A DNA stretch of 64,000 nt, from IMG/VR virus record IMGVR_UViG_3300037421_000080, positions 42,086-106,085 of that record; one strand, written 5' to 3'. Origin of the DNA: a virus (lineage: Duplodnaviria > Heunggongvirae > Uroviricota > Caudoviricetes). Positions 1 through 64,000 of this stretch are shown here, piece after piece (positions within the stretch are counted from its first letter, which is position 1; the number at the start of each line of letters is the position of its first letter). A model generated the notes under the pieces. It saw only the letters and a program-made list of their open reading frames with translations, did not search any database and was not told the DNA's origin. A program made the translations under genes and the position numbers.

Positions 1-1
1 C

Positions 2-247
2 ATGAGACTGAGCCTGTTCAGCCAGCAGCGTGGCCCGACTGGCGCTGGGGTCCAGACTAACTACAAGGAAGTAAGGTTCCCGGCGGTGTTTCTCGATGAG
101 GAGCCGTTTCGCTGGCCGCTGGGTACGGAGGCCAGCATTGTGGATATCAAGTGGCGAGCAGTCCCGTATACCCCGATGAACTTGTCGGGAGATGTTTCTG
201 CTCTCAGCTCCGGGGTCTATACCTGGCAGTACAATCCGACAAATTAA
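2..247 (+). CDS. 3' end of an upstream structural gene (partial; start outside window)
   Basis: Open frame from the window edge ending at TAA 245-247. Same strand and context as the tail genes. Confidence 0.35.
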   Translation: MRLSLFSQQRGPTGAGVQTNYKEVRFPAVFLDEEPFRWPLGTEASIVDIKWRAVPYTPMNLSGDVSALSSGVYTWQYNPTN

Positions 248-264
248 GGTAAGGAGATATACAC

Positions 265-891
265 ATGTCTGTTGCAGGAAGAGATTTTCAAATCCCAGGC
301 GAAAGTCTTGTATTCGTCAAAGGAAATGTTGTCTCCTACATCTCCGGTATGCTCGCCCTGGGCTTGGCGACTGACCAGATCACCGTCTCTCCGGAGTTCA
401 AGCATACGGATCTGGTGGTCAACGCCTGTGGCGAAGGCGTTCCCGATGTGCAGTGGATGCTGTCCGCCGTCAATATCTCGATGAATCTCATTCATTTTGA
501 CCAAACAGTCCTACAGGAGTGCATCCGCCTGTCGATGGGCGGGCAGGGGGCGATAGCTGCGCTAAATGCCGGGACCGATGGAACGATGGCACGGGCCGGT
601 CAGCGCCTGGGTGGAGGCTTCGCTAGGTTCGCCTCTGGGAATATGCTGATCGGACTCAATATCGTCTCTCCTGTTCAGGCCAATCCCTACCGTTTTCATT
701 ATTGCTACTTGGCTGGAACTCCAGTTGTGCTGCCCCTTGGGGTGGACGCGCAGGTGGCCCAATGCAATTGGAGATGTATACCATATTGCGTCGATCCGTT
801 TGGATCACTAAATGCTACCGACGGAACAACTAGCGGCACCGGTGCATTGGGATATAAGCTCTGGGATCATACGCTCGACGTGACGGTTTAG
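265..891 (+). CDS. putative major tail (tube) protein / major structural protein
   Basis: 208 aa. Very strong SD (AAGGAGAT, 7 nt spacer) and a hairpin immediately downstream. Position upstream of chaperone-frameshift and tape-measure genes. Function is positional inference only. Confidence 0.5.
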   Translation: MSVAGRDFQIPGESLVFVKGNVVSYISGMLALGLATDQITVSPEFKHTDLVVNACGEGVPDVQWMLSAVNISMNLIHFDQTVLQECIRLSMGGQGAIAALNAGTDGTMARAGQRLGGGFARFASGNMLIGLNIVSPVQANPYRFHYCYLAGTPVVLPLGVDAQVAQCNWRCIPYCVDPFGSLNATDGTTSGTGALGYKLWDHTLDVTV

Positions 892-906
892 TATAATCAA
901 CGGAAA

Positions 907-931
907 GAGGAACGGTCGTAACCCGTTCCTC
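907..931 (+). terminator. perfect 9-bp stem / 7-nt loop hairpin after the major tail gene (terminator/attenuator candidate; no U-tract)
   Basis: gaggaacgg-tcgtaac-ccgttcctc, 16 nt after the stop at 891. Confidence 0.3.
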
Positions 932-968
932 GATCCTAAACAACCTCTAGCTGAAAGGGAGCCAGAAG

Positions 969-1505
969 ATGTCTGAAAGCAATTATACCGAAATTCGATT
1001 TCGGAACCTAAAGTTTCTTGGATTTCCGAATCATGCGGTGGGGACAGATGCGAGTATTTGGTCGAAAGCGAAAAGATGGAAAGGCGGCAAGAAGTGGAAG
1101 AGGATGAAGATCAACAAGTGGGATAGGTATTGTACAGTGGTTTTGACCTATAAAGGGATCGAGAAAACATTCGGAGTCGCTGGCCTAGTTCTTCTTGCTT
1201 TTGTAGGGCCTAAACCGGAAGGCATGGTGATCAGACACTTTCCTGATCGAAACATAGAAAACAACTGCCTTGAGAATTTGAGCTACGGAACTCCGAAGCA
1301 GAATGGGGAAGACATGGTTGTCCACGGAATGAGCTTGAGGGGGGAGAAGAACCCCAAGGCAAAGTTGACTAAGGAAGAAGTTCTGGAGATACGTCAGCTC
1401 TATGCTACGGGCCGGTATTTTCAAAAGGATCTTGGCAAAAGGTTTGGGGTAGGTCAGGACATAATCAGCAGTATCCATCTGCGGAAGATTTGGAAGCATA
1501 TTTAG
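969..1505 (+). CDS. HNH homing endonuclease
   Basis: His-Me finger motif HFPDRNIENNCLENL...N. C-terminal NUMOD-like helix typical of phage HNH_3 endonucleases. Local GC clearly lower than the surroundings. Confidence 0.8.
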   Translation: MSESNYTEIRFRNLKFLGFPNHAVGTDASIWSKAKRWKGGKKWKRMKINKWDRYCTVVLTYKGIEKTFGVAGLVLLAFVGPKPEGMVIRHFPDRNIENNCLENLSYGTPKQNGEDMVVHGMSLRGEKNPKAKLTKEEVLEIRQLYATGRYFQKDLGKRFGVGQDIISSIHLRKIWKHI

Positions 1506-1514
1506 GAGATTTTC

Positions 1515-2036
1515 ATGTTCGGCTGGCTGAAGTCGTTGTTCCTCAAGGACCAGGATCGGTGGGATCTCTATTCTCCGAGAGAGAGACTCATCTATTCCTT
1601 CTCAGACGGCCGCACGATCCGCAAGGCTGACCCGATGGCCCTCTACAAGCGGTTCGCTGAGAAGTCGGTAGACCTCTCTGTTGCTTACAAGGTAGCGAAC
1701 TCCCTACATAAAGACGCCCCCAAGATGCATGACAAGCTGATGGAAGGATTGAGGGCAGTCTTCAGCCTGGAGCCGTACTCCGACAAGACGGGGGGCCTGA
1801 CAGATCCGGAGGTGGAAGACCTGTTCGGGCACTTCATGGCCTACTGCGAGCGGGTAAAAAAAAATTCCAAGATATCTGCGATTCCGTCAATGGCATCGAC
1901 GGATTCCGGGCCTACCTTGGCGTCCGAAGGCTCAGCTTCCTCCAGTTCTTTGCCTACTGGCTCAATCGGAGAAGGTCTGGATATCGCTTCTCCGACGCCG
2001 TCGCCACCGGAGTCGAAATCGCCCTCGGATCTTTAG
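1515..2036 (+). CDS. tail assembly chaperone (G-like; zero-frame product)
   Basis: Position between tail tube and tape measure. Contains slippery A_AAA_AAA. Zero-frame C-terminus is low-complexity S/P-rich. Confidence 0.5.
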   Translation: MFGWLKSLFLKDQDRWDLYSPRERLIYSFSDGRTIRKADPMALYKRFAEKSVDLSVAYKVANSLHKDAPKMHDKLMEGLRAVFSLEPYSDKTGGLTDPEVEDLFGHFMAYCERVKKNSKISAIPSMASTDSGPTLASEGSASSSSLPTGSIGEGLDIASPTPSPPESKSPSDL

Positions 2037-2139
2037 ATCCGGGTCTGGAGTTCTATCGTGCTGTATCCGATGGCGAGTCAGAGGCCATTCTGATGAAAGC
2101 AAAAAGAGACGCTGCTAGGATGGCGAGAAACAGAGGCTA
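1515..2139 (+). CDS. tail assembly chaperone GT-like fusion (join 1515..1861, -1 shift, 1862..2139)
   Basis: -1 frame from the slippery site ends at TAA 2137-2139, 5 nt before the tape-measure start. Classic G/GT arrangement. Confidence 0.45.
1856..1862 (+). other. -1 programmed ribosomal frameshift slippery heptamer A_AAA_AAA
   Basis: X_XXY_YYZ heptamer in frame of the 1515 ORF. The -1 frame stays open to 2139 and gives a natural-looking sequence (..FRAYLGVRRLSFLQFFAYWL..). Confidence 0.5.
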
Positions 2140-2143
2140 ATTT

Positions 2144-3454
2144 GTGGACTTTCCGGACCTTCTCAAGAAGCTGGAAGACTTCGGCAAGAAATTCGACAAT
2201 GGCGTCGAAAACCTTGCCAGGTTGTTCCTACACCCGGAGAAATTGTGGACTGGTCTTTCGTCTGGTCTGTCCAAGTTTAGTCACCAGGTAGGGCAGCATC
2301 TAGGAGGTGGCTCTGGTTTACCTCAACCTCAAGGAGGCTCTCAGGGTGGTGGGGCTCCCAATCTATGGGAGATCCTGAGGAGGGCGAATCCCAATCCGCA
2401 GCCGCCTCCGGATCCTTCCTACTTCAAGAAGCTGCTTGAGGGCTTTGGGAAGGCCATGCAGGCGACTCCAACAGAAAGGAGACAGCTTCGAGGAGCGGAG
2501 AAGGAGAGGGCTAATGCTGAATCGGAGGTGGAGCTAAGCCAGAAGAAGGTGAAGCATGCTCAGAAGTGGCTCGCTCGGGCTCAGTTGATCTCCCCCGAGC
2601 AGACGAAGTCTGCACAAGAGTCGCTGGAGCATCATCTAATAGGGCTGGATGAGGCCAAGTCAAAGGCGAAGAATGCACGTGATAATTATGCCCAGGCTCA
2701 AAGGTCCCAGTCCACCTTCGGGAAGATGGCGGGTAAGCTGGCCACAGGAGCAGAGTTCGCTACCCAGGCTGGCTTCGGTGGGATTGGTGGTTACCTTACG
2801 AAGCAGGCTACTTTTGCCCAGGCAGCCACGGGTGATCCGATGGCGATTGCCAGGTCTGCCGGAATTGCAATAGGGGGTGTGAGAGGCGCTGCCAAGGCTG
2901 GAGTTGGGGCAGCAACCAGCGAGCATGCGGACGAGGCGTTTGCTGGCGTGTTCAAGGGGTTGGATAAATTCTCGGATGCCTTGGGACCGGCTGGGCTGCC
3001 ATTAAAGGCGGTGGGGATGCTGGGAGAGGCTGTGTTCGGGACGGTTGGAAGTATTAGAGAGTGGGGAGACCATCTCCACCAGGCCAATATGCAGTTCGCG
3101 GAGTTCTCTGGAGGGATGGCTGCTATCCAAGCACAACAAACGGCAGCTGATATTGAATATTCTCAAAGACGTGGCGATGCTAGAGCAGCCTCTGCCGGGG
3201 TCCTTGCGAACCAGAGGAATGTGACTAGGAGCACCTGGGCTCCACTAGAGGATGCCTTTGCAGATTTCAAGAACAATTTGGGAGCAAAGCTTCTAAGCAT
3301 TATTGATGACATAGGAAGTGGAGTGAAAGCGATTCTGGACTTTCTACACATCCATCTGCCTCAGGAGGAGGCTTTGCCTGAATCGACCAGAGAGGCACTG
3401 ATGCGCCAGATGCAGGAGCTTCAGGATTTCGGCCTTGGCGGGGAGGAGGATTGA
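2144..3454 (+). CDS. tape measure protein (short, 436 aa)
   Basis: Follows the chaperone frameshift gene. Coiled-coil N-half and Gly/Ala-rich hydrophobic segment (GFGGIGGYLT...AIGGVRGAAKAGVGA) typical of TMPs. Confidence 0.5.
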   Translation: MDFPDLLKKLEDFGKKFDNGVENLARLFLHPEKLWTGLSSGLSKFSHQVGQHLGGGSGLPQPQGGSQGGGAPNLWEILRRANPNPQPPPDPSYFKKLLEGFGKAMQATPTERRQLRGAEKERANAESEVELSQKKVKHAQKWLARAQLISPEQTKSAQESLEHHLIGLDEAKSKAKNARDNYAQAQRSQSTFGKMAGKLATGAEFATQAGFGGIGGYLTKQATFAQAATGDPMAIARSAGIAIGGVRGAAKAGVGAATSEHADEAFAGVFKGLDKFSDALGPAGLPLKAVGMLGEAVFGTVGSIREWGDHLHQANMQFAEFSGGMAAIQAQQTAADIEYSQRRGDARAASAGVLANQRNVTRSTWAPLEDAFADFKNNLGAKLLSIIDDIGSGVKAILDFLHIHLPQEEALPESTREALMRQMQELQDFGLGGEED

Positions 3455-3455
3455 G

Positions 3456-4817
3456 ATGGCTTCTTTAATATATAACTCGGTGACTCTTCCCTATGTGGAT
3501 ACTGTCAATTTCAATGAAGTTGCCAGATCGGATGAAAGCAACACGGACTGGTACTTGACTGAGTTTGATATCCAGGTTCAATCCATTATCAGCCCCGCAT
3601 ACCTCTCTGTACTAGCCGCCGATGTATTTGGTTCTTTCTCAAATTCATCAAACCCCTGGAAAACGGCTGACTTGCTGGATATTTTGCGAGCACGCCTGTT
3701 GGAACGGAGACGGCCTTTCTCTTTTATTGTCAATGGTGTGAATGCCATTCCCCAGCCTCCTGTGGGCAATCGTGGTTCTGTGGACATAGACAATGGTCCG
3801 ATCCCTCAATCCTGCAATATCATCGCTCTTCCAGCTGGCAGCTTTCTGATCCAATATAGCATCAAAGCTTCTTATTGGGAGAACAACCTGAAATCGTCTG
3901 GTGTTCCCCACGTTACGAACATCAATGGCAATCCTATCCTGTACAACCGCTGGTCCGAATCCCAGACAATTGACAATTGCAACTATTCGACTTTCTCTCG
4001 GGAAGGGAAGTTTGTCATTAGATCAGACAACTCCGATGGGCAAGGGCCGGATTTTTACCGCAACAAAACATCGTTCCTCGGCATTCCTGATGGATGTGTG
4101 AGAGTCTCCTCTTACTACAAGCTTGACCCGAATGGCTTGGCGATGGACTATGCTATCACAGACAAGGAAGTCTACCGCAAGCCCCCCGACCCGGCCTCCG
4201 AAGCGAGAGGATGGGTCCAACAGGATCTGTCTCCATTTGGGGCGAAAAGGGTAATTACCTCCTACTGCTGGCTCAAAGGGAGCAAGACAGCAAACCAGGG
4301 TAGGCTAATGTCGAGAGCTATACGGCATTGCATGTCCAAGATTCTCTCCTGCACGTTCACTCCTGTGGTTATCCAAGAACCGGCTTTCCCTGGCGATCCG
4401 GGAACGACGAGGACTCATATAGCTAATCTCATCCCCATCCGGGATGTCATCAAGGCAGACACTTTTGAGAACATTGTGGAATGCACTTTGTCGGTGCTGG
4501 CCACTATCACGGTGCCTCCTGGAGTGGCTGTAAATAGATTGCTGGGGGGATTGGATCTTTCTGTCTCCGATGTACATGGAGGTCAAGGGATGTGTAGTCC
4601 ACCTAGAGATGACGACCCAGATTATCTTCCAATCATTGGCCAGTACGGAACTTACCAATTAGCGCAGAATATAGTCGGCGGAGTGTTACAAGCGGCGGCC
4701 TATTGGGATCCCTCTTTGAATAACTTTGTATCTGCATCCCAGAGGAAAGTGGTAGGCACAAATGTGTTCGTTCCTGGACAGCTAGGCAAAGTAGCAGATT
4801 CACGAAGGACTGGTTGA
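3456..4817 (+). CDS. tail protein (distal tail/baseplate candidate)
   Basis: ATG at 3456 with GGAGGA SD right after the TMP stop. The ORF-track start at 3435 overlaps the TMP. No family recognised. Confidence 0.5.
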   Translation: MASLIYNSVTLPYVDTVNFNEVARSDESNTDWYLTEFDIQVQSIISPAYLSVLAADVFGSFSNSSNPWKTADLLDILRARLLERRRPFSFIVNGVNAIPQPPVGNRGSVDIDNGPIPQSCNIIALPAGSFLIQYSIKASYWENNLKSSGVPHVTNINGNPILYNRWSESQTIDNCNYSTFSREGKFVIRSDNSDGQGPDFYRNKTSFLGIPDGCVRVSSYYKLDPNGLAMDYAITDKEVYRKPPDPASEARGWVQQDLSPFGAKRVITSYCWLKGSKTANQGRLMSRAIRHCMSKILSCTFTPVVIQEPAFPGDPGTTRTHIANLIPIRDVIKADTFENIVECTLSVLATITVPPGVAVNRLLGGLDLSVSDVHGGQGMCSPPRDDDPDYLPIIGQYGTYQLAQNIVGGVLQAAAYWDPSLNNFVSASQRKVVGTNVFVPGQLGKVADSRRTG

Positions 4818-5440
4818 TGCCTATTTTTCCGTCTCTTAACAGCGGTGTGCAGGCAGCTCCGCCGGCTGTTGGAGTAAAAGCTGCTGAAGTCAGTGTAGGC
4901 AAAGTCACAAATAGTGACATTGGGTTGGGAACCTATCCGAGCGTGATGGCCGCCGACCCTGGTCTTCATCCAGACTATGATATCTATTCGAGGTATGTCA
5001 AGGACAGGCATCGTTGGTATGGAGGAGTATCCTCACCAGGTGGTTTCCAGGGGAACTCCGCTGTGGTATTCCAACTGGCGGCACCAAAGCTTTTCTGGAT
5101 TTGTTATTGGACTGGATTGAAGGTGGGATACCAGCCCAAGATTCCTGACATTGTCCCTGTCGATCCAAAGTGGGTATTGATAGACGAAGAGTACACTTTG
5201 CACAATGTGGATACGGCGGGAAATGACTTCTCTCCGCTGTACCGGATCAGCGGGGTCTATATGTATGGTCACTTGAGTCCGGACCCGGAGACATTGAACA
5301 ATGCTCGATTTGGGATTCCGCCTTACTTGGCGAACGTATTTGATCGTACAATGCCTGTAACTTTGCGAACTGCGAATTTGATAGACGGAACAGCTACCTC
5401 GAAAATTCCAGGATTAGGAACTGTCGGCCTCGCGAAATAG
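4814..5440 (+). CDS. hypothetical tail-module protein
   Basis: Start overlaps the preceding stop (TGATG). 208 aa. Confidence 0.5.
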   Translation: MMPIFPSLNSGVQAAPPAVGVKAAEVSVGKVTNSDIGLGTYPSVMAADPGLHPDYDIYSRYVKDRHRWYGGVSSPGGFQGNSAVVFQLAAPKLFWICYWTGLKVGYQPKIPDIVPVDPKWVLIDEEYTLHNVDTAGNDFSPLYRISGVYMYGHLSPDPETLNNARFGIPPYLANVFDRTMPVTLRTANLIDGTATSKIPGLGTVGLAK

Positions 5441-5452
5441 AGGAGATAGATT

Positions 5453-6802
5453 ATGGCTACTAATAGATGGCTTGGCGGAGCGCCCCTCAATGCTCAGGTG
5501 AATCAATATGCAATCAGCGGCACTGGTGGAGGCACCGGGTTCACTGCCGGGGACCAGGTCACGTTCACCTATCTCAACGTTAATTACCCTAGTAACTCCA
5601 TAGCTTTCCCCTATACTTTGTCTACCGCCGATGTTGCGACTATTGGGGCCGTGATTTCCGGCCTGATGGTTGCCTACAACACTCTTCCTGCAGCCAACTA
5701 CCCCCAGTTCACGGAGCAGATTGCTAGCGGTTGGCAGTCTAGCGGAACCCTTCTCCTGATCGCCAACACGCCGGGCAAGCAATTCCGCTGCAATATATCC
5801 ACCAATAGCGCCACTGGAAAGATAGACAGGGTCGCGTCCTCCTCCGGAACACTCTTGACTCTCAATCAAGGGCCAAATGACTACGCCGTCAGCGGAAACT
5901 GGTCGCTGGGCGCTTATCCTGTTTCCGGCTCCGTGGTCGTGCTGGACCAGCCTGGAGCAATCAAGTACAATCTGGAGGCATCCTCGGGTGTTGTGTTTTC
6001 CGGGCTGGCTATCTTGCCAGGATTCTCCGCTGCTGGGAACTCCCAGCTTGGCTTGCTTCAGGTGAACGTCGATAACTCCCCCTATACCTATCCCGAGTAC
6101 CGCTCCACTTATCTGCGAGCGAACATGCAGATCCTGACCGTGAATACCGACGCTACACTCATGCGGATCGACCTGCAATCTGGATATGCGCCAGGTCCGG
6201 TGTCGGGGGCCTGCCTCGCGACCATCCTCAACACAGGGACGGGAACGGAGGCCAATCCAAACATGGAAGCTCTAGCCCTCAAGGGTCCCAATATATGGAA
6301 CACGATGAATGTGCTTGGTGGACAGGTGGGGAGTTGTGTTCTGGAAGGGGAGATCGCTGGCTTCTCCAATCTTCTAGTAGATGGTGGGGCAGCCGTCCGC
6401 TGCGGCGATGGCGTGACTTTCACCACTCCGGGGCTTGTAACGGTCAATAGTGGCTCTCTCCAGATCAATTCAGCAGCAGCTTCTGTGATTGTCAATGGCG
6501 GTAGCGTGATTGTTGCTGGGGTTGGGGCATACACCACGATCAGTGTCTGGGCCAATAGCACGTTGGCCTATGCTGCAACAGGCGTTATCACTACCCTGAA
6601 TGTCGCGGGAGCTGTTACGATCTCCCCGCCGCAGGCAACTAACGTGGTGGTCACTAATACCAACTTGTATGGTGCTGGCAGCTTGACCTACAACAGCCAC
6701 TTTGTAACGCTCACAAATCCAGCCAAGCTGGTAGGCACGAGCTTGCAGCAGTTTACTCTCAATATCGGAATCAATGCCTCTGTCCAGACGGCTGGACTGT
6801 GA
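5453..6802 (+). CDS. tail fiber/spike-like protein (beta-helix-like repeats)
   Basis: AGAGGAG SD. Repetitive Thr/Val/Gly/Asn-rich strands (..VTISPPQATNVVVTNTNLYGAGSLTYNS..) typical of beta-helical receptor-binding proteins. Confidence 0.5.
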   Translation: MATNRWLGGAPLNAQVNQYAISGTGGGTGFTAGDQVTFTYLNVNYPSNSIAFPYTLSTADVATIGAVISGLMVAYNTLPAANYPQFTEQIASGWQSSGTLLLIANTPGKQFRCNISTNSATGKIDRVASSSGTLLTLNQGPNDYAVSGNWSLGAYPVSGSVVVLDQPGAIKYNLEASSGVVFSGLAILPGFSAAGNSQLGLLQVNVDNSPYTYPEYRSTYLRANMQILTVNTDATLMRIDLQSGYAPGPVSGACLATILNTGTGTEANPNMEALALKGPNIWNTMNVLGGQVGSCVLEGEIAGFSNLLVDGGAAVRCGDGVTFTTPGLVTVNSGSLQINSAAASVIVNGGSVIVAGVGAYTTISVWANSTLAYAATGVITTLNVAGAVTISPPQATNVVVTNTNLYGAGSLTYNSHFVTLTNPAKLVGTSLQQFTLNIGINASVQTAGL

Positions 6803-6808
6803 TGAACC

Positions 6809-9373
6809 ATGCCAAATGCTCCTCCTTCGTTTCTGTTGACCTTCGCCGGCGTGCCCTTCGTTGCCGACAAGCCCACCAATTTCAATCTTGATATGGTGGA
6901 GGCATACCGTCGCCCAGACCAGGAGCCGGATCTTACCCACACTATCTCCCAGGATCTCATCGAGGAGATCGAGCGCCTTCTGAATACCCGTTACTTTCAG
7001 GACGTAATCGCGGAAGACAGTCGGCCTGGTGCTCCTCTGGATACTCTGGCAACCAGGGCTCCGGCCTATGAGCGAAATCCGTCTGACATCCACATTGGGG
7101 ACTGGTTCTACCCGACGGGTGCTCTCCGCTGGTCCACGTTCCGGGGCCTGATGACTTCCTCTCAGGTCAAGGCAGTTCTACAAGCCACTTGGGGCTCTCC
7201 CCTCAATACCCAATCCTCCTTGCAGGCTCCTGGCGGCCTGTTTGTGATGAACTTCTCCACACAGGGGCCTCCCCTTGCTCTGCCTCCGGGGAATACAATC
7301 CCGGTGCAGGGTTACTCCATCTCCTCCCCGATGTATATGCTTCCGCCCCGACCTCTGGGGGAACAAGGGACTACACTGAGTCAGGCTATCAAGGGCGGCG
7401 GAAGTCTGGATGGCCTCTACCTCATTACACTAGTTGATGAGCGTTACTTCTGGCGTCGACACCCGATCTCCTTCGACATCGACCAGAACTTCACATGGGC
7501 TGGAGTCCTCAAGACCATAGCGAACACTTTGGGGATTTCCCTATCCTATCAGTCCATTCCTGCTGCCTATGGGAGACCTGAGTCCGACTCCCAGCTTGAT
7601 GTCTCCTACGGCCCAGCCCCGGTGCTTCTCAACGCTATTGCCTGCACTCTTGGCTTGGTGCTGGTGCGGAGCTTGAATGCGACCTACCAGTTAATGTCCG
7701 CTCCGACCAGCTACAAGATCCTCCAGGCTAATCGAGGGCTAGCCCAGAACGTGGTGCGGGATGCAGGCGGAGATATCTTCGCTTCCGGAACTCTCTTGCC
7801 CGCTGGAGATTTGACCTACTCTCGTAATGCGATCATCCCCTCTTCTGTCAAGGTCACGTTCCCGATCTATGTTTACACGGATCAGAGTGGAGGCACGATA
7901 ACCCAGGGCGGTGGAGGAGCAGGACAGATAGGCCCGGTCCCTCACTACATGAATCCCCGCTATCAGAATCAGAGGCAGACAGTCTGGTGGGAGGATGACT
8001 ACGGTGGGAACTATACAGTCGATGTCCCTCTGCTCTCCGGGGGCTTGCAGTTCGCTCCCTACTATCTGCCTATTTCTGGAGTCTTCAATTCTGGCCTGAT
8101 CGGGGTTCTGGATGTAGCCAATGCCTTCTCCGGAGGGATCGTCAGCGGCGGCTCCTGGACGAACATATCCGGCGGAGCTAATACGACCACAACCTGGAGA
8201 CCGATCCAGACGATCTCCACGACTGCCAAGGCTCTCTACTCAGGCGAGACGGCTCCTACTCCCGTCAACGCCAGTGGGTTGATTGCAGCCGCAATGCAGG
8301 TCGCCCAGGACTTCTACGGCTGGCAAGCTGGCGTGGCCCTGGACGAAGCCTACCCTGGCACGGTCGCGTGGCAGCCAGAGGGTGGGCACGATATCCTCTG
8401 GCAATGGTCTGAGCGGGAGAACCGAGTCTGTACCCGTGTGTTCAAGGCTCCCTGGAACCAATACCCGTCCCAGCTCCAGTTCTCTCACGCCGAGCTAGTG
8501 AGCGGGCAGGCTGCGAGCGGAAGCCTGGTTCCCTACACCACGATACCTGGAGGCGTTGGGGGTCGGTCTGTGGCCCAGACGTGGCGGGACGCCCCCGCGT
8601 TTGCCAGCGGGGCGCCTACCACGCCCCTGATCGGAGGCAGCGGAAACATCGCCGCCCACGGGGCCGCCCTGGCGATGGCCAGCGGGGACTACTTCGCCTA
8701 CTTCGAGTCCCTTGACAAGTTCCCCACTCAGAACCGCTGGAAGGGCTGGGTCGGCAACGAGAAAATCCTGTTTGAGGGGACCTCCGGGCAGGGGGCGGAT
8801 CCGGGGCTCGGGGCCAACCCGATCCTCAGCGGCTACGGCTACAGGGTCAATATCGTGCAGAGGGGCATCGACGGGACGGTCCAGGTCCCGCACCTCGGGG
8901 CCGGGACAGTCAGCCAGACTATCCACGAGTATGTCACGCAGGCTCTGCCCGACACGGCCTACGGGGTTAACCTGGTCTCCCTGGAGCCCGGCCTGTTCGC
9001 CTACCCGCAGGAGGCGACCAGCGGGGGCATCGCCGGGGTGCGCATCGTTTGCCCCAGCCAGGTCGTCAAGGTCTGCGACGGGGTCGGGTTCACCCTGAGC
9101 GGCATCACCTACTACTCGGGCCGGGTGCAGAGGTTCGACTCCGTCCAGACCAGCGGGAACCAGTTTCTGAGCGGGGAGCTCTGCTGGGTGCTAGATGTCA
9201 TGTACAACCCCCTGAGCTCGGGACGGAACTATGTGGGTAAGATGTCCGACTACTTCGGGTTCACCAAGAGCGCTCCAGGCAAGAACGTGCCGACGGCTCC
9301 ACTCTACCTGGTTCAGCACGGGGTGATGAACGTCATCTGCGACGTGACCAGCGGATTGGTTGTGTTTCAATAA
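6809..9373 (+). CDS. large tail/baseplate protein (854 aa)
   Basis: Long ORF in the tail module. No family recognised. Confidence 0.55.
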   Translation: MPNAPPSFLLTFAGVPFVADKPTNFNLDMVEAYRRPDQEPDLTHTISQDLIEEIERLLNTRYFQDVIAEDSRPGAPLDTLATRAPAYERNPSDIHIGDWFYPTGALRWSTFRGLMTSSQVKAVLQATWGSPLNTQSSLQAPGGLFVMNFSTQGPPLALPPGNTIPVQGYSISSPMYMLPPRPLGEQGTTLSQAIKGGGSLDGLYLITLVDERYFWRRHPISFDIDQNFTWAGVLKTIANTLGISLSYQSIPAAYGRPESDSQLDVSYGPAPVLLNAIACTLGLVLVRSLNATYQLMSAPTSYKILQANRGLAQNVVRDAGGDIFASGTLLPAGDLTYSRNAIIPSSVKVTFPIYVYTDQSGGTITQGGGGAGQIGPVPHYMNPRYQNQRQTVWWEDDYGGNYTVDVPLLSGGLQFAPYYLPISGVFNSGLIGVLDVANAFSGGIVSGGSWTNISGGANTTTTWRPIQTISTTAKALYSGETAPTPVNASGLIAAAMQVAQDFYGWQAGVALDEAYPGTVAWQPEGGHDILWQWSERENRVCTRVFKAPWNQYPSQLQFSHAELVSGQAASGSLVPYTTIPGGVGGRSVAQTWRDAPAFASGAPTTPLIGGSGNIAAHGAALAMASGDYFAYFESLDKFPTQNRWKGWVGNEKILFEGTSGQGADPGLGANPILSGYGYRVNIVQRGIDGTVQVPHLGAGTVSQTIHEYVTQALPDTAYGVNLVSLEPGLFAYPQEATSGGIAGVRIVCPSQVVKVCDGVGFTLSGITYYSGRVQRFDSVQTSGNQFLSGELCWVLDVMYNPLSSGRNYVGKMSDYFGFTKSAPGKNVPTAPLYLVQHGVMNVICDVTSGLVVFQ

Positions 9374-10572
9374 TGCCTAGGATCACGGGATACGACCAGG
9401 CCACCTTCCCCGGCTGCTGCTGCGGCATACCGCCGAGCAGCGGCCTCGGTCCTCCGGGTCCGTGCTGTGCGGAGGTCTTGTGTTCCAGATGCAACGGCAG
9501 CTTCGCCAATACGTGCACCCTCCACGTGCCATTAGGCACATTCAACGCCACCGGCGACGCCAACCTGGACGGGGACTACACCCTCTACTTGATCCCCGTC
9601 GGCTTCGGGGTCGTGGACTGCGGCCAGTTCCCGCCCGGATCCCCTCCCGCCCTCTGGTGCTCCGGACCGGGGCAGTGCGGAGCGTCCCAGTGCCCTACCT
9701 ACGTCTCCCCCGAATTCAATGCGGGGGCGTACAAGGCGTTCTGGTTCCTGGCCTGCACCTACCCGATCGACGCGAACTTCTTTGCGTTTACCGGCAATGG
9801 TCCGGATCTTGGAAGCGGCTGGTGGCTCTCCCTGAGCATCTACACCGCTGGCCACCTGACGTGCGGCTCATACGGGGGCCCGGGGAGGGGCAACGATGAG
9901 ACGTTCTTTCAGACCTACCCAAACTTTGCCTGGAAATTTCCAACAGAGTCTGGTTGGGCTTGCAACAACGGCTCCAATCTCATGACGGCGATCGACGGAA
10001 CAGCATTTCCGGGTTGGTCGTTCGCCCCTTGGGATTTCCTGAGCGCCTATGTCCCCGGCAATTTAACTGTAGTGACCAAGGCCGGCAGCGCCTCCATGCT
10101 GGCAACTTTGGGGGGAACAAACGTCGATCTCAACCCCAACGGGGGGGTATTTCCCGATACGGTCTACCTAACGGTCACCAACCAGACCGGGTTCCCTTGC
10201 AGCATGTCCGGATCGTTCGCCCTGGCCAGGGAGTTCAGCAACGGGAGCTTCCCGAACTACCCGTCGTGGGTGGACGGAAGCCCCCCCTTCGCTGGGCCGC
10301 CTTGCCCCTCCTTTTTGGGGAGCCTCTGCACCGATTCAAACAGATGCGTCTATACGGTCGAGTTGACCTGCGGCTGCCCAGACGGGCCCTATGCACTTAA
10401 CATTTTCTCGGACAGCGGGGCGGGACCAGTTCTGATGGCCTCCTTCGCGCAGACCGGGCAGGAGTGCAACCCATTCATGATCTTGTTCGACTACAGCAAC
10501 GCCCCTACTACTACCGTTGACTGCCTGGGCAACCCCGTGGTCTTTACTTTCAAGGGATTAATCACCGAATGA
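9373..10572 (+). CDS. Cys-rich tail-associated protein
   Basis: TAATG start overlap. About 25 Cys. Several N-x-S/T motifs. Confidence 0.5.
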   Translation: MPRITGYDQATFPGCCCGIPPSSGLGPPGPCCAEVLCSRCNGSFANTCTLHVPLGTFNATGDANLDGDYTLYLIPVGFGVVDCGQFPPGSPPALWCSGPGQCGASQCPTYVSPEFNAGAYKAFWFLACTYPIDANFFAFTGNGPDLGSGWWLSLSIYTAGHLTCGSYGGPGRGNDETFFQTYPNFAWKFPTESGWACNNGSNLMTAIDGTAFPGWSFAPWDFLSAYVPGNLTVVTKAGSASMLATLGGTNVDLNPNGGVFPDTVYLTVTNQTGFPCSMSGSFALAREFSNGSFPNYPSWVDGSPPFAGPPCPSFLGSLCTDSNRCVYTVELTCGCPDGPYALNIFSDSGAGPVLMASFAQTGQECNPFMILFDYSNAPTTTVDCLGNPVVFTFKGLITE

Positions 10573-10940
10573 AACTCTTGCCCCCCTGCGAGCACAACCC
10601 CCTTCAAGCCCTAGTCGGGCCCTGGTCAGAGAAGCAGTGCCGGGTGTGCTGGAAGTTCCTGAATAGCGAGCGCCACCGCAGTCGCTGGGAGCAGCTGGCC
10701 GCCGAGCAACGGGGCGGACCGAGCCTGCTGAAGAGGGCTGGCCACTTCGCGCTGGCCGTGGGTAAGCACCTGCTCAACGGCATGAGGCTAGTCAGCACCG
10801 AGACGTACACTAGCCGGATGTCCATCTGTAAGCAGTGCCCCATGCTCAAGGCGGGCACCTGCCTGCACGGCAGCTGCGGCTGCGCAATCGCCAACAAGGC
10901 CCGCTGGGAGAGCGAGAGATGCCCGATCGACAAATGGTGA
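10569..10940 (+). CDS. small Cys-rich zinc-ribbon protein
   Basis: ATGA overlap with the upstream gene. EKQCRVCW motif shared with the next gene, plus a C-terminal Cys cluster. Confidence 0.45.
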   Translation: MKLLPPCEHNPLQALVGPWSEKQCRVCWKFLNSERHRSRWEQLAAEQRGGPSLLKRAGHFALAVGKHLLNGMRLVSTETYTSRMSICKQCPMLKAGTCLHGSCGCAIANKARWESERCPIDKW

Positions 10941-11959
10941 TAAGCCGCCCCTGTCGGTGCGACAACGCTATTGTGGGACCATATTATCTCGGCCAGTGCA
11001 GGATATGCTGGATCTGGAAGCACGAGGGGGCGCTCGGTCATAAATATCGGGAGGCGTGGAAGTTCTTCCTCTGGGACCAAGAGGGGGAGGGCTCCCCGCG
11101 ACGGATCCAGACCCTCCAGTTCAGCAGCGACTATCAGAGAATCAACCCCTCCCTGTCCTGGCACAAGGGCAAGCTCTGGCTGGCGTGGAGGCACGGGTGG
11201 GGATACGCCCAGATCGGCCTAGCGGAATTGAATCCAGACACCTGGGAAGTGTCCCACGAGCGGATCCTGGATGGACCGCGCATCACCGAGGACCAGCTGG
11301 GGAGGGAGGACCCCCGCCTCTGGCTCTGGCAGGGGAATCTGCACGTGACCTACTCGGGGCTGGAGAACGTCAGCAACGGCATGAGGACCAGCGTCTGCTC
11401 GGCCAGGATCGACAGGGAGCACCACCTGGTCGAGTCTCGTTACGAGCACTACGACAACCGGACCAGCTGGGAGAAGAACTGGGGGTTCTTCACCCAGGAC
11501 GAGAGGCGGTACTGCGTCTACAATATCGCCCCGCACCACGTGTTCCGCATGGACAGGAAGGTGACCGAAGAGTACAGGACCCCCTTCTCGCCGGCCTGGC
11601 ACCCCTGGAGCCTGCGCGGCGGTGCGAGCCCCTTGCTGGTGGGAGACGAATACTACTCCTTTTTCCACGGGGTCTGCCTCAGGGGGAGAACCGCCTACTG
11701 CGTGGGCCTTTACACTTTTGACGCCGAGCCCCCCTTTCGGCCACGGCGGATGGTCCAGTACCCCCTACTGCTGCCCGAGCTCAGGGACCGGGGGGGCAGG
11801 GGGTGCAAGGACGTGATCTACCCTGGCGGCGCCGTGCTGCACCGGGGGCTGTGGCTGATCGCGGCGGGGTACTACGATCGCGAGTGCCGCATGTACTCTC
11901 TGGACGCCCAAGAGGTGGAGGAATTGCTCAAGCCCATCCCCGAGGAGTATCTGCGATGA
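10934..11959 (+). CDS. GH130/DUF377-like beta-propeller glycoside phosphorylase/hydrolase-like protein with N-terminal zinc ribbon
   Basis: ATG 10934 overlaps the upstream stop. EDPRLW..Y motif and C-terminal GGAVL.RGLWLIAAGYYD block resemble GH130/DUF377 proteins. Confidence 0.4.
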   Translation: MVISRPCRCDNAIVGPYYLGQCRICWIWKHEGALGHKYREAWKFFLWDQEGEGSPRRIQTLQFSSDYQRINPSLSWHKGKLWLAWRHGWGYAQIGLAELNPDTWEVSHERILDGPRITEDQLGREDPRLWLWQGNLHVTYSGLENVSNGMRTSVCSARIDREHHLVESRYEHYDNRTSWEKNWGFFTQDERRYCVYNIAPHHVFRMDRKVTEEYRTPFSPAWHPWSLRGGASPLLVGDEYYSFFHGVCLRGRTAYCVGLYTFDAEPPFRPRRMVQYPLLLPELRDRGGRGCKDVIYPGGAVLHRGLWLIAAGYYDRECRMYSLDAQEVEELLKPIPEEYLR

Positions 11960-12615
11960 ATCTGCCACCGATGTACTGCATCACCTGTTCGGCTTCCGGC
12001 AGGACCGAGCGGACGGCCAGCCACTTTCAGCAGCACGGGTTGGACGTGACTTTCGTCGAGGGGATCCAGGGGTCCAAGTGGGGGCTACGGACCGTTCTGG
12101 AAGCCAACCCCGAGGACGGCTACATCATGTCGGCGGGGAACGTGGGCTGCACATTATCCCACTACATGCTCTGGCAAGCCCTGTTTCTGCTTGGAGTAGA
12201 GGCGGCGCTCATCTTCGAGGACGACGTGAGATTGGAGGTCGATTTCAAGAAGAGATTACAAAGAGCGCTGGGTCTACTGCCCGAGGATTGGCAGATGGCC
12301 TATGTCGGCTCGTTCGGGACGGAGTTCAAACCCATCCAGTGGGCCAGACCCCCCTGGGCCAGAGTTCTTGATCCCTTCGGCTTGCACTGCTATCTGGTGA
12401 GGAGATCTGTCCTCCCCATCCTACTTGAAACTAACCGAGAAGCCCGAACGCACATCGACATCCAAATCATTGAGAACAGTTTCCCCCGCTTGAGCTACTA
12501 CGTCTGCTGGCCGTCGCTGGCGGGCCAGCATAGTGGCGAGGGAAATTGGCCCCACACCACGGGGGATAACCTCCTGCCGTTCCCCGGAGAGAACCGTGCT
12601 CCAGCAGTGCCTTGA
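11956..12615 (+). CDS. glycosyltransferase family 25 (LPS/LOS-type)
   Basis: ATGA overlap. N-terminal I.L..A.ER......L...GL...F pattern and GCTLSHYMLWQ..IFEDD block characteristic of GT25 (Lic2A/LgtB-like). Confidence 0.65.
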   Translation: MNLPPMYCITCSASGRTERTASHFQQHGLDVTFVEGIQGSKWGLRTVLEANPEDGYIMSAGNVGCTLSHYMLWQALFLLGVEAALIFEDDVRLEVDFKKRLQRALGLLPEDWQMAYVGSFGTEFKPIQWARPPWARVLDPFGLHCYLVRRSVLPILLETNREARTHIDIQIIENSFPRLSYYVCWPSLAGQHSGEGNWPHTTGDNLLPFPGENRAPAVP

Positions 12616-13192
12616 GTCCATCGAATACGGCTGGTGCTCCATACAGAAGGCTCGTGAGTTGTGCCGCTTGATCGTCAAGACGAAGCCCGAGCTGGTCGTC
12701 GAGATTGGGGTATTCGGGGGGAAGTCCCTGGTGCCCCAGGCTCTGACCATGAAGTGGATGGGTCGAGGCAAGATCGTCGGGATCGACCCCTGGAGCAGAG
12801 AGGAGGCTCTGGTTGGCGACGAGGGCGAGGGGCACGCGAGGTGGTGGAGCGGGCTGGACTTTGAGGGGATCTACCGGTGTTGCCTCCGGGCGATCGAGAA
12901 CCACCAGGTCCAGGGCCACTGCGAGCTGCTGCGAATGACCAGCGAGCAGGCGGCTCTCAGGTTTTTACCGAGCAGCATAGACATCCTCCACATCGACGGG
13001 AACCACAGCGAGGGGGCGAGCTGCCGCGACGTGGAGCTGTGGGTCCCCAGGCTCAGGGGCGGTGGCCATCTCTGGTTCGACGACGCGGATTGGGCGTCGA
13101 CCCAGAGGGCGGTGGCCGTACTCAATAAGAAGCTGTCAAGAATCGAGAACGTAGGAAACTGCTTCCTCTATCAAAACATGGGGTCGCCATGA
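12596..13192 (+). CDS. class I SAM-dependent methyltransferase (TylF/MycF-like, Methyltransf_24)
   Basis: GTG start candidate at 12596. ELVVEIGVFGGKSL SAM-binding motif and IDILHIDGNHS..WFDDADW block typical of sugar O-methyltransferases. Confidence 0.55.
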   Translation: MLQQCLESIEYGWCSIQKARELCRLIVKTKPELVVEIGVFGGKSLVPQALTMKWMGRGKIVGIDPWSREEALVGDEGEGHARWWSGLDFEGIYRCCLRAIENHQVQGHCELLRMTSEQAALRFLPSSIDILHIDGNHSEGASCRDVELWVPRLRGGGHLWFDDADWASTQRAVAVLNKKLSRIENVGNCFLYQNMGSP

Positions 13193-13404
13193 TCATCGGT
13201 CTAGGCACTGGCGAGAAGGCTGTTTGCAGTTTATGCAACCTACCCATTAAGGGTATACTGGAATCGGACTTAAAACGCAAACTGAGGGAGCATCTGTCCA
13301 TCTACCACGGCAGAATGATGGTAACGATCAAGGAGCGGAAGGACGGAAACTGGGAGATGCATGGCATCCGCTGGAAGCATGACATGGACCGAGAGGGCCG
13401 CTAG
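13189..13404 (+). CDS. small hypothetical protein (CxxC)
   Basis: ATGA overlap. 71 aa. Confidence 0.4.
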   Translation: MIIGLGTGEKAVCSLCNLPIKGILESDLKRKLREHLSIYHGRMMVTIKERKDGNWEMHGIRWKHDMDREGR

Positions 13405-13754
13405 TGGCAGACCCGATCTATACCGACTACATTATGGCGATCGAGGAGGACTCGACCCTCTACTTCTCTGGGAATACTTCTGTTGGGGACGTTTCCTATC
13501 GCTTCCAGGCTATGCGACGGTTCAATGGCGTCTCTGGCCTGATAGCTCTTTATGTCTCGCCAAACAACAACGGTACTTCTGGAATCACGATCACCAACAG
13601 CGGCCTCGGACTCATGTCCTTCTTCATACCCGCCCTGTTCACCAGCGGTTGGGACCCAGGGGCCTATGCCTACGACCTCCAGGAAACCAGCGTAGGATCA
13701 CATGAGACGCTCCAGGAAGGCTACTTGTTAGTGGAGCCGGATACAGGAATCTGA
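13404..13754 (+). CDS. stand-alone fiber-domain protein (paralog of a domain inside the 1659-aa fiber)
   Basis: GTG start overlapping the TAG stop. The YRFQAMRRFNGVSGLIALYVSPNNNGTSGITITNSGLG..PGAYAYDL block aligns with MQFQAKHRFEGNSGLIECFGAPGYNGISGIAVINSGLG..PGSYAYDL in the giant fiber. Confidence 0.5.
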   Translation: MADPIYTDYIMAIEEDSTLYFSGNTSVGDVSYRFQAMRRFNGVSGLIALYVSPNNNGTSGITITNSGLGLMSFFIPALFTSGWDPGAYAYDLQETSVGSHETLQEGYLLVEPDTGI

Positions 13755-13757
13755 TCT

Positions 13758-16700
13758 ATGGCGACATTCGGGAATACAGCAGTTGGCGGATCTCAGGACG
13801 TCTATCCTATCGCCAACTACCTCTTCGCCTATGGGCCGTTCGTGCCCGCTGGTAATGGCACGATCCAGTCCCTTTCCATCAACATCAAGGACGTGGGAAC
13901 TGCATCAAACATCCAGTTGGCCCTCTATACAGGCAGCTCTACAGCTCCGGATACAGGCACGTTGGTGGCCAAGACGGCCAGCATAGCCATTGCCACTGGT
14001 CCGAACACAGGCGTCACGCTAACTACCCCGGCGATCACCGGCGGGATGAATTACTGGATCTGCATTGAATCGGACGGGACCTGCCATCCAGCTAGCACTT
14101 CCGGCTTCGGGCTTGGCTATGAATCCTATGCCTCGTCGGCATTTGGCGTTTGGCCAGCCATGATGCCGACGACCTCGTTCATCACCCACGATCTTGCTAT
14201 CACTGTCTATGGAACCTACACTCCGACCTCTGGGATTGTCCTCAGTCCAACTACGCTTGCTAATGGGGACAACGGCACGCCCTATCTCCAGACGCTTACT
14301 GCAACAGGCGGAACAGCTCCTTACGCCTTCACGCGAACAGCAGGGACACTACCTACTGGGGTAGTGCTGAGCACTGTCGGTGTACTGAGCGGAACGCCGT
14401 CCTCTACGGCTGCTTTCACATTCACAATAACAGCTACGGACAACGTTTCTGCGACTGGCCTCCAGGCGTATACCGTCACGATCAATGCAGCGGTGTCGAT
14501 AACGACGGCTTCCCCGTTGACGGGTGGTAACACAGGAGCGGCCTACAACCAGACTCTCGCAGCTACGGGAGGCAGTGCTTCCTACACATGGTCCACGACG
14601 AGTGGTACGTTGCCTACAGGAATAACCCTGAGCACGGCGGGAGTGCTGAGCGGCACGCCTACCGTAGTAGGGGTCTACACATTCGTGGCGACAGCGACGG
14701 ATACATTGGGCGGAGTCGGCAACAAGAGCTTCTCGCTGACCATCACGCAAGTTATCTTGCTGTCTCCAACTATGCTGCCTTCCGACACAGTCAATACTGC
14801 CTACAACCAGACGCTCACGGCTTCCGGTGGAACAGGACCGTACACCTTCGCCAAGACAGCTGGAACTCTGCCCACGGGCATCACTATCAGCACAGCAGGA
14901 GTGCTGAGCGGTACGCCTACTGTCCTAGGGATGTTTACCTTCACGATCACTGCCACGGATAGCCTCTCTGCCACTGGAGCCCAAGCTTACACGGTAAACA
15001 TCAATGCGGGGAAGACGGTCCTGCAAGCCTCCGACTTCACTTACCAAGGATTTTACTTTATCCCAGGCGACGACAGAGCTTACAATGTTGGCCTGACTCA
15101 TCGCTATGTGAATAATCAACTTCAACTTCTCATGGAGGATTTTAATAGTTACCAGTTTGATATAGTCGCTTTCACCTTACCGAGCGGGGGATTTGGTTCT
15201 ACCATCACTGATCCTTTCCTGTACAGATGGCCTGGTGCGGCCGTCTGGGCTTTTAAGCCAGCCACTCATGCTTCAAGCCACTTCACGAACATCTGGTACG
15301 AAGACCTGGGCAGTGGCAACAATCGGCTCTGGGGCAGCCAGGGGATTGTCTATCCGACCACTGGTGTGGATCCCACCGTCGGGCCTTACAATTCAGATTT
15401 CCTCTGCGAAGCGATCAGCGTCCGAACTTTGCACAATGACAACACAGTGACCGGAGCCGCAGGGCTCTGGGGCCTCCAGGATCCCTACAACGACACCTTC
15501 AAATTGGGCGGACCGAACAACGCAGGAATCAGCCAGCGGTGTCTCTATGGTAAAGTGCAGCCAATTCCCAGCTGGTTCCAGACTCTTTACAGTGTGCCTC
15601 CCTACTTGCTGGGAGCAGGCGGGCAGGCATCTTTGGCGGCACAGGCAGGTATCTGCTCTTTCGGCTTGTTTCTAGCAGCGGTTCCCCTCCTGACCACTTA
15701 CGTGCCGCCCTTGAACTATTCCTATGGAGGATACAACGGAGACGGAAGCGATTGGGTTGTTCCATCTACCGACTTCAAGATACTGGCCGACCATCGACTA
15801 GGCACCAGGCAGGGCGACTGGTACATAACACCGGGAACTCCGAGTACGTTCGATCGTGGGATCAAGATCACTTCGGAGCTGAACTACTATGACCACTCGC
15901 CGGGGGGGACTCAGGCTTACTACTTTGCCTTTCCCACATCGAACACAGCGACGATAACCAGTGATAATCCTGCGAAAGTGATATTCAACCTCCCCCAGCC
16001 CACGCCTCCTTATTTGCCATTCGTTGCTGGTGATTTCATTTACGTTCACGGCTTCTTACCTGTAGCGATCGCATCTGTAACCGATGCTCGCAACGTCACA
16101 CTGGTCTCCTCCTATGCTGGTGCTCCTCTGACGAACGTTGAGTGGGGCTTCCTTTGCAATCCAGCTAACTTGCTAGCCAATGGGGCGCAATGGACCTCTC
16201 CAGCCCCAGACGGATTCAACCGCTGGGCAGAGACCGATAGCTACTTCGGAGGAGCTGAATGGATTGACGGGTCCACCAAGACAGGCATTGTCTGTGTCGG
16301 ATCCTTCTCCAAAGGCAAGCAGTGGTATCCCTATGGATCACCTGAATCCGACGACAGCGGATTTGAGATTCATGTCTACGATCCAGCCGATCTAGGATCT
16401 GTGCTTGCAGGCAGCAAGAATCGCTGGAATGTGCAGCCTGCTTCCATGAAGGACATCACTGGAGACTTCCACGATAAGCTCGTAGGAGGAAGTCGCAACA
16501 CAAATATCTCTTGCCCGGTGGGCCAGACATTCGTTCCAGGGGTTGCAGATCCTACAATCGGAACATTGTACGTCTTAGTGAATGGTTGCTCTCTTGGGGG
16601 CAACCTCGGATCTATCCTGCTGGCCTACTCAGTCAACATGGGAGCCAGTGCCATCTCCCTCAGTCCATCTTCTTTGGTTAGCTGGACAATCAGCAAATCC

Positions 16701-18737
16701 GGCTACAGCCAGACAATCACCGCATCTGGTGGGACTTCGCCCTACACCTACGCGATCACTTCCGGCAATGCGCCCACGGGCTTGACTTTTAGCACTGCTG
16801 GTGTCTTCTCCGGAACGCCTACCGCTGCTGGCACCTTCGCCTTCACCGTCACCGCTACGGACAACGCCTCCCTAACCGGGAGCCGGAACTATAGCATCGT
16901 AATCAACCCAGCCATCGTCGTAGTGCCCACCAATCTTCCTGTTGGGACAGTCAGCGTCTCCTACAATCAGACTATCTCCACTACAGGGGGTACAGGGCCA
17001 TTTACATTCGCCAAGACAGCCGGCACGCTGCCAACGGGCCTGAGCATAAACGCCTTCGGGACATTGTTTGGGACTCCTACAGTCGCGGGCAGCTATACCT
17101 TCACAATCACAGCGACGGACACTCCGGGGGCTACCGGAGCCCGAGCCTATACAGTCGTCATCAACGGCCTGGTCATTACTCCAACATCTCTTCCCAACTG
17201 GACTGCGGGCAAATCAGGCTATCTCCAGACCCTCGTTGCCACGGGCGGGACCCCGGCCTACACCTATGCCACTGGAGGGCTACCGACTGGACTGACCCTG
17301 GTTGGCAGTACAGGAGTAATCTCTGGAACTCCCACAGTTGCCGGGACCTACCCCTTCACGGTGACAGTGACGGATTCCCTCTCTGTCATAGGATCCCAAA
17401 ATTACAGTGTCACGATCAACGCAGCGATTGTGCTAGCGCCCACAACCCTTCCAGCTGGGATCACTACAATCCCCTACAGCCAGACGGTGGCAGCTACGGG
17501 AGGGACAGGAACACTGACATTCTCTGTAACGGTGGGAGCCTTGCCAACTGGTCTGACCATAAGCACTGCTGGCGTCATCTCCGGGACCCCGAACGCAGCG
17601 GGTGCCTTTCCGTTCACGATCACTGCTACAGACACAGTTGGCGCTACGGGCATCCAGGCGTATTCAGTAGCCATCACGGTCATCCCGCCTCAGCCTGCTC
17701 CACCCATTGTGACACAGTATGTCAACTATGTCATGGTGCAGGGGACGGATACCGTCCTGCTCTACTCTGGAACTTCTCCTGTCGATGGATTCTCAATGCA
17801 GTTCCAGGCCAAGCACCGGTTCGAGGGGAACTCCGGACTTATCGAGTGCTTCGGGGCTCCGGGCTACAACGGCATCTCTGGCATAGCCGTAATCAACAGT
17901 GGGCTAGGGCAGGCTCAGATCATCCTGCCCAACTGGATGACCAGCGGTCGACCTCCTGGATCCTACGCTTATGACTTGCGGAGGACGGACGCCGGGAAGC
18001 AGAGGATATTGGAGATCGGGCTGCTGGAGATCCTGCCTAACACTAGCAATACGCCCGATCCTCCTAGAGTCATTCCAGCTGGATCGACTGTCCTCGTCTG
18101 GGACTCCTTGCAGGACATCGACGGGACTCTGCTTCTCAACCACGGAACCCAGTTCGGGCCTAGCTGGTATGCACCTTTTGGCGGAGCGGGGAAGGGCTTC
18201 GTCATCAAGGACAACCGCTGCTATTACACATTCGTGCAATCATCGGCGGCTGCCCTAATCAATGTGAACAACGCTCCAGTCAGTAATGTGGGGGGTGTCT
18301 CTGTCCCCGCGAACTGCACAATGGCGGTCGTAATCAACTTTGGTGGGAACCCAGCTACGGATATTGAAGTCATTGCTGTGGAGGACAGTCTGACCATTCC
18401 GGGCGATGGGATATTCATAAGGTTAAACTCTGGAACGAACAAGTTCGATATCTATGATGGGACTGCTGCTACGGTTCTGATCTCCATCCCGTTTACCGTG
18501 GGGCTCTACACGGATTATACGATCTCAGTCACCACTGCTGGATTCAATCCTCTGGCTCCGCAGCAGGGGGGCGGAACTATTACTGCTACGATCAATGGAG
18601 GCAGTAAGATCATCGCGACAGCAGCAAGCCGCATTGGGAGCACCAGTTATGGGTCCGGGTTTGGGGTTGGAGTGTCTCTGTTCTCCAGTAACAGCAACGG
18701 TGAGAACTTCCGGGTCTTGTCCATCGTACAGCCGTAG
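13758..18737 (+). CDS. giant tail fiber/adhesin with tandem putative-Ig (Cadg/He_PIG-like) repeats
   Basis: 1659 aa. At least 10 repeats of ..TLPTG(L/I)TLSTAGV(L/I)SGTPT..G.Y.FT.TATD.. Confidence 0.7.
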   Translation: MATFGNTAVGGSQDVYPIANYLFAYGPFVPAGNGTIQSLSINIKDVGTASNIQLALYTGSSTAPDTGTLVAKTASIAIATGPNTGVTLTTPAITGGMNYWICIESDGTCHPASTSGFGLGYESYASSAFGVWPAMMPTTSFITHDLAITVYGTYTPTSGIVLSPTTLANGDNGTPYLQTLTATGGTAPYAFTRTAGTLPTGVVLSTVGVLSGTPSSTAAFTFTITATDNVSATGLQAYTVTINAAVSITTASPLTGGNTGAAYNQTLAATGGSASYTWSTTSGTLPTGITLSTAGVLSGTPTVVGVYTFVATATDTLGGVGNKSFSLTITQVILLSPTMLPSDTVNTAYNQTLTASGGTGPYTFAKTAGTLPTGITISTAGVLSGTPTVLGMFTFTITATDSLSATGAQAYTVNINAGKTVLQASDFTYQGFYFIPGDDRAYNVGLTHRYVNNQLQLLMEDFNSYQFDIVAFTLPSGGFGSTITDPFLYRWPGAAVWAFKPATHASSHFTNIWYEDLGSGNNRLWGSQGIVYPTTGVDPTVGPYNSDFLCEAISVRTLHNDNTVTGAAGLWGLQDPYNDTFKLGGPNNAGISQRCLYGKVQPIPSWFQTLYSVPPYLLGAGGQASLAAQAGICSFGLFLAAVPLLTTYVPPLNYSYGGYNGDGSDWVVPSTDFKILADHRLGTRQGDWYITPGTPSTFDRGIKITSELNYYDHSPGGTQAYYFAFPTSNTATITSDNPAKVIFNLPQPTPPYLPFVAGDFIYVHGFLPVAIASVTDARNVTLVSSYAGAPLTNVEWGFLCNPANLLANGAQWTSPAPDGFNRWAETDSYFGGAEWIDGSTKTGIVCVGSFSKGKQWYPYGSPESDDSGFEIHVYDPADLGSVLAGSKNRWNVQPASMKDITGDFHDKLVGGSRNTNISCPVGQTFVPGVADPTIGTLYVLVNGCSLGGNLGSILLAYSVNMGASAISLSPSSLVSWTISKSGYSQTITASGGTSPYTYAITSGNAPTGLTFSTAGVFSGTPTAAGTFAFTVTATDNASLTGSRNYSIVINPAIVVVPTNLPVGTVSVSYNQTISTTGGTGPFTFAKTAGTLPTGLSINAFGTLFGTPTVAGSYTFTITATDTPGATGARAYTVVINGLVITPTSLPNWTAGKSGYLQTLVATGGTPAYTYATGGLPTGLTLVGSTGVISGTPTVAGTYPFTVTVTDSLSVIGSQNYSVTINAAIVLAPTTLPAGITTIPYSQTVAATGGTGTLTFSVTVGALPTGLTISTAGVISGTPNAAGAFPFTITATDTVGATGIQAYSVAITVIPPQPAPPIVTQYVNYVMVQGTDTVLLYSGTSPVDGFSMQFQAKHRFEGNSGLIECFGAPGYNGISGIAVINSGLGQAQIILPNWMTSGRPPGSYAYDLRRTDAGKQRILEIGLLEILPNTSNTPDPPRVIPAGSTVLVWDSLQDIDGTLLLNHGTQFGPSWYAPFGGAGKGFVIKDNRCYYTFVQSSAAALINVNNAPVSNVGGVSVPANCTMAVVINFGGNPATDIEVIAVEDSLTIPGDGIFIRLNSGTNKFDIYDGTAATVLISIPFTVGLYTDYTISVTTAGFNPLAPQQGGGTITATINGGSKIIATAASRIGSTSYGSGFGVGVSLFSSNSNGENFRVLSIVQP

Positions 18738-18747
18738 GATTTGAGTT

Positions 18748-21700
18748 ATGGCCAAGCTATCCATAGTCGCCGGAGCGACCTCTGAGACGGTTGATATATT
18801 CATCCAGGACAGCCGGCAGACAGTAGTCACCGGACTTCCTGGCCTGGTGTACAACTCCTCTGGCTTGACCTGTTATTACAACTTCCGCCGTGGAGCTTCT
18901 ACCTCTGTCACGCTGGTAACTCTTGTAGCAGCTACGTCAGCTTGGTCGAGCGGTGGTTTCAAGGAGATTGATTCCACAAATCAACCAGGGAAGTATCGCT
19001 TCGACATCCCCAATGCCCTCCTGGCCTCTGGGAACGGCCGCTACGTCGGCATCTACTTCCAAGGAGCGACGAATATGTCCCCCTGCTGGATAGAGATTGA
19101 GCTGACGGGACCAGACAACCAAGTAGCCACGAACTTCGGGCTGAGTGCTCTGCCGACTGCGAATCCAGGTGGATCGGGTGGGTTGGTAATTGACGGAGTC
19201 AATACGGCGGCGATCTCGTTCACTGCCGGTGTAACATTCAGCAACGCAGGAGGCGACGTTTTCACTATCACTAGTTCTGGGGGCAATGGCAACGGAATTG
19301 TGGTGGCAGGGAATGGATCAGGCAATGGCCTTAAGGTAACGGCAGGAGCAACCGGTACAGGGGCAATCTTCAATGGCGGGGCTACTTCGGGTGATGGGGT
19401 TGATATTATATGTCCAGCAAATGGCAGTGCAGCACTATCAATATTAGGCAATGGAGGGAATGCGGATGGTATGGTAGTCCAAGGCCACGGATCTGGAGAT
19501 GGAGCTCTTTTCAACAGTGGGGGCTCTGGGGGTAATGGCATCACTTGCCAGGCGCATGGCACAGGATCAGGCATCAGCGCTTTAGGAGGCACTGGAAATA
19601 CTGGGGATGGTATTCGGGCTAACACCAACTCGACCACGGGTCACGGAATCAATGCTATTGGTAATGGTGCGGGTCACGGATTCAAGAGCACTGGGGGAGC
19701 GACTGGATCAGGCATTAACGCCATTGGAGGAGCTACCTCCGGCCCAGGATTGACAATTACAGGCACAAACGACACTGCGATTTCAGTGGTAGCTGGAGGC
19801 ATCGCAGGAAATGGATTGTACATCGCTGGATCTGGTAGTGGGTCTGGCATCTATTGCACTCCTGGCTCCACAGGTGCCGGGATAGTTTTGTTAGGCGGAT
19901 CCTCTTCCGGTCAAGGAATGGTCATCGTCACTGCTTCTGGGAATGGTATCGACATCACCCCAGTTGGAGGGCATGGCGTCAATGTGGTAGCGAACGGTTC
20001 AGGAAATAACGGACTCAATCTTGTAGGAGCCGGAACAGGATCAGGCATCAAGACGGATAAAATCACAACCTCCGGGGCAGTCGTTTTCGGCTCCTCATTT
20101 ACTGTTACAACCACAACCACATTAACTGGAGCCGTCTCTGCCGCAGCTGGCGTAACATTCAGTAACGCATCCGGAGACGCTTTTGTTTGTTCTAGCTCTG
20201 GAGGAAATGGTAACGGAATTAACATCTCCGCTAACGGTTCTGGAACAGGAGTGAAGGTAGCAGCAGGAGCTACAGGTATCGGATTATCCGTAGCGGGGGG
20301 CAGCTCTTCCGGAGTAGGCATTTCTGTCACCACTACTTCTGGCAATGCAATTAACGTTCTGCCGACTGCTGGGCATGCTCTCGTATTGACGGCTAATGGC
20401 AATACAAAATATGGACTTCGAGCAACTGGCGGTTCCGGGGCAGCTAGCTACGGGGCAATCTTTGCCGCAGGAAGTGGATCAAATGGGGGAGGCATAAGCA
20501 TTGTTGGCGATGGAGGTGGGGATGGAATTGATATTTTAGCAGGTAGCACTACTGGTATCGGGGTGTCTATTGCTGGTGGGGGCACTTCTGGGGTGGGGTT
20601 GAGTATCACTACAACTTCCGGAGACGGGATCTCTATCTTGCCCACAGCGGGCCATGGGATTACAATAACGGCAAATGGCAACAAGAATGGTTTGAACATC
20701 TCTGGATCTGGATCAGGTCATGGCATCATATCCACAGCCGGAGCTACAGGCAATGCTCTCACTCTAGTTGGAGGTGGAACATCTGGGGACGGGCTCAACG
20801 TCACCACCACTCTCGGCCACGGCTTCAACATAACTGCCTCTGGCTCCGGTAAGCATGGCATCACTTCCACAGGAGCCGTCGCCGTCACCACCAGTCCAGC
20901 TGGACATGGCCTCAACCTGGTTGGTGGAGCCTCCTCGACCGGAGCTGGCGGGGCCGCTGGAATAGGCTTGAAAGCTATTGGCGGAGCAGGATCCGCCTCC
21001 ACCAACGGGGCTGGGGAGGGTATTACGCTCCTTGGTGGCGGAACCACCACCGTCTCCGGAGCGAATGGCCTGTCCTCTACTGGAACAGGGAACCTCAATG
21101 GCTTCTCTCTGGTCGGGGCCGGGACGGGCGTTGGCCTCTCAACGACTGTGAGCTTCGGCGCTGCCCTTGCCTCCACCTTCTGGAAGGATATAACAGCTTC
21201 CGACTTCTCGACTTTGAATAGTCCGGGCAACATCCTGGTGAACCAGCTGGGGGGCACATTCACCACGACCTCCTCCAGTATCTTCAACGCTGCCTCCCTC
21301 CAGAATGCTCCAACAGGCGGAGGTGGATCGACAGCCTTCGCTATCTGGTCTGACCTGCTTACCAATCCGGAGTTTGCCGTCCCCGGCAGCGTCGGGCAGC
21401 AGGTCGCCCTGTCCCTACCACGCATCACTCCGGGGGCCGTGGTAGTCAATAGCTATCTCGGGGCTACGGGAACAATCACGATCTATCGCTCCAGCGACAA
21501 CTTCGCCGCCGACGGCCGGTCCCTGGACATTCCAGGACCCAGTGTCAACTACTGGCCAAGCCTCTCCGGAGCTACTATAGCCCTGTATGTGGATGGCAGC
21601 CAGCTCTGTGTTGGGTCTGTGGTGACTCCGACGGGGAACCAGGTGATCCGCTTCGAGCCGAGTGCCCTCCAGACGGGCAGGTTCGCCCCGACAGTGCATT

Positions 21701-21792
21701 CCTATGTTGCCTGGGCGACACTCACTGATGGCCACTTCGTGCCTCTGGCCAGCGGACAGTTCGTGGTGCTCAACTCTCAGGGTGGGCCTTGA
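18748..21792 (+). CDS. tail fiber with long glycine-rich periodic repeats
   Basis: 1014 aa. Dozens of GNG.G..V.A.GSG.GL.. units. Opposite-strand ORFs here are shadow ORFs. Confidence 0.65.
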   Translation: MAKLSIVAGATSETVDIFIQDSRQTVVTGLPGLVYNSSGLTCYYNFRRGASTSVTLVTLVAATSAWSSGGFKEIDSTNQPGKYRFDIPNALLASGNGRYVGIYFQGATNMSPCWIEIELTGPDNQVATNFGLSALPTANPGGSGGLVIDGVNTAAISFTAGVTFSNAGGDVFTITSSGGNGNGIVVAGNGSGNGLKVTAGATGTGAIFNGGATSGDGVDIICPANGSAALSILGNGGNADGMVVQGHGSGDGALFNSGGSGGNGITCQAHGTGSGISALGGTGNTGDGIRANTNSTTGHGINAIGNGAGHGFKSTGGATGSGINAIGGATSGPGLTITGTNDTAISVVAGGIAGNGLYIAGSGSGSGIYCTPGSTGAGIVLLGGSSSGQGMVIVTASGNGIDITPVGGHGVNVVANGSGNNGLNLVGAGTGSGIKTDKITTSGAVVFGSSFTVTTTTTLTGAVSAAAGVTFSNASGDAFVCSSSGGNGNGINISANGSGTGVKVAAGATGIGLSVAGGSSSGVGISVTTTSGNAINVLPTAGHALVLTANGNTKYGLRATGGSGAASYGAIFAAGSGSNGGGISIVGDGGGDGIDILAGSTTGIGVSIAGGGTSGVGLSITTTSGDGISILPTAGHGITITANGNKNGLNISGSGSGHGIISTAGATGNALTLVGGGTSGDGLNVTTTLGHGFNITASGSGKHGITSTGAVAVTTSPAGHGLNLVGGASSTGAGGAAGIGLKAIGGAGSASTNGAGEGITLLGGGTTTVSGANGLSSTGTGNLNGFSLVGAGTGVGLSTTVSFGAALASTFWKDITASDFSTLNSPGNILVNQLGGTFTTTSSSIFNAASLQNAPTGGGGSTAFAIWSDLLTNPEFAVPGSVGQQVALSLPRITPGAVVVNSYLGATGTITIYRSSDNFAADGRSLDIPGPSVNYWPSLSGATIALYVDGSQLCVGSVVTPTGNQVIRFEPSALQTGRFAPTVHSYVAWATLTDGHFVPLASGQFVVLNSQGGP

Positions 21793-21799
21793 TTAGGAG

Positions 21800-22510
21800 A
21801 TGAAAATGCCGAGCAAAGGACTAGGGAGTCTGCTAGGTAAGCTAGTCAATCGCCTTCGCAAGCAACCGAAGCCTCCTCCAGTCTCCAAGAAGCCCATCAA
21901 GATCGAGGACGTGAGTCCTTTCGGGGGCAAGTTCGTGGGGCATCGGGGCTATGCTCTCGGGAGCACGGAAGAAGGGAAGATGGATCTATCCCCAGAGAAC
22001 AAGGCCAAGTGGAAGCAGGTATCAAGGGAGTCAGCGGAAGGATTCCTGAACGGAGAGCCTCTTTTTGTCCACTCAACCAATGTGGTCGCAGCGCAGTATT
22101 ATGCCGATGAGAACAAGATGCAGGTGGAGTTCAAGGGGGGCTCTGCCTATCTCTATAGCAATGTGAGCTTGGAGGAGGCATGGGACTTCCTAGAGGCTGG
22201 CAGCAAAGGATCTTGGATCTGGGATAAGCTAAGGGTGCGGGGTAGTAAGACAGCACATCGCAAACCTTATACAAAGATCAAGACTGGCTTCAAGGATCCT
22301 GCTAAGCTAGCGGAGCAGAAAGCCAGGGAGCGTGCTAAGTCCGATGCCAAGGCCAAGAAGGAATTTGACAGACTCTCCCGTCAGGTAGACGACGCTGCTT
22401 TCAAGAGGGCTCAAGCGGAAGCCATGAGAGCAGAACGAGCAGATGCAAAGGAGAATGCTGCCAATGCTAGGGCTCAGGCCGAGTTCAATCGTCGTCTGTT
22501 GAACGGGTGA
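21800..22510 (+). CDS. KTSC-domain protein with Lys/Ala/Glu-rich C-terminal tail
   Basis: AGGAGATGAAAATG SD. Block LFVHSTNVVAAQYYADENKMQVEFKGGSAYLYSNVSLEEAWDFLEAGSKGSWIW matches the KTSC domain. Confidence 0.55.
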   Translation: MKMPSKGLGSLLGKLVNRLRKQPKPPPVSKKPIKIEDVSPFGGKFVGHRGYALGSTEEGKMDLSPENKAKWKQVSRESAEGFLNGEPLFVHSTNVVAAQYYADENKMQVEFKGGSAYLYSNVSLEEAWDFLEAGSKGSWIWDKLRVRGSKTAHRKPYTKIKTGFKDPAKLAEQKARERAKSDAKAKKEFDRLSRQVDDAAFKRAQAEAMRAERADAKENAANARAQAEFNRRLLNG

Positions 22511-22513
22511 TGC

Positions 22514-23371
22514 CTAATAGCACGCCGTGTCTACCACTTCCCCACCAGCCCTCGTGCTGAGAGGGATCGTAGCTGCTGCTCCTCTATATCCTATCCATCG
22601 TACTGACCCATCCACAAAGGCCCAATTCCCGCCATCTCTATGTGGGCTCCAGAAGTGGGTAGAAGCGCAGGGATCCTCGTACTCCCCAGGTCCGTACACA
22701 TTAGGACCGGGACATGGCCCGTAAATGGGCACGTTGCTCTGGGTCGCCATCAGGTTATCGTAATCGCTGAAGGCCCACCAGCCCCAATACAGCTCCGGAG
22801 AAGGCGGTCTCTCGCCGATCATCAGAGTGGTTGAGGCACCGTCCCTCACATCCAGCAGCCTGATCCCCTTCGCCAGACTGGTATCAAATGCTCCGTTCGT
22901 TGGAGTAGCATCGCAGTTCATCGTTGTGCCCACCACACCGCAGTAACTAGTCATTCCAAACGTGCCTGTCTCCGCCCAGCTCGTTCCAGAGAAGCCGGTC
23001 ACCAGATCACGCGGATCGCTGGGGCACAGGAGCAGTGGGATCGCATTGCCGGAGAAGACCATGAAGGATACGTCATCCAGAGTGTAGTCCTGGAGATCCT
23101 TTTGGTCGATGAAGGGCAGGAGCCTCCACATCCAGCCCCGCCTATCGGTGAAGAAGCCTGGGTCGTCCCTTGCTGGCGGAAAGTAGCTGAACTGGTCGTG
23201 ATAGGCGTGAACGGCCATTGCGAGCTGCTTCATGCTGCTTTGGCAGGTGCAGCGGTTGGCTGCTTCCCGTATCTTCTGGACGGCAGGCAGGAGCAGGCCG
23301 ATCAGGATCGCTATGATGGCGATGGAGACGAGAAGCTCGAATATCGTGAAGGCAGGTCGAAGGATAGGCAT
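22514..23371 (-). CDS. DUF1559 / prepilin-type N-terminal methylation-domain protein (Planctomycetes H-X9-DG family)
   Basis: N-term FTIFELLVSIAIIAILIGLLLPAVQKIREAANR = class III signal/pseudopilin helix. C-term H..HRDGGNWAFVDGSVRWI = H-X9-DG motif. Confidence 0.75.
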   Translation of the reverse strand: MPILRPAFTIFELLVSIAIIAILIGLLLPAVQKIREAANRCTCQSSMKQLAMAVHAYHDQFSYFPPARDDPGFFTDRRGWMWRLLPFIDQKDLQDYTLDDVSFMVFSGNAIPLLLCPSDPRDLVTGFSGTSWAETGTFGMTSYCGVVGTTMNCDATPTNGAFDTSLAKGIRLLDVRDGASTTLMIGERPPSPELYWGWWAFSDYDNLMATQSNVPIYGPCPGPNVYGPGEYEDPCASTHFWSPHRDGGNWAFVDGSVRWIGYRGAAATIPLSTRAGGEVVDTACY

Positions 23372-23459
23372 TGAGGATCTCTCCGAAATAAGGTAGGCGA
23401 GAGCGAAGGGATTCGGAGAGGGAGGATTTTCATCTCGCGGGGTTTCGTTTCTCCTTTCT

Positions 23460-23489
23460 ATTGTATTTGATCGGGATAGGTTGGGTCAA
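23460..23489 (-). promoter_or_regulatory. sigma70-like promoter (TTGACC-18-TACAAT) for the DUF1559 gene
   Basis: On the minus strand: cgaTTGACCcaacctatcccgatcaaaTACAATag, about 90 nt upstream of the start codon. Confidence 0.4.
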
Positions 23490-24214
23490 TCGGTAGGAAC
23501 TTCTATCTTCAAACTCCACTCAAAGTGAGTCATCGGCAGCCATCCCTGGACGTAGACCGTATTGAAGAAGGCCGTGAAGGGAACAGGGAATTGCCAGTCC
23601 GCGAACTGTTTCAAGCCCTTGACCAGATCAGGATCCTCGGTGACTTTCGTTCCCAAGAGATCGTCCAGCTCTTGAGATATTTTGCTCTTCGTGACTCCAG
23701 ATTCAATCAATATGACATCAAGGATGGCAACTAGCCCGTAGAGGAGATGCTCCGTTCCGACATAGTTGTTGTTCCTACTGGAAGCGAAGTGCAAGGCATG
23801 CTCAATCACTTTTTTGGAAAGAGGCCCTTGGGGCAGCTTGGAGAAAATACCACCTTCCTGTTTTACAGGCAAGTAGCTCTCTGGCTTCCTTTCTCGGCAT
23901 GCCTTCTGAGTCAATTCTGGAGAGACGCCCATTCTTCGTAGGAGCGTTCCACCTACGCTGTTCTTGTCGTCACAGATGCCGTAGAGGATATGATTTGGTT
24001 GCACGGCGGACCAGCCCCATTCCTTGGCGACCTGGTTAGCCTTCTGCATCACCTTGCGGGCACGGTCGGTGAAGCGTTCGTACAAGTTTGTTCTCCGAAA
24101 ATGAGACCCGATCCCGCCAGCATATTTTCCCCTGCCGCGAAGCTGGTTTGGAGCCAGCTTTACTAGAACAGAGTTATTTCGCTGGCGGGGCAGCATGGTG
24201 AGGGTCCAGCCCAC
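23486..24214 (-). CDS. Clp N-terminal (Clp_N) double-repeat domain protein
   Basis: ERFTDRARKVM...EWGWSAVQPNHILYGI and a second repeat LSKKVIEHALHFASSRNNNYVGTEHLLYGLV match the ClpA/ClpC N-domain repeats. No AAA+ module. True start may be internal. Confidence 0.55.
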   Translation of the reverse strand: MGWTLTMLPRQRNNSVLVKLAPNQLRGRGKYAGGIGSHFRRTNLYERFTDRARKVMQKANQVAKEWGWSAVQPNHILYGICDDKNSVGGTLLRRMGVSPELTQKACRERKPESYLPVKQEGGIFSKLPQGPLSKKVIEHALHFASSRNNNYVGTEHLLYGLVAILDVILIESGVTKSKISQELDDLLGTKVTEDPDLVKGLKQFADWQFPVPFTAFFNTVYVQGWLPMTHFEWSLKIEVPTD

Positions 24215-24274
24215 AATCGCCCTGTCCGCAGGACCGGTGACCGCAGACAGGGTTGAGCCCGCACTTTGATTCCG

Positions 24275-25924
24275 TTATTCAACTGCAAAGTTCGAGATCA
24301 CAGTTGGCGTATCCGTGGAGAAACCTACACAATCAAGCATCCCCGAGTCGGATGGATCCGCCAGGGAGAATCCGTTGGAGGTCATGCCCACGACTACCAG
24401 CTTGGCCGGAATCCCCATCTTCTGGCGATACTGGTCCAATGCTTGGACTGGTTGGATTTCACCGGCCCATGTCTCGCTATCGGTGTAGATGCAGAACACA
24501 TCCACCTTCAGCTTCTGGTCCATCGCGTAGAGCATCGGTAGGGCGCAGTCGGTCCCGCCCATCGGTAGGGCAGCCATCGCCCGGCAAACATCGTCCAGCC
24601 GTTGGCGCGGGGAGATCGGCAGCGTGGTGATTCCGTTGTTGTACCCCATGCTGGAATACTGGCCCCGGCCCCCGTTGCGGCACCAGCCGTTGCTGGTGAA
24701 TGCGACGAAGGCGTGCTGGGGCTCCACCGCCGCAGTCACCAGGGCCATCGCCCCGCTGGCGACGCGGGCGCTCAGGAAAGTTCCGGCGATATGAGATCCT
24801 TCCATCGACCCGGAGACATCTAGGGCCAGCAGCCACCGCTTATTGGTGGGCTCTACAGAATCGAACGCCAGGTAAAAGGCGCCGTCTAGGGCGTCCACTA
24901 CCTGGGCCACTGGGCTCCATGTGTTCTGCCCCTTCTCTCCCCGGCCCTGAGCATAGGTTTTCAACGCCAAGAGAAGAGCCATCGGATGGACGCGGGCCTT
25001 GCGAATCCACTCCTTGTTTGACAGAGAGGAAACCACCTTGGCGGTCCCATCGGAGAGCGGATCCAGCAGACCAACTCGCGTCATGGTTGCCAGGTTGCGA
25101 ACCAGGGCCGTCAGGGGCATCTTCTCCAGCAAGGCTTCCCAGACGCTGGCTTCCGTCAGAAACTGCGTCGGGATGCACTCGCGGGGCAAGTTGTATTCCC
25201 GGATTAGCTTGCAGATCTCTTTCTTGTCCTTGGAGCGCTTGGCCTTTTCGAATGCCCAAATGATCTTGAGGGCATCTTCCGGATGCTCCTCCTCCCCGAT
25301 TCTCTCCCAGCCCTTGACTGCCCAGTGGAAGATGGAGTTCATCGGTTCGTTTGCCTGAGCATGGCAGAGGCGCAGAAGATCTCGATGGCTCCAGCCGTTG
25401 CGATTCTGGTACTTTACGACTCCATAGGCCAATTTATCCGGAGCCTGGGACGTGTACCATCCAGCGACCATCGAACGCAGGGAGCGTCCCCAGCCCCGGA
25501 AGTTCTGGACGGCCTCACAGAACTGGAAGATATGGGTTCCAATGCGGCAGATCTTCGGCAGAGCCTCCGCTACTCCGAACGTAGCTGCCTTTTTGTGGCC
25601 TGCTGCCATCGCCAGGGCGAAGATAGCTGGATCGTTTTTGGGGGCTTTGCCTCCATCGCTAATCTCCACGATCCGTTTGACAACGCGAGCTCCGTCTTCG
25701 TCGAGTAGCTTCTGGACGACCTTGGCGTTTTCGATGGTGAGCTTCTTCTCGGAAGCATAGAAGCTACCTTGGCTCGCGCCCAAAATGAGGAAGCGATCCA
25801 ACCGCTTCCAATCATCGACGGCGAAGGAGTAGCCCCCGGCCGAGTTCTGGACCATCGGCTTTCCCGGGATCGGCTCCGACTGAGGAGTAACGCGGGTGGA
25901 GAAGTGCTTGCTGTAAACGGTCAT
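24275..25924 (-). CDS. rsr: Ro60-like (Rsr) TROVE + vWA/MIDAS protein
   Basis: N-terminal TROVE block MVQNSAGGYSFAVDDWKRLDRFLILGASQGSFYASEK..VVKRIVEIS..PKNDPAIFALAMAA. C-terminal vWA with DVSGSMEG MIDAS. Start chosen at ATG 25924 (AAGGAGG SD) rather than the upstream in-frame Met. Confidence 0.75.
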   Translation of the reverse strand: MTVYSKHFSTRVTPQSEPIPGKPMVQNSAGGYSFAVDDWKRLDRFLILGASQGSFYASEKKLTIENAKVVQKLLDEDGARVVKRIVEISDGGKAPKNDPAIFALAMAAGHKKAATFGVAEALPKICRIGTHIFQFCEAVQNFRGWGRSLRSMVAGWYTSQAPDKLAYGVVKYQNRNGWSHRDLLRLCHAQANEPMNSIFHWAVKGWERIGEEEHPEDALKIIWAFEKAKRSKDKKEICKLIREYNLPRECIPTQFLTEASVWEALLEKMPLTALVRNLATMTRVGLLDPLSDGTAKVVSSLSNKEWIRKARVHPMALLLALKTYAQGRGEKGQNTWSPVAQVVDALDGAFYLAFDSVEPTNKRWLLALDVSGSMEGSHIAGTFLSARVASGAMALVTAAVEPQHAFVAFTSNGWCRNGGRGQYSSMGYNNGITTLPISPRQRLDDVCRAMAALPMGGTDCALPMLYAMDQKLKVDVFCIYTDSETWAGEIQPVQALDQYRQKMGIPAKLVVVGMTSNGFSLADPSDSGMLDCVGFSTDTPTVISNFAVE

Positions 25925-25968
25925 GCTAGCCTCCTTCGGCTGTAAAAGGAGAAAGAGAAGTATTCCCA

Positions 25969-26260
25969 TGGACAAAAACTTGTATCAAGGGGGTATCTTA
26001 ACAGGATAACCTTGACAACAAACGGCCCATAGGGAATGTCAAAAAGCGAGGACAAGTTTTTGCAATGGGGTACATTTTAGCAGATAACCCATTACTCCGG
26101 CCCTCACGAATACGCGATCAAATAGTGCGGACAAAAATTGCCGTTGGGTATGCCGGGACTTTCACCCAGCTGTCTTTTTGCAGAAGATAACCAACATGCG
26201 TCCGGCCCACACAAGCTTCGTTGTTTCAAAATAGCACGGACAAAAGTAGATGTCCGGTTT
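25969..26260. repeat. tandem array of ~78-bp imperfect repeat units (3 full + 1 partial) with conserved blocks GGACAA..TTG..GGGTA..GATAACC..CGGCCC
   Basis: Units start about 25972, 26052, 26130 and 26238. Noncoding, immediately 5' of rsr on the minus strand. Confidence 0.5.
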
Positions 26261-26291
26261 TACTGTGCAGCCATCACACTCCAGCTAGTTA

Positions 26292-26337
26292 CCCAGCTGC
26301 CGGGAATCGAACCCGGTCTAGTCCTTTTTCAGAGGAG
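26292..26337 (-). ncRNA. tRNA 3'-portion-like element: anticodon-type stem-loop (CU-GAA-AA, Phe-like), 4-nt variable region, T-arm (CCGGG-TTCGATT-CCCGG) and 7-nt 3' acceptor strand, but no 5' acceptor/D-arm partner
   Basis: Manual fold of the minus strand. Candidate attP-type tRNA fragment, tRNA pseudogene or Y-RNA module. Confidence 0.3.
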
Positions 26338-26362
26338 AACAGACACCAAACGGCCCGTGCAT

Positions 26363-26453
26363 TGGGGGCAATTGGGATCGAACCGATAATCCTGGACTTC
26401 GACTCGGTTTCCCGAATAAGCTAGTGTTCAGGTGCCCTACCAGGGCTGCCCCC
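26363..26453 (-). ncRNA. tRNA-like structured RNA candidate (possible Y-RNA-like tRNA mimic)
   Basis: 91 nt with a perfect 7-bp acceptor-like terminal stem GGGGGCA/TGCCCCC, a T-arm (ATCGG-TTCGATC-CCAAT, one C.A mismatch) abutting the 3' strand, a D-like hairpin GCCC-tGGta-GGGC and an internal GAAA tetraloop hairpin. No anticodon arm. Confidence 0.35.
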
Positions 26454-26839
26454 TGAAAATCCTCGGTAACTTTGGAAAGCAGATCCAGCGTAGGTTTTCA
26501 ACAAAGCAAGGCGCAGATAAAGTTCGCCAGTGGGTTTTACTGAATTTCTCTACGCTTTCTCCGATTCCCTCAGTCGCCGAAGTTGGGAAATCTCCCGCTC
26601 ATCAGAGATAATCCACTGACATCGACCCCGTACCTTGCAGTCGCGGTTCTGGGGGATGCTCCCAGCAGTCCAAGGTTATGAGCCTCGAATGGGCACTGGC
26701 CCAACCGCAGTCAATTGGCGGACAAGGTAATGCTAGAGGAGTAACAGCCAAGGTAATCCTCTAACTCCGGCCCGCCAGTATTCCATTATAGTATGACACC
26801 GAAACGGCGAAAAGGTTATGGGTTTCTTTCCTTTTTTTA

Positions 26840-27025
26840 TTATCGGCTCTGCTCCAAATCAGCCAAACGACGGTTGAAGAAAGCGATCGTCGTCTTCAAG
26901 TTCAAGATCTCCATCTGCTTCTTACGCTCTGGGTACAGCAGATTCTCTAGTCTTTGCACTTCCTTCTCCAGCTCGTCGACTCTGCGTCGGTGGGGGCAAT
27001 TAGGATCGCCGCAATCTCCGAACAT
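26840..27025 (-). CDS. small Cys/His zinc-binding protein
   Basis: 61 aa, CGDPNCPH motif. Confidence 0.4.
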   Translation of the reverse strand: MFGDCGDPNCPHRRRVDELEKEVQRLENLLYPERKKQMEILNLKTTIAFFNRRLADLEQSR

Positions 27026-27207
27026 TATAGGTGCTCCGCAGCAAGCTTCTTCTTGCCTTTGTCCGTGATCCGCCAGCTGAGTTCAACTAGTCCTTCCTTA
27101 GCCATGTCTTTTAGATGAGCTAGCTCGATCTCGTCATACTGGTCGTTATCGACACAGCCCTGGCACTCAACCAGTTCTTCAAGAATGGCTAGGTCTTCAA
27201 CTTTCAT
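27025..27207 (-). CDS. small hypothetical protein
   Basis: 60 aa. GGGAGTAGAAAATG SD. Confidence 0.4.
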   Translation of the reverse strand: MKVEDLAILEELVECQGCVDNDQYDEIELAHLKDMAKEGLVELSWRITDKGKKKLAAEHL

Positions 27208-27213
27208 TTTCTA

Positions 27214-27390
27214 CTCCCTCAACAAAAAATTAGGCCATGGCTCGACTACTTTCACGGTGATTTGATAAGTGTTGATAAACGTAGATGAAACCACCACGCA
27301 GTTCGTTTGTTCGAAATCGGCACTAAGAACCTCCATCGCTCCGTCAATCAAATCTCCGAGCAGGATATGAGGCTTCGTGAGGCTGACCAT
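27214..27390 (-). CDS. small hypothetical protein (58 aa; below the ORF-track cutoff)
   Basis: ATG 27390. Stop overlaps the SD of the next gene. Manual translation MVSLTKPHILLGDLIDGAMEVL... Confidence 0.3.
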
Positions 27391-27392
27391 AG

Positions 27393-27950
27393 CTACTCCA
27401 ATTCAACAACGCGGCCCACCTCAAGCCCCGCATCCTGCGTGAACAGGATCATCTGTATCTCCTTCGACAACTCCAGGATCATGGCCCGGAGCCGCTTCCT
27501 GTACATTGATCCATGAAGGTGTACGAAGGGTTCGTCCATTGCAAGGAACTGCCTCCGCTTTGGCTTGGCCAGCTTCAGGCACGCGAGTTGCAACGCAAAA
27601 GCAGCCACGCACACTGTCCCGCCGCCTGCCTCGTTCAGTGGATCCTCCAGCACTAGGTCATCCCGCTTGAACGTGAGCACGGCATCGGTCTTGCCTCTCT
27701 TGCGCTCGAACTTGATCTCAAATTGGTAACTCTCGTCCCCGAAGATCGCCTCCAGGCACTTGGTCACGACGGAGGCGATTTGACGATGGGCGCTGGCCTG
27801 GATCGTCTCGGCTACTCGCTGGGCTATCTCTTGGGCGGACAGGATCGCTACGACCTCGTCCTCTGCCTTCTCAAGCGCCTCCTGCTCACGCTGGGCTGTA
27901 CGCTCAGCGAGGCGGAAATCGGCAAGGAAGGAATCAAGAGGGTTGTTCAA
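27393..27950 (-). CDS. SbcC/Rad50-like ATPase, C-terminal half (coiled coil + signature + Walker B/D-loop)
   Basis: AGGGTVCVAAFALQLACL (degenerate signature, SGG..ALAL.LA) followed by QFLAMDEPF (Walker B). Coiled-coil N-terminus. Confidence 0.55.
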   Translation of the reverse strand: MNNPLDSFLADFRLAERTAQREQEALEKAEDEVVAILSAQEIAQRVAETIQASAHRQIASVVTKCLEAIFGDESYQFEIKFERKRGKTDAVLTFKRDDLVLEDPLNEAGGGTVCVAAFALQLACLKLAKPKRRQFLAMDEPFVHLHGSMYRKRLRAMILELSKEIQMILFTQDAGLEVGRVVELE

Positions 27951-28123
27951 GCTTGGTCTCTTCTATTGCTTTGCCAGCCATATAATCAGAAACAGCGACC
28001 CACGCGGCGACCCATCCAGCGGCAAAAGCGTCCGCCAGATCTGGATAGGTGTCCCGTGGAATGTTCATTAGCCACTTATCGTAGGCTTCGGATTCAGTTT
28101 GTGAGGCCATCGAATTCTCCTAG

Positions 28124-28339
28124 TCAGCACGAGCACCTCCACCCGCCATCTACACTATCGTCCTGCACATCCTCACTCCCCTCTTCCGCCACCATTTTGC
28201 CTCTGATGTACTCTGCGGCAGCCTCCCAGCCAGCAGCGAATGCTTCCTTCCTAATGGTGCTGAATTCTTCGTCCCAATATTCTCCTTCTTTTCCAAACCA
28301 CTTCCGGAACGCCTCTTCCCTCGGTGGGAACTTTGTCAT
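28124..28339 (-). CDS. small hypothetical protein
   Basis: 71 aa. Confidence 0.35.
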   Translation of the reverse strand: MTKFPPREEAFRKWFGKEGEYWDEEFSTIRKEAFAAGWEAAAEYIRGKMVAEEGSEDVQDDSVDGGWRCSC

Positions 28340-28348
28340 TTGAATCCT

Positions 28349-28606
28349 CTAATCGGAATCGCCATCATACTCGTTTGGGTAGAATGGCTCGTCGTGCTCT
28401 GGAAAGTTCGGATCGGAGTAATCGTCCCGATGGTACTCCTCGTAGGCGTCCCTGGCCTCCTTCTTCATCCGCTCGCAGCAGTCTGGAGGGTCGCGAACTA
28501 CTCGACCACAATATGGGCAATAGTCTCGCTCATCCAAAGTTATATCAGGCACGGATCTTCTCCTTCCTCTTGGATCTGAAAGCTTGCTCGGCCTTCTGGT
28601 ACTCAC
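28349..28606 (-). CDS. small zinc-ribbon protein with acidic tail
   Basis: 85 aa. CPYCGR..C motif. Confidence 0.4.
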   Translation of the reverse strand: MSTRRPSKLSDPRGRRRSVPDITLDERDYCPYCGRVVRDPPDCCERMKKEARDAYEEYHRDDYSDPNFPEHDEPFYPNEYDGDSD

Positions 28607-28796
28607 GCTCCAGCTTCTCTTCTTCTTTCTCCAGCTTCTTGTCCAGCTTCTCCGCTGCTTGGAGGTCGGGGCAGTTGAACGTCTCCTTCAATCGAGCAGC
28701 GATCTGGTTGAGCGAGCCCTGGGCCTGGTCCGCCTGCCGCCGCTCCTCCTCCACTTCCTCCTTGAGGCGGAGGAAGGTTTTGGGATCAAGAGGCAT
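28545..28796 (-). CDS. small coiled-coil protein
   Basis: 83 aa. Overlaps the previous gene by about 60 nt, so the start is uncertain. Confidence 0.3.
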   Translation of the reverse strand: MPLDPKTFLRLKEEVEEERRQADQAQGSLNQIAARLKETFNCPDLQAAEKLDKKLEKEEEKLEREYQKAEQAFRSKRKEKIRA

Positions 28797-28896
28797 TTTT
28801 CTTGAGTTTCATACCAGTTGGCCCACACTCCGTTCAGGGATTCGAGAAAGTGGAGGATCGGCTCGTCGGGGATGTCCTTGCATTGGATCGTTTTCT

Positions 28897-29811
28897 TCAC
28901 TTGTCCATGTTCCTTATAACGATCTCCCGGACCCTCTGCGGCACGCCCACCAAGGCTCGTTCCATCGCCTCTCGGAAGTCCAGTACCACGTCCGACAGAC
29001 TCCCCAGCTCCTCGATGAAATCATCCATGCCGGGGGAGGATTCCGGCATCAGCTCTTCCTTCTTGATGAGGATGTCTTTGGAGCAATCCAACTTGTATCT
29101 ACTTATGCTATTATCGGGATGGATAAGCCCCACGCTAGGCTCGTGCTTGTCCTGGTCGGAGCGCCGTCTCATAAGCGATCCGTTATTCCAGATCGTGGCC
29201 CCGCTCCTCAATCTCTGGCTAAAATGGATGTGATTGTCTCCGAATAGAAGCACATCGTACCCCTTGAATTTTTCCAGGCAGTTCTGGAGATTCTGGTCTT
29301 CGCTGGCGTCCTTGTGGTTTGTTCCGACAGTCCAGAGATAGCTGTGGACGACCGCGATCTCCATGACGGCATGGCTGCGATTCTTGAGGGGCGTGATTGG
29401 GAAACCGAACGGGAAGGCGTGAAGGCGGAGCACTCTGCCTCCCTTGGCGGGAACCTCAATGGGCTTGCCGGGGCGGAGGTGGTGGAGAACTCCAGCTTCT
29501 ACTAAGGTCCAGTAGGCGGATCGTTTGAGATCCTTGTAAGAATGGTTGGGCATCTCGTGGTTGCCACAGATGGAATAAGCTTCGGGAAGGTTCTTGATCG
29601 TCCAGTTGATCGTCTCAGCGGGGGTGTTGTATCTATCAAAAACGTCCCCTGCGATCAAGAGATGGCAATCGTGCTCTTGCTTCAGTTTAGCTAGCTCCAG
29701 CAGCGGCCGCTTCATTGCTTCCTGCCAATCGGGCTCCTCCGATCGGGCGATGGGGGGCCTCTGGCAGATGTGCAGGTCGGCGCAGGAAATGGCAAGAATT
29801 TCTTCACTCAT
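28897..29811 (-). CDS. sbcD: SbcD/Mre11-like metallophosphoesterase nuclease
   Basis: Calcineurin-like motifs CADLH (I), AGDVFD (II), GNHE (III), GDNH (V). Confidence 0.75.
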   Translation of the reverse strand: MSEEILAISCADLHICQRPPIARSEEPDWQEAMKRPLLELAKLKQEHDCHLLIAGDVFDRYNTPAETINWTIKNLPEAYSICGNHEMPNHSYKDLKRSAYWTLVEAGVLHHLRPGKPIEVPAKGGRVLRLHAFPFGFPITPLKNRSHAVMEIAVVHSYLWTVGTNHKDASEDQNLQNCLEKFKGYDVLLFGDNHIHFSQRLRSGATIWNNGSLMRRRSDQDKHEPSVGLIHPDNSISRYKLDCSKDILIKKEELMPESSPGMDDFIEELGSLSDVVLDFREAMERALVGVPQRVREIVIRNMDK

Positions 29812-30140
29812 GGATCTTCTGGGTCTATATGGAAGTCAGGTCTAACTACCAGGGGCATTATCCTAGCCCATTTCTTCCTGTCTGCTTTGTGCTTCTCTTG
29901 CAGCTCCGTCAGCGACGTTCCGAGGACTCTCGCAGCGTTCATCATCGCCTCCGCCCAAGTTGTCTCATTACTGGAGTCTTCGCACAAAGCAGCGATGCTG
30001 GCGGCAAGGGCGATATTGGCCTTTTCCAGACCAATGGCACATTCAATGAATTCAATCATATCAATTCTTGGAATCAGCATTAAGGCTCCTGTTAAGCCTT
30101 TTGCTTTTTCCAGGCAGTCTTCAAAACTGGGGATAGTCAT
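29808..30140 (-). CDS. hypothetical protein
   Basis: 110 aa, ATGA-coupled. Confidence 0.45.
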   Translation of the reverse strand: MTIPSFEDCLEKAKGLTGALMLIPRIDMIEFIECAIGLEKANIALAASIAALCEDSSNETTWAEAMMNAARVLGTSLTELQEKHKADRKKWARIMPLVVRPDFHIDPEDP

Positions 30141-30448
30141 AGGTCTAATTCCTTGAGCAGATTATGGACTTCCTCCCAAGTCCTGTTTGGATCGTCGTTC
30201 CATAGGACAAGATGATAAGAATAACTCAGATGGTTCATAATTCGAAGAACTGCCTCCTGCCTCTCTTTAGTCGAAAGCCCATAGCAGTAACTCAGCGCCG
30301 CTGTAAGACAATAAGAATAGGGAGAGTCAGATGAGTTGCAAGTGAGTTCTCCTGTCTTTGTCCTAGCGTTTGTGAATTGCGTCCACTTCTCCGGCTTGTC
30401 TAGCAGTTCCCATGCTTTCACTTCATCCTCCCCCCGCAGATCGGGCAT
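30137..30448 (-). CDS. hypothetical protein
   Basis: Start moved to the internal ATG 30448 to limit overlap with the upstream gene. Confidence 0.4.
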   Translation of the reverse strand: MPDLRGEDEVKAWELLDKPEKWTQFTNARTKTGELTCNSSDSPYSYCLTAALSYCYGLSTKERQEAVLRIMNHLSYSYHLVLWNDDPNRTWEEVHNLLKELDL

Positions 30449-31311
30449 AGTCCGCCGGATTTCTCCTTCAATTCTTTCTCTAGCCCTTCTGCCTCCTGCT
30501 TCCGTGTTAGTATCTCCGTGCTGCATTTATCCCAATATCCCATCAGACTATTCAGTTCATCCCGCTGCCTCCGTACGGCGATTAGCTTCTCCCCTGCCTC
30601 CACCGCTGCTCTACCCAGCTCTCCTATCTCGGCGGCGTCCTCTAGCGTCTCCTTGGCCTTTCTAGCTTGTTCCAATATCCTAGCTAGCTCTTCCCGCCTC
30701 GACGAGCAATCCCGCCACTCCTGTTCCTTCTCCTCCACCTCCTGCCAGTCCCTCTCCGCCTCCAGCACCCAGGCTAGCTCCTCTTTCTGCTTCTCCGCTG
30801 CTTTCAATCTGGACTCAGAGACACTGACGACCGACCGGGCCTGCCTTAGCTCGGAAGCCAGATTCGCCAGGGTAGAGTCGATCAGGGACAGGTTGACGAT
30901 GGCATTAAGCTGGCGGGAGACCTCTCCGGCTGTGTCGCTGAAAAAAAAGCTGGAGGCGTGTTGAGACTGGAAGTTGCCCTCATCGACGTTCAGGAAGTTG
31001 GCTATCTCCTCTGGCACATCCTGCCCAAAAGCTGAAAACGACTTCTCACCGATGTTATAGAGGTTCGCCCCCTTGCCCCGTTCCCTTGTCACCCATTTGC
31101 CATCCGCCTTGAGGGATACGGAGCAGTCCTTGGAGCCCTTGCGGATGAAGGAGTCGCCGGTGGGACGGTTGAGGCATACCCATCGGATAGCACGGAAGAT
31201 GGAACTTTTTCCCCGATCTGACGATCCCGATATGACTGAGATATTTGGATCGAGGGTAAGCTCAAACTTTTTATGCTTCTGGAAGTCTTCGAGGATGAGC
31301 TTCTCGATCAC
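30418..31311 (-). CDS. SbcC/Rad50-like ATPase, N-terminal half (Walker A + coiled coil ending in CxxC zinc hook)
   Basis: ISGSSDRGKSSIFRAIRW (Walker A). Long coiled coil. Terminates ...GGLCPICGGRMK (hook CPIC). Confidence 0.6.
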   Translation of the reverse strand: MIEKLILEDFQKHKKFELTLDPNISVISGSSDRGKSSIFRAIRWVCLNRPTGDSFIRKGSKDCSVSLKADGKWVTRERGKGANLYNIGEKSFSAFGQDVPEEIANFLNVDEGNFQSQHASSFFFSDTAGEVSRQLNAIVNLSLIDSTLANLASELRQARSVVSVSESRLKAAEKQKEELAWVLEAERDWQEVEEKEQEWRDCSSRREELARILEQARKAKETLEDAAEIGELGRAAVEAGEKLIAVRRQRDELNSLMGYWDKCSTEILTRKQEAEGLEKELKEKSGGLCPICGGRMK

Positions 31312-32687
31312 TTGCTTCCCTTGTTTAGCATGGGACTGGGAACTAATAGGGTTGGCATTGGGCCAGTGCCGCCCCCAGTGAAGTACGACTGGGGCAGCTT
31401 CCCATCCCAGGACTTGAGTCGATTCATCTCCAGGTCGATCTGCTTGAGGGTCAGATAGAAGTCCCTGTCCTTGGCGGCACGCTCTAGCTCGTAAGCCTTC
31501 GCCTCGGCAATCAGCTTGATTCCGTCCGCCTCTGCCTTCTTGGTCTTGAGGATAGCATCGGCCTTGCCCTGAGCCTCCAGGATCACCGTTTTGTTCCTCT
31601 CCACCTGAGCATTGGTCCCAGCGATGGCCACGGACTTCTCCTGCTCCGCGTTAAACACCTTGACCATCGTGTCGATGATGGACTTGTCCTTGTAGACAAA
31701 GCCGCCTGTGATGCCGAGGTTGGTTATCATCAGACCTCGCTCTTTGAAGAAGTCGCTCACAGCCTTGGTGGTCTTGTTGATGTGCGGTGTGGCATTCTTT
31801 CGCAGCTCGTCCATCGGCAGGTCAGTGACTTCTAATCCGAACACCGCTTGCAGCTTTGACCGGACCTCTGAGTCCATCACCTTCTCAAGAGAGCCATTGG
31901 GGTAGTTGTGCAGGAACTTCACGGCATCGTCCCGATTCGCTATGCGGGCAGTAATCGTCCAGCCGGTAGAGAACTCTACCTGGTCGGAAGTCATCACCCA
32001 GACAGCCTCGTTTTTGTTCGATGTACCTGTGTTTGGATCGGCAGTCCACTCCCTAGTAACCGGGGACTTGTCCACCTTGATGAGCAGGGCAGCATCCCGC
32101 CATTCCCCGTTGTTGCTAGACCGTCCTAGCTGGACCCATTGCTGGGGGAGCTGGACTTGCTTTGTGTAGACGAGGTTCGCCTTGAGGTACTCCTCATTGC
32201 TGCTGGTCGTCTGCTTTTTGCCGTCCCCGGTGAGGGGCAGCATGAAGGCTTCCTCGTTTGACTTGATGGTCTCCAGTTTTACTGGCTCGAACGGCTTCAC
32301 GCAGCCAGTCCCGGACAGGGGCAGAAGGCCAACGAGGACGAACAACGCGAGTTTCTTGGCCATGTTTCTGATGTCCCCCAGAAAAACGAAGAAGCACATG
32401 AGTGCGACGATACCCCACCCGGTAAGATACAGGTAATTGATCGTTAGATGCTCTCTCATCTGATCTCGCTGAGCAGCTACGCCCTTGCTCTCATCTAGCT
32501 GTTGCAAGGATCTCTCCGTCCTGTCCACTTGCTGGTCCTGCAAGTACAGGAGAGAGCCAACGGCATAGCCTGCGACCAGCACTATGCAGATAACGAACTT
32601 CTGCCAGTTTTCTACGAAGTAGATCATTGTTCCACCATCTTTCTGACTTGATTCAAAGCACAGTACCAGCCAACTGGCACGTTGCAA
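31308..32687 (-). CDS. SPFH/Band-7 domain membrane protein (possibly an N-terminal TM protein + lipoprotein fused in one ORF)
   Basis: Internal signal-peptide-like MAKKLALFVLVGLLPLSGTGC. C-terminal HflK/C-like A/E/K-rich helix. Confidence 0.5.
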   Translation of the reverse strand: MQRASWLVLCFESSQKDGGTMIYFVENWQKFVICIVLVAGYAVGSLLYLQDQQVDRTERSLQQLDESKGVAAQRDQMREHLTINYLYLTGWGIVALMCFFVFLGDIRNMAKKLALFVLVGLLPLSGTGCVKPFEPVKLETIKSNEEAFMLPLTGDGKKQTTSSNEEYLKANLVYTKQVQLPQQWVQLGRSSNNGEWRDAALLIKVDKSPVTREWTADPNTGTSNKNEAVWVMTSDQVEFSTGWTITARIANRDDAVKFLHNYPNGSLEKVMDSEVRSKLQAVFGLEVTDLPMDELRKNATPHINKTTKAVSDFFKERGLMITNLGITGGFVYKDKSIIDTMVKVFNAEQEKSVAIAGTNAQVERNKTVILEAQGKADAILKTKKAEADGIKLIAEAKAYELERAAKDRDFYLTLKQIDLEMNRLKSWDGKLPQSYFTGGGTGPMPTLLVPSPMLNKGSK

Positions 32688-32824
32688 TTCTCATCCTGAG
32701 CAAACTTGGAGTCATCTATGCCTTTTACTATCGTCCGCACCAGACGCTTCAGCTCGCAGTGCTCTCGCCAGAGATTATCCACTTGGCTGCCGTGGTTGGG
32801 GTAGGATCCGCTAATCTGGGCCAT
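32624..32824 (-). CDS. small hypothetical protein
   Basis: 66 aa. Confidence 0.35.
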   Translation of the reverse strand: MAQISGSYPNHGSQVDNLWREHCELKRLVRTIVKGIDDSKFAQDENCNVPVGWYCALNQVRKMVEQ

Positions 32825-33458
32825 CGAACTTTGCCTTTATCCATTCAGGATCTACGATTCTCAAAAATTCGGATAGAGGGAAAACAAGCAAGTCCTCGTT
32901 AGTTCTTTCGAGGAAGGCATAGGCAGCATCTATCTCGCCATCCAAATCCTCATACTCGTCACAAGGAAGCTGGCTAAATTCCTTCCAAGGCGTTATCGCT
33001 AGCGCTTCCCTTCGGTCCCTCTGGATTATCAGTAGCCAGGAAATCGACTTTGCAATAACAGCTTCCTTGGCGATCTTCTCGATCCACTTCTCGTACTGTT
33101 GCTTCTTACCACGCTTTGGTTTGTCTAGGATGTCCTGGATCGTGCAGCGGGAGTACCCTCTCTTGATTTCCACCGTGAACGCCTTGAGGAAGGGGATACC
33201 GATAGGGTCTACAGCGCATAGATCGCCTATCTGGTTGAATGTCTGCTGGTCATTCTTGCGGCGGGAGGTGGCCCTACCTCCCGATTGAGAAGTACGCCAG
33301 AAGATGTCGTCTCTTGGCACATCGAGATCCTGGGTCCACCACAGACTGAGGGTTTTGGCGAGCCGTCTCTCGAAGTCTGCTCCCTTGCTGGCTTTCAAAC
33401 TTTTCCCCTCTCGATGGCCTGAGTGGTGATTAACTCTACGTGGTGGATCTTCTCCCAA
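32811..33458 (-). CDS. PD-(D/E)XK-type nuclease (Holliday-junction-resolvase/VRR-NUC-like candidate)
   Basis: GD...(17)...EIK motif (IGDLCAVDPIG..FTVEIKRGY). Confidence 0.35.
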   Translation of the reverse strand: MGEDPPRRVNHHSGHREGKSLKASKGADFERRLAKTLSLWWTQDLDVPRDDIFWRTSQSGGRATSRRKNDQQTFNQIGDLCAVDPIGIPFLKAFTVEIKRGYSRCTIQDILDKPKRGKKQQYEKWIEKIAKEAVIAKSISWLLIIQRDRREALAITPWKEFSQLPCDEYEDLDGEIDAAYAFLERTNEDLLVFPLSEFLRIVDPEWIKAKFDGPD

Positions 33459-33613
33459 TCAAAACTTGGCCCGCTGATCCAATTTGTAGGGGCATACCAG
33501 CGAAGCCCCTTTTCATTGCTTCCTACGGCGCAGACCGAGAGGTCTTCCGGGTCTTCTGACCAGTAAATCCGGTACAGCCCGTGTTTGACACGTTCTATCT
33601 CATCCTTGTTCAT
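33395..33613 (-). CDS. small hypothetical protein
   Basis: 72 aa. Confidence 0.35.
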   Translation of the reverse strand: MNKDEIERVKHGLYRIYWSEDPEDLSVCAVGSNEKGLRWYAPTNWISGPSFDWEKIHHVELITTQAIERGKV

Positions 33614-33792
33614 TCAAATATCTCCATAACGAGCCAGGATCCAAACAGAGCGGCGATGATCGAGGGAATGACTATCGCCAGGCCCCAACCGGTGCCGAAC
33701 TTCTTGTCAATCTCTTCCACATGTCTACCGATGAAGAAGCCAATGATTGCCATCGCTACAGTCAGAACCCCAGTGGAGAAGAGAGGCTTCAC
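33610..33792 (-). CDS. small two-TM membrane protein (holin-like topology)
   Basis: 60 aa, two hydrophobic segments. Confidence 0.4.
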   Translation of the reverse strand: MKPLFSTGVLTVAMAIIGFFIGRHVEEIDKKFGTGWGLAIVIPSIIAALFGSWLVMEIFE

Positions 33793-34109
33793 TTCTTCTC
33801 CTCTGCCTCCAGGCGAGCCAGCTCCAGATGAAGATCCTTGATCCGGTCCTTCCGCCTCTTCAGCTTCGCTACTTCCTGGTGGGCTTTCAAATCGGCCAGT
33901 GAGGATGGAGCGTAATAGCCATCTGGCTTCCCTTGCTTTGGCTCAGGAGGCATACTCTCCCAGGGGATATCCAATTGTTCCACTTCATAGCCTAGCAACT
34001 TCAGGGCAGCAGCGATGTGTCTGTAATCAGTCAGCTTGCCGAGAAGCTTGTCACCTTGATAGATCGCGGTGTTGGCATAGAAACTGACCAAGGTGATCTT
34101 GGGGTTCAT
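33789..34109 (-). CDS. hypothetical protein
   Basis: 106 aa, ATGA-coupled. Confidence 0.45.
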   Translation of the reverse strand: MNPKITLVSFYANTAIYQGDKLLGKLTDYRHIAAALKLLGYEVEQLDIPWESMPPEPKQGKPDGYYAPSSLADLKAHQEVAKLKRRKDRIKDLHLELARLEAEEKK

Positions 34110-34588
34110 GAATCCTCCCCCAGCAGCTCTACTGTGTTCTCAAATATACGGATTATCTGAGGGCTCAGCTTGAACCGATCCCTGTTCAATTCAATGCTCT
34201 TACGGATGTTCCCGTCGTGGTGCCTCTTCGATGCAGCGGCCCAATCCGCGAACATCTCCAGCAGATCAATGAGGTTCATCTCATCCACCCCCTCCTTGAA
34301 ATGCTCTGGGTGGTGTCGATTGTGGGCGTAGTGATGCGCTAAGGCCGGAGCCATCGCCTTCTTGAATCCCTCATACTCGGGACTACCATAGGTCGAGGTT
34401 TGCAGCTTCGGGGTGTACTCCGTGAAAGCAGCCACTTCGGGAGGGGCCATCTTGGACTGATCGTGCCTCTCGCATCGGTTAAGCAGTTCCTTGATGAATC
34501 CATAGAGGAACTTCTGCACTGTTTGGATGTGTCTCATGGTCTCATAGTTAGTCGCTCGTTGCTCTAGGCTATCGTTGAATCGGCTCAT
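34106..34588 (-). CDS. hypothetical His-rich protein (HD..K / H..H.NRHHPEH motifs)
   Basis: 160 aa, conserved-looking His cluster. Confidence 0.45.
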   Translation of the reverse strand: MSRFNDSLEQRATNYETMRHIQTVQKFLYGFIKELLNRCERHDQSKMAPPEVAAFTEYTPKLQTSTYGSPEYEGFKKAMAPALAHHYAHNRHHPEHFKEGVDEMNLIDLLEMFADWAAASKRHHDGNIRKSIELNRDRFKLSPQIIRIFENTVELLGEDS

Positions 34589-35688
34589 TATTCACCATAC
34601 CTGTTCTTTCGATCTATTGAACATGCCTCTTCGATCTCGTCCCACACACCTTTTACTATCACCTTGAGCTCGTCCTCTCGACCCTCCTTCTCTATCTTCC
34701 TAGCCAGGCCGTCGATGCTGCCCTCCCATTTGAACTCGGGAGCCTTGATCTTGAGATTATCATCCTTGCTGCCCTCCTCGCCTTTGCTGCTGGGCCAATG
34801 CTTCTCCTCGACTAGCCAGTGGATACTGGTGCCGGTGTTGTCTATCCCATGATTCGGATAGAACCGGATGTCCACAGTTCTGTCCCTACCGAACAGCCTG
34901 GTCTTCTTCACGTGAACCCGAACAACCGAACCAACTACCCTCTTCTTCCCCATGGCCGACTTCTTAATTTTCCATGCCACGGAGAACCAGCATTCGACCA
35001 CGGCGAAGAAGGTCAGGGATCTCCCCCCGTTGCGAGTCTTGGGGTTGAATTGGGATCCAAAGCCAATGTTGTCCCTCGTCTGTTTAATCATCACAAGGAT
35101 ACTGCCGGGGCCTTCTAGGGCATTGTAGCTGGATCTCAGCCTCTGGGAGTTCTCCTTCGCTTTCCCAGCCCCGCCATAGCTTCCTTTCACCTTGCCATCT
35201 TCCTGCATTCTGGCCTTCTTGTTGCTCCTGGTCTTCCTGTCCTCGTTCTCGTCGCTGAGAGCGTCCTCGCTATCCAGCACTTCTATAAACGGCTTACCTT
35301 CGTCGGCCAAGTCTATGATGTGATCATAGAATTCTTGGATGGTCTTGGAGGAGCCTCCCTTCGGTTCTTGCAAGCGATCAGCCAAGCCCCCGAAGAACTT
35401 TCGTATGCTCATGCGAGCACCGCGTTCTGGGTTGTTGTGAATCAACTTATGCTTGGAGAAGGAGGGATTGATCGCGGCTTCTGCTAAAAGCTGGAGTGCT
35501 ATCCACGTTTTCAGCGATTGTGAGTCACCTACCATCAACATATAATCTTTTTTGCTTATGCACCAATCCGGATCCCCCGAGCATGCTAGATTGAACATCC
35601 AAACCCCGCTAGACAGACGGTCAGAGTCCACCTTCTTCTTCCTGGGCATCGCCTTGAGCTGGGCCTTCATCGCTTCGAGTTCGTTCAT
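34588..35688 (-). CDS. RecA-family recombinase-like protein (Sak4/UvsX-like, degenerate Walker A)
   Basis: MLMVGDSQSLKTWIALQLLAEAA (P-loop-like), FIEVLDSEDAL (Walker B-like), GSILVMIKQTRDNIGFGSQFNPKTRNGG..LTFFAVVECWF (RecA L2/strand-like). Confidence 0.4.
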   Translation of the reverse strand: MNELEAMKAQLKAMPRKKKVDSDRLSSGVWMFNLACSGDPDWCISKKDYMLMVGDSQSLKTWIALQLLAEAAINPSFSKHKLIHNNPERGARMSIRKFFGGLADRLQEPKGGSSKTIQEFYDHIIDLADEGKPFIEVLDSEDALSDENEDRKTRSNKKARMQEDGKVKGSYGGAGKAKENSQRLRSSYNALEGPGSILVMIKQTRDNIGFGSQFNPKTRNGGRSLTFFAVVECWFSVAWKIKKSAMGKKRVVGSVVRVHVKKTRLFGRDRTVDIRFYPNHGIDNTGTSIHWLVEEKHWPSSKGEEGSKDDNLKIKAPEFKWEGSIDGLARKIEKEGREDELKVIVKGVWDEIEEACSIDRKNRYGE

Positions 35689-35900
35689 GCTTCAATCTCG
35701 ATCTTCCCGTCTTTATCAGGAGCTGGGATAGGCCCCCAGCGCTCTCCTGTCCATTCCTCTCTGTACTCTGGGATTTCAGAACTGCCTGTATAAACACACT
35801 GGAACCCGTCATCAAAATAGATTACAAATGAATGTCCAGCGGGATTTTCCCTCCACCAGTACCAGCCCGGCTTCGTGGGGAATTCTTTGGTCCAGTTCAT
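35685..35900 (-). CDS. small hypothetical protein (PGWYWW motif)
   Basis: Start set at ATG 35900 (ATGA overlap with the upstream gene). Confidence 0.4.
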   Translation of the reverse strand: MNWTKEFPTKPGWYWWRENPAGHSFVIYFDDGFQCVYTGSSEIPEYREEWTGERWGPIPAPDKDGKIEIEA

Positions 35901-36100
35901 ACCCTTCTCCTCCCTGCCTGATACTCTCTGCATCCATCCTCTCTCTTCTTCCTCTCTTCCTCGGGGTCCCGCACGAACAGCCACTTTCCATTCACGAACA
36001 CTACGGGCACTAGCTTCATGTTGACTATCCGAGCGGATTTCAGGGCGGGCGATAGATGGTTGAACTCAGCTTGAGTCATCTCGATGGAATCGGTCGGCAT
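35897..36100 (-). CDS. small hypothetical protein
   Basis: 67 aa. Confidence 0.35.
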   Translation of the reverse strand: MPTDSIEMTQAEFNHLSPALKSARIVNMKLVPVVFVNGKWLFVRDPEEERKKREDGCREYQAGRRRV

Positions 36101-36250
36101 GCTACACTCCTTTGTAAAGATAAGACTGGCAGTACCCCGATTACAGCTGCCGCTTGTATCCGTCGCATGCTAGCTTGACCGGACCATGCAAGAGCTGGGC
36201 TCGGGACTGCCTTCTCGTGAGTCGGAATACATCCGATAGACTGCCAGCCA

Positions 36251-36321
36251 AGGCCCCCAGAAGGATTTGAACCCTCGCATCCTGGATACAAGCCAGGCGC
36301 TCTACCTCTGAGCTATAGGGG
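36251..36321 (-). tRNA. tRNA-Thr (anticodon UGU)
   Basis: Manual fold. Acceptor GCCCCUA/UGGGGGC 7 bp, D-arm GCUC-AGAGGUA-GAGC, anticodon arm CCUGG-CUUGUAU-CCAGG, variable AUGC, T-arm GAGGG-UUCAAAU-CCUUC, discriminator C. CCA not encoded. Confidence 0.8.
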
Positions 36322-36397
36322 CAAACAGCGGAGGCTAGTAACCAGCCGCCCCCGCTGAGTCCTGTACAGACACAATCTGAACAGAGACCGGTTCGTA

Positions 36398-37723
36398 TCA
36401 ATCGTCGTCCTCATCGAGAGGATCGTCCAGGTCATCGTCTTCTTCGTCCCTGGCTTTCTTCTTCCGGGCAGGCGGCGAGTCCTCATCATCCAAGTCATCG
36501 GTACCAAGATCGTCATCATCCTTGACAGCAGCCTTTTTCTTCTTGGGGGCAGGAGCATCGTCCTCCTCGTCCTGGGTCTTCTTCTTGGCCCTGGCGGGAG
36601 GAGCATCCTCGTCCTCATCTTTGGGAGTTGCCTTGACCTTCTTTTTCTTCTGGACATCGGAGGGAGCAATTCCATTCACCACGTCCCCGTCCAGATCGTC
36701 CTCCAGCTTGAGGCTGGTCCCATCCCCGGAGATCTTGAGTATCTTGTGCTCCCGGCCTTTGTAGATGACCATCTCGTCTACTTCCAGGTCGAGATCCTCG
36801 GCAGTAGGATCTTTTGCCTTTCTCTTGGAGGACTGGGCTTCGCTATCGCCTGCGTCGTCCTCCTCGTCCTGGGTCTTCTTCTTGGCCCTGGCTGGTGGGG
36901 CACTGTCTTCATCATCGAGCTTGCGACGCTTGGAGGATTGATCCTCCCCGTTTTCTTCTTTTGGCTTCCTCTTGGTGCGGCCATCAAGCATTGCCTCCAC
37001 CTCATCATAGCCGGGGTCGATCAGGCAGGCATCAAGGCAGGGCGCTGAGTCGAGGAGCTTCTCCGGGTATTCATAGTCCCGAGACTTCAAGTCAATGCGA
37101 GTGGCGGCGTTGTAGGTCTGTCCGTTTCCTCTGGGCAGCGGCTTGACTACCATCCTGGCCTTGTATCCCTTGTCCAGAGTGAAAGGATGATCCTCCCACT
37201 CGACGCTGTTGATTGCATCCGCCATGACCTCGGCGAAGCCCTGCCCCCGATTCTTGTCGTGGGTATCCAGGAACTTCGGCTTGTTCTTGGCGTCGCCCGG
37301 CTTGTCGTTTACCAGCCATACGTGACGGGTCTTATCCCGGAGAGCATCCCGAAGATCGGGATCCATTGTGCCGCCTTCCTTGCGAAGCTTATCGCAGATA
37401 GCACATGGTTCATTGAAGCAGAAGGCCCGGCAGGCAATGGGCTTGCTCTTCCCGGAGATGTCCGGTATCCAGTGGACCTTGTAGGTCATCTCAAAGACCT
37501 CAAAGCCCTCATCAGCCCCTCTCTCGGCCATCTTCTCTCGGACGGCACCAGCCCTGGATGGCATGAAGTCGAGCTCGTGCGTGCCCTGCTCCAGTTTGTA
37601 CCTCTCGTATCCTTGCGGGATGCGGATGCAGGATTCTTGCCCGCTATCCTGCTGCTTGACCCAATCACTGGCGCTCTGGCGCCTTGATTCCCTTTTCTCT
37701 CGCTCTCTTCGGTCTACTGGCAT
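36398..37723 (-). CDS. putative ssDNA-binding protein (gp32-like zinc motif) with highly acidic, triply repeated C-terminal tail
   Basis: H-x12-C-x3-C-x4-C-x2-C cluster (HWIPDISGKSKPIACRAFCFNEPCAIC). C-terminus has 3 copies of (D/S)(A/S)PPARAKKKTQDEEDDA and ends DEDDD. Confidence 0.4.
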   Translation of the reverse strand: MPVDRREREKRESRRQSASDWVKQQDSGQESCIRIPQGYERYKLEQGTHELDFMPSRAGAVREKMAERGADEGFEVFEMTYKVHWIPDISGKSKPIACRAFCFNEPCAICDKLRKEGGTMDPDLRDALRDKTRHVWLVNDKPGDAKNKPKFLDTHDKNRGQGFAEVMADAINSVEWEDHPFTLDKGYKARMVVKPLPRGNGQTYNAATRIDLKSRDYEYPEKLLDSAPCLDACLIDPGYDEVEAMLDGRTKRKPKEENGEDQSSKRRKLDDEDSAPPARAKKKTQDEEDDAGDSEAQSSKRKAKDPTAEDLDLEVDEMVIYKGREHKILKISGDGTSLKLEDDLDGDVVNGIAPSDVQKKKKVKATPKDEDEDAPPARAKKKTQDEEDDAPAPKKKKAAVKDDDDLGTDDLDDEDSPPARKKKARDEEDDDLDDPLDEDDD

Positions 37724-37737
37724 AGCGGAATTCTCCT

Positions 37738-38082
37738 TTAGGTGGTAGAAGTGGCTTCTTTCGTGTTCTTGTCATATTCGGGGCAGACGGCGAAGAAGAC
37801 CTTGCGGCGATCTTCCTTGCTCATGCTGAAACCTATTTTCTTGAGCAGCTTTGAGGCAGCGAGTTTCCGCCCGGTTCTCTTGCAGAAGTTATCTTTCAGG
37901 GAACAGATTGCTTGGGCATTCCAAGAGGACAAGTAATCCCCATTCCCAAATGTTGCTACCGACCGCACCCATGCCTCGGTGAGTCTTCTGGGCTTTCTCA
38001 CCTCGTCGTACTTGGCCTCTACGTCCTCATGGTCGTGCCGGACTCCAACTACCATCTCTTGGCCATTCAGTTGAAGTTTCAT
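37738..38082 (-). CDS. hypothetical protein
   Basis: 114 aa. Confidence 0.45.
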   Translation of the reverse strand: MKLQLNGQEMVVGVRHDHEDVEAKYDEVRKPRRLTEAWVRSVATFGNGDYLSSWNAQAICSLKDNFCKRTGRKLAASKLLKKIGFSMSKEDRRKVFFAVCPEYDKNTKEATSTT

Positions 38083-38618
38083 TCCTTCCTCCGGTTGAAA
38101 GCCTTATCGGCTTTAGCATCTTTGTACTCACGGGGCTGCTTCGGAGCAGCCCAGTAGTCGCTAAGGAGAAGCTCCACCGCCTTCTCGATCATGCTCTTCC
38201 TCTGGCGGTAGCTCTCCACCACGCCCTTGGCGACGCTCTCCTTCTCGTCCGTCTCGATGCACTTCTGCTGGGCTTCCCGGATTGTGTTAAGCATTCTAGC
38301 ATGAGCCTTACGGTAGCCGTCCTGGGTGATTATCGCAGCCTCGATCTCCTTCTCCCGGCCTTTGTCCAGCCCATAGCTCTGAGGGTCAGCACGGATGTCC
38401 AGGTTGATCTTCGCCTCTTCCCCCTCGAACCGGGCCTTGGCCTCTGCCTTCACCAGCTCTAGATTCGCCTTGGCCTCCGCCGCCTCCCGCTCACAGCGAG
38501 CCAGGATGTCGGCGTGCTCTCGGAAGAGCTGCGGTTGCTTGGCGACCTCCTCGTCTAGGCGGAACTTGTCAATCTCAAGGAGCTGGAAGGCACGGTCGTG
38601 TTCTGGCATTCTATTCAT
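38079..38618 (-). CDS. hypothetical coiled-coil protein
   Basis: 179 aa. Confidence 0.45.
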   Translation of the reverse strand: MNRMPEHDRAFQLLEIDKFRLDEEVAKQPQLFREHADILARCEREAAEAKANLELVKAEAKARFEGEEAKINLDIRADPQSYGLDKGREKEIEAAIITQDGYRKAHARMLNTIREAQQKCIETDEKESVAKGVVESYRQRKSMIEKAVELLLSDYWAAPKQPREYKDAKADKAFNRRKE

Positions 38619-38785
38619 CCCTTCTTGATTCGATGTAGCGGATTGCTTCCTCAGCCGATTTGAAGGCCGGAGGGAAACGGGGGCCTACATAGAATGATGC
38701 TCTCCATATCCCACAATCCTTCCACACGTCATAGAGAAAGCACATCCAGTATGTAGAACTGATTTTCCTCCAATTATTTTCCATC

Positions 38786-38998
38786 TCAACACCCGAGCGT
38801 ATTGTGGCAATAGTAGCAGCAGGACCCGGTTATGGCCGATGCCGACTGAGTTCTCCCACATCTAGAGCATCTCATTCCAGGACTGCCATCTGGCCTTCGA
38901 TTGTTCTCGTTTCGCTCGCGCTCCCTGCGAGCCTTCTCGACTTCAATCGGATCGAAGGCATTATCTTCTTTCCCCCAGTTCATTTCACTTCCCCGCAT
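38786..38998 (-). CDS. small zinc-ribbon protein
   Basis: CSRCGR...CCYYCHNTLGC. Confidence 0.35.
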   Translation of the reverse strand: MRGSEMNWGKEDNAFDPIEVEKARRERERNENNRRPDGSPGMRCSRCGRTQSASAITGSCCYYCHNTLGC

Positions 38999-39209
38999 AT
39001 TCGTGCATTGTTTCTATTGTTTTCTGGATCAAGCTTCGCACTGATTCGCTAGTGAATTCTTCCCCCGAATTCTCGCAGACCAGCCAGTAGGGATCGTGCT
39101 CCGGGCCGAAGAACTGGACTAAGTAGGTGCAACCCTTTGGCACGATCCGGTCCAGAACCTCGCCGATGACTTCTTTCAGTTTTATCTCTTCCCGCCGTTT
39201 CATTCTCAC
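38985..39209 (-). CDS. small hypothetical protein
   Basis: 74 aa. Confidence 0.4.
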   Translation of the reverse strand: MRMKRREEIKLKEVIGEVLDRIVPKGCTYLVQFFGPEHDPYWLVCENSGEEFTSESVRSLIQKTIETMHEYAGK

Positions 39210-39442
39210 TTCCTCGCATCTGGGAATTTTTCCATCAAGGCAGCGTAGTTCCGGCAGATGGCCAGGTAGGTCTCCCGATCCAGATCGGCGGCGAAGGAGG
39301 CATCGGCCATTTGCATGATCATGTTGAACTGGCCGCCCTTGCGAACCCGCTCATACTTGGTGAAGTCTTCTTTCGTGATTTCTTCAAACGATTTCATCCC
39401 TTCCTCTTTTCTGTAGCCAAAGTGTTGATGGAAGCCAAGCAT
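39206..39442 (-). CDS. small hypothetical protein
   Basis: 78 aa. Confidence 0.4.
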   Translation of the reverse strand: MLGFHQHFGYRKEEGMKSFEEITKEDFTKYERVRKGGQFNMIMQMADASFAADLDRETYLAICRNYAALMEKFPDARK

Positions 39443-39666
39443 TATTTTTCCTCCAGCAGCCGTCCGACGTTAGGCATATCCCAGATATCCTTGTGCTCTC
39501 CCAAGAGTTTCAGAATTCCCTTGATCGAATCGTTGAAACTCTGGTTCCCGCGGACCTGCTCCAACCGGAGGAAGAGCGATTCGATGTCTTGCTGCTTGAG
39601 GCCATGCTTCTTGGCCCAGCTCACTATCGTCGCCAGGACACCGACGGAAGTTTGCTTGCTGATCAT
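39442..39666 (-). CDS. small hypothetical protein
   Basis: 74 aa. Confidence 0.4.
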   Translation of the reverse strand: MISKQTSVGVLATIVSWAKKHGLKQQDIESLFLRLEQVRGNQSFNDSIKGILKLLGEHKDIWDMPNVGRLLEEK

Positions 39667-39839
39667 CTCGCTTCCCTCTCCTTGAGAACTTTCTTTGCTT
39701 GAGCCACGGTAGATGCATAAGCAAGCTTGATAGCCTCCTCAACAACTGCTCCTGTGGTAAGCCCAGCCTTTACGCCACGCAAGCGAATAGCCATCTGAAT
39801 CTCAGGGGGAATATCCACAATCATTCGGATGCGTTTCAT
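39663..39839 (-). CDS. ribbon-helix-helix (CopG/Arc-like) DNA-binding protein, 58 aa (below the ORF-track cutoff)
   Basis: Manual translation MKRIRMIVDIPPEIQMAIRLRGVKAGLTTGAVVEEAIKLAY... ATGA overlap with the downstream gene. Confidence 0.45.
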   Translation of the reverse strand: MKRIRMIVDIPPEIQMAIRLRGVKAGLTTGAVVEEAIKLAYASTVAQAKKVLKEREAR

Positions 39840-39858
39840 GCCCTATTATCGTAGGTTC

Positions 39859-40803
39859 TTAGCGCCCTTCAAGTACCTCATAGCATGCTCGCACCAATCC
39901 GCCTCTGCCTGATTGGAAGAAGTCAGCCTCAAAGGAATAGAGGATTTTACAGCACCATTTCGAGTTCCGTCCCGCCTTCAAGATCTCCGTTGTAGCGCAG
40001 GCAAGCACCATCCGCCTCAGCTGCTCCGGGTCTTCTCCCTCCAGTCCTTTGAGGATCTCAGCCACAGAAGACCACGTGCTCTTCTCCCAAAGGAGCGCCT
40101 TCACTAGATCGAAGGCAGCTCTCTTGGTGTCTGTCTTCGCTATGGCATCCAGCTGATCCTGCTCCGTGGGCAGGCCGGAGATTTGGTGAAGGAGGACGAG
40201 GGCCTTGCGAGCGGAGCCTTCGGAGTTCTCGGCGATCAGAGTTGTCACTTTTTCTGGAAGAGTCAGTTGCTCCTCTTCGACTACTCTAGCTAAGATTTGA
40301 AGTATGCTCTTCTCGTTGAGGGGTTTCAGGTTGACAATTGTGCAGCGGCCCCGAACTGCCTTGATGACTTTGTCTGGATCAGTGGTAGCTAGCAGGAAGT
40401 AGACGTGAGAAGGGGTGTTCTCCAGAATATCCAAGAGGGCTTGCTGTGCGAATTGTGCTCTCGACAAAGCCTGGACTTCCTCTAGCAGCCACACTCGACA
40501 CGGCCCTGCGAAGGGCGAAAGAGCCATTCGGGATTCTATTTCCCGAACAGCGGTGATGGGCTTCTCAACCGACCCGCAGTTCACTATCGCAAAGTCAGCA
40601 TCGCTACAGCCCAGCTTCACTCTGATGATTTTGGCCAGGGTCGATTTGCCGACTCCCGTATTTCCAGCGAGCAGCAAGACGTGAGGGAGCTTCCCCTTCT
40701 TCAGCATATTGAAAAGACATTCAACTGCTTCGTTTTGGCCTACCACGTCCTTGAACTTGGTGGGTCGCCACTTGCGATACAGTTCCGTCGCTTCCTTACT
40801 CAT
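39859..40803 (-). CDS. AAA+ clamp loader subunit (DnaX/RFC-small/gp44-like)
   Basis: WRPTKFKDVVGQ..LLLAGNTGVGKSTLAKI (Walker A), clamp-loader box organisation. Confidence 0.7.
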   Translation of the reverse strand: MSKEATELYRKWRPTKFKDVVGQNEAVECLFNMLKKGKLPHVLLLAGNTGVGKSTLAKIIRVKLGCSDADFAIVNCGSVEKPITAVREIESRMALSPFAGPCRVWLLEEVQALSRAQFAQQALLDILENTPSHVYFLLATTDPDKVIKAVRGRCTIVNLKPLNEKSILQILARVVEEEQLTLPEKVTTLIAENSEGSARKALVLLHQISGLPTEQDQLDAIAKTDTKRAAFDLVKALLWEKSTWSSVAEILKGLEGEDPEQLRRMVLACATTEILKAGRNSKWCCKILYSFEADFFQSGRGGLVRACYEVLEGR

Positions 40804-41060
40804 CTTTTTCTTGCCTCGACGAGGTCGATATTGCTTCCATCACAATCTGGACAGATAGCGTATGCACTTACTTTAGGATCTGGTAAGCCGGGGCCAGAGA
40901 AGCAGCCTCCCGCGATCCCGCCGCAGTCTTTGCATACCTTCCGCCAAAACTTTACTCCGGGGCCGGAAGGGAAGGAGACCTCGGTGTATCCGTCCTGGCA
41001 CTTGTCACAGCCGGAATTGCAGTGGGGGCATTTGGCCTTCAAGAGAGCCTCATGATCCAA
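40800..41060 (-). CDS. small Cys-rich zinc-binding protein
   Basis: CPHCNSGCDKC..CKDCGG..CPDCDG. Confidence 0.4.
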   Translation of the reverse strand: MDHEALLKAKCPHCNSGCDKCQDGYTEVSFPSGPGVKFWRKVCKDCGGIAGGCFSGPGLPDPKVSAYAICPDCDGSNIDLVEARKR

Positions 41061-41065
41061 GTCAA

Positions 41066-41287
41066 TCAGTTTGATTCCACCACTTCCTTCTCAATTTTGT
41101 TGGCCAACTCACGCAGCAGCTCCACTTCGTACAGAGGATCGAATGGCGAAGAGTGCATCACTCCTTCCTTGTGCCAGAGGATGATCGTGAAGTCCGCGTC
41201 CTCGGGAATCTTGTCCACAATGTACTCAGTGAGGCGATCCATGTACTTGTCTTTCTGCTTGTCGGACATCCTTGAAAAGAGTCTCAT
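41066..41287 (-). CDS. small hypothetical protein
   Basis: Start set at ATG 41287 (ATGA-coupled). The ORF-track start at 41371 would overlap the upstream gene by 88 nt. Confidence 0.35.
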   Translation of the reverse strand: MRLFSRMSDKQKDKYMDRLTEYIVDKIPEDADFTIILWHKEGVMHSSPFDPLYEVELLRELANKIEKEVVESN

Positions 41288-41505
41288 TCCAGTAACTCCG
41301 TGAGACATTCTTCGACTTCTTCCTTGCTCGGGTAACCGAACAGCCCAGCGGTGCTCCAGAGAGATGCCCAATCCAAAGCATGAGGATCTCGCATCTGTAA
41401 TTGAATACTTCTACGGGCTAAATCCTTGCTGAGAAACGCAGCTAGGTTTTCTATGAAAACCTCTTTCCTTCTGCACTTCTCTTTCAAAGCTTTAGACATT
41501 GTCAT
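41284..41505 (-). CDS. small hypothetical protein
   Basis: 73 aa. Confidence 0.4.
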   Translation of the reverse strand: MTMSKALKEKCRRKEVFIENLAAFLSKDLARRSIQLQMRDPHALDWASLWSTAGLFGYPSKEEVEECLTELLE

Positions 41506-41777
41506 TCCGCGTCTTCCTTTCCAAGAGGGTTTATTGCCCCGTCAAAGTCCATCTGCCCGACTGCCCATCCCAAGTTGTATGTCGGGTCACCGAGGAACTC
41601 GATTGTTGGCAGCTTACTTTTGTCTAATACTGGTGGATCTCCTTCTCCCTTAGCTGCCTTGTATCCCTTCTCGAACTCCTTCGTCTTGCCGTTAGCGACG
41701 GGACAGTGGAATTCGTGCTTTCCATCGGAATGAAGGCAGAATCTACATGTGAAATCCATCACTCTACAACCTCCCAT
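41502..41777 (-). CDS. small Cys/His-rich protein
   Basis: 91 aa. Confidence 0.4.
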   Translation of the reverse strand: MGGCRVMDFTCRFCLHSDGKHEFHCPVANGKTKEFEKGYKAAKGEGDPPVLDKSKLPTIEFLGDPTYNLGWAVGQMDFDGAINPLGKEDAE

Positions 41778-41989
41778 TCGCCAAGATAGTCTTCGTCATA
41801 CAGGTGCATACACTGATTCTGCACTATGCCAGGATGCCCTGGAACATCCCGATACTCAACGAACTTGCTCTTATCAGTGTTGTAGGGGTTGTAGACGATC
41901 CAACCTACTGGATATTGATTACCGTGCCAGCTAATCGGCCTCACTTTCTTCCCTTGCTTGGCGAGAGTCAACGCTTCGATGATGTTCAT
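41759..41989 (-). CDS. DUF2829-like protein (Tad2 anti-Thoeris family candidate)
   Basis: N-terminus MNIIEALTLAKQGKKVRPISWHGNQY matches the DUF2829 M.F.EAL.ALK.GKKV.R..W pattern. 76 aa. Confidence 0.4.
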   Translation of the reverse strand: MNIIEALTLAKQGKKVRPISWHGNQYPVGWIVYNPYNTDKSKFVEYRDVPGHPGIVQNQCMHLYDEDYLGEWEVVE

Positions 41990-42357
41990 TTCTTCTCCTT
42001 GAACAAGTACACCTTGGTCTTGATACCCGCCTTCTTCGCCATCTCGATTGTGGACTTTGTTCCAGGGCTAGTTCCCGACCAGAACGCCACGACGCATCCC
42101 TTCCCCTCCATCATCGCTATCATCTCCGCGTTTCTCACTATCCCAGCTTGCTTGCCCTTCTTCCACTCCGGATGGTGGATTGACTGCATAATCCTTCGCT
42201 CGAAGCACCACTTCTCCGCGAGGTTGTCCGCACCCCTGGCCCCTCCGTGGATCACCAGGATCTTTTTCTTGTCTAGCTTGGAGGTCAAATGGTCCAGCGT
42301 CTTGGCGAGGAAGTCGTAGTCATCGAAGGATCTGGAGCCGCAGACGAGAAGTTTCAT
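41986..42357 (-). CDS. DUF2493 / SLOG-family Rossmann protein
   Basis: MKLLVCGSRSF..ILVIHGGARGADNLAEKW..AGIVRNAEMI..VVAFWSG.SPGT...I..AKKAGI matches DUF2493 throughout. Confidence 0.65.
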   Translation of the reverse strand: MKLLVCGSRSFDDYDFLAKTLDHLTSKLDKKKILVIHGGARGADNLAEKWCFERRIMQSIHHPEWKKGKQAGIVRNAEMIAMMEGKGCVVAFWSGTSPGTKSTIEMAKKAGIKTKVYLFKEKK

Positions 42358-43707
42358 CAGAAGCCAAACCCCCGAGCTAGTTCTGCTTTCTTCAAGCGCC
42401 GATGCCCCATTTCAATGTATTCCTCTGATAAGTCTATCCCGATAAACCTCCTACCGCGAGTGATCGCTACAATGCCTGCGGTTGCCGATCCCGAGAATGG
42501 ATCGCAGATAATCGCTGGCACCGGATCACTTGCGTTGCATTTGCAAGTGGGCTCCCATCCAATTGTCTTCGTGGTCGAAACGTGACGTTCGAGGTCACGA
42601 TTGCCGATTACAGAACCTAGGGTAGTTTTGGTTGAAGTTCCGGACCTTTGGAATCTTGGATCCAATTGTCCTATTTTTCTGTTTTTGAGTATCTCTTTGA
42701 TCTTGCTTTCCCTTCCCGGCCGAGTAGGAGTGCGAGTCTTTTCTAGTATTCGCTTCCACGGGGATCCACAGGCTTTGCAAATTCCTTTTTGGCTAGATCC
42801 CGCCAAAATACAGCGCAACGCAAGCTTTTTGGGGAAGGGAGCGAAGTGGGCCTCCTTCAAGCCGCCTTCATGAGACATGTGCCAGACATCACGACAGAAA
42901 CTTTTGTTTTGGTCGTTTGGATCATGCTTGGTTCCTATTCCTCCGGTAATGAACCCATTCTTTTTCAACTCGACCTTCTTGTTGTTGCCGGCACTTCTCT
43001 CCCAATTCCAGTTGCTCTTTGACCTCTCCATAATCGCCACGTGGTCGAAGTAGTATTTAGACTTCTTGGCGAATAGGAATATGTGTTCGTGGGATTTAGT
43101 ACAGCGATTCGTTACGCTCTCAGGCATGGCCCCGGCTTTGCTCCAGATGATTTCTTGGCGGAGGATCCAACCGTCAGCTTGCATTGCGAAAGCAAATCGC
43201 CAAGGAACGCCTATTAGGTTTCCCGATTGTAAATCACCGAGCAAAGGCAGATGATTGTCGTTATCCTCTCCATACCTTCTACCAACATTTCCACTTTGTT
43301 TGGTTCTTTTTGAAGAAGAATTGTAGCTGTCACCGAGATTCACCCAACATGTCCCAGTGGGATGAAGAACTCTACAAATCTCCCGAAATATCTCGACTAG
43401 CTTTTGTACGAATTCTTCGGGAGTTTCTTCTTGGCCCAGTTCAAGTGGTTTATCCGGATGATCGTCGGGGAGATAACTACGAAGACGCCAGTCAATAAGG
43501 GGGACTAGTAACGACACAATTTACACTTTCATCAGGTAAAGTTTTCAACATGTCGATAACGTCCCCCTGGAGCAACCTACTATGCTTCGTTCGGCGCTCT
43601 TTCATGATATCACCTCCTTTCTGGAGCGTAGAGTGCTTGGTCTTCCTTACGATGCCTTTGGTGCCCACACACCCTCCCGAATTTCGTGCCAAGGGGCTTT
43701 GTTCCAC
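42357..43707 (-). pseudogene. DNA N6-/N4-methyltransferase (DPPY, ParB-MTase type) interrupted by a +1/-1 frame change right after the SPPY motif
   Basis: N-piece 43492..43707 ends ..DESVNCVVTSPPY*. Continuation 42357..43517 in another frame carries ...DPFSGSATAGIVAITRGRRFIGIDLSEEY (motif I region). C5 run and TATTGAC at the junction. Confidence 0.55.
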
Positions 43708-45143
43708 CAGTTACCTTCCGGGAAGACCGGTGAGCAGTCCACCTCCGCCTTCAGAGGCACTATTATCCAGGGCCAAGCCTTCGGGAGATCCACCGTCATC
43801 ACCTGCTTAGTCAGATTGAGGAACTCCTGGGTCTCCTCCTCCGGCACGTCGCCCAGCACGCAGTCGTGCACCTGGGACACGATCAGGGACCTCATCTTCC
43901 TCTTCCGCAGTATCTTCTGGATCCGGATGATGCACCAGAGCAGGCAGTGGAATGCTGGGCCCTGCACAAGGTAGTTGAGTATCTGATTCTTGGTGTATAA
44001 TCCTTCTACCACGAACCCAGTTATCAGTCGGAAGTAGCCGTTCTTGCGGTAGTCTTCCAGTACCAGGTCGCTCTTCTCGCGATAGACGTGGAAGTCTTCC
44101 TCAAACTTCAGCTCCATCTTTCTGAGATGGTACTCGAAAGTTCCAGGCAGAGGCGGCGGGGCATCCTTCTTGGTGCTACATGGTCCTAGCTCGGAGATGC
44201 CCTTCTGGGATAGCCACTCTTTTAGTGCTATCCCCTCGACTTCCATCCCAGCATCGTCCAGGCATGCCCAGACTGCCTTGGCCATCTTCTTGTAGTACGA
44301 ACCGTAGAGCTTGGGAAACACGAATCCATCCTTGCCCTTGTACCTCGTTTTTTTAGTGATCTGACTACCCTTGCACAGGAACATCTCCGCTGCCTTGTCG
44401 CGATGGATATCCGCCTTCGGGTCAGAGGCGTAGTGAATCATCTTGGGGTCCTCCCAAATGCAGGCCGCAAGATTCCACTCATGTGAGCCAAAGTCTATTT
44501 CCGCGAATCGACAGCCAGAGCGGGGGATGAATGCTTGCCTTGTTATCTTTCCCTGATCGCTATCTCGACCGGGGCAATTCATCAAATTGGGAGATTTTGA
44601 CGAGCTCCTATAACTACGAGCTCCACCTTTCTCTTCCTCGTCCCCCCCAGTGAGATTGAAGAAGGCATGGACCAGACTATCCACTGCCTCCCGACGGATG
44701 CTCTTGAGATAGTCGCAGGAGGTCTTGTAATCACCAGCCTTCTCCATCTCACGGAGGAAGGGAATGTTCATCTTGGCGAGAGCTGCCTTGTTCACCTGCG
44801 GCCTGGCGCCCTGCTTCAGCTTCCCCTCGCTGTCGTAGCTCTTCTCGGTGTAGCTCTGGCATTTGTAACCGAGGACGTTGAAGAGCATATGTCCCAGCTG
44901 CACGGGGCTGTCCAGGTTGGCCTTCTGCCCGTACACCTTCTGCCACTTGGTGAAGATCTCGTCTTGCTTGAGCTTGTCCTGGAGACGGCGGATTTTGGAT
45001 TCGGTCCAGGATATAGCACGCTCAAGGTACTCTGTGTCGACACGGATTCCGGCTGCTTCTACCTCCGCTAGCACAATCGAGCCTTCGTGAAAGAGCTGAT
45101 ATGCGGTAGGAGAGGCGACGACTTGTTTCATTGTTTTGGCCAC
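43647..45143 (-). CDS. family A DNA polymerase, polymerase (fingers/palm) domain only
   Basis: Motif A EIDFGSHEWNLAA, motif B TRYKGKDGFVFPKLYGSYY, motif C VHDCVLGDV. Confidence 0.75.
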   Translation of the reverse strand: MAKTMKQVVASPTAYQLFHEGSIVLAEVEAAGIRVDTEYLERAISWTESKIRRLQDKLKQDEIFTKWQKVYGQKANLDSPVQLGHMLFNVLGYKCQSYTEKSYDSEGKLKQGARPQVNKAALAKMNIPFLREMEKAGDYKTSCDYLKSIRREAVDSLVHAFFNLTGGDEEEKGGARSYRSSSKSPNLMNCPGRDSDQGKITRQAFIPRSGCRFAEIDFGSHEWNLAACIWEDPKMIHYASDPKADIHRDKAAEMFLCKGSQITKKTRYKGKDGFVFPKLYGSYYKKMAKAVWACLDDAGMEVEGIALKEWLSQKGISELGPCSTKKDAPPPLPGTFEYHLRKMELKFEEDFHVYREKSDLVLEDYRKNGYFRLITGFVVEGLYTKNQILNYLVQGPAFHCLLWCIIRIQKILRKRKMRSLIVSQVHDCVLGDVPEEETQEFLNLTKQVMTVDLPKAWPWIIVPLKAEVDCSPVFPEGNWWNKAPWHEIREGVWAPKAS

Positions 45144-45475
45144 GCCTTAGCCCAAGCCTCGTCCGAAATCGCGTGCGGATCTTTGTCCAACACTACGCTC
45201 TGCAAATCTAGGAAGTGCTGAGTAGTATCCGTAAGGGTCAAATGCCCCTCTCGGATCTCGATATGGAACTTGCCAACTTTCTCTATCTCAATAGTCGCCT
45301 TGAGTCCTTCGAGGATGTGAGTCCGCAGTTTGCTATTCATCTTCTTCCTCTCCACGAGACCTGTTCCCAATATGCCTACTAATCTTTGCGAGTATTTCAT
45401 CATACAGTCCGCGAGGCATGTCAGTAGCGATCTCGACCAGGTCGCCCTTCTCGTTCCACAGCCGCAGAATCCCAA
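45128..45475 (-). CDS. hypothetical protein
   Basis: 115 aa. True start may be internal (MMKYSQ..). Confidence 0.4.
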   Translation of the reverse strand: MGFCGCGTRRATWSRSLLTCLADCMMKYSQRLVGILGTGLVERKKMNSKLRTHILEGLKATIEIEKVGKFHIEIREGHLTLTDTTQHFLDLQSVVLDKDPHAISDEAWAKAWPKQ

Positions 45476-45523
45476 TACAGCTGCCCGGCCAAAGCTTCTT
45501 GAGATCGCGGTAAGGGGCTATCT

Positions 45524-45766
45524 TCACGGCTTCTTCCTCATCTTCACTACCCACTCCGTTGCCTGGTTGTGGTCCATCTTGTCTACGATCGAGCTAAGGA
45601 CTGCAATGGCGCAGGGGCCGCAGAAGTCAACAGGCTCGCACACGTCTTCCATACCGCCAGCAGCATCTGCTCTGCGATCCACTGTGGCGTAAATCGTCTT
45701 CCCTTCGCAGTCCTTGTCGATGCGCTTGCCGCAGCGGTCGCATTCAAATATCTTTCTAGTGCTCAT
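45524..45766 (-). CDS. small zinc-ribbon protein
   Basis: CDRCGK...CGPC. Confidence 0.4.
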   Translation of the reverse strand: MSTRKIFECDRCGKRIDKDCEGKTIYATVDRRADAAGGMEDVCEPVDFCGPCAIAVLSSIVDKMDHNQATEWVVKMRKKP

Positions 45767-46115
45767 CCAGCATCTCCTTGATCCGGGGCGGCTGCCATCC
45801 TTCCGGCTTGAGCCTCTTGCCGTCCTCCCGAATTGGACCGGTGGTTTTCAACATGTTCGTCCGGTGGACTTCGTTGAAGAATGGCTCCAGGTCGATGCCA
45901 AAAGATACGGCCGTGCCAAACACGACGTAGAGGAGATCGCACATGCCGTCAATGGCTTCGACTAGATCGCCGTTCTTGATAGCGTTCACAGTCTCGATTG
46001 CTTCCTCATGAATCAGATTGGCTCTGAGTTGGGGAAAGCGGATTCCGGGAGATTTGCCTATCTCGCAATTCGTCGCTGCGTGGAATTCCTCGACCTGCTT
46101 TTGCATCGGATTCAT
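45756..46115 (-). CDS. MazG-like all-alpha NTP pyrophosphohydrolase
   Basis: Start set at ATG 46115 (ATGA overlap). EEAIE..D..EA.D...DLLYVV pattern. Confidence 0.5.
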   Translation of the reverse strand: MNPMQKQVEEFHAATNCEIGKSPGIRFPQLRANLIHEEAIETVNAIKNGDLVEAIDGMCDLLYVVFGTAVSFGIDLEPFFNEVHRTNMLKTTGPIREDGKRLKPEGWQPPRIKEMLDEH

Positions 46116-46366
46116 GAGTTCTCCCTGATCCACTTTTCTACTTCGTCCGTTACTTCGAGATATTCTCGGCTCGGGGTCATTGTAATTTCCTGACCAGGAA
46201 CATAGGCTGCCCACACTTTGTCTCGTAGAACTTTTGGAAGTTTGAACCAATGCTCTTTGCATCCCCACATGGCAGGCGGACATTGCTTAGGACATCCAGG
46301 CCAGTGACAATGGTGATTCCGGAACTGCTTCTGCTTGCGGACGTAGTTGGCCTTGGATTCTTTCAC
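46112..46366 (-). CDS. small Cys/His zinc-binding protein
   Basis: GTG start. HHCHWPGCPKQC..C.EH. Confidence 0.4.
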   Translation of the reverse strand: MKESKANYVRKQKQFRNHHCHWPGCPKQCPPAMWGCKEHWFKLPKVLRDKVWAAYVPGQEITMTPSREYLEVTDEVEKWIRENS

Positions 46367-46835
46367 TTATGATATTCCTTCTCTTCGTCCTCGGCCCATG
46401 CCCTAGCCTCCACTTCCGCCTCTTCCCTCGTCTCGTACTTCCCGGAGCGGGCACCTTTACTAGTTGCAGCGTCCAAAGGACCACAGGGCTGTTTGCTCAG
46501 TACCCTGCCGCCCACTCCGGGGATTCACGTCACTGAGCGTATAGCTTCTCTGCGACGGTGACAATCCGAACAGTTACAATAGTAGTCATGCTCCATCTCC
46601 ACATCACCTCCTCAAAATCACCTATGTACGCGGTTGACGCTTTCCCTAACTCTTTGTTTTTCAAGCTAGTTACTACAATTTTACGCTCGTATTAGGTAGT
46701 ATCCAGCCTATCCTTGGTATGGTGGTAGGAAGAGGTGGTGGGTGGCATAGTCCATACAGTCCCGTTGTAGTATGGTGAACTGGGAGTCAATCTGGGCTCT
46801 GGTGGTCCAGTCGCTACTTGGGGCTGTGAGCTTCA

Positions 46836-48083
46836 TCATGTTTTCGCTAGGTCTTTCGGGAAAAGGTCAATTCCCATCTTCTTCGCCTGCCTCACCCCCA
46901 CGAACCATTCCAGCAAGGCATCGGTTCCGCAGTACATCAGCATCTGATCCAGCGGCACCTCTCGTATCCGGTTATGCTCATTCGACCCACTAGACTTGAA
47001 GAAGGGCTTCATCCTCCCTTTACCCGCCACATAGCCCAGGTTCACAAATGTCTGGAACTCAAGACTCGCCACGCCCATCCTGTTGTCCAGCACATGGGCT
47101 CCAATCATCCCACACCACACCCAGTTCTTCACCCGCACTCCCTGCCGGAGCAGCCAGCGGATTTCGTGTTTGATGTTGAAGCCGATCTTGGGCACGTCGG
47201 AGCGGATGAAGTCCAGCGTCGCCTCTATCGCCCGCCCCTGCCACGGATAGGCTATCGAGGTCCGCCCGTCGCTTATGGCACAGCACAGGATGAAGGAGTC
47301 AGCTCTATCCGGCTTCAGGGGGCTGTTCTCGATGTCCCACGCCAGCGGCCTGCCGCTCTCCATCATCTCCTGGATCGCGTCTGCTGCCTCGTCGTCCTTG
47401 TAGATCCGCCTGACCTTGGATGGATAGTCGGGCAACGCTTTCCAGGGCTTCTCCATCTTCTTGCAGGCAGCCTCCAGGTGCCTCTCGAACAGGAGCTTCC
47501 TTACCTCATTCTGCTTCTTGCTGCCATAGTCGTCTCGGAGGATGTAGGAGGGATGCCAGGTGGGACACACCCAGGCATTGATCTGCTGACACGGTATCCG
47601 CCAGCCATCCCAGCGGGAAATCATGCCCACGTTGCTGCCCCAGAGCCAGCCCAGGATTGACTTCACTGCCGAGCCGCCCAGGGGGATGATTACGTTGGGC
47701 TTTAGCTCCTGGATGGTTTTTACAACATTGGGCCTGCAAAAACTGATCTCTTTATCAGTGGGGGTGCGGTTCTTGCCTTCGCGTGTCATGGGTCGGCAGA
47801 TGCAACTGTTGTATAGCCAGCAATCTCGGTCCATGTCCACATCGAATTTCTCTAACGTCTCTTTGAGGAGCTGCCCAGACTTGCCAATGAAGGGACGGTT
47901 CTGTTCAGATTCGTTGTACCCAGGGGCTTCGCCACATATAAGTATTCGTTTATACCCCTCCCCAAAGACTTTCATCTTCGGGGACTTGCAGTGACGATAG
48001 AGTCCGCACGAGCCACACTGAGCAACTAGCGGAATTGTGACCCTGCCAGAATCAGCGAGGGGCTGGGGGAAGAAGCCTCTCAT
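46836..48083 (-). CDS. DNA polymerase N-terminal module: UDG family-4-like domain fused to 3'-5' exonuclease domain
   Basis: ILICGEAPGYNESEQNRPFIGKSGQLL (UDG-4 motif) then LAWDIEN (Exo I, DxE). Ends where the pol-domain gene begins. Confidence 0.6.
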   Translation of the reverse strand: MRGFFPQPLADSGRVTIPLVAQCGSCGLYRHCKSPKMKVFGEGYKRILICGEAPGYNESEQNRPFIGKSGQLLKETLEKFDVDMDRDCWLYNSCICRPMTREGKNRTPTDKEISFCRPNVVKTIQELKPNVIIPLGGSAVKSILGWLWGSNVGMISRWDGWRIPCQQINAWVCPTWHPSYILRDDYGSKKQNEVRKLLFERHLEAACKKMEKPWKALPDYPSKVRRIYKDDEAADAIQEMMESGRPLAWDIENSPLKPDRADSFILCCAISDGRTSIAYPWQGRAIEATLDFIRSDVPKIGFNIKHEIRWLLRQGVRVKNWVWCGMIGAHVLDNRMGVASLEFQTFVNLGYVAGKGRMKPFFKSSGSNEHNRIREVPLDQMLMYCGTDALLEWFVGVRQAKKMGIDLFPKDLAKT

Positions 48084-48292
48084 TAATCATGTTCCCAATC
48101 GCCGAGCTTTGCGTCTGCTGTCGAATAGACATAATAGCAGCCATTGACAACATACCTCGGAACCCCTCTGGATCTCTGATTCCTCGTCGGTTGCAGGCAT
48201 TCCAATCGTATCGGCGCTTTTCCGGTTTGCTTTTCCCAAGCTTCCCATACAGTTAGAGCTGGCCTTTTTGTTGGCTTCGTAATGTGCGTCAC
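48083..48292 (-). CDS. small hypothetical protein
   Basis: 69 aa. Confidence 0.35.
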   Translation of the reverse strand: MTHITKPTKRPALTVWEAWEKQTGKAPIRLECLQPTRNQRSRGVPRYVVNGCYYVYSTADAKLGDWEHD

Positions 48293-48657
48293 ACCAGGCC
48301 CACTCCGTCCAATTTCAACAACTCAAGAAGCCGCTTGTTATCCCGTTTCAACGTCTGGATTTGCTGCTCCTGAGTCCGCAGGCACCGGATCAAGTCGGTG
48401 AGTTCGATAGGTAAGAAATCCATCGAGGAAGTGAGTGCGAATATCTGATTAGACTCGTCCGGGATGTAGCGACCCTTGAGGGAGATATACTGCTTCCGCT
48501 TCCCGCTTGAATCATAATCCCCAGTCTCCAGCTCTAGGCAAAGGCCGTACATGAGATGAGGAATCAAGCTACCGATGGCAGGCTCTGGCCAGTCCCTTCC
48601 GCTAGGAGGCATATCTATGCGGATCCGTGCCGTGACTGTGCTGGCGATGATGTCCAT
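48289..48657 (-). CDS. hypothetical protein
   Basis: 122 aa. Confidence 0.45.
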   Translation of the reverse strand: MDIIASTVTARIRIDMPPSGRDWPEPAIGSLIPHLMYGLCLELETGDYDSSGKRKQYISLKGRYIPDESNQIFALTSSMDFLPIELTDLIRCLRTQEQQIQTLKRDNKRLLELLKLDGVGLV

Positions 48658-48658
48658 C

Positions 48659-48865
48659 TCACTCCCCGATATGCTCGAACTCCATCAGCATCCGCCTGAT
48701 CTCCATCTCGCTCTTCTCAGCTTCCTTGAGCAGCCAGCGGGCGGAGTCGGAAAGGAACTTCACCTCGGCGCAAATAGAGCAGTATCGGTTCTTACAGCGG
48801 AAATCATCGAAGATCAGGCTCTCCAGATAGTCCCTCTCATCATCGGTCATCCGATTCCTCCTCAT
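48659..48865 (-). CDS. small hypothetical protein (CxxC)
   Basis: 68 aa. Confidence 0.35.
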   Translation of the reverse strand: MRRNRMTDDERDYLESLIFDDFRCKNRYCSICAEVKFLSDSARWLLKEAEKSEMEIRRMLMEFEHIGE

Positions 48866-49946
48866 TCTCTTGTTCCGGCTCCTCTGTCTGGGCTCTTTCC
48901 TCTTCCTCAGCCTGCTCCTCAGGTCGTGTCAGCACGGCCACCCAGGCGAACTTCCCCGCTCCGTTCACCTTGATCTTGTCCTGGCTGATCTCGCATTGGG
49001 GATACTCCCGAGCCAGCTTGATCAGCAGGTTCGGAGCAATCACGAAGTCTATCGGAGGACCGGCGTACTTGGCTCGCTTAGGCTCTGTATGGGAGCCTGT
49101 GATCCCAATGCCCTCCACCACTACTCGATCCGGTCGCAGCTTCACCGTGACGTAGTTGAACTCGCCGTTCTCCGAGGAGAAGATATTGGCTCGCTCCGTC
49201 GCATCTACCAGCTTGTTGGGCAGATGGCTCGCAACCCCTTTCATTGAGAACATCTCGGTCAGCTCGGGGAAGTCGTCGATGAACCGTCGGCAGGAGAGCA
49301 TGACACCTTCTGCACTCCGGAAGTGCAGCCAGCCGTCCGTCACGGCCATCTCCACAGGGGCTATCTTATCCAGCTCCGAGATGGACTTGCTCCGCACCAG
49401 CACCGATTCCTCTACGCCCGTCTTCAGGGTCCAGCGACAAGCCTGGTAGTTATCGCAGGTCTCTACCCACTTGGGATGGACGTGGACACAGGTCAGACCT
49501 GCACCGTGCTTCTCGTCGGGCCGGGCGCACTGGCTGACGACTCGGATAGCCTCCGCGAACTCGGGGTGGAGGGGTTTCCACTCCTGCGGCTTGTCCACAG
49601 CCCGGACCAGATCGAGGAGGGAGGTCTCCTGCTCTAGCAATAGGGAAGACTTCTTCCCGCCCTTGCCGTTGAGGATCAGCTTATCCTTCCTCATTTCCAG
49701 CGTCAATTCAGCATCCTCCAGGCGTCGCAGGAGCTCTGATAGGGGACGGGCCGAGACAGCTCCCGTGAACTCCGCTGAGAGCATGCTAGGTCCTCTACAG
49801 GCCGTTTCCTCGTTGCAGGTGTAGACCTTCCCACCTCGGAAGACGTAGCACGAGCTCTGCTGGGTCTTGTCCTTGTTAGTTAGGCCGGGCTGCATCACTT
49901 CGAGATGGCGGAGGAACTCCTCGCGGTTCACTTTCAGAGTGGTCAT
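48840..49946 (-). CDS. dnaN: DnaN-like beta sliding clamp with acidic C-terminal tail
   Basis: N-terminus MTTLKVNREEFLRHLEVMQPGL resembles the DnaN start. ..EMAVTDGWLHFRS corresponds to the ..ATDGHRLA motif. Three-domain length. Confidence 0.55.
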   Translation of the reverse strand: MTTLKVNREEFLRHLEVMQPGLTNKDKTQQSSCYVFRGGKVYTCNEETACRGPSMLSAEFTGAVSARPLSELLRRLEDAELTLEMRKDKLILNGKGGKKSSLLLEQETSLLDLVRAVDKPQEWKPLHPEFAEAIRVVSQCARPDEKHGAGLTCVHVHPKWVETCDNYQACRWTLKTGVEESVLVRSKSISELDKIAPVEMAVTDGWLHFRSAEGVMLSCRRFIDDFPELTEMFSMKGVASHLPNKLVDATERANIFSSENGEFNYVTVKLRPDRVVVEGIGITGSHTEPKRAKYAGPPIDFVIAPNLLIKLAREYPQCEISQDKIKVNGAGKFAWVAVLTRPEEQAEEEERAQTEEPEQENEEESDDR

Positions 49947-50106
49947 CAGCTTTCCTCAAGTCGGTTCTTTCGCTGCGGTTGATCGTAACGCTTCGGGGAG
50001 CCTGGATGCCTATCCGTATCTTGTTGCGGTCGATGTCCGTGATGGTGACAACGATGTTGTCGCCAATGCAGATGGATTCACCAAGTTTGCGAGTTAGGAC
50101 CAGCAT
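49876..50106 (-). CDS. csrA: carbon storage regulator CsrA homolog
   Basis: MLVLTRKLGESICIGDNIVVTITDIDRNKIRIGIQAPRSVTINRSE is near-consensus CsrA. Confidence 0.8.
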   Translation of the reverse strand: MLVLTRKLGESICIGDNIVVTITDIDRNKIRIGIQAPRSVTINRSERTDLRKADDHSESEPRGVPPPSRSDAARPN

Positions 50107-50134
50107 GTCTTCTCCTTCCGTGGTTAAAAGCTCC

Positions 50135-50734
50135 CTATCTACTATCGGGGATAGGAGTATACCGCCAGCGGGAGGTCAGCTGCCAGGACCTGTTGTTTTT
50201 CTGGGGAGAGTACTCAATCTTGATAGGCACAGTAGCGAGCAAACCGAGGAGGTTCCCAACCAGAAAGCCCTTCCCTTCCAGGAGGACAAGAGGCTTCTTC
50301 CAGTACTCCCCGGAGCTAAAGCGCCAGACAGCCTCGGGATGGCGCTCCTTGAGTGTAAGAAAGGCTTCGGCCTCCACGAATACTCGCAGATCGCCGCTTC
50401 GGAGGGAGACCAGCTGGTTAAACTCGTCCCCACCTACGAACTTGGCTCGCTCTACCTCGCAGGTGAGTCTTCTGGGGAGAATATCCCCCAAGCTCATTGG
50501 AGTGGCCTTGGCATACTCTGTGTCGGAGATTAGAGCATCCCAGTGCTTCTGTTCTATAGAGCTACGTTCCTTGTTTGACAGGCGAGTCAGGAGCATGTCG
50601 TCAGAGAGGAAGCCTGTCTCCTGGGCTGTCTTGAGCAGGCGACAGCGCATCTCACTGGGCTTGGTGAGAATGGACTTCAACAGTTCCTCGAAGGACTTGG
50701 CCTTCTGGGGAATTGAGTTGGCAACTTTGATCAA
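50135..50734 (-). CDS. hypothetical protein
   Basis: 199 aa. Confidence 0.45.
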   Translation of the reverse strand: MIKVANSIPQKAKSFEELLKSILTKPSEMRCRLLKTAQETGFLSDDMLLTRLSNKERSSIEQKHWDALISDTEYAKATPMSLGDILPRRLTCEVERAKFVGGDEFNQLVSLRSGDLRVFVEAEAFLTLKERHPEAVWRFSSGEYWKKPLVLLEGKGFLVGNLLGLLATVPIKIEYSPQKNNRSWQLTSRWRYTPIPDSR

Positions 50735-50980
50735 TTAGCACACCTGTTCTTGGAGTGTTCCCCAGCACTCACCGCAGAGTAGCCAGCAGTTCGAGCAGCG
50801 GAAGGCATTCATCTCAGGGGAGGAGGCGCCTACTCCAACTTCTGTCCCAGTGTTCGGGCAGATCTGGCTGACAGGAACCGGATTCTGTAGCTGGCGAGTG
50901 AATGGCTTGTGGCAGCGGCAGCAGGTGGTTTGCTCAGCCATTGAGTAGCTCCTTGATCTGACTTCTGATCTCTTTTCCAT
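50735..50980 (-). CDS. small Cys-rich protein
   Basis: CCRCHK..C...CSNCWLLCGEC. Confidence 0.35.
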   Translation of the reverse strand: MEKRSEVRSRSYSMAEQTTCCRCHKPFTRQLQNPVPVSQICPNTGTEVGVGASSPEMNAFRCSNCWLLCGECWGTLQEQVC

Positions 50981-51458
50981 CTATTGGTTTCAATTTGAAT
51001 TTCTGGGCGATTCTCTTGATCTTGCTCTCCCGACCCTTGAGCCAGATCTCATTCTGGTGACTGTTTCGCTTCTTCCTTCTCCTCGCTAGCTCCTCTGGAG
51101 AGCAATCCAGCAGGAACAACTTTAGCTTTACACACTCGATGTTCTGGACTACATCAAGAAAGCTCTGACCGAAGAGACGATCCCCCTCGAACAATACCGT
51201 CCAATCAGGGTTGTGTTTGGCCCAATGATGGAGAACCTTCACTGCATCGGGCTGAACAGACATAGATAGCCGATCCGTCCCAGCGAAGACATTCTCTCCC
51301 CGGTAGTCGCCCAGGACGAACACCTTGGCATCTTCTATGCGGCCGTAGACTAGGGAGCCGATCTTCTCATGCTTGATAGGGCCGAGGAGCTCGATGAGAG
51401 AACGCATCAGCGTGGTCTTGCCGCAGCCAGGATTGCCTCCGATGCCGATCACGATCAT
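50934..51458 (-). CDS. P-loop kinase-like protein (Walker A GGNPGCGKTT; nucleotide/DNA-base kinase candidate)
   Basis: 174 aa, N-terminal P-loop, small kinase-fold size. First gene of the enzyme cassette. Confidence 0.55.
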   Translation of the reverse strand: MIVIGIGGNPGCGKTTLMRSLIELLGPIKHEKIGSLVYGRIEDAKVFVLGDYRGENVFAGTDRLSMSVQPDAVKVLHHWAKHNPDWTVLFEGDRLFGQSFLDVVQNIECVKLKLFLLDCSPEELARRRKKRNSHQNEIWLKGRESKIKRIAQKFKLKPIDGKEIRSQIKELLNG

Positions 51459-52390
51459 CTGGTGAGATCCCCCATCCGTATTTTCTTGGCTCGGGCTAGC
51501 TCCTCAGCAGCAGAGCCGCAGGAAACCATGCCTTGTCTGTAATAACAAACAAGGCTGATCCGTTCAAAGGCTCCCTCTATCCCAATCAGTGGGGTGTTCC
51601 CATGCCACTCATGGACATCCGCCAAGAGCAGACTTCGTGTCCTCATATCCACCGCTACTCGGTACTTCGGAAAGCAGAGGTAACAGCCAGAGTAGTGCCC
51701 TGCCCGGAGAGCCGTCATAACCCCGAAGCCCTCGGTCAGATCACCCTTGTCTTTATGCAAAGCTGTGACCCAATTCTTGTTCACTGTGATTGTGGTGAAG
51801 GCGGTCTTATGAATCACGAAGTCTGGAGAGGTCTGCTTCACTACCTTCAGCTGGGCAGCATAGCGGCCTGGAACGTTCTTCTTGAATGCCTCATCTATTG
51901 CTCGGATCAAGGGCATGGCAGCTTGGAACTTCTCCGGTTGGTATAGATTGAAGGCTGTCAGGCGACAGTAGGGAATGCGAGGATAGCGATCATAGAAGCC
52001 GATGATGCCACTATGGACCGCTTGAGCGTAGTTCGTGTTGGAGACAGTGCCATCTTGTTTCATCGGTCGAAGTCTGGTCCCATCCATGACAGCAGCCTTT
52101 TTGGCTCGATTCCCTTTCCGCTCAGAGACCTTCTCTGGAATGATCCCAGCAGCCATCCCTCTGTTCTCACTGGTGCTTGCTGCTTTCCGTAGACCGGGGA
52201 AGGCAGCCTTGCAAGCAGGAGCAGGGAGAATGTTATGGAGATGGATGAGGAGAACATCACCATTGGGCTTGAGGACTTTCACATCGTCCTCTGCGATGAG
52301 CCGATCGTAGTGAGATTCGTCGAGGAAGGTGCCTGCCAGTTTATCTATTTCCTCATCAGGCAGAGCGTGATTCAACTTTATCGTTTTCAT
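51455..52390 (-). CDS. hypothetical protein with HxD...H...R pattern (possible 2OG-Fe(II)/TET-JBP-like dioxygenase)
   Basis: ALHKDKGD (HxD) then HEWHGNTP and a distal R (RISLVCYYR). Weak, by-eye only. Confidence 0.3.
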   Translation of the reverse strand: MKTIKLNHALPDEEIDKLAGTFLDESHYDRLIAEDDVKVLKPNGDVLLIHLHNILPAPACKAAFPGLRKAASTSENRGMAAGIIPEKVSERKGNRAKKAAVMDGTRLRPMKQDGTVSNTNYAQAVHSGIIGFYDRYPRIPYCRLTAFNLYQPEKFQAAMPLIRAIDEAFKKNVPGRYAAQLKVVKQTSPDFVIHKTAFTTITVNKNWVTALHKDKGDLTEGFGVMTALRAGHYSGCYLCFPKYRVAVDMRTRSLLLADVHEWHGNTPLIGIEGAFERISLVCYYRQGMVSCGSAAEELARAKKIRMGDLTR

Positions 52391-53051
52391 TCTTCAATTC
52401 CCGATATGCTCGCTTCAACACTTTGAACACAGTGTCTGTCAACGTCTTGGTGCCATAGTGCCCACCCAAGTATTTTACTATCTTCTCGAAGGCCCCAATA
52501 TTGTCAGACGAAAGGAACAGCTGGATCATGCGCACATGAGAGGGCTGTAGATCAGGTAATGACTCTGGAGTAAGCTCCCCATCTCCCTCTACATCCAGTT
52601 CCAGATCATCGGGGTTCAGTCCTCCCTCAGCTACCTTGGAGAAGAGCGAGGCTAGTGCCTTGTTCCCCGTTGTAACATCCCTGATGAGGCTAGCGAACTT
52701 CCCCTTGTTCGTTGTAGCCATTGTACCTACAGAGTCATAGGAGGCGAGTAGCTTCTTGGCCTCTTCCTCTGTCACGTCCAGGACTGCGACGTGTACCTTC
52801 TGGTTGGGAGGGTACTCCTCCTGGCGTAGATGGCCGTCGATCAGCATGAATGTTCCGTCAGGCAGCTCGCGAACGATCTGGATACCTGCAATACCGATTT
52901 CGGAGAGGAGGCCACGGAAGGCTTCTCGCTGATCTTCCGGATGTTCTCTCCAGTTCCATGGGCAGGCTCTCAGCTCTCCCGCCTTGACGCGGACCACCTT
53001 CTTGATGCGATCCCGAATCATCATTTTGTGTTCCTTTGGAATGGGAGGCAT
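52356..53051 (-). CDS. ParB/Srx-like nuclease-domain protein
   Basis: FMLIDGHLRQEE ParB N-domain motif. Confidence 0.5.
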   Translation of the reverse strand: MPPIPKEHKMMIRDRIKKVVRVKAGELRACPWNWREHPEDQREAFRGLLSEIGIAGIQIVRELPDGTFMLIDGHLRQEEYPPNQKVHVAVLDVTEEEAKKLLASYDSVGTMATTNKGKFASLIRDVTTGNKALASLFSKVAEGGLNPDDLELDVEGDGELTPESLPDLQPSHVRMIQLFLSSDNIGAFEKIVKYLGGHYGTKTLTDTVFKVLKRAYRELKNENDKVESRSA

Positions 53052-53869
53052 TTACCTAGTTTGTCCGCCAAAGGCCCCCATCCAACTAAAGCATGTTTCA
53101 GCTCTCTAGTATCTATCCCAATGGGGTAGTGGCCGTGTAGATATGATTTCATCTTACAAAGTATGGTCTCTGCTTCCTGTGTTCCACAAGGCCGATCAAA
53201 ACTGGGGGGGGCTAATCTGTGTTGGAATTGTTTATTGAGCCAGCCCACAGTTTCTTTGAGAACCCATTCAGGTTTAACTATTTTTGCTCCCTCTGCTGGC
53301 TCTTTGTAGAAGTTCAGGTCGTCAATGCTGAACTCAATCGAGACACCCATCACTCGCTCTAGCAAATCTCCCATCTTGAACGCAATCCAGGGGCCGTAGA
53401 GAGGCCAGCCTAGTATCCACTTCTTTAGTGTAACAAAATCCCCCGAATCCTCCAAGGACTTTATAGCTAGGCCGGGAATCGGGAACTTCTTTCTCATCCA
53501 ATTGATAGAATGTTGTGAAGCATTTCCTCGGAAGTGCCGTCTCTCTCTTCCCCTCGGCCACTTCTCATCTTGGAACTTCTGGACAGTGTCCCAAAAGTCC
53601 TCAGAATCCGCGATTTTGGAGGCGACACCAGCATGGTAGCACATGCTATAGGCCAATAGCCAGCGACGGAGTAGCTTAGGCCCGAGCTCCGCCTTGTAGA
53701 GGATGACATACACTGGATCCAGGTCTAGTGTATCCAGCAAGGCGTTGCCAAATTCCAATACTGTCATGCGCTTGTTTTCAAAGAACATCAAGGAGCTTCC
53801 TGGCTGCAAATCCGGCAGCAATGGTGCCAAGCTTCCCAGCACCAGTGACAGCCCAGGTTCTGGGTCCAA
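53021..53869 (-). CDS. hypothetical enzyme-like protein in cassette (aGPT-pyrophosphorylase-like role is conjecture)
   Basis: 282 aa, no motif recognised. Confidence 0.45.
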   Translation of the reverse strand: MDPEPGLSLVLGSLAPLLPDLQPGSSLMFFENKRMTVLEFGNALLDTLDLDPVYVILYKAELGPKLLRRWLLAYSMCYHAGVASKIADSEDFWDTVQKFQDEKWPRGRERRHFRGNASQHSINWMRKKFPIPGLAIKSLEDSGDFVTLKKWILGWPLYGPWIAFKMGDLLERVMGVSIEFSIDDLNFYKEPAEGAKIVKPEWVLKETVGWLNKQFQHRLAPPSFDRPCGTQEAETILCKMKSYLHGHYPIGIDTRELKHALVGWGPLADKLGKCLPFQRNTK

Positions 53870-54602
53870 TTGATTCCATCAGGCAGGGATCACTGCCATT
53901 CTTCTTGCAGTAAGGGCGGAGGCCTAGCTTGGTTTTCAACAGCGGTAGGGGAGCAGGCAATGCTTCTTGACAGCGATCAAGGCACTGCTTTGTTCTCACT
54001 TGGGTCCAGTTGGCATGGAGGAGTGCGGAGCCATCCCCTATCCAAATCTCCTGAGGGCCTTGCTGGTGGGCAACGATCTGCTTGTACGGAGCCCAGGGCT
54101 TTATAAATGGTGAAATCTGGCCTGACAGCCTGAATGATACACCCTGCTTGGGCGTAGCTTTGATCGCTTTGGCCAGCTCTCCAATCCAGCATCCAGTGGC
54201 TAGAACCAACAGCCTTCCTTGGTACTCCGAGCCATCGGTGCAATACACAACTGGGTGTTCCTCTGATGTTTTGATCTTGCTTGCCTTGGCCTTTGTCTTG
54301 GGAATAGAAACTACCTTGTCTGTATCTACTCTCCAGACAGTTTCTTGGATCTGCTTGGGCCAGATGGTGAACTTCCTCTCAATCAATCCCCAGACATCAT
54401 CCAGCAGCTCCATTGCTGATTCAGACTCTTCTTTCTGCATGCTTGCAAACCAAGATGGCTTGAGGTGCCCTCCTGAAGGTCCAGTACCTGCCATGGGGCG
54501 ACCGTCGTCTAGCAACAATACCTTGGCTCTACTCTTTCTCAAGGCCAGTGTAATGGTGGAACCAATGATCCCCCCACCAACCACGATAGCATCGTACATC
54601 AT
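53778..54602 (-). CDS. FAD-dependent oxidoreductase (DAO/glycine-oxidase-like, short)
   Basis: N-terminal YDAIVVGGGIIGSTITLAL dinucleotide-binding motif. Confidence 0.65.
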   Translation of the reverse strand: MMYDAIVVGGGIIGSTITLALRKSRAKVLLLDDGRPMAGTGPSGGHLKPSWFASMQKEESESAMELLDDVWGLIERKFTIWPKQIQETVWRVDTDKVVSIPKTKAKASKIKTSEEHPVVYCTDGSEYQGRLLVLATGCWIGELAKAIKATPKQGVSFRLSGQISPFIKPWAPYKQIVAHQQGPQEIWIGDGSALLHANWTQVRTKQCLDRCQEALPAPLPLLKTKLGLRPYCKKNGSDPCLMESIGPRTWAVTGAGKLGTIAAGFAARKLLDVL

Positions 54603-54607
54603 TATTC

Positions 54608-55774
54608 TCAGATGAAGCGGTCGAACTCGCCCACTGATACTATCGGCATCCCAGCCTCCTGCTTCCTCTTGATCTCGATGGCTTCCAGATTTGTATTGTG
54701 CCTCAAGCAGTGGAAGTTGCAGTGTTTGGAAGGATCAAGATACTCCATCACCCGCTGACGCAGTGCACCATCCCAGGCCTCCTTGAAACTCTGGTTGACT
54801 ATACCCCCTACCTTCATCCTCTCCTTGCCACGCCAGTAGGGGCAGACGAATATCCCGGTTGGAGTAACAGTTGTTCTCAGATGGGTTGATGGGCATTTGC
54901 AATAGTCTTTGGATTGAGGCACCTCAACTCCATCCAGGGAGGGTTGTAGGTTGATCGCACGGATCACCTTGAACTTGTCTGTCTCCAGAGAGTCTAGGGA
55001 GGCAACTTCCCGAGCAGCCTGCTCCATCAAGTGCTTTGGGTGCTTCACCAAAGCATGATCCACGCCTTCCCGAAACTGGTAGGAGGGCTTGACCTCAAAG
55101 TAGTCGCACCCGATCTCCCTGGCCAACAGGGCTGCGGCATAGATCTCCCCGATGTTGCTCTCAATATCCCTGCCATCTGCCGGAGTCTGAATCAAGAAGG
55201 AGAAGCCCAGCTTGCCCTTCTTCTTGGCAGCCAGCAACCTCATATTGCTGACAACTTTGTCAAACTTGCTCTTCCCAGTTCCTCCCTTGGTTGGCCTGAG
55301 TACGCTAAACATCCGCTCCGTAGCAGCATCCATCGAGACACGAGTCCACTGTGCATACTCGGAGATAGGCCCCAAATATCTGTCGATGAAGCTGCCATTT
55401 GTTGTGATCCCGATGTGCACATCATTCTTCCCCAGCAGCTCGATAAGCTCTCCGGACTTTCGGTGGGCCAGGGGCTCACCTCCACCAATCAAAATAACTG
55501 CTTTCACTCCGCAGTCAATGAATTCTTGTCCTAGCTTCATCAAGCGTTCATCGGAGAAGCGGTTACCTAGAGCGATCACATCTTCGCTAATGCAACCAGG
55601 GCAGGCCAAATCACAAATCGCTGTTGGGTCTAGCTCCACAACAAACGGTGAATCGTTTCCCTCTTCCCAATCTGTATTGCTGATTCTCTCCAAGACTGGG
55701 AGCTGGTAGAGCTTGTTATTGAGCTTCATGATATCAGACATTTTGCTCTTTCTCCTCCTTTGATTGTCAGCCAC
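54608..55774 (-). CDS. radical SAM enzyme (with C-terminal Cys-rich auxiliary region)
   Basis: CDLACPGC (CxxxCxxC) and VILIGGGEPL glycine-rich SAM motif. C-terminal CKCP...CPYW...CNFHC cysteines. Confidence 0.8.
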   Translation of the reverse strand: MADNQRRRKSKMSDIMKLNNKLYQLPVLERISNTDWEEGNDSPFVVELDPTAICDLACPGCISEDVIALGNRFSDERLMKLGQEFIDCGVKAVILIGGGEPLAHRKSGELIELLGKNDVHIGITTNGSFIDRYLGPISEYAQWTRVSMDAATERMFSVLRPTKGGTGKSKFDKVVSNMRLLAAKKKGKLGFSFLIQTPADGRDIESNIGEIYAAALLAREIGCDYFEVKPSYQFREGVDHALVKHPKHLMEQAAREVASLDSLETDKFKVIRAINLQPSLDGVEVPQSKDYCKCPSTHLRTTVTPTGIFVCPYWRGKERMKVGGIVNQSFKEAWDGALRQRVMEYLDPSKHCNFHCLRHNTNLEAIEIKRKQEAGMPIVSVGEFDRFI

Positions 55775-56661
55775 TCTTCGATATGATCCTTCACCACGTC
55801 AGCTGGGTTGTGGTGGGGGGATGTGTAGAAGAATCCCTCATCTAGCCAAGGATCATAGGGCAGTGGCTTCGGCCAGGCACGGGATTTGAAGTCGAACTCA
55901 CGGAGCAGATCCTTGGCAGACAGACTGCTGCCATCGAAGGAAGCTTCCAAGAACAACTTACACCACAGGACCGAGTTCAGCAGCTCCTCAGGCGAGTCAG
56001 GCATAAAGAAGTGCCTGAACTCCACCGTGTCCGTCTGGAGCATCTGGCGCAGATTCACACAGGGCCGAGGCGTAAGAGCCCAGAGAAGCTTGCCTGTCTT
56101 CTCATGTTTGACCTCCGCCTCGAAGAACTCCTTCGAGGAGGCTGCCTGCATCTGGAGTGCTAGTCTGCTCTTTGGTACCAGTGTATGATGGTCCTTCTTA
56201 CGAACCCGGTGGCACAGCCTCTCTCCCTTGGAGGCGTGGAGCGACGGGACGGGTATTGGATCAATGACGGGAAGTAGTTCAGGCATGACCTGATGGACAA
56301 AAGCCTGGAGTCTCTTTAGCCTCTTCAGATCTTCCCTTAGCCCAGGTACGCGGACGTTGACGTTAAGTCCTGTGCGATAGTTGTGAGTAGCTTCCGGCCA
56401 GCGCTTCTTGATCAAGACCATCTGGTCCGATGGCCCGCTCGGCTCAAGAGATGGCCTTGTTAAGATTTCACCACCAAGATGGTATGACTTCCCCTTTCCA
56501 TCGACAGCCACACCGTTGGAGTTGACACTGGTGTAGTTGCCGTCATCAATTGCCATCCCAAAGGGAAGAGGATCTAGGCGAGGCCAATCGATCATTTCTA
56601 ACTCACTGCCGTAAGTCATGCGTTTCTTTTCGGTGCAGACGTATTTGTGACTGGTGGCCAA
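55726..56661 (-). CDS. amidoligase-like (GS-like carboxylate-amine ligase, Amidoligase_2-like) protein
   Basis: N-terminal YGSELEM (G.E.E) motif and size (~300 aa). Weak, by-eye only. Confidence 0.3.
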   Translation of the reverse strand: MATSHKYVCTEKKRMTYGSELEMIDWPRLDPLPFGMAIDDGNYTSVNSNGVAVDGKGKSYHLGGEILTRPSLEPSGPSDQMVLIKKRWPEATHNYRTGLNVNVRVPGLREDLKRLKRLQAFVHQVMPELLPVIDPIPVPSLHASKGERLCHRVRKKDHHTLVPKSRLALQMQAASSKEFFEAEVKHEKTGKLLWALTPRPCVNLRQMLQTDTVEFRHFFMPDSPEELLNSVLWCKLFLEASFDGSSLSAKDLLREFDFKSRAWPKPLPYDPWLDEGFFYTSPHHNPADVVKDHIEEWLTIKGGERAKCLIS

Positions 56662-56735
56662 GTCTTGTCCCCTTGTGAAGAGAGGGGGCGCTTACTTCGG
56701 CCCCCTCTCTTCTATAAACCACATTCCCCGGGCTG

Positions 56736-58805
56736 TTACTTGTTCCGAGGGGCATTGGGCTTCAGGCCCCACTTGCCATCCTCTTCAACAAGCCACTCCC
56801 CGAGGCCATCATTCCTCTGGGCCCAGAACTTGAGATGGCGTACCACTCGCGCTGGCTTGAGTCCGCACTCCTCGGCGATCTTCTGGGGGGTTCGCTTGTT
56901 ACCAGACAACGCCGCATTGATCAGGGCCGGATCCTTTCCAAGCTGGCACCCAAAGCGATCCCGTTCAGCGCTTTCCTTTTTCTCTTTAGGAGCCTTCTTC
57001 ACCTTCGGCTCCTTGGCAACCTTGGCGGGCCGCTCCTTCTTGCCCTTGACGGCCTTCCCGTTGCTCTCCCCGTTGGAAGTAGCATACTGGATCGACCGCC
57101 CCTCCCCTGCTGCCTTGCCGATGGCGACCATGAGCTTGTAGTCGTCACTGCCCTCTTCGGGCTGGGTCCAGTCCTCGATGAGGGCCTGGAAATCCTTGCC
57201 GTCGTTCAGCTTGGCCAGCAGTCGCTCGGGAGACATCTCCTCGGCAGCAGCCACATTGCCAATCGCCCGGAGCATCCGTCGAACACTTTTCTCCTGAACC
57301 TGCATCGTATCCTCACTTTCGATGAAATCCGCGACTGGTGTATTATCGGTCGCAGAGAGCCTTGGAACCAGGCGGCTGAGCCCATTGCTCTCCGCCAAAT
57401 TGACAACTTGCTTTGCGTTGCTTTCACTTTCCTCGCGGCCCATCGTCTCCCGCAGGTGGGCCTCAGCGACCTCGAATGCTCTGGCGAGGGATTTGAGGTC
57501 GCTCTTGTTGACAATCCGCTCGCTGGTGGCCATCTTCGCCATCACCGTGAACCGGCTTTCCGGTCCAGTCACGCGAGCGACCCGATAGCGGCCGCACGTG
57601 CTACGCCAGATATCATATTGAGCGTGCCCATTTTGGAAAGTATCCTGTTCCGGAATCTCACTCCAGGACAGCAGGGCAGGGGGCGGATTGACGCCCTGCT
57701 TGATCTGGCGCTTGGCGTTGAGGATTGCCTTCTCCAGGCGCTGGGGAGTGAGCCATGCCCTGGCAACCCCGGACTCAGACAGGATAACGTCCGCATCGGT
57801 CCGCTCCAGGACAGCACCACCGTGCGACCAGACCAGAGCATCCACTTTCTCCTGGATCTCGCGGCGGGTGAACTTGTTTAGCTCGCTGTCGAAGTTGGGT
57901 CTGCCTTCTATCTCGCGATCGTCAAGATCGTATTCGTCGTCTTCTTCGTCCTCGACAAAATCCGCTTCAGCCTTCTCCAATGCTTCCCGGATCTGCCCGT
58001 CCTCGACATCGTCGGCGGGATCGTTGCCGTCCACGAAGTCTGGCTCCCCCTTTGACACAGCCGCTCGATCGGCGGAATGAAGCCCACAATCTTCGATAGT
58101 TTCATCGGAATCTTCGACGAAATCAGGCCCGTCTCTCTCAACAAATTTATCAGCAAGTTCGTTTAGGGATTGCTCTTTGATGATTACATCAGCAATATCC
58201 CCTAATTCGCCATCGCATAGATCATCGACTTTGGGGATGGTAGTAAGATCTGAAAAAGTCTTGCCAATCGCTTCTTCCAATTCAGCCATTAGCGGCTGGT
58301 CTTCCATCTCGCTAGGGTCGAGTTTGGAATCGGGCGTGCGGTTGGCGAAGTCTTCCAGCATCCCCTTGTCCGGATCAAGCTGGGTCAATGGCTTCTCGAA
58401 GCTCATGCTAACCGCGACAGGAGCGTCGTCGGCTAGCGCCTCTTCAATAGCCGCCTGCTTCTGCTCCTCGGTTAGCGGGACAGGGATACTTTCCTGCTCA
58501 TCGCCGGGATACGGAGGGCCAACTCGAGTGGGTGTCTCAATCACGTAGGTCTGCCCTACGTCACCACACATGTCTGGCAAATGCCCCGCGTCCTTCGCCA
58601 GGATCTCCTGGGCCTTGGCCTTGCACTCTGGCACGCTGCCCCGGAATACCTCCGTGCCGTTCTCCAGCAGCCGGTAGCCATCTCGCACCCGGCGGATCTC
58701 CCAGGGGCCAGAGCGATAGCCTCGCTCAAAATCAGGGTGCTTCTCCCATACGATCTCAGTCATCGGAATCACTTCCTTTCTAACTTTGCCGTTGTGAAAA
58801 TCCAA
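56736..58805 (-). CDS. large acidic protein (689 aa) with repeated PDFVED-type acidic motifs and a Lys-rich segment
   Basis: ..GPDFVEDSDE..EPDFVDGNDP..EADFVEDEEDDEYDLDD... C-terminal half contains a KKERPAKVAKEPKVKKAPKEKKE basic patch. Confidence 0.55.
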   Translation of the reverse strand: MDFHNGKVRKEVIPMTEIVWEKHPDFERGYRSGPWEIRRVRDGYRLLENGTEVFRGSVPECKAKAQEILAKDAGHLPDMCGDVGQTYVIETPTRVGPPYPGDEQESIPVPLTEEQKQAAIEEALADDAPVAVSMSFEKPLTQLDPDKGMLEDFANRTPDSKLDPSEMEDQPLMAELEEAIGKTFSDLTTIPKVDDLCDGELGDIADVIIKEQSLNELADKFVERDGPDFVEDSDETIEDCGLHSADRAAVSKGEPDFVDGNDPADDVEDGQIREALEKAEADFVEDEEDDEYDLDDREIEGRPNFDSELNKFTRREIQEKVDALVWSHGGAVLERTDADVILSESGVARAWLTPQRLEKAILNAKRQIKQGVNPPPALLSWSEIPEQDTFQNGHAQYDIWRSTCGRYRVARVTGPESRFTVMAKMATSERIVNKSDLKSLARAFEVAEAHLRETMGREESESNAKQVVNLAESNGLSRLVPRLSATDNTPVADFIESEDTMQVQEKSVRRMLRAIGNVAAAEEMSPERLLAKLNDGKDFQALIEDWTQPEEGSDDYKLMVAIGKAAGEGRSIQYATSNGESNGKAVKGKKERPAKVAKEPKVKKAPKEKKESAERDRFGCQLGKDPALINAALSGNKRTPQKIAEECGLKPARVVRHLKFWAQRNDGLGEWLVEEDGKWGLKPNAPRNK

Positions 58806-58986
58806 AACAACCCAGGGTCTCCGGTGAGGCTAGTTCCTGAATCGAAGCGCACTTTTCGTCATCAAGTGCCTCTTCCAAAAACAACTGAGCGACCTCCTCG
58901 TCCTTGAAGGGACCATAGACCTTCGCCCCTCCTTGTTTCTTGCTGATAGCCACATTCACCACAAATTGCTTGCTCATCGGAATCAC
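58780..58986 (-). CDS. small hypothetical protein
   Basis: 68 aa. Confidence 0.35.
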   Translation of the reverse strand: MIPMSKQFVVNVAISKKQGGAKVYGPFKDEEVAQLFLEEALDDEKCASIQELASPETLGCFGFSQRQS

Positions 58987-59019
58987 TTCCTTTCGTTCGA
59001 GAGCGATTTCAAGTTTAGC

Positions 59020-59187
59020 CTACTCCAGAAACGTGACTTTCCCAGGCTGCGGGACGGTGCAGCGATATGCTTTGCCGCACTTCTTGCAGCCGTGGTTCCT
59101 CGGCCGCTCCCGCAGCTTGGCGAACCGGTGGGTCACTTTGACCGTCTCGCCACAACAGGGGGTTCTGCCTTCGATCGGGTTCTTCAT
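59020..59187 (-). CDS. small zinc-ribbon protein (55 aa; below the ORF-track cutoff)
   Basis: Codon-by-codon manual translation MKNPIEGRTPCCGETVKVTHRFAKLRERPRNHGCKKCGKAYRCTVPQPGKVTFLE. Replaces the Gly/Arg-rich 59015..59437 shadow ORF. Confidence 0.35.
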   Translation of the reverse strand: MKNPIEGRTPCCGETVKVTHRFAKLRERPRNHGCKKCGKAYRCTVPQPGKVTFLE

Positions 59188-59223
59188 TGGACATCTCCTG
59201 TTTGATTATCGGGTGAATGTTCA

Positions 59224-59559
59224 TCACACAACCAAGATTTGAACACCAAGCTCCCGAAGACTCTTCAAAGCTGCCTGAAAAGCCTCTTCCCGTTCGGGAA
59301 CAGCCCAAACCTCGACTTCGTACAAGCGGCTCTGGTCTTCCTTCGGGATAGACACCCGGCACGATCCTAAGCCATGCCCACCGACGCTTCCTTCCAAGAC
59401 GAAATCCTTTTCCGTGACCGAGAACCCCGCGTCCCACGGCATCGGGATGTCCTCTATCGTAGGTCGGATGTCAACTTGGGCCGACTCGAACAGATTCACG
59501 ATGATCTCGTCGGGGATGGGCTTGGCGTTGTCGAACACTAGTCGGCAAGTCGTTGTCAT
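59224..59559 (-). CDS. hypothetical protein
   Basis: Start at ATG 59559 with AAGGGAG SD. Conserved upstream motif at 59589-59636. Confidence 0.45.
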   Translation of the reverse strand: MTTTCRLVFDNAKPIPDEIIVNLFESAQVDIRPTIEDIPMPWDAGFSVTEKDFVLEGSVGGHGLGSCRVSIPKEDQSRLYEVEVWAVPEREEAFQAALKSLRELGVQILVV

Positions 59560-59588
59560 CGGGTTCACTCCCTTTTGGGCGACCTTTC

Positions 59589-59636
59589 TTGTCTCCACTA
59601 TCTTATTCGCTGGCCGCTTCGGGGCATTTGATCGTG
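59589..59636 (-). promoter_or_regulatory. conserved upstream element GATCAAATGC-N12-AGCGAATAAGATAGTG (copy 1)
   Basis: Near-identical copy at 60096-60145. Both lie about 30-80 nt upstream of minus-strand start codons. Confidence 0.4.
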
Positions 59637-59638
59637 GG

Positions 59639-59860
59639 CTAGAAATACCGACCAACTTTTGCTTTTTTGTATACCTGTACGCCTGTTTCGGTCATCCGCA
59701 CCCTCCCCTGGTGCTCCTCGACGATTCCCTCGGTCTCCAGTGCGTCCCAGTCGCTCCGAGACGCGTCGCAGCGTCGAAGAAGGATATCTAGGAGGCTGGC
59801 CTCCATGTCTCGCCGTATAAGCGACCGTAGGAAGCACAGCTGGGGGGTTGAGAGGGTCAT
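59639..59860 (-). CDS. small hypothetical protein
   Basis: 73 aa. Confidence 0.4.
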   Translation of the reverse strand: MTLSTPQLCFLRSLIRRDMEASLLDILLRRCDASRSDWDALETEGIVEEHQGRVRMTETGVQVYKKAKVGRYF

Positions 59861-59876
59861 GGGGTGCTCCTAGCTG

Positions 59877-60068
59877 CTACCGTTCGGAGCGAATCGTAAC
59901 GCGATCGTCGGTCTCGACACCGGTACTGCCGTGTGTTTCCGACTTTCCGTCGTATCCGTGATGGGGCGCATCCCAGATCAACGGCCGCGAAAACAGCTTT
60001 TGCACAGCCCGTTGGGCCGCCATCACAGTTGCAAACCGCCGACCCGGAAGAAAAGTCGTTTTCCACAT
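59877..60068 (-). CDS. small hypothetical protein
   Basis: 63 aa. Conserved upstream motif at 60096-60145. Confidence 0.35.
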   Translation of the reverse strand: MWKTTFLPGRRFATVMAAQRAVQKLFSRPLIWDAPHHGYDGKSETHGSTGVETDDRVTIRSER

Positions 60069-60095
60069 CTCTCGTCTCCCCTGGGCGATCCCTTT

Positions 60096-60145
60096 GTTTC
60101 CTTCACTATCTTATTCGCTCACTGGTCGGGAGCATTTGATCCCTT
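60096..60145 (-). promoter_or_regulatory. conserved upstream element GATCAAATGC-N13-AGCGAATAAGATAGTG (copy 2)
   Basis: See copy 1. Confidence 0.4.
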
Positions 60146-60312
60146 TGGGGATTTTCTTTCTCATCCGGGCCTTTCGACGCCTCTGCTCCTCGCGGAACTG
60201 CTTCACGTCGTAGGCCCGGTTCCGCAGGACGGCTTCGTGGACCGACTTCCAGTAGGCATCTATCTCGGCTTGCGTTTTGGGGACCATTAGATTTGCTTAT
60301 ATTGCAAGGAGA

Positions 60313-60504
60313 CTAGTTCTGCTCCGCCTCTTCCCTCAACTCAATCTTTCGGCTGTCGATGAGGCACTCCCCTAGCCGCACCAGGACAGCCATCGGGCAG
60401 TCCTTCGCCATCTCTTCCAGCATGTGGCGGACGACACGCTCGGAAAACTTTTCAGAGGGAGCCCTACGAACGTGCTCAGTAAAATCTCTCAGGCGGTCAG
60501 TCAT
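60313..60504 (-). CDS. small hypothetical protein
   Basis: 63 aa. Confidence 0.35.
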   Translation of the reverse strand: MTDRLRDFTEHVRRAPSEKFSERVVRHMLEEMAKDCPMAVLVRLGECLIDSRKIELREEAEQN

Positions 60505-60713
60505 GGGGTTCCTCGTAGCGGATTACGCCTCACGGGACGATCTTGCAGCCGTCCAGCAAGCCGTCGTCGGGGAACTCAATCTCACCATGCCAGTCGATCT
60601 TGAAATCGTCCAGCCAGTGAGGGAACTCCTCGTCGATGGGTGGGATCTTCTCGCTAATGAGCGTGACGTAGATCGTGCGGACGGGGGCGAAGGGGATGGG
60701 GAGTAGTCATCGG

Positions 60714-60977
60714 TCATTTGCCCATCGCCTTCATTGCTGCGTTCCAACCTTCCTCGAAGCAGATTTCGCCGAAGTCGAAATTCATCAGCTCTTCAGGATT
60801 GCTCTCTTTCCATTCATTGATCGCTTGCTCCAGCTCTTTGCTCCAGAATGTGGACCGGACGGCGTGCTCGTCCCGAAAAAGGTCGATGGCTCGATTCTCT
60901 TCTTCGGGTAGGGGAAATACGATGATTCTTCTGCCGTTTTTGTCTCTGGTTATTTGGTACGACTTGCTCAATATCAT
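60714..60977 (-). CDS. hypothetical protein
   Basis: Start at ATG 60977 with GGAGAG SD. The ORF-track start at 61046 would overlap the helicase gene. Confidence 0.45.
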   Translation of the reverse strand: MILSKSYQITRDKNGRRIIVFPLPEEENRAIDLFRDEHAVRSTFWSKELEQAINEWKESNPEELMNFDFGEICFEEGWNAAMKAMGK

Positions 60978-60985
60978 ATTCTCTC

Positions 60986-62389
60986 CTAAAAAACGCTGTG
61001 GACTGCTGGGTTGGCAATATCGAGGCAGGAGGCAGCATAGCAGCATCGGCTCTCCAAGAACCTGCCTCGACGGCGAAGCATACAGTTGATCCGGATGATC
61101 CCCTGCTTCCTATCATCCTCCGTCGTGTTGATGCCGTACATCGCCGTGCAATAGGCATTCTTGGCCTTGCTTCCGGAGAAGTGCTTCTTCTTAAGGAAGG
61201 GGGCATTGTATGCCTCTGCGTTGCCCTGGGCCGCCGTGACCAGACAGATAGGGAATTCTTGGCTCAACGCCCGGAGCTTCTTGTGGATGTGGACGATTTG
61301 CTCCCGCTCCTCCCGGAGCCAAGAGGGGGCTGCTAGGATGTCTGCATAGTCAATCACCACTATTTCCGGGGGCCAACCTTGCCTAGTTAGGCTGCGGACC
61401 TGGGAGCGTATCTCTTCGACCTTGAGCGTGGACGTTGGGAAGCATCCCAGCTTCCAGTAGGAGTCAAACGATTTGATCCTCTTTTCACAGGTGTAATTAG
61501 CCCTCTCCACCAGATCCCTCCACGTCAGACTCTTCTCATAGATTCTCTTCTCGGTGACTACTCGGCCTTCTGGTTTGCCGTTATCATTCGAGATGAAGAT
61601 ATCAGTAGGGTAGTCAATCTCTCCGGCATGGATAGGGCGCCCACACATTCGGATCATGAACCGCTCCATTGCTTGGTCGCGAGTCATATCCCCGGCCTCG
61701 AAGTATAGCGCTCGCCTTCGCTGGCACGCCGCTCGATAGATCACATCGTGGAGCATGAACGATTTCCCTGCCTTGTCGCTTCCGGTGAAAATGACGAAGG
61801 CGTTCTTGCAGAAATCTCCCCCGAATAGATCGCCAAGGCCCTCTGTGTACTCTACAACGGGATCCGCTTTGCTGTATTCCAAGCAGGACCGCATTGCGTC
61901 CACATCTTGAAGCACGTCGATGAATGGGCTAGCATCCTCGCTTTCCAAGGAGAAGGAAGAGAGGCGCTCGCTTGCCTTGACATAATCTTTGTTCTCAAGG
62001 TCTGTTGCCACAGATTCGTTTAGCTTCTTAATCGCAACCTCCTTAAAATGAGACTTTGCTTGATCTACAGCAAAATCAATGTTCAAGTCGGGAGGGGGCA
62101 GGTAGTTGTTATTTAAGGATCTTAAGTATGCCTCCAACATCTCCGATTCTTCCTTCGCCATCTTTCTGGCCTTGTCCCGAAAGATGCGTTCGATGTTGCT
62201 CTTTGGCGCTTCTCCGTATTGTTCATAATGTTCAATGCACCACCGAGCTATTTTGTTTACCGTCTTGTTCTTGAAGCATTCTTTGCTCCACACTGGAATT
62301 ATACGCGATAAAACGTCGTTGGATACCACCATGTACGTCAAAACGGCATTTTCCTTGTCGGAATTGTATTCCTCGATTCTAAGCTTCAT
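60986..62389 (-). CDS. dnaB: DnaB-family replicative helicase
   Basis: Walker A FVIFTGSDKAGKSFMLHDV. Walker B IVVIDYADIL. Overall size and order of the DnaB C-terminal RecA-fold motifs. Confidence 0.7.
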   Translation of the reverse strand: MKLRIEEYNSDKENAVLTYMVVSNDVLSRIIPVWSKECFKNKTVNKIARWCIEHYEQYGEAPKSNIERIFRDKARKMAKEESEMLEAYLRSLNNNYLPPPDLNIDFAVDQAKSHFKEVAIKKLNESVATDLENKDYVKASERLSSFSLESEDASPFIDVLQDVDAMRSCLEYSKADPVVEYTEGLGDLFGGDFCKNAFVIFTGSDKAGKSFMLHDVIYRAACQRRRALYFEAGDMTRDQAMERFMIRMCGRPIHAGEIDYPTDIFISNDNGKPEGRVVTEKRIYEKSLTWRDLVERANYTCEKRIKSFDSYWKLGCFPTSTLKVEEIRSQVRSLTRQGWPPEIVVIDYADILAAPSWLREEREQIVHIHKKLRALSQEFPICLVTAAQGNAEAYNAPFLKKKHFSGSKAKNAYCTAMYGINTTEDDRKQGIIRINCMLRRRGRFLESRCCYAASCLDIANPAVHSVF

Positions 62390-63667
62390 CTAATCAATCT
62401 CCTTGATTGCCTTGGCGTAGGAATCCCATTTGCCCGAATGGCCGCAGTACTCAATGGACTGCCTTCTGCCCCAGCTCTGAAATCGCTTGTGCTCGAAGTC
62501 GAAGATCTCCCGTTTAAGGTCTCCATCCCAGCCATCCCATCCAGCATTCTTCTCATGCAGCGTGCGAAACCACCACTCGACGAATCCAGGAGGCATGCAG
62601 TAGGATAGGTTCTCGATGAACCCAGCTAGGTTCTCCGGCGGGTTCTTGAGCAGCGGGTCTGCCTTCTTGCCGAACTTGCGGAGGTTGTCCAGTGAGGTCT
62701 GTACAACGAAGGGTAGGTCTTGGGTCTGGGGCCATGCTAGATCGGAGATGCGTTCCAGAATCTCCTTAGCGTCCGGGGAAAGAACCACTTCCGTAGGGAG
62801 ATAGAGATCTGCCTTGTCCTCTATCCACTGAAACACTTTTCTTTTGCAGAAGTCGTCGATGGAATCTAGATGGGGTAGCTTTTTGCTCTTGTAGCAATCC
62901 ACGAACGTCTCACAGCATTTGATGGCTCTTTCAATCCGGGGGAAGTCCTTGATCCTTTTTTGAAGAACGGAGAGCTTCCTACATCCAGAGGATTCGGAGT
63001 TGTGGTTCCACCCACTCCGGGAAGAGCCATTCATCTTCTTTACTACTTCATAGATTCGGCGAACGGCCTGTTTCATCTCCGTGGAATATTCTACCTTTGG
63101 AAGAAGCCCATTCAGAGCAGGGGGATCGGAAGCTCGCAGCTTCCCTTCTTCCTTTTTTCTAGATACTACGTTAGTAGTATCTTTATTCACGGCGTAAAAA
63201 CCCCCTGGCCGCTCAGGGTAAAAACCCCCTGACTGGTCCGGGTGTTTTCCCGCCGACTGGCTTGTGCTCTCTTCGAGGTCGTCCAGGTCGGTTTCTAGCT
63301 TCTCAATGTTGATGTGGAGCCAGCGGACACCGGGGATCCCATGCCTAATTCTAATGACGTACCGCTTCTTCTTTAGCGCTTCGATGTGATATTTCTGCTC
63401 CTCGGTTGTCCATTCTAATTGGGAGTCTTTTAGGAATCCTTCCGTGCATTTGAAGAACTCCTTCTTGACGCCTTCTTTGTACTCGATATCTTTTTTGGTG
63501 GTGCTTGGGAGTGATGCGATATTGATTATGTCTTGCAGAAAGAGAGCGGTTGTTTTGTTCATCAGTTTTGTATAGGGGCGGAAGAACAGGAAGTAGTTTA
63601 ATGCGCTCTTCGCCCGTTGGATATGTTGCCGGTAGACTGATTGGGGAATAGAAGATTTGTCAGGCAT
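62390..63667 (-). CDS. hypothetical replication-module protein (no primase/loader motifs recognised)
   Basis: 425 aa directly upstream of and abutting the helicase gene. GAGGAGAAAATG SD. Confidence 0.5.
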   Translation of the reverse strand: MPDKSSIPQSVYRQHIQRAKSALNYFLFFRPYTKLMNKTTALFLQDIINIASLPSTTKKDIEYKEGVKKEFFKCTEGFLKDSQLEWTTEEQKYHIEALKKKRYVIRIRHGIPGVRWLHINIEKLETDLDDLEESTSQSAGKHPDQSGGFYPERPGGFYAVNKDTTNVVSRKKEEGKLRASDPPALNGLLPKVEYSTEMKQAVRRIYEVVKKMNGSSRSGWNHNSESSGCRKLSVLQKRIKDFPRIERAIKCCETFVDCYKSKKLPHLDSIDDFCKRKVFQWIEDKADLYLPTEVVLSPDAKEILERISDLAWPQTQDLPFVVQTSLDNLRKFGKKADPLLKNPPENLAGFIENLSYCMPPGFVEWWFRTLHEKNAGWDGWDGDLKREIFDFEHKRFQSWGRRQSIEYCGHSGKWDSYAKAIKEID

Positions 63668-63826
63668 TTTCTCCTCTGGGACAGGATAAAGGCCGTCAAG
63701 GTCGGCCGTTGAGCAGGGACAAAAACGGAGTTGGGGCGGGCTTGTCCCAGAAGCCCTTTTCAGGATTCTGCTGGCTGGCCGACCAGCAGGCCTTAGCCCC
63801 CTCCCTTAGCCGCCGTAACCTTTCTT

Positions 63827-64000
63827 GATTATACCCTACTTGGTAGGGGTTGGATCAAGCTTATTTTCGCCTGCCGGTTCCAGCGACTTCCGGTACAGAT
63901 CGTCCAGCTGGCTCAGCAGCCAGAACACACTGGAGTTGCTCGCCTCGAACGACAACACCAGATCGCCGCAAGGGATGCTCAGCCTCCCGCTCCACAGCAC
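63827..64000 (-). CDS. 3' end of a minus-strand gene (partial; start outside window)
   Basis: Open frame from the window edge to TAG at 63827-63829. Translation ...FWLLSQLDDLYRKSLEPAGENKLDPTPTK. Confidence 0.35.

Follow-up and report, generated by a model that had tools for sequence, protein, structure and literature searches.

The window analysed here, a 64,000-nucleotide stretch of DNA from an uncultured large phage, encodes a replicative family A DNA polymerase (PolA) as two proteins, with both genes on the minus strand. The gene has been split, the split is conserved in related phages, the genes lying in the break vary, and the catalytic residues are intact. We consider it likely that a replicative PolA underwent gene fission at the boundary between its exonuclease (exo) and polymerase (pol) domains. 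The product would be a two-polypeptide replicase of the UDG-PolA type, in which a uracil-DNA glycosylase (UDG) precedes the exonuclease, probably working with the phage's beta clamp and clamp loader.

The UDG-exonuclease subunit gene (46836..48083, minus strand) encodes 415 aa, with an N-terminal family-4 UDG and a C-terminal DEDDy-type 3'-5' proofreading exonuclease. The polymerase subunit gene (43647..45131, minus strand) encodes 494 aa with thumb, palm and fingers and motifs A, B and C. Together, the two proteins tile one PHROG profile for DNA polymerase, phrog_17 (positions 477-827, then 834-1234). On the fused relative P0098 (867 aa), the 415-aa protein aligns to residues 3-435 and the polymerase protein to residues 431-855. 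Judged from such alignments, the break between the halves is clean and contiguous, without a missing segment compared with single-chain relatives. The preliminary description had read the locus as a PolA split into a gene for a family-4 UDG plus 3'-5' exonuclease and a pol gene, with unrelated genes interposed, and HMMs, mapping onto the fused relative and conservation all agree with that reading. Its motif assignments (GEAPG, HPS, Exo I DxE and pol motifs A, B and C) are backed by HMMs and family alignments, and the separation that it put at about 1.7 kb is 1.69 kb. The exo and pol ORFs are 1692 nt apart with eight other ORFs between them; thus, this is architecturally not a single-chain UDG-PolA, though it would work like one. 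The polymerase ORF given earlier, 43647..45143 on the minus strand (498 aa), does exist, but its start at GTG 45143 is less convincing than ATG 45131, which is most likely the true start. ATG 45131 shares an ATGA with the stop codon of the ORF before it, is called as the pol start by JGI in an identical contig, and yields an M-K-x N-terminus, as in relatives.

The UDG core spans aa 45-195 (47499..47951, minus strand), the same residues that Pfam UDG matches at E=2.5e-23. Motif A (G51-E-A-P-G55), F65 and motif B (H177-P-S) lie within it. Family-4 UDGs are the top PDB sequence matches of the 415-aa protein (1ui0, 6.3e-19); a further match is the phiLo UDG-PolA, through its UDG domain (PDB 9qhs, 1.2e-13). 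Both family-4 motifs, GE(A/G)PG and HPS, are conserved in 117 stand-alone homologues, where E52 is kept in 112/117, H177 in 114/117 and P178 in 117/117. Six cysteines in or just before the UDG core (Cys23, 26, 32, 88, 96 and 116) are each kept in 116-117 of the 117. Among them are four positioned as 4Fe-4S ligands: C23-x2-C26 (plus C32), C96 and C116. In an alignment to T. thermophilus UDG 1ui0, C96 and C116 match its CRP cysteine and a downstream cysteine, and the CxxC pairs of the two proteins lie at most 3 residues apart. We take these to be the residues of 1ui0 that ligate the cluster. By these sequence features, the family-4 UDG of the 415-aa subunit is apparently active.

The exonuclease domain (46914..47405, minus strand; aa 227-390) carries Exo I D250-x-E252, Exo II N303...E307 and Exo III Y384...D388. 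Pfam DNA_pol_A_exo1 matches residues 227-390 at E=7.7e-9 (36 bits against a cut-off of 23.6). D250 and E252 are at least 95% conserved, and in stand-alone homologues N303 is kept in 106/117, E307 in 116/117, Y384 in 114/117 and D388 in 117/117. The domain has the DEDDy pattern of PolA exonucleases (Exo I DxE, Exo II Nx3(D), Exo III Yx3D) and is predicted to be active; its Exo II acidic residue is Glu (E307) rather than Asp, a conservative variant found across the whole family. The free C-terminal peptide of the subunit is conserved and hydrophobic (consensus Q-x-[KR]-x-[LM]-G-[VI]-x-[LI]-COOH). It bears a likeness to the beta-clamp-binding motif QLxLxL.

The polymerase protein matches Pfam DNA_pol_A at E=8.1e-36 (124.2 bits against a cut-off of 34.3). 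The Bst and Taq Pol I large fragments match it at about 1e-16 from chain residue ~183 on. It has the family A motifs A (D..E), B (R..K..F/Y..YG) and C (HD): in GTG numbering, D217, E222, R267, K271, Y280, H426 and D427 are invariant among 36 homologues and G281 is at least 90% conserved. All three activities, UDG, exonuclease and polymerase, look intact by their conserved residues. Mean pairwise identity is 46% for UDG, 43% for exo and 45% for pol, indicating similar evolutionary rates, and the distances of the exo-side and pol halves correlate (r=0.62). Identity to any cultured phage enzyme is at most 27%.

The interval between the halves (45128..46839, minus strand) holds eight ORFs on that strand, according to the ORF list and the JGI calls on the identical contig L009. 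In the direction of transcription these are a 43-aa ORF whose start overlaps the exo stop (46708..46839), ORFs of 44 aa (46530..46664) and 50 aa (46363..46515), a Cys/His-rich 84-aa ORF (46112..46366; phrog_18063), a MazG-like nucleoside-triphosphate pyrophosphohydrolase of 125 aa (45756..46133; Pfam PRA-PH 5.4e-16, phrog_671 1.6e-33), an 80-aa ORF with CxxC...CxxC (45524..45766), a 73-aa ORF (45333..45554) and a 70-aa ORF whose stop overlaps the pol ATG (45128..45340). The interposed MazG gene of the preliminary description is thus found in the gap (PRA-PH, phrog_671). It had also claimed three small zinc-binding genes; only two gap ORFs, those of 84 and 80 aa, are visibly Cys-rich and zinc-ribbon-like. 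All the cargo genes point the same way with little space between them, and the outermost two, at least, overlap the stop and start codons of the polymerase halves, so that co-expression of the cargo with the replicase is probable. We infer that cargo and replicase genes are co-transcribed. A search for promoter and terminator signals found none above chance. About 360 nt (46476..46836) contain only weak ORFs and have no JGI gene call; there is one promoter-like site at 46705..46678, and this region could host an internal promoter.

Other replication genes lie nearby. Upstream of the exo gene is a divergent homologue of the beta sliding clamp DnaN (48840..49946, minus strand). A profile of seven syntenic homologues retrieves beta clamps (E=3.6e-7), with DnaN as all of its top 15 matches; as a single sequence, the homologue gives weak PDB matches, every one a beta clamp. 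A clamp homologue occupies the same position in relatives. Downstream of the pol gene is a clamp-loader AAA+ subunit resembling Pol III gamma/delta' (39859..40803, minus strand; Pfam DNA_pol3_delta2 4.6e-20, AAA and clamp-loader lid domains; phrog_5846 9e-54), and its synteny is conserved in L001 and L003-L007. The phage likely also has a base-hypermodification module. A neighbouring methyltransferase gene is frameshifted.

Hundreds of related uncultured phage sequences share the exo/pol split. At E<=1e-30 the UDG-exo query matches 1086 clusters at 50% identity, and related contig stretches number at least 566. HMM mapping covered about 110 loci, of which 89 show both ends of the junction; 85 of these are split and four fused. 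The exo gene lies upstream of pol on the same strand in 85/85 split loci, and in all six split relatives fetched with context the order is UDG-exo, variable genes, pol. The two genes are adjacent in 40 of the 85 (13 of these with an ATGA overlap), 41-300 nt apart in 8, and separated by 0.3-6 kb of cargo in 37; the inserts above 300 nt have a median of 1.3 kb and a maximum of 6 kb. About half of the examined related sequences hold extra genes between the halves, often for nucleotide metabolism. Cargo in relatives includes ThyX, MazG, dCTP deaminase, RNR, methylases and homing endonucleases, and MazG-type families rank among the commonest. By BLASTP, MazG homologues lie in the exo-pol gap of L043, L091, L008 and L022 and outside it in L041 and L098. 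Some relatives have inteins inside either half. In a crude NJ tree of pol halves, adjacent and insert-bearing states are interleaved, and the fused L007, L104, L098 and L102 are placed outside the split sequences. On both HMMs the scores of the fused P0240 and P0314 are like those of clade members, so that fused and split forms appear to interconvert, and if they do, the halves must act together. In sum, the fission is old and clade-wide, and the junction has captured other genes repeatedly. The preliminary description called the arrangement known in some lineages but uncommon; what has been published is UDG-PolA fusions and, separately, exo/pol fissions, and in metagenomes the arrangement is not rare.

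We propose that the two subunits reassemble non-covalently into the three-domain architecture of single-chain UDG-PolAs, presumably as a heterodimer. In this complex the polymerase would extend the primer and the exonuclease would edit it, while the UDG may inspect the template strand for uracil ahead of the active site. The enzyme probably relies on the beta clamp and clamp loader that the phage encodes. Into the junction made by the fission other genes have been taken up, here seven small ORFs and the gene for the MazG-like dNTP pyrophosphohydrolase. When the halves are artificially concatenated, AlphaFold2 models them with a pLDDT of 93.6 and a pTM of 0.91, and just two segments fall below 50 pLDDT: residues 418-422, at the artificial junction, and 579-584. 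The model superposes on Bst/Klenow exo plus pol with TM 0.80-0.82 (normalised by target, ~675 columns), and a single-chain phage PolA of 884 aa matches it across the three domains with TM 0.73/0.75 (934 columns). Its inter-domain packing is partly imposed, because the chain was joined and only 12 of the 142 alignment rows are naturally fused.

The two proteins could instead be independent enzymes that form no complex, one a UDG-exonuclease acting on its own in repair or editing, the other an exonuclease-less polymerase tethered by the clamp alone. The genes are separate, up to 6 kb apart in relatives, and the conserved C-terminal peptide of the exo subunit could be a docking site for a different partner, for example the clamp. 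We regard this as unlikely, because co-occurrence, order and orientation are strict in all split loci, fused members fall inside the diversity of the clade, and the joined-chain model is of high confidence and Klenow-like. In addition, PolA stability reportedly requires the exo domain, and in AlphaFold2 predictions the two halves of split T7-like PolAs come together again (PMC10201439). It is far less probable that one polypeptide is produced from the two halves after transcription or translation by a self-splicing intron, split inteins, ribosomal frameshifting or bypassing. PolA genes of SPO1-type phages are interrupted by introns (as cited in PMC10580990), 'fractured genes' with split inteins and homing endonucleases between the halves exist (PMC2677866, PMC6892783), and relatives of the window phage carry inteins and HNH/GIY-YIG genes. 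However, the Rfam scan of 43000..48600 found no intron family even at E<=1; the gap is densely protein-coding, filled by eight co-oriented ORFs, and dozens of divergent relatives conserve a separate stop and start for each half. HMMs cover residues 1-402 of 415 aa and positions 4-462 of the pol profile, which leaves no room for intein halves, and neither protein has a Pfam intein match. The check for an intron or intein suggested in the preliminary description thus came out negative, by Rfam over 43000..48600 and by Pfam for both proteins, and we reject the intron-interrupted gene and the split-intein fractured gene. Least probable of all is an assembly chimera or a decaying pseudogene. The source is a metagenomic contig and the adjoining methyltransferase gene has a frameshift, but two contigs match the window at 100% identity: L009 (a different JGI sample) over 44977..50122, which takes in the exo gene, the gap and the start of pol, and L010 (a third sample) over 46835..48396, with the exo gene and the flank upstream of it. 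Neither ORF is broken, their catalytic residues are conserved, and the same architecture recurs in 85 related loci from many environments. The assembly rearrangement named earlier as a refuting possibility is contradicted by these identical contigs from two other samples.

A bolder version of our model is rather improbable. It holds that fission yielded a two-subunit, clamp-tethered replicase organised like Pol III alpha/epsilon, with a conserved, translationally coupled cargo slot. In it, the C-terminal peptide of the UDG-exo subunit could anchor that subunit, with its editing and UDG functions, on the beta clamp of the phage. If this were true, the lineage would plug MazG, ThyX, dCTP deaminase, RNR and methylases directly into the replicase operon through the slot, and the fission would be more than a neutral accident. 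In the bacterial Pol III core, polymerase (alpha) and DEDD proofreader (epsilon) are likewise separate and work with a beta clamp and clamp loader. However, Pol III is family C and the window enzyme family A, with unrelated polymerase folds, so the analogy would be functional convergence at most.

UDG-PolA fusions have been published from N4-like, SPO1-like, SP15-like and PaBG-like phages (PMC10201439, 10.1101/2025.03.26.645540, PMC7412058). The cryo-EM study of fused UDG-PolAs describes a UDG that scans the 5' template and excises dU (10.1101/2025.03.26.645540). PaBG-type phages, like the window phage, pair a UDG-PolA with Pol III beta and gamma homologues (PMC7412058). The single-chain enzymes of SPO1- and SP15-like phages share with the window the domain order of family-4 UDG, 3'-5' exo and pol and retain UDG motifs A and B; SPO1- and SP15-type phages carry base hypermodification, as the window phage likely does. 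SP15-like UDG-PolAs have a C-terminal domain of ~80 aa and large inserts 1 and 2. Enzymes of this type have 1142-1306 aa, against 415 + 494 aa for the window proteins, which, judged by size, would lack these additions. The single-chain enzymes are encoded by one gene; the window has two, broken between exo and pol with 1.7 kb interposed. N4-like UDG-PolAs (cluster 17, PMC10201439) also have an N-terminal family-4 UDG-like domain, but theirs is in a single chain and has lost its catalytic residues and beta-hairpin. Membership of cluster 17 is rejected for the window enzyme, which is split and retains conserved catalytic E52 and H177.

Exo/pol fission has been published in T7-like S-SBP1 cyanophages (PMC10201439) and MEP401-type phages (PMC10580990). 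The split T7-like PolA of S-SBP1-like phages (Czernecki et al. 2023, PMC10201439) is broken at the same exo/pol boundary, and its adjacent, overlapping genes match the form of many window relatives. However, it belongs to a different PolA lineage, and the window phage has a clamp and clamp loader instead of a thioredoxin-type processivity mechanism. In the window clade, which is much larger and more diverse, the exo subunit brings a UDG domain along, and roughly half of the 85 split loci carry 0.04-6 kb of cargo genes at the junction. The window enzyme probably does not belong to that T7-like cluster, with its adjacent frameshift-made genes, as the nearest fused relatives are UDG-PolAs and the genes lie 1.7 kb apart. 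MEP401-type OM43 phages (PMC10580990) likewise have PolA in two genes with an ORF between; there it is a single small unknown ORF in Zobellviridae-related podophages, and a UDG domain and variable multi-gene cargo are unreported. Fractured genes and split-intein polymerases (PMC2677866; phage MIJ3 PolB, PMC6892783) also divide an essential replication gene in two, sometimes with a homing endonuclease gene between the halves. Their halves bear split-intein segments and are ligated by trans-splicing, whereas the window halves have no intein segments. In the literature we found no description of a UDG-exo/pol fission or of a variable cargo slot. The combination of a UDG-PolA with exo/pol fission and a variable cargo slot appears to be new; UDG-PolA fusions and exo/pol fissions have each been published.

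The replicase part of the window carries every gene on the minus strand, and its PolA is encoded by two of them. The exo gene (46836..48083, minus strand) specifies a 415-residue protein in which a Pfam UDG domain (residues 45-195, E=2.5e-23) precedes a DNA_pol_A_exo1 domain (residues 227-390, E=7.7e-9). The product of the pol gene (ORF 43647..45143, minus strand, 498 residues) matches Pfam DNA_pol_A (E=8.1e-36). Against phrog_17, a single PHROG DNA-polymerase profile, the exo half covers positions 477-827 and the pol half positions 834-1234. Against P0098, a naturally fused relative of 867 residues, they align with residues 3-435 and 431-855. Because the halves tile both the profile and the fused protein end to end, the break is a clean one at the exo/pol domain boundary, with no part missing and none duplicated. 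The alignment of the pol half to the Bst Pol I large fragment begins at about chain residue 183; given the Bst domain limits, its N-terminus lies no more than about 10 residues from the canonical exo/pol boundary. Thus, the Pfam, phrog_17 and P0098 mappings uphold the preliminary description of a PolA divided into a UDG-exo gene and a pol gene.

The same description began the pol gene at the GTG at 45143. Its identification as a polymerase is confirmed, but the ATG at 45131, giving 494 residues, is the likelier start because it forms an ATGA overlap with the stop of the preceding ORF, because JGI calls the same start on an identical contig, and because it yields the M-K-x N-terminus common to relatives. 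For the exo gene, N-terminal conservation with relatives backs the start at 48083; a 379-residue JGI call would remove a conserved CxxC.

The arrangement is not an assembly rearrangement. Two shorter contigs from other JGI samples match the window at 100% identity. One does so over 44977..50122, which takes in the clamp gene, exo and the full gap and runs 150-odd bases into pol, and another, from a different sample, over 46835..48396. The exo protein is also on record in JGI data, where its longest contig is 136,935 bp. Nor is the split the work of an intron or intein in the window: across 43000..48600 an Rfam E-value scan gave no hit to an intron or any other RNA family, and Pfam and the half HMMs found no intein domain in either half and no spare length for one.

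The 1692 nt from the exo stop to the pol start hold eight same-strand ORFs, the first overlapping the exo stop (ACATGATG) and the last overlapping the pol ATG. One encodes a MazG-like pyrophosphohydrolase, best read as 45756..46133 on the minus strand (Pfam PRA-PH, 5.4e-16; phrog_671, 1.6e-33), which probably trims the dNTP pool. Two others encode an 84-residue Cys/His-rich protein (phrog_18063, 3.9e-26) and an 80-residue protein with a CxxC...CxxC pattern. The remaining five had no match in the Pfam and PHROG scans that covered them or among the related loci. Promoter-like and terminator-like sites occur across the region at or below chance counts. Directly 3' of the exo gene, about 360 nt (46476..46836, minus strand) contain weak ORFs of 43-44 residues and no gene called by JGI, and the sole sigma-70-like site of the region (46705..46678) falls here. 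This stretch could be an internal promoter or regulatory segment that separates expression of the two halves. No notable direct or inverted repeats flank the gap in the window. Within the window the pattern AAAACA(A)TGA is confined to the exo stop and pol start, but it was picked after both sites had been seen and insert-bearing relatives have no comparable flanking repeats; this junction microhomology is probably a chance occurrence.

Relatives were drawn solely from large protein and metagenome collections; IMG/VR scans with either protein as query found none. Among GenBank phages, tblastn gave distant matches only (identity 27% or less), and every one was to a single-chain enzyme. With the pol half as query, a protein search recovered about 95 clusters of stand-alone polymerases of 445-510 residues (34-46% identity; three with inteins) and, more distantly, exo+pol proteins as well as UDG+exo+pol fusions of 820-870 residues at about 30% identity. 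The exo half recovered hundreds of stand-alone UDG+exo proteins of about 400 residues. A full HMMER scan of 1.84 billion cluster representatives with this half gave 1086 matches at E<=1e-30, the best 150 of which comprise about 128 stand-alone proteins, 18 with insertions (inteins where checked) and two fusions. All six split relatives taken with genomic context show the order UDG-exo, variable genes, pol. Four of them have a clamp loader and a RecA-like gene downstream of pol; the fifth has a clamp loader and no RecA within the sequence covered, and the sixth contig stops just past pol. A fused relative has the same module with the polymerase as one gene. The metagenome scan found at least 566 related stretches, whose contig names come from several projects including Tara Oceans and the 'Hain' sample series. 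Matches in GTDB are MAG contigs assigned to mutually inconsistent phyla, and these are probably mis-binned phage contigs.

An HMM built for each half was mapped on six-frame translations of all loci, and both junction ends were visible in 89 (88 tabulated, plus L007). Four of these are fused. In 40, the genes lie between overlapping and +40 nt apart, 13 of them with an exact ATGA overlap; eight have 41-300 nt between the halves, and 37 have more than 300 nt (median 1302 nt, maximum 6033 nt). In 85/85 split loci, a set that includes the window and a few near-duplicates, exo lies upstream of pol in the same orientation. Thus, the split is a trait of the clade and the gap is a variable slot. An NJ tree of pol halves places the four fused sequences outside the split ones, with the adjacent and insert-bearing states interleaved; every member of the window's sub-clade bears an insert, with differing content. 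Two fused proteins, P0240 and P0314, have scores like those of clade members on both half HMMs, and these scores indicate that fused and split states have interconverted more than once.

The gaps of relatives are almost wholly coding and on the same strand. From 39 of the 41 gaps analysed, 106 ORFs of at least 60 residues entered a Pfam scan. Nucleotide metabolism is represented by ThyX (five ORFs), MazG (four), dCTP deaminase (three), dATP/dGTP pyrophosphohydrolase (two), class II RNR pieces (two) and ThyA (one); DNA methyltransferases by N6_N4 (three), D12 (three) and MT-A70 (one); and homing-endonuclease modules by HNH_3 (four), NUMOD3 (two), NUMOD4 (one) and GIY-YIG (one). CsrA accounts for two more. 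The cargo is therefore enriched for dNTP-pool and DNA-modification functions, together with selfish endonucleases, which could help to explain its turnover. Homologues of the window's MazG-like gene occupy the same slot in four other loci and lie elsewhere in two. Inteins, some with LAGLIDADG or HNH endonucleases, occur in either half in several relatives (pol: P0047, P0050 and P0062; exo: P0229, P0235, P0245, P0246 and P0272; also locus L011). Free-standing HNH and GIY-YIG genes in the gap add to these, marking the replicase locus as a selfish-element hot spot.

The catalytic residues of both halves are conserved. Across 117 stand-alone exo-half homologues, UDG motif A (G-E52-A-P-G), F65 and motif B (H177-P178) are retained, as are Exo I (D250, E252), Exo II (N303, E307) and Exo III (Y384, D388), and C23, C26, C32, C88, C96 and C116 are each kept in 116-117 of the sequences. 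Among 36 pol-half homologues, the residues of pol motifs A, B and C show little or no variation. In 64 non-redundant split loci, mean pairwise identity is 0.457 for UDG, 0.429 for exo and 0.449 for pol, and exo-half and pol-half pairwise identities are correlated (r=0.62). These alignments suggest comparable constraint on all three domains and their joint inheritance.

We modelled the concatenated halves with AlphaFold2. A single-sequence run was uninformative (pLDDT 33). With an alignment of 142 rows (12 natural fusions, 64 exo-only and 65 pol-only sequences besides the joined window sequence), the model reached pLDDT 93.6 and pTM 0.91 with the covalent link imposed; pLDDT falls below 50 only at 418-422, exactly the artificial junction, and at 579-584. 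Over both exo and pol, Foldseek placed the model on the Bst and Klenow large fragments (about 675 columns, TM 0.79-0.82 by target). Full-length matches are predicted single-chain phage PolAs, the best from Vibrio phage HCMJ (884 residues, TM 0.73/0.75, 934 columns), with Motura PolA also among them; Motura is a relative of the PaBG group (PMC7412058). This model, built as one linked chain, is consistent with reassembly of the halves into a classical PolA architecture with the new termini solvent-exposed.

We propose that a heterodimeric UDG-exo/pol replicase working on a phage clamp would best account for these data. The split PolA is flanked by a divergent homologue of the beta sliding clamp DnaN (48840..49946, minus strand) and a single AAA+ clamp-loader subunit (39859..40803, minus strand), and homologues of both lie beside polymerase genes in relatives. 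The clamp homologue was not detected by Pfam or PHROGs; a seven-sequence profile against PDB found it at 3.6e-7, with all top matches to DnaN. At the C-terminus of the exo subunit (window 46836..46880, minus strand), stand-alone UDG-exo proteins share a conserved peptide: Q399 (114/117), x, K/R, x, L/M403, G404 (90/117), V/I, x, L/I. It most often stands directly before the stop, the window's protein ending ...KKMGIDLFPKDLAKT against a consensus of ...QAKQLGVEL, and it is similar to the QLxLxL beta-clamp-binding motif. This peptide may instead be a mere structural linker, because fused relatives keep a comparable G-V-x-hydrophobic element internally. The preliminary observation and its interpretation hold.

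Other replication genes of the window encode a DnaB-like helicase (60986..62389) and a RecA/UvsX-like protein (34588..35688). Just upstream of the replicase module, 50934..55774 on the minus strand is a likely DNA base-hypermodification cluster. It comprises a P-loop nucleotide kinase 3 (50934..51458), a Tet/JBP 2OG-Fe(II) dioxygenase (51455..52390; the PHROGs label, TGT-like, is wrong), an amino-acid:DNA transferase ADDT (53021..53869), a FAD-dependent oxidoreductase (53778..54602) and a radical SAM enzyme (54608..55774). Such a cluster fits the published link of active-UDG PolAs with modified-base phages. In relatives, the equivalent region holds 7-deazaguanine genes (QueC, FolE, QueE) or Tet_JBP.

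Several neighbouring genes deserve mention. An N6/N4 DNA methyltransferase (42357..43707, minus strand) has a frameshift directly past its SPPY motif (...AGT CCC CCT TAT TGA C TGG CGT...), which leaves the N-terminal 71 residues (43492..43707) and the 386-residue body (42357..43517) in different frames. A single contig covers the site, and the frameshift may reflect a sequencing error, pseudogenization or, at TAT-TGA, programmed +1 shifting. A CsrA homologue (49876..50106, minus strand; Pfam CsrA, 1.4e-21) adjoins the clamp gene; CsrA genes recur in relatives, two of them inside the exo-pol gap. Downstream of pol, a YspA/SLOG-family (YAcAr) protein (41986..42357, minus strand) keeps its position in the related loci L003 and L004. 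A Ro60-like protein (24275..25975, minus strand; TROVE, 3.9e-48; Ro60 vWA, 5.7e-62) has a homologue in L003.

Annotation pipelines label the exo half 'uracil-DNA glycosylase' and the pol half 'DNA polymerase I', and PolA-based surveys of viral diversity or replication strategy will in consequence wrongly count these phages among those whose polymerase lacks an exonuclease. The clade offers a natural system for asking how synthesis, editing and template uracil scanning cohere without a covalent link, whether the editing/UDG module can be swapped or regulated separately, and why nucleotide-metabolism cargo and homing endonucleases come to gather at the point where an essential gene has been split.

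UDG-PolA, exo/pol fission and a PolA with a clamp are each already known. In the literature searched, whose coverage was incomplete, we found no description of a UDG-exo/pol subunit fission, of its scale in uncultured phages or of a recurrent cargo slot. UDG-PolA fusions occur with a dead UDG in N4-like phages and with an intact UDG in SPO1, SP-10 and SP-15 (Czernecki et al. 2023, PMC10201439). Missoury et al. 2025 (10.1101/2025.03.26.645540) solved the UDG-PolAs of YerA41 and phiLo, in which the UDG lies over the fingers, binding the 5' template strand in front of the active site and removing dU. The closest solved structures to the window's UDG domain are family-4 UDGs (1ui0, 6.3e-19), and the UDG domain of the phiLo cryo-EM structure 9qhs is matched at 1.2e-13; the phiLo catalytic residues E53, P55 and H178 (10.1101/2025.03.26.645540) are equivalent to E52, P54 and H177 of the window's protein. 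In PaBG-type jumbo phages, a fused UDG-exo-pol is accompanied by homologues of Pol III beta and gamma (PMC7412058), and PolA with beta and gamma has also been noted in Ma-LMM01 and RSL1 (PMC3201878); the window shares the clamp and clamp-loader supporting cast with the PaBG-type phages. Exo/pol fission in S-SBP1-like T7-type cyanophages was reported as the first among PolAs, and those halves are predicted to reassemble (Czernecki et al. 2023, PMC10201439), in the same architecture as our model of the window's enzyme and likewise with solvent-exposed new termini. Compared with that small T7-like group, the split replicase here belongs to a much larger, environmentally widespread phage clade, in which the uracil glycosylase travels with the proofreading subunit.

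What the first reader, a model, noticed from the sequence alone, without database searches (positions are those of the whole stretch)
49876..50106. Phage-encoded CsrA
Near-consensus CsrA sequence plus a 20-aa acidic/Pro extension. It overlaps the clamp gene start by about 70 nt. Phage CsrA could hijack host post-transcriptional regulation or be titrated by the nearby repeat/small-RNA island.
Basis: partly seen in the sequence, partly recalled or inferred. Interest (0 to 1): 0.5.

Follow-up and report, generated by a model that had tools for sequence, protein, structure and literature searches.

The report
Phage CsrA gene beside sliding clamp
A large uncultivated phage carries a genuine copy of the bacterial RNA-binding translational regulator CsrA inside its DNA-replication gene cluster; phage CsrA genes are already known, so this is an ordinary new member whose only oddities are a long disordered tail that reads 71 bases into the next gene and that gene callers miss it.

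Summary
ORF 49876-50106 (minus strand, 76 aa) is a CsrA-family protein: Pfam PF02599 E 1.4e-21, PDB CsrA/RsmE matches, and an AlphaFold core that superposes on CsrA structures. It has a strong Shine-Dalgarno sequence and overlaps by 71 nt a downstream gene that I confirmed as a DnaN-like beta clamp.

The tail is about 15 residues longer than in relatives. It is Pro/Ser-rich but not net acidic, is predicted disordered, and is encoded in the clamp's conserved 5' end, so it is probably a by-product of read-through.

The setting is a phage replication module (helicase, csrA, clamp, UDG-exonuclease, PolA, clamp loader, UvsX) beside DNA-hypermodification genes. In the related phage clade, 12 of 59 loci with enough flank carry csrA. 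It is always co-oriented with the clamp, and directly upstream of it in the window's nearest relative.

No CsrB-like sponge RNA, GGA island or FliW was found.

Phage CsrA is already documented: a PHROG family, 81 GenBank phage records, Sobrero and Valverde 2020, and a 2025 knock-down phenotype. Verdict: a new member of a known kind, of modest interest. The likely role is translational repression at GGA-containing ribosome-binding sites. Whether it targets host or phage mRNAs is unresolved.

The parts
49876..50106 (-). csrA gene. 76-aa CsrA-family RNA-binding protein: conserved core at residues 1-46, divergent and probably disordered tail at residues 47-76.
   Evidence: ORF. Pfam PF02599 E 1.4e-21. 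PHROG 9500. PDB CsrA/RsmE sequence hits. AF2 core pLDDT about 90 and tail below 60. Top 15 Foldseek hits are all CsrA/RsmA/RsmE, rmsd 1.5-2.8 A.
50112..50119 (-). Shine-Dalgarno sequence of csrA (GGAAGGAG), 5 nt before the ATG. The leader carries GGA motifs at -28, -13 and -9, a possible autoregulatory site (inferred).
   Evidence: Sequence read directly. GGA positions.
49876..49946 (-). 71-nt same-strand overlap. The last 23 codons of csrA (tail DHSESEPRGVPPPSRSDAARPN) are read in the +1 frame of the first 24 codons of the clamp gene.
   Evidence: The clamp N-terminus is conserved in its family (R8, L12, L15, G21, L22 nearly invariant). In syntenic relatives csrA ends 4 or 7 nt inside the clamp gene or 52 nt before it.
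49950..49957 (-). Shine-Dalgarno sequence of the clamp gene (GAGGAAAG), lying inside the csrA coding sequence at codons 50-53.
   Evidence: Sequence read directly.
48840..49946 (-). DnaN-like beta sliding clamp gene (368 aa), immediately downstream and probably co-transcribed.
   Evidence: 114 homologues, a few with PF00712/PF02768 hits. The family profile hits PDB beta clamps at E 3e-7, colinear.
50135..50734 (-). Upstream co-directional gene of unknown function (199 aa). It ends 28 nt before csrA.
   Evidence: no Pfam or PHROG hit. Called as a gene in contigs L021 and L023.

Best explanation
This is a functional phage-borne csrA gene.

**Shown.** It encodes a CsrA-family protein with the complete beta-strand core and the residues critical for RNA binding (L4, R44). 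It has its own strong ribosome-binding site. It lies in a long co-directional array of replication and DNA-modification genes, with no promoter- or terminator-like site found nearby.

**Inferred.**
- The protein dimerises like other CsrA proteins.
- It is made early or mid infection together with the replication proteins.
- It binds GGA motifs in or next to Shine-Dalgarno sequences and blocks ribosome loading.
- I take the main targets to be host mRNAs of the Csr regulon type, which would push the infected cell towards a state that favours phage replication.
- Its C-terminus is unrelated to the FliW-binding tails of its closest bacterial homologues, so it would probably escape a FliW-type host antagonist.
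- The extra roughly 15-18 C-terminal residues are a disordered passenger. They arose because the csrA stop codon lies 71 nt inside the conserved 5' end of the clamp gene, and they are not a functional module.
For: - **Family membership:** Pfam and PHROG hits, PDB sequence hits, AF2 model and Foldseek.
- **Critical residues:** L4 and R44 are conserved. Their importance is described in the review PMC7652899.
- **Expression signals:** Shine-Dalgarno GGAAGGAG 5 nt before the ATG. No promoter- or terminator-like site on the coding strand around the gene.
- **Real sequence:** the same sequence occurs in three other assemblies.
- **Retention in the clade:** csrA is present in 12 of 59 loci with at least 3 kb on both sides of the clamp, always on the clamp strand. 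It is present in 5 of 7 members of the window's own sub-clade, always upstream of the clamp, and is directly adjacent in the nearest relative L025.
- **Other phages:** csrA lies next to a UvsX-like gene in L005 and near a PolA-exonuclease gene in L006/L007.
- **Phenotype elsewhere:** knock-down of the csrA homologue of phage PTXU04 reduces plaque size (PMC11879866).
- **Tail:** pLDDT below 60. It is longer than in all related phage CsrAs of the clamp family. It is encoded over conserved clamp codons.
[quoted passage not shown] The 'ENxAAS...' tail of the closest bacterial homologues is absent here.
Against: - No target is identified and the host is unknown. The only hints are phage-like contigs binned into Planctomycetes and Bdellovibrionales MAGs.
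- About two thirds of the phage's own genes carry GGA in their ribosome-binding region, so the protein should also bind phage mRNAs. Host specificity is an assumption.
- Position 47, hydrophobic in almost all homologues, is Arg here. The usual C-terminal helix is replaced, and AF2 gives only a 3-residue helix. RNA affinity or dimer stability could therefore be altered.
- csrA is absent from most relatives, so it is dispensable for this phage type.
Confidence: 0.5

Rival explanations
1. RegA-like self-regulation. The CsrA mainly represses translation of the phage's own early and replication mRNAs (clamp, its own message and others) to time the switch away from early gene expression. It would be a non-homologous counterpart of T4 RegA, which is also a small RNA-binding translational repressor encoded inside the replication gene cluster and which represses the clamp and clamp-loader genes.
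For: - T4 regA lies immediately after gene 62 in the core replication cluster of all T4-like phages. It represses about 30 mRNAs, including genes 44 and 45 (PMC3014915).
- Here csrA sits directly upstream of the clamp gene, as it does in L025, L103 and L074/L075.
- The clamp Shine-Dalgarno sequence GAGGAAAG contains GGA and lies inside csrA.
- The csrA leader has three GGA motifs.
- Clamp initiation regions in csrA-positive relatives carry more GGA motifs than in csrA-negative ones: mean 2.45 against 1.32, one-sided Mann-Whitney p = 0.002, n = 11 and 59.
Against: - The GGA difference is partly background. csrA-positive loci are GGA-richer overall (1.49 against 1.29 per 54 nt) and in all initiation regions (1.62 against 1.32).
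- The loci are phylogenetically clustered, so they are not independent.
- The window's own clamp initiation region has a single GGA and no hairpin that presents it.
- GGA-bearing ribosome-binding sites are equally common in structural genes (12 of 18) and replication-side genes (29 of 46).
- The consensus site is not enriched.
- csrA is often several kb from the clamp or downstream of it.
Confidence: 0.25
2. Decaying or neutral passenger. The gene was captured from a host or another mobile element and has lost its proper C-terminus by a frameshift or loss of its stop codon. It now has little or no function.
For: - The divergence starts exactly at residue 47.
- The protein is the longest in its phage clade, and a 71-nt overlap is unusual.
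- The -1 frame of the 3' end reads ...QRKNRLEES and stops at TGATGA, overlapping the clamp ATG. This is the classic coupled stop-start arrangement.
- csrA is missing from most relatives.
Against: - The 46-residue core is intact and near consensus, and the Shine-Dalgarno sequence is strong.
- The sequence is identical in four assemblies.
- The in-frame tail resembles the non-helical, acidic and proline-containing tails of other CsrA homologues, including phage ones (P0009, P0065, P0081, L005, L074). The -1 frame peptide resembles none of them.
- L109, which encodes the closest such homologue (P0009), shares two other genes with this phage.
- From my own knowledge, not tested here: E. coli CsrA truncated near residue 50 keeps partial activity.
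Confidence: 0.1
3. Decoy or titration circuit. The phage CsrA is controlled by, or soaks up, a GGA-rich CsrB-like sponge RNA encoded nearby, or it acts by soaking up the host's sponge RNAs.
For: This is how CsrA is controlled in Gammaproteobacteria. The window does contain non-coding and repeat regions.
Against: - No CsrB, CsrC or Rsm sRNA family hit at E<=5 in the 64 kb.
- No intergenic GGA cluster. The top peak is coding.
- CANGGAYG occurs at chance level.
- The non-coding island at 25976-26840 has about 3 GGA per 150 nt against a strand mean of 4.0.
- Only 64 kb of a genome of at least 137 kb was examined, and titration of host sRNAs cannot be tested here.
Confidence: 0.05

Closest known systems
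Bacterial CsrA/RsmA/RsmE (Pfam PF02599; PDB 1Y00, 2JPP, 1VPZ)
   Same: The core is the same length. It is 43-54% identical to solved structures over 46 residues, with L4, R6, R44 and E46 conserved. The predicted core superposes at 1.5-1.7 A on most of the solved chains.
   Different: The C-terminal helix motif (E-I/V-Y-x-R-I) is replaced from residue 47, with Arg where a hydrophobic residue is normal. It has a 30-residue low-confidence tail. It is encoded by a phage, in a replication module, and overlaps the next gene by 71 nt.
Previously reported phage-encoded CsrA homologues: PHROG 9500/5527; RsmM-type genes of temperate Pseudomonas aeruginosa phages; Vibrio and Burkholderia phages; E. coli phage PTXU04 gp28
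   Same: All are small CsrA-domain proteins carried by a tailed phage. There are 81 GenBank phage records and 20 IMG/VR loci. The phenomenon is described in PMC7366521 (30 of 2517 phage genomes) and a knock-down phenotype in PMC11879866.
   Different: Identity to isolated-phage proteins is at most 54%. Here the gene lies inside the replication module next to the clamp of a large uncultivated phage. I did not examine where csrA sits in the isolated phages. It also has the longest tail among its phage relatives.
FliW-partnered CsrA (Bacillus subtilis, Campylobacter; PDB 5DMB)
   Same: The overall length is similar (76 against 74-83 aa). The closest full-length database homologues are of this type.
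   Different: The conserved tail of those homologues (…ENxAAS…L..IA..fRK) is absent. No FliW domain was found among the window proteins scanned.
Bacteriophage T4 RegA translational repressor (functional analogue only)
   Same: Both are small RNA-binding proteins encoded within the replication gene cluster beside the clamp or clamp-loader genes. Both act, or would act, at translation initiation regions.
   Different: There is no homology and the fold is different. RegA sites are A+U-rich and unstructured and include the AUG. CsrA sites are GGA motifs, often in hairpin loops. Regulation of phage genes by this CsrA is not shown.
CsrA paralogues on other mobile elements (Legionella ICE CsrT; plasmid csrA such as pMBA19a)
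   Same: A mobile element carries its own CsrA-family regulator.
   Different: The element type and the gene neighbourhood differ.

Membership tests
CsrA/RsmA family (PF02599) | Sequence match to the family model above the curated threshold | tested here: met
   76.6 bits against a gathering score of 27, E 1.4e-21, profile positions 1-46 of 53. PDB CsrA/RsmE hits at about 4e-11.
CsrA/RsmA family (PF02599) | RNA-binding residues of strands beta1 and beta5, above all L4 and R44 | tested here: met
   L2, L4, R6 and R44 are all present and invariant in alignments A1 and A4. Their role is described in PMC7652899.
CsrA/RsmA family (PF02599) | CsrA fold: five beta strands followed by a C-terminal helix | tested here: inconclusive
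   The core is modelled at pLDDT about 90 and superposes on CsrA chains at 1.5-1.7 A over 46 residues. The monomer model shows only three strands by DSSP and a 3-residue helix. The helix sequence motif is not conserved.
CsrA/RsmA family (PF02599) | Domain-swapped homodimer | not testable with these tools
   Only monomer prediction was available.
CsrA/RsmA family (PF02599) | Binding of GGA-containing RNA and translational regulation | not testable with these tools
   Needs EMSA, CLIP or reporter assays.
FliW-antagonised CsrA subfamily | Extended C-terminus with the conserved FliW-contact region | tested here: not met
   The tail is unrelated to the ENxAAS…-type tails of the closest bacterial homologues and of B. 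subtilis CsrA.
FliW-antagonised CsrA subfamily | A fliW gene in the same genome or neighbourhood | tested here: not met
   No FliW domain in the 38 window proteins scanned against Pfam. The rest of the genome and the host were not seen.
Csr system with sponge sRNA (CsrB/CsrC/RsmX-Z type) | A non-coding RNA with many GGA motifs in hairpin loops | tested here: not met
   No Rfam Csr/Rsm family hit at E<=5. No intergenic GGA cluster. CANGGAYG occurs at chance level.
Phage-encoded CsrA-like regulators (PHROG 9500) | Match to the PHROG model and location in a phage genome | tested here: met
   PHROG 9500 at E 1.5e-15 over 58 of 65 profile positions. Neighbours are clamp loader, UvsX-like, PolA, HNH and Tet_JBP genes. 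170 IMG/VR contigs share the clamp.
T4 RegA family | Homology to RegA | not tested
   No direct comparison with RegA was run. The Pfam scan at E<=0.01 and the structure search of this protein returned only CsrA. The resemblance is positional and functional only.

The most novel reading that the evidence does not exclude
In this clade of large uncultivated phages, CsrA has been recruited as a RegA-like translational timer of the replication module. It would be encoded just upstream of the sliding-clamp gene and would repress the clamp and its own message at GGA-containing ribosome-binding sites. The 71-nt read-through over the clamp start would add a direct translational link between the two genes. 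This would be convergent evolution of a T4 RegA-type circuit from a bacterial global regulator.
Probability: 0.15. Interest if true: 0.6.

Novelty: new member of a known kind. Interest (0 to 1): 0.3.

Why it matters
Phage-borne CsrA genes are known but barely studied. As of 2025 their role in the phage life cycle had been tested only once, by a knock-down that shrank plaques.

This locus adds three modest points:
- In one widespread environmental phage clade, csrA is a recurrent, co-oriented accessory gene of the replication module rather than a lysogenic-conversion gene. This suggests a role during lytic replication.
- The position next to the clamp gene invites a testable comparison with T4 RegA.
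- Standard gene callers missed the gene in all three public contigs that carry it, because of the 71-nt overlap. Phage csrA genes of this kind may therefore be under-counted in protein catalogues.

None of this changes what is known about how CsrA works.

Tried and rejected
1. **CsrB-like sponge.** Rfam at gathering threshold and at E<=5, a GGA and ANGGA density scan, and CANGGAYG against shuffles all found nothing. The best GGA peak is the coiled-coil part of a coding ORF.
2. **RNA structure presenting GGA at the csrA or clamp start.** Fold z-scores were +0.2, +0.3 and -0.7, so nothing special.
3. **Promoter or terminator next to csrA.** None was found on the coding strand around the gene.
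4. **Close relatives for a selection test on the overlap.** The only contigs with the same clamp are 100% identical in DNA, and the next relatives have about 45% identical clamps. No dN/dS test was possible.
5. **Frameshift origin of the tail.** The -1 frame ends at TGATGA on the clamp ATG. However, its peptide resembles no CsrA tail, while the in-frame tail resembles other proline/acidic CsrA tails. I therefore did not adopt it. There is no canonical slippery heptamer, so I reject programmed frameshifting (my own reading of the sequence).
6. **Difference in GGA-type ribosome-binding sites between structural and replication genes.** None: 12 of 18 against 29 of 46.
7. **Host identification.** The only hits are two MAG contigs (Planctomycetes, Bdellovibrionales) and one Planctomycetaceae-labelled homologue. 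These are probably mis-binned phage contigs.
8. **Searches that found nothing or could not run.** A megablast of the region against GenBank phages gave no match. The single-protein scan of IMG/VR with the clamp gave no relative. The 41-sequence clamp alignment was too diverse for the locus search, so a 9-sequence one was used.

Full report
**1. The observation**

The minus-strand ORF 49876..50106 exists as described. It starts at ATG and encodes 76 aa:

MLVLTRKLGESICIGDNIVVTITDIDRNKIRIGIQAPRSVTINRSERTDLRKADDHSESEPRGVPPPSRSDAARPN

- **Start signals.** The ORF is preceded by the Shine-Dalgarno sequence GGAAGGAG (50119-50112), 5 nt before the ATG. It begins 28 nt after the stop of the upstream co-directional ORF 50135-50734.
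- **Family.** It matches Pfam CsrA PF02599 at E 1.4e-21 (76.6 bits against a threshold of 27) over residues 1-46. It matches PHROG 9500 'CsrA-like regulator' at 1.5e-15. In the PDB it matches E. coli CsrA 1Y00 (3.5e-11), RsmE 2JPP (4e-11) and other CsrA chains.
- **Structure.** An AlphaFold2 model built on 49 homologues has pLDDT of about 90 for residues 11-40 and below 60 from residue 50 on. Its top 15 Foldseek matches in the PDB are all CsrA, RsmA or RsmE chains, mostly at 1.5-1.7 A over 46 residues.
- **RNA-binding residues.** M1, L2, L4, R6, E10, G33, P37, R44 and E46 are invariant in the alignment. L4 and R44 are the residues singled out as critical for RNA binding (review PMC7652899).

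The gene is real and is a CsrA-family member.

**2. The tail and the overlap**

After E46 the usual helix (E-I/V-Y-x-R-I-Q) is replaced by RTDLRKADDHSESEPRGVPPPSRSDAARPN.

- **Composition.** The tail has 6 acidic and 6 basic residues, so its net charge is 0, plus 5 Pro and 4 Ser. It is proline/serine-rich and mixed-charge rather than acidic.
- **The downstream gene.** ORF 48840..49946 starts at an ATG preceded by GAGGAAAG. Its N-terminus MTTLKVNREEFLRHLEVMQPGL aligns from residue 1 with the family consensus MxxRVNREELLxxLESVQPGLS. The 71-nt overlap is therefore genuine.
- **Clamp identity.** The ORF has no direct Pfam or PHROG hit. A profile of 41 family members hits bacterial beta sliding clamps in the PDB at E 3e-7, colinearly. 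A few homologues carry PF00712 or PF02768.
- **Comparison with relatives.** CsrA proteins of related phages are 53-67 aa. Where csrA is directly upstream of the clamp, it ends 4 or 7 nt inside the clamp gene or 52 nt before it.
- **Reading.** The last 15-18 residues here are a lineage-specific extension, read in the +1 frame of clamp codons that are themselves conserved. I read them as a tolerated, disordered passenger (inference).
- **Frameshift alternative.** The -1 frame of the csrA 3' end stops at TGATGA on the clamp ATG, which could hint at an old frameshift. But the in-frame tail resembles the proline/acidic tails of other CsrA homologues (P0009, P0065, P0081, L005, L074), and the -1 peptide resembles none.

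**3. The genome around it**

- **Replication side (minus strand).** Genes are co-directional: DnaB-like helicase (60986-62389), a 689-aa protein, radical SAM, FAD oxidoreductase, ADDT amino-acid:DNA transferase, Tet/JBP dioxygenase, P-loop nucleotide kinase, csrA, clamp, UDG-exonuclease (46836-48083), PolA (43647-45143), N6/N4 methylase, clamp loader (39859-40803), tRNA-Thr, UvsX-like recombinase, PDDEXK nuclease and a Ro60 orthologue.
- **Other side (plus strand, 1-22.5 kb).** This part holds large ORFs with almost no database matches, presumably structural.
- **Public copies.** An identical clamp protein is on record from contigs of up to 137 kb. Three short public contigs are 100% identical in DNA to the window.
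- **Missed by gene callers.** In all three contigs the gene callers left csrA uncalled. In two of them they called a 52-aa antisense ORF instead. This explains why the exact protein is absent from a 5.8-billion-protein catalogue whose best hits are only 45-74% identical.

**4. Relatives**

- **The clamp family.** The clamp defines a large family: 114 catalogue proteins and 170 IMG/VR viral contigs, of which 80 were fetched.
- **Frequency of csrA.** A CsrA HMM scan of all fetched loci found csrA within 10 kb of the clamp in 12 of the 80 IMG/VR loci and in 2 of 4 other relatives, always on the clamp strand. Among loci with at least 3 kb on both sides, 12 of 59 have it.
- **Sub-clade pattern.** On a rough neighbour-joining clamp tree, the window groups with L025, which has csrA with a 4-nt overlap onto the clamp. 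In that sub-clade 5 of 7 members carry csrA upstream of the clamp.
- **Gene order.** The order helicase ... csrA - clamp - UDG-exonuclease - PolA - clamp loader is colinear across these loci.
- **Other phages.** In unrelated IMG/VR phages, csrA lies next to a UvsX-like gene (L005) or near a PolA-exonuclease gene (L006/L007).

In these environmental phages csrA is therefore a recurrent but dispensable accessory gene of the replication module.

**5. Tests of the proposed sponge**

- No Csr/Rsm sRNA family is found at Rfam gathering thresholds or at E<=5.
- The RsmA-type site CANGGAYG occurs 20 times against 20.6 expected.
- The strongest GGA cluster (30651-30800) is the Glu/Arg-rich coiled coil of a coding ORF.
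- The repeats at 58760-60141 are repeated promoter/RBS-like units before small genes.
- The 860-nt non-coding stretch at 25976-26840 has below-average GGA density. It gives sub-threshold hits to a Y-RNA-like family beside the Ro60 gene.
- No FliW domain was found in the proteins scanned.

**6. How it probably works**

- **Shown.** The CsrA core is intact, the gene has a good ribosome-binding site, it is co-oriented with early/replication genes, and it is retained in a sub-clade.
- **Inferred from the family's established mechanism.** A dimer binds GGA motifs at or near Shine-Dalgarno sequences and blocks ribosome loading.
- **Host-directed reading.** This is the usual proposal and I give it the most weight. 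The tail does not match FliW-type tails, so the protein would likely escape a FliW antagonist (inference).
- **Phage-directed, RegA-like reading.** T4 regA lies in the replication cluster and represses the clamp and clamp-loader genes (PMC3014915). Clamp leaders of csrA-positive relatives carry more GGA motifs (2.45 against 1.32, p = 0.002). This hint is confounded by overall GGA richness and by phylogenetic clustering. The window's own clamp leader has one GGA and no presenting hairpin. GGA-type ribosome-binding sites are equally common on both halves of the window.

**7. Comparison with what is known, and verdict**

Phage-encoded CsrA is documented in several ways:
- PHROG families exist for it.
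- 81 GenBank phage records encode a homologue, annotated as carbon storage regulator, Bci or translational regulator.
- A survey found csrA in 30 of 2517 phage genomes (PMC7366521).
- A CRISPRi-ART knock-down of the PTXU04 homologue reduced plaque size (PMC11879866).

This locus is a divergent new member, at most 54% identical to isolated-phage proteins. Its distinguishing features are a replication-module context, an unusually long overprinted tail, and invisibility to gene callers. Interest is modest. The RegA-like reading is the most novel one left open.

Noticed in passing
window 24275-25975 (-) and 25976-26840 (-): A Ro60 orthologue (TROVE plus Ro60 vWA domains, E 4e-48 and 6e-62) follows about 860 nt of non-coding sequence. 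That stretch gives sub-threshold hits to the Y-RNA-like family RF01656 (26715-26779, 32.1 bits; 26046-26108) and contains tRNA-like T-arm fragments. It looks like a phage Ro60 / Y-RNA (YrlA-like) module.
   Followed up: partly
window 50934-55774 (-): A cluster of P-loop nucleotide kinase, Tet/JBP dioxygenase, ADDT amino-acid:DNA transferase, FAD oxidoreductase (DAO) and radical SAM genes lies just upstream of csrA. It resembles known thymidine hypermodification pathways. Relatives carry 7-deazaguanine genes (QueC, FolE, PTPS) at the same place instead.
   Followed up: no
L021 3841-4071, L022 19-249, L023 901-1131 (identical to window 49876-50106): Public gene calls on all three contigs omit csrA. 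Two of them call a 52-aa antisense ORF there instead. The 71-nt overlap with the clamp appears to defeat the gene callers, so the protein is missing from the 5.8-billion-protein catalogue.
   Followed up: yes
window 58760-60141 (-): Repeated units precede several small minus-strand ORFs. One is 21 nt (GAAAGGAAGTGATTCCGATGA: an RBS plus start codon, with the GGAA/TTCC arms able to pair). Another is 66 nt (…GATCAAATGC…GCGAATAAGATAGTG…). They look like repeated promoter and leader cassettes of an early-gene region.
   Followed up: partly
window 13758-18737 (+): A 1659-aa ORF contains at least seven copies of a repeat of about 86 aa (DNA period 255-261 nt, 60-87% identical). It is probably an Ig-like repeat fibre or decoration protein. 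It has no PHROG hit and was not scanned against Pfam.
   Followed up: no
L006/L007, L016-L019, L074, L005 (IMG/VR CsrA homologues): Many viral CsrA homologues end in short, strongly acidic or proline-containing tails instead of the usual helix, for example …EELLNQDDDEEE with net charge down to -10. The mean tail charge over 36 viral sequences is -1.4. This may be a recurring feature of phage CsrAs.
   Followed up: partly
window 48840-48925 (-), C-terminus of the clamp: The clamp ends in an acidic extension of about 28 residues (RPEEQAEEEERAQTEEPEQENEEESDDR). Its relatives, mostly 333-365 aa against 368 aa here, are too short to carry most of it. The extension overlaps the next ORF (48659-48865) by 26 nt.
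   Followed up: no
L111 (MHYA01000143.1) and L112 (CAZTYU010000008.1): The only GTDB-genome hits for the clamp family are 41-47 kb contigs in a Planctomycetes MAG and a Bdellovibrionales MAG. One catalogue homologue is labelled Planctomycetaceae. These are weak host hints or mis-binned phage contigs.
   Followed up: no

Follow-up and report, generated by a model that had tools for sequence, protein, structure and literature searches.

Seven tightly coupled and partly overlapping genes (g1 to g7; Table 1) lie on the minus strand of the window, by which we mean the whole 64 kb stretch of phage DNA analysed here, itself part of a 137 kb contig. All of the open reading frames given in the preliminary description are present, as are the motifs quoted for them: GGNPGCGKTT in g1, HxD..H..R in g2, CDLACPGC, GGGEPL and C-terminal cysteines in g6, and G-x-E-x-E in g7. 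ATGA-type overlaps of 4 nt join g4 to g3 and g2 to g1, g3 and g2 overlap by 35 nt and g7 and g6 by around 16 nt, a gap of 5 nt separates g6 from g5, and no coding-strand consensus terminator was found between the cluster genes. The true starts of g7, g6, g4 and g3 are probably slightly downstream of the longest-ORF starts.

Table 1. Cluster genes and adjoining reading frames in the window.
Feature	Coordinates	Strand	Assignment	Likely start
g7	55726..56661	-	Predicted GS-fold carboxylate-amine ligase, divergent Amidoligase_2 member	ATG 56619 (agrees with database gene call P0001)
g6	54608..55774	-	Radical SAM protein with C-terminal twitch/SPASM-like auxiliary-cluster domain	ATG 55741 (AGGAGG Shine-Dalgarno; agrees with P0241)
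g5	53778..54602	-	Homologue of FAD-dependent N-alpha-glycinylthymidine lyase/oxidase (PaMx11 gp47/NGTO type)	
g4	53021..53869	-	Predicted amino acid:DNA transferase (AADT, formerly aGPT-Pplase)	ATG 53788 or 53767
g3	52356..53051	-	Predicted ParB-like dioxygenase activator	ATG 53024 (agrees with P0121)
g2	51455..52390	-	TET/JBP-family 5-methylpyrimidine dioxygenase, predicted thymine dioxygenase	
g1	50934..51458	-	P-loop kinase (Ploopntkinase3), predicted 5-hydroxymethyluracil DNA kinase	
orf81	50735..50980	-	Small cysteine-rich ORF between g1 and orf199	
orf199	50135..50734	-	Conserved protein travelling with the TET/ParB/kinase module	

Close to the cluster in the window lie genes for a MazG-like protein, a DNA methyltransferase of the N6/N4 type, a polymerase of family A and a clamp loader. 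This bears out the MazG, methyltransferase and polymerase genes that had been described nearby; the putative clamp gene (48840-49946) has no Pfam match. Profile searches, which had been proposed as a check, returned Tet_JBP, ADDT, Ploopntkinase3, DAO and Radical_SAM above threshold, and the accompanying comparison of gene neighbourhoods found the families together in many unrelated contigs. Because they co-occur so repeatedly, their grouping here is not a product of chance. Judged from sequence comparison, five of the seven genes (g1-g5) match characterised enzymes or enzyme types. The flanking orf199 gave no match in Pfam, PHROG or PDB searches, but may be an eighth member: its homologues (31-42% identity) occur in four loci (L014, L015, L016 and L154), all with TET, kinase and ADDT genes, and in L015 the homologue sits between the kinase and ParB. 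None was found in thymidylate-synthase-type loci. For orf81 there was neither a Pfam match nor a homologue among the loci compared.

Oxidation and phosphorylation of thymine

The earlier and rather hesitant reading of g2 as an oxygenase is upheld by a Pfam Tet_JBP match (2.5e-22), alongside a match to phrog_24024 (3e-80). Its motif residues are H212-x-D214, H260/H263 and R277. C282 is followed by an extension of 29 residues. A protein 48% identical to g2, gp18 of Pelagibacter phage HTVC112P, likewise adjoins a ParB-like gene. The ParB-like member of the cluster had been thought to fall outside described pathways, but ParB beside TET is the arrangement described for ParB-dependent T-dioxygenases (PMC13229309). 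In the model of g3, a nucleotide-binding domain of the ParB type is joined through an acidic, disordered linker to a dimerisation domain at the C-terminus, and there is no HTH DNA-binding domain; the ParBs that activate 5mYOX enzymes have the same architecture (nucleotide-binding domain, linker, C-terminal domain, no HTH; PMC13229309). In the 5mYOX clade C1 of that study (O'Toole et al., PNAS 2026), as here, Tet_JBP proteins stand beside ParB homologues lacking a DNA-binding domain and this thymine-oxidising subclass has P-loop kinases and AADTs as linked genes and no C5-methyltransferase nearby, although our comparison with 5mYOX176/ParB176 is by description only. The study deals with the oxidation step alone, and the partners it names are GATases, kinases and AADTs rather than flavin lyases, radical SAM enzymes or amidoligases. 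ParB, TET, kinase3 and ADDT genes also co-occur in the four loci that carry orf199 homologues. We predict that g2 is a TET/JBP thymine dioxygenase and that g3, by analogy with the ParB-dependent class, is its activator; g3 would switch on g2, which would hydroxylate the methyl group of selected thymines in DNA to give 5-hydroxymethyluracil (5hmU).

The same enzyme family raises the question of whether cytosine might be the modified base, with g2 oxidising 5mC to 5hmC for conversion to a phosphorylated form and then an amino-acid adduct. Some phage TET enzymes do oxidise 5mC (PMC8256090), and characterised phage T-dioxygenases are described as also doing so in vitro (PMC13229309). However, no C5-cytosine methyltransferase was found in the 64 kb window, where the one DNA methyltransferase belongs to the N6/N4 class and the motif IV (PCQ) signature is absent from every frame, and the ParB-associated clade is thymine-oxidising. 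In addition, g4 and g5 retain residues which in gp46 and gp47 of Pseudomonas phage PaMx11 grip a flipped thymine derivative. Modification of cytosine is thus very improbable. The window likewise yielded no thymidylate synthase homologue or motif and no dUMP hydroxymethylase; as it covers 64 kb of the 137 kb contig, a hydroxymethylase or C5-methyltransferase gene may lie further along the genome.

The kinase g1 exceeds the gathering score of Pfam Ploopntkinase3 (6e-11) and matches phrog_800 (2e-15), which is labelled 'terminase small subunit', a misannotation also found on the RefSeq record of M6 gp54, a proven kinase. Similarity to the proven 5-HMUDKs, M6 gp54 and PaMx11 gp49, is confined to the P-loop region, and g1 homologues (35-48% identity) accompany ParB, TET and ADDT in the four loci already mentioned. 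Family and context together lead us to predict that g1 is a 5-hydroxymethyluracil DNA kinase, which would phosphorylate the hydroxymethyl group to give 5-phosphomethyl-dU.

Amino-acid transfer and release of the amine

The 282-amino-acid protein previously left unrecognised, g4, can be assigned as a probable amino acid:DNA transferase. It exceeds the gathering score of Pfam ADDT (7.9e-9), matches PDB entries 8z2m ('Glycinyltransferase', PaMx11 gp46; 4e-39) and 25qc (4e-37), and is 33% identical both to PaMx11 gp46, along the whole protein, and to gp51 of Pseudomonas phage M6. Nine of the 11 DNA-binding and pocket residues of gp46 are identical in g4 (the equivalents of D24, R94, H95, R97, L142, W146, K150, E243 and C247), the other two being conservative changes. 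Sequence places it nearest to the glycine-transferring clade, and glycine is most likely its amino acid, given the identity of around 33% and the presence of a glycine-specific lyase homologue. That homologue is g5, a glycine-oxidase-like protein also once placed outside known pathways. It matches Pfam DAO (8e-19) and PDB 8z2o/8z79 ('Flavin-dependent lyase', 6e-45), aligns with the whole of PaMx11 gp47 at 35% identity (E 7e-51) and retains seven of the eight residues listed in PMC11472151 as contacting DNA or the flipped base, conserved at the equivalents of gp47 W51, F52, Y180, Q182, R210, Y244 and K268.

The biochemistry of gp46 and gp47 is established (PMC8989533, PMC11472151). PaMx11 makes 5-acetylaminomethyl-dU using a dUMP hydroxymethylase, the kinase gp49, the glycinyltransferase gp46, the flavin lyase gp47 and the acetyltransferase gp48. 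By homology to gp46, with its pocket residues conserved, g4 would swap the phosphate for an amino acid, most likely glycine, to give N-alpha-glycinylthymidine, and g5, like gp47, would then oxidise the N-C-alpha bond, releasing glyoxylate and leaving 5-aminomethyl-dU. The two phages would share a kinase and the unmasking of a primary amine which is then capped. They differ in that 5hmU would be made on DNA by TET and ParB here and is made from dUMP before replication in PaMx11, in that the kinases belong to different Pfam families, and in that a GS-fold ligase and a radical SAM enzyme are found here instead of the acetyltransferase; we therefore expect a cap other than acetyl. In M6, 5-aminoethyl-dU is produced by gp51, a radical SAM isomerase (gp53), a PLP decarboxylase (gp52) and the kinase gp54; the transferase is the shared element, and the window has no homologue of gp52 or gp53.

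Ligase, radical SAM enzyme and the final adduct

The motif of g7 runs G18-x-E20-x-E22 and its fold is that of a glutamine-synthetase-type carboxylate-amine ligase, g7 itself falling below every Pfam threshold. Ligases with this fold activate a carboxylate. Across 30 metagenome loci of at least 8 kb which carry a ligase of this family, a kinase is present in 27, an AADT in 25, a flavin lyase in 16 and an M6-type PLP enzyme in four, with AADT-FAD-Amid the commonest order; TET occurs in four, a g6-type radical SAM gene in one and a detectable ParB in none. The complete PaMx11-type route lies directly beside the ligase in L011 and L005, as does the complete M6-type route in the sister contigs L006, L010 and L008 (PLP enzyme 44% and isomerase 61% identical to M6 gp52 and gp53). 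Both routes finish at a base bearing only a primary amine. The closer relatives of g7 (at least 38% identity) always have beside them the genes for unmasking an amine, either the flavin lyase or the isomerase together with the decarboxylase, and in the PaMx11-like phage Simon the ligase occupies the position of the gp48 acetyltransferase (AADT-FAD-Amid-...-kinase-gp50-TS). We propose that g7, standing in for that acetyltransferase, would use ATP to couple a carboxylic acid to the unmasked amine, yielding N-acyl-5-aminomethyluracil. Its action is placed after the flavin lyase because the lyase would strip off the product of a ligase acting earlier.

Alternatively, the pathway could run unchanged as far as the amino-acid adduct (N-alpha-glycinyl-T or another aminoacyl-T), whose free carboxylate g7 could activate and amidate with an amine, for instance ammonia, a polyamine or a further amino acid. 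This amide would be the substrate of the flavin and radical SAM enzymes, and the product would be a peptidyl or amide adduct, not an N-acyl-aminomethyluracil. This would suit a fold whose members activate carboxylates, and seven of the 25 ligase loci with an AADT, among them each of the four further loci that carry TET, gave no hit to a flavin lyase or a PLP enzyme even in HMM searches, so that an unmasked amine is not the substrate of the ligase family in every case. There is also a precedent in CmoY, an ATP-dependent ligase which makes an amide on 5-carboxymethylcytosine in phage S-B43 DNA (PMC12783734). As proposed for g7, CmoY forms its amide bond on a modified base within DNA, but it is asparagine-synthetase-like and AMP-forming, and its base bears the carboxylate with glycine as the amine, whereas here the base most likely bears the amine. 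Set against amidation are the genomic context of the closer relatives, the exchange seen in Simon and the retention by g5 of the residues of a lyase whose reaction takes the carboxymethyl portion off glycinyl-T, so that the lyase would delete a glycinyl-T amide. We consider amidation unlikely and retain acylation of the unmasked amine as the preferred reading.

The radical SAM protein g6 (Pfam Radical_SAM 7e-13; SPASM match weak) carries C54/C58/C61 within CDLACPGC and further cysteines at C292, C294, C311, C352 and C356. No NCBIfam model came near its cutoff, and g6 shows no similarity to M6 gp53, a spore-photoproduct-lyase-like isomerase. Many metagenomic and bacterial proteins are 59-75% identical to g6. 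The gene adjoins the ligase in the window and likewise in L005, L006/7, L010 and L011 (68-74% identity); in L008/9 a short-chain dehydrogenase takes its place. An aldehyde dehydrogenase, mostly adjacent to the radical SAM gene, is present in 26 of 54 bacterial loci examined, an ATP-grasp protein in 19 and an AMP-forming ligase in seven, and DegT aminotransferases also occur. These operons, which combine DegT, GT2, radical SAM, aldehyde dehydrogenase and ATP-grasp (or AMP-ligase) genes and for which our literature search found no describing paper, resemble the phage pair in having a radical SAM protein (37-58% identical to g6) with a carboxylate-amine ligase partner. They differ in the ligase fold and in their acceptor, likely an amino sugar and not DNA; of their genes, those for the aldehyde dehydrogenase, aminotransferase and glycosyltransferase are missing from the phage. 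Because its bacterial relatives occupy sugar and glycan operons, the substrate of g6 may be a small molecule and not DNA. With low confidence, we suggest that it would carry out a redox-type tailoring (e.g. dehydrogenation or decarboxylation) of the acyl group or its free precursor.

It could also be argued that g6 and g7 take no part in DNA modification and belong to an independent module, devoted to a small molecule or a glycan, beside a five-gene, PaMx11-like pathway ending at 5-aminomethyl-dU; an unusual acyl group made for, or attached to, a host or phage sugar would be an example. The g6 family is indeed common in bacterial nucleotide-sugar and glycan operons without DNA-modification genes. 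Yet the ligase family is nearly always immediately adjacent to the kinase and AADT genes it accompanies, five independent contigs, which differ in gene order, have the g7-g6 pair embedded among genes of the thymidine pathway, and sugar-pathway genes are absent from the window and related phage loci. A separate module is thus distinctly improbable.

The cluster very probably rewrites the phage's own thymines after replication to an aminomethyl form, on which another two enzymes then build. The intermediates would run from T through 5hmU, 5-phosphomethyl-dU and N-alpha-glycinyl-T to 5-aminomethyl-dU, and we lean towards the full six-step order of TET/ParB, kinase, AADT, flavin lyase, then ligase and radical SAM enzyme. 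The general idea of the preliminary description, a thymidine-type hypermodification with a TET/JBP start, a hydroxymethylated base, a kinase, amino-acid transfer and tailoring, was correct. Its claim of an undescribed chemistry holds for the final one or two steps, and the final adduct is therefore undescribed; the earlier steps match described pathways. Lee et al. (NAR 2021, PMC8989533) had already reported metavirome clusters combining radical SAM, PLP, flavin oxidoreductase, amidoligase and TET_JBP genes, some with TET_JBP replacing the dUMP hydroxymethylase, and left the amidoligase function unassigned. The window draws on the same combinatorially arranged families, and this is therefore no new class of pathway, although no other examined locus has the exact permutation of TET, ParB, AADT, flavin lyase, amidoligase and g6-type radical SAM. 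The modified DNA would presumably resist host nucleases.

Assignment of the cassette and its likely starting base

On the strength of its protein families, we assign the seven-gene cassette as a thymidine hypermodification cluster that would act post-replicatively. All seven minus-strand ORFs marked out in the preliminary description are present, and each of the motifs it quoted was seen in the translations. The genes overlap by 4 to 35 nt or are separated by gaps of a few bases; in a consensus scan, promoter-like sites within the cassette were not above shuffled sequence, terminator-like sites were fewer than in shuffled sequence, and none of the latter lay between cassette genes on the coding strand. 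Four of the genes may be slightly shorter than the listed ORFs, to judge from ribosome-binding sites and the gene calls of databases. An 11-bp G+C-rich inverted repeat (AGAGAGGGGGC ... GCCCCCTCTCT) without a T-tract occupies the short gap between g7 and the upstream gene for a 689-aa acidic protein, and may be a terminator or regulatory hairpin at the start of the cassette.

Positions of the cassette genes and of other features discussed in the text
Feature	Sequence	Position (strand)	Family or domain match	Suggested start
Inverted repeat	window	56680-56712 (-)		
g7, amidoligase-like	window	55726-56661 (-)		56619
g6, radical SAM enzyme	window	54608-55774 (-)	radical SAM	55741
g5, flavin lyase homologue	window	53778-54602 (-)	short DAO-type flavoprotein	
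g4, amino acid:DNA transferase	window	53021-53869 (-)	ADDT	53788 or 53767
g3, ParB-like	window	52356-53051 (-)		53024
g2, TET/JBP dioxygenase	window	51455-52390 (-)	Tet_JBP (2.5e-22)	
g1, kinase	window	50934-51458 (-)	Ploopntkinase3	
orf199	window	50135-50734 (-)		
CsrA homologue	window	49876-50106 (-)	CsrA (1.4e-21)	
Family A DNA polymerase, seemingly split	window	46836-48083 (-) and 43647-45143 (-)		
YspA/SLOG-family protein and N6/N4 DNA methyltransferase	window	41986-42357 (-) and 42357-43517 (-)		
tRNA-Thr (anticodon TGT)	window	36252-36322 (-)		
Ro60 homologue	window	24275-25975 (-)	TROVE and Ro60 vWA (4e-48 and 6e-62)	
DUF1559/SBP_bac_10 protein	window	22514-23371 (-)	DUF1559/SBP_bac_10	
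HTVC112P gp17-gp19	L001	6973-9195		
LMWPc after amidoligase	L003	9857-10378	LMWPc	
NVP2275O_469	L004	6866-7978		
Methyltransferase adjoining ADDT	L014	9826-10560	Methyltransf_21	

Four of the seven proteins fall directly into Pfam families of DNA base modification and a fifth is assigned only generically. The products of g3 and g7 gave zero matches in single-sequence Pfam, NCBIfam and PHROG searches and were identified solely through sets of homologues and structure models. None of 50,697 phage records matched the cassette in a nucleotide search. Clusters of this kind have already been published, including a group in which TET_JBP replaces the hydroxymethylase (Lee et al., NAR 2021; PMC8989533). 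What is new here is the specific permutation of genes, seen in no other locus examined, and the comparative argument on the roles of the ligase and the radical SAM enzyme. We tentatively propose, at a probability a little short of even, that the phage DNA bears an undescribed hypermodified thymine, an N-acylated 5-aminomethyluracil, in which the acyl group would be put on directly on DNA by a glutamine-synthetase-fold ligase and tailored or provided by a radical SAM enzyme drawn from bacterial operons for amino-sugar decoration, the route starting at ordinary thymine in the polymer.

The dioxygenase g2 scores 79 bits against Tet_JBP (cutoff 34.9), and its iron ligands and 2-oxoglutarate arginine were found (H212xD214, H260/H263 and R277), with 29 residues beyond C282. 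It adjoins g3, which has an N-terminal nucleotide-binding domain and a C-terminal dimerisation domain and lacks a DNA-binding domain. [quoted passage not shown] Members of this class are expected to oxidise T to 5hmU on dsDNA only with the cognate ParB, a reaction predicted here for g2 and g3. In the window, a Pfam scan of the larger ORFs found a single DNA methyltransferase, of N6/N4 type, a six-frame search of these 64 kb of the 137 kb contig found no PCQ motif, the C5-methyltransferase signature, and no thymidylate-synthase homologue was found, tblastn with the one from L006, a sister phage contig, giving zero matches. Because neither this signature nor a thymidylate-synthase homologue was found in the window, the likely starting base is thymine already in the polymer. 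The kinase g1, a candidate 5-hydroxymethyluracil DNA kinase (5-HMUDK; M6 gp54 / ViI gp67 type), matches phrog_800, whose label is the same as the RefSeq annotation of M6 gp54; in BLASTP with M6 gp54 and PaMx11 gp49, both kinases, the P-loop alone aligns (E 0.001). Sister loci of the thymidylate-synthase type differ in having HMUDK_HMUD1 kinases in place of the Ploopntkinase3 type.

In the cultured Pelagibacter phage HTVC112P (gp17-gp19), the closest TET homologue (48%) is annotated as a 'DnaJ/SNF2 repair protein' and lies between a ParB-like gene and a methyltransferase gene of the FkbM family (Methyltransf_21), kinase and AADT being absent; a Methyltransf_21 gene also adjoins ADDT in locus L014. 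These contexts suggest another fate of 5hmU, possibly O-methylation.

The 282-aa product of g4, which the preliminary description left unrecognised, is an ADDT, the amino acid:DNA transferase family formerly called aGPT-Pplase. It scores 36 bits against a Pfam cutoff of 26.2, is 33% identical both to the PaMx11 gp46 glycinyltransferase and to M6 gp51, matches PDB 8z2m at 4e-39, and has nine of 11 gp46 DNA-binding/kinking or base-pocket residues identical, with conservative changes of F173 to Y and D175 to E. The g5 product shares 35% identity, along its whole length, with the flavin lyase PaMx11 gp47, matches PDB 8z2o over residues 2-271 (6e-45) and keeps seven of eight gp47 contact residues (W51, F52, Y180, Q182, R210, Y244 and K268), K202 being replaced by L. 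In PaMx11, gp46 and gp47 take 5-phosphomethyl-dU through N-alpha-glycinylthymidine to 5-aminomethyl-dU, which an acetyltransferase then caps (PMC8989533). The predicted route up to 5-aminomethyl-dU is based on homology to these solved and assayed enzymes, and the amino acid transferred by g4 would be glycine, judging only from its closest characterised relatives and the co-encoded homologue of a glycinyl-T lyase. The window differs from a complete PaMx11-type pathway in lacking both the GNAT N-acetyltransferase (gp48) and a dUMP hydroxymethylase: tblastn with gp48 and with M6 gp58 found no match in it, and searches of the window for a dUMP hydroxymethylase, C5-methyltransferase, PLP decarboxylase, acetyltransferase, aldehyde dehydrogenase or ATP-grasp protein found none.

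Placement of the ligase

The g7 product has no Pfam match to Amidoligase_2 (PF12224) at E up to 1, and a PDB profile search returned chance matches only. Amidoligase_2 is matched by 27 of 39 g7 homologues (33-71% identity; best E 7e-9), and the only structures resembling the confident g7 model (pLDDT 93.5) are carboxylate-amine ligases with a glutamine synthetase / glutamate-cysteine ligase / PafA fold; the model shows the catalytic fold and conserved acidic metal ligands of glutamine synthetase and glutamate-cysteine ligase. Amidoligase genes were flagged in 2021 as partners of thymidine hypermodification with 'function not yet known' (PMC8989533), and no paper characterising an amidoligase in DNA hypermodification was found in the literature searched.

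In both the PaMx11 and the M6 routes, a primary amine is the only reactive handle on the end base (aminomethyl in the former, aminoethyl in the latter). Phage Simon, which is PaMx11-like, has the ligase in the slot of the gp48 acetyltransferase. Across 30 ligase-family loci from metagenomes, each at least 8 kb long, the kinase is found in 27, AADT in 25, the flavin lyase in 16 and the M6-type PLP enzyme in four, and the dominant gene order is AADT-FAD-Amid (Amid being the g7-type ligase). We place the ligase at the amine because of the Simon slot, this co-occurrence and gene order, and the consideration that the lyase would remove the product of an earlier-acting ligase. The g7 enzyme would then follow g5 and join a carboxylic acid to 5-aminomethyl-dU. 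Seven loci with ligase and AADT have no detectable lyase or PLP enzyme, and the ligase family may therefore act on other handles too.

A low-molecular-weight phosphatase (LMWPc) gene lies directly after the amidoligase in 21 of the 30 loci (metagenome loci L078-L140; L003), and the database protein P0113 is an amidoligase fused to LMWPc; in the window's lineage, a radical SAM enzyme or an SDR takes the LMWPc position. Vibrio phage 2.275.O encodes a distant g7 homologue (NVP2275O_469; 24% identity) that adjoins the 7-deazaguanine genes QueF, QueC, Gat-QueC and FolE. It was considered as DpdM or DpdN of the 7-deazaguanine pathway and rejected, since the published account assigns those to the DUF3109 and PurN-like families. 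Because preQ1, the product there, likewise carries an aminomethyl group, the aminomethyl groups capped by this ligase family may belong to more than one type of modified base.

The radical SAM enzyme

The g6 product has the cluster motif CX3CX2C (C54/C58/C61) and the SAM motif GGGEPL. Four C-terminal cysteines (C294, C311, C352 and C356), conserved across 23 family members, are consistent with one auxiliary cluster; the SPASM Pfam match is weak (E 0.036) and none of the curated models comes close. An M6-type glycinyl-T isomerase was considered for g6 and rejected: BLASTP with M6 gp53, which is spore-photoproduct-lyase-like, gave no match, and true gp53 homologues (59-62%) coexist as separate genes with g6 homologues in sister contigs (L006, L008 and L010).

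A scan of IMG/VR with g6 alone gave no match and a profile scan gave two contigs only, both already among the compared loci. The family as a whole (1,319 matches) is well conserved and reaches bacterial chromosomes at 37-58% identity. A recurrent bacterial operon there combines a DegT aminotransferase, a GT2 glycosyltransferase, the radical SAM enzyme, an aldehyde dehydrogenase and an ATP-grasp or AMP-forming (AMP-binding) ligase (L020-L044, L018 and L019, from Lachnospiraceae, Sulfuricurvum, Smithella, Pelagibacteraceae and others), and a Streptomyces and Kitasatospora variant comprises radical SAM, FMO, MFS and GT2 genes. A literature search for the radical SAM / aldehyde dehydrogenase / ATP-grasp operon found no relevant description.

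The g6-type enzyme partners carboxylate-amine ligases of three different folds, and in L008/9 a short-chain dehydrogenase stands beside the phage ligase in its place. Twitch-domain radical SAM dehydrogenases and decarboxylases (BtrN, BlsE) have NAD-dependent functional equivalents. This partnering and replacement weakly suggest that g6 serves in redox tailoring of the acyl group or its precursor.

Two modules and their implications

The gene-neighbourhood comparison shows an initiation module (ParB, TET, kinase3 and ADDT), which recurs in every g3-homologue context examined (L014, L015, L016 and L154). The closest overall analogue of the window is L016 (ParB 51%, TET 60%, AADT 50%, flavin lyase 50%, kinase 48%), where the ligase is only distant (24%) and the radical SAM gene is absent. 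The g7-g6 pair has its nearest relatives in a group of phage contigs of 110-125 kb (ligase 57-59%, radical SAM 68-74%) with 5hmU via a thymidylate-synthase homologue and one of two routes each. The PaMx11-type route is seen in L011, whose order Amid-rSAM-FAD-AADT is that of the window, and in L005 (FAD-Amid-rSAM-AADT); the full M6-type route is seen in L006/7, L010 and L008/9, with a PLP enzyme 43-46% and an isomerase 59-62% identical to M6 gp52 and gp53. Because the initiation module and the g7-g6 pair have different closest relatives, the window resembles a recombination product of two modules in circulation.

Homologues of orf199 (199 aa) occur in all other ParB + TET + kinase3 + ADDT loci examined (L014, L015 (between kinase and ParB), L016 and L154). 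It matched no family in full-library HMMER, PDB profile or PHROG searches, and may be an eighth cluster member that has escaped recognition, or may instead go with the clamp-like gene beside it; a phage-encoded CsrA homologue sits between the two.

Elsewhere in the window, a UDG-superfamily (uracil-DNA-glycosylase) domain fused to a 3'-5' exonuclease lies about 1.7 kb from the polymerase domain of the seemingly split family A enzyme, with a MazG-like gene between; in related contigs UDG, exonuclease and polymerase form a single protein. The YspA/SLOG-family protein abuts the N6/N4 DNA methyltransferase, immediately upstream, and a single tRNA-Thr gene lies within the replication-gene block. 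The phage also encodes a Ro60 homologue; the window yielded no Y-RNA-like partner for it when scanned with Rfam at gathering thresholds. The sister contig L011 has a weak TROVE gene too. The DUF1559/SBP_bac_10 family is typical of Planctomycetota and assemblies of Thermoguttaceae or Pirellulales supplied several g3 homologues; a planctomycete host is possible.

Hypermodified bases shield phage DNA from restriction and CRISPR nucleases and are a source of enzymes for DNA labelling and sequencing chemistry. A modification made wholly after replication from normal thymine would leave nucleotide metabolism unrewired, and the cassette could in principle be moved to other genomes. The comparative evidence gives the ligase a concrete, testable placement, the capping of the amine unmasked by a PaMx11-type or M6-type route. 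If the proposal is true, the Amidoligase_2 family would have its first DNA substrate, and in g6 a second radical SAM enzyme, of different mechanism, would be known from DNA hypermodification. The phage enzyme is also tied to a widespread bacterial operon, and an answer for either system would probably bring an annotation for the other. The cluster is of interest mainly as a well-defined target for a new DNA base and for the first substrate of this ligase family.
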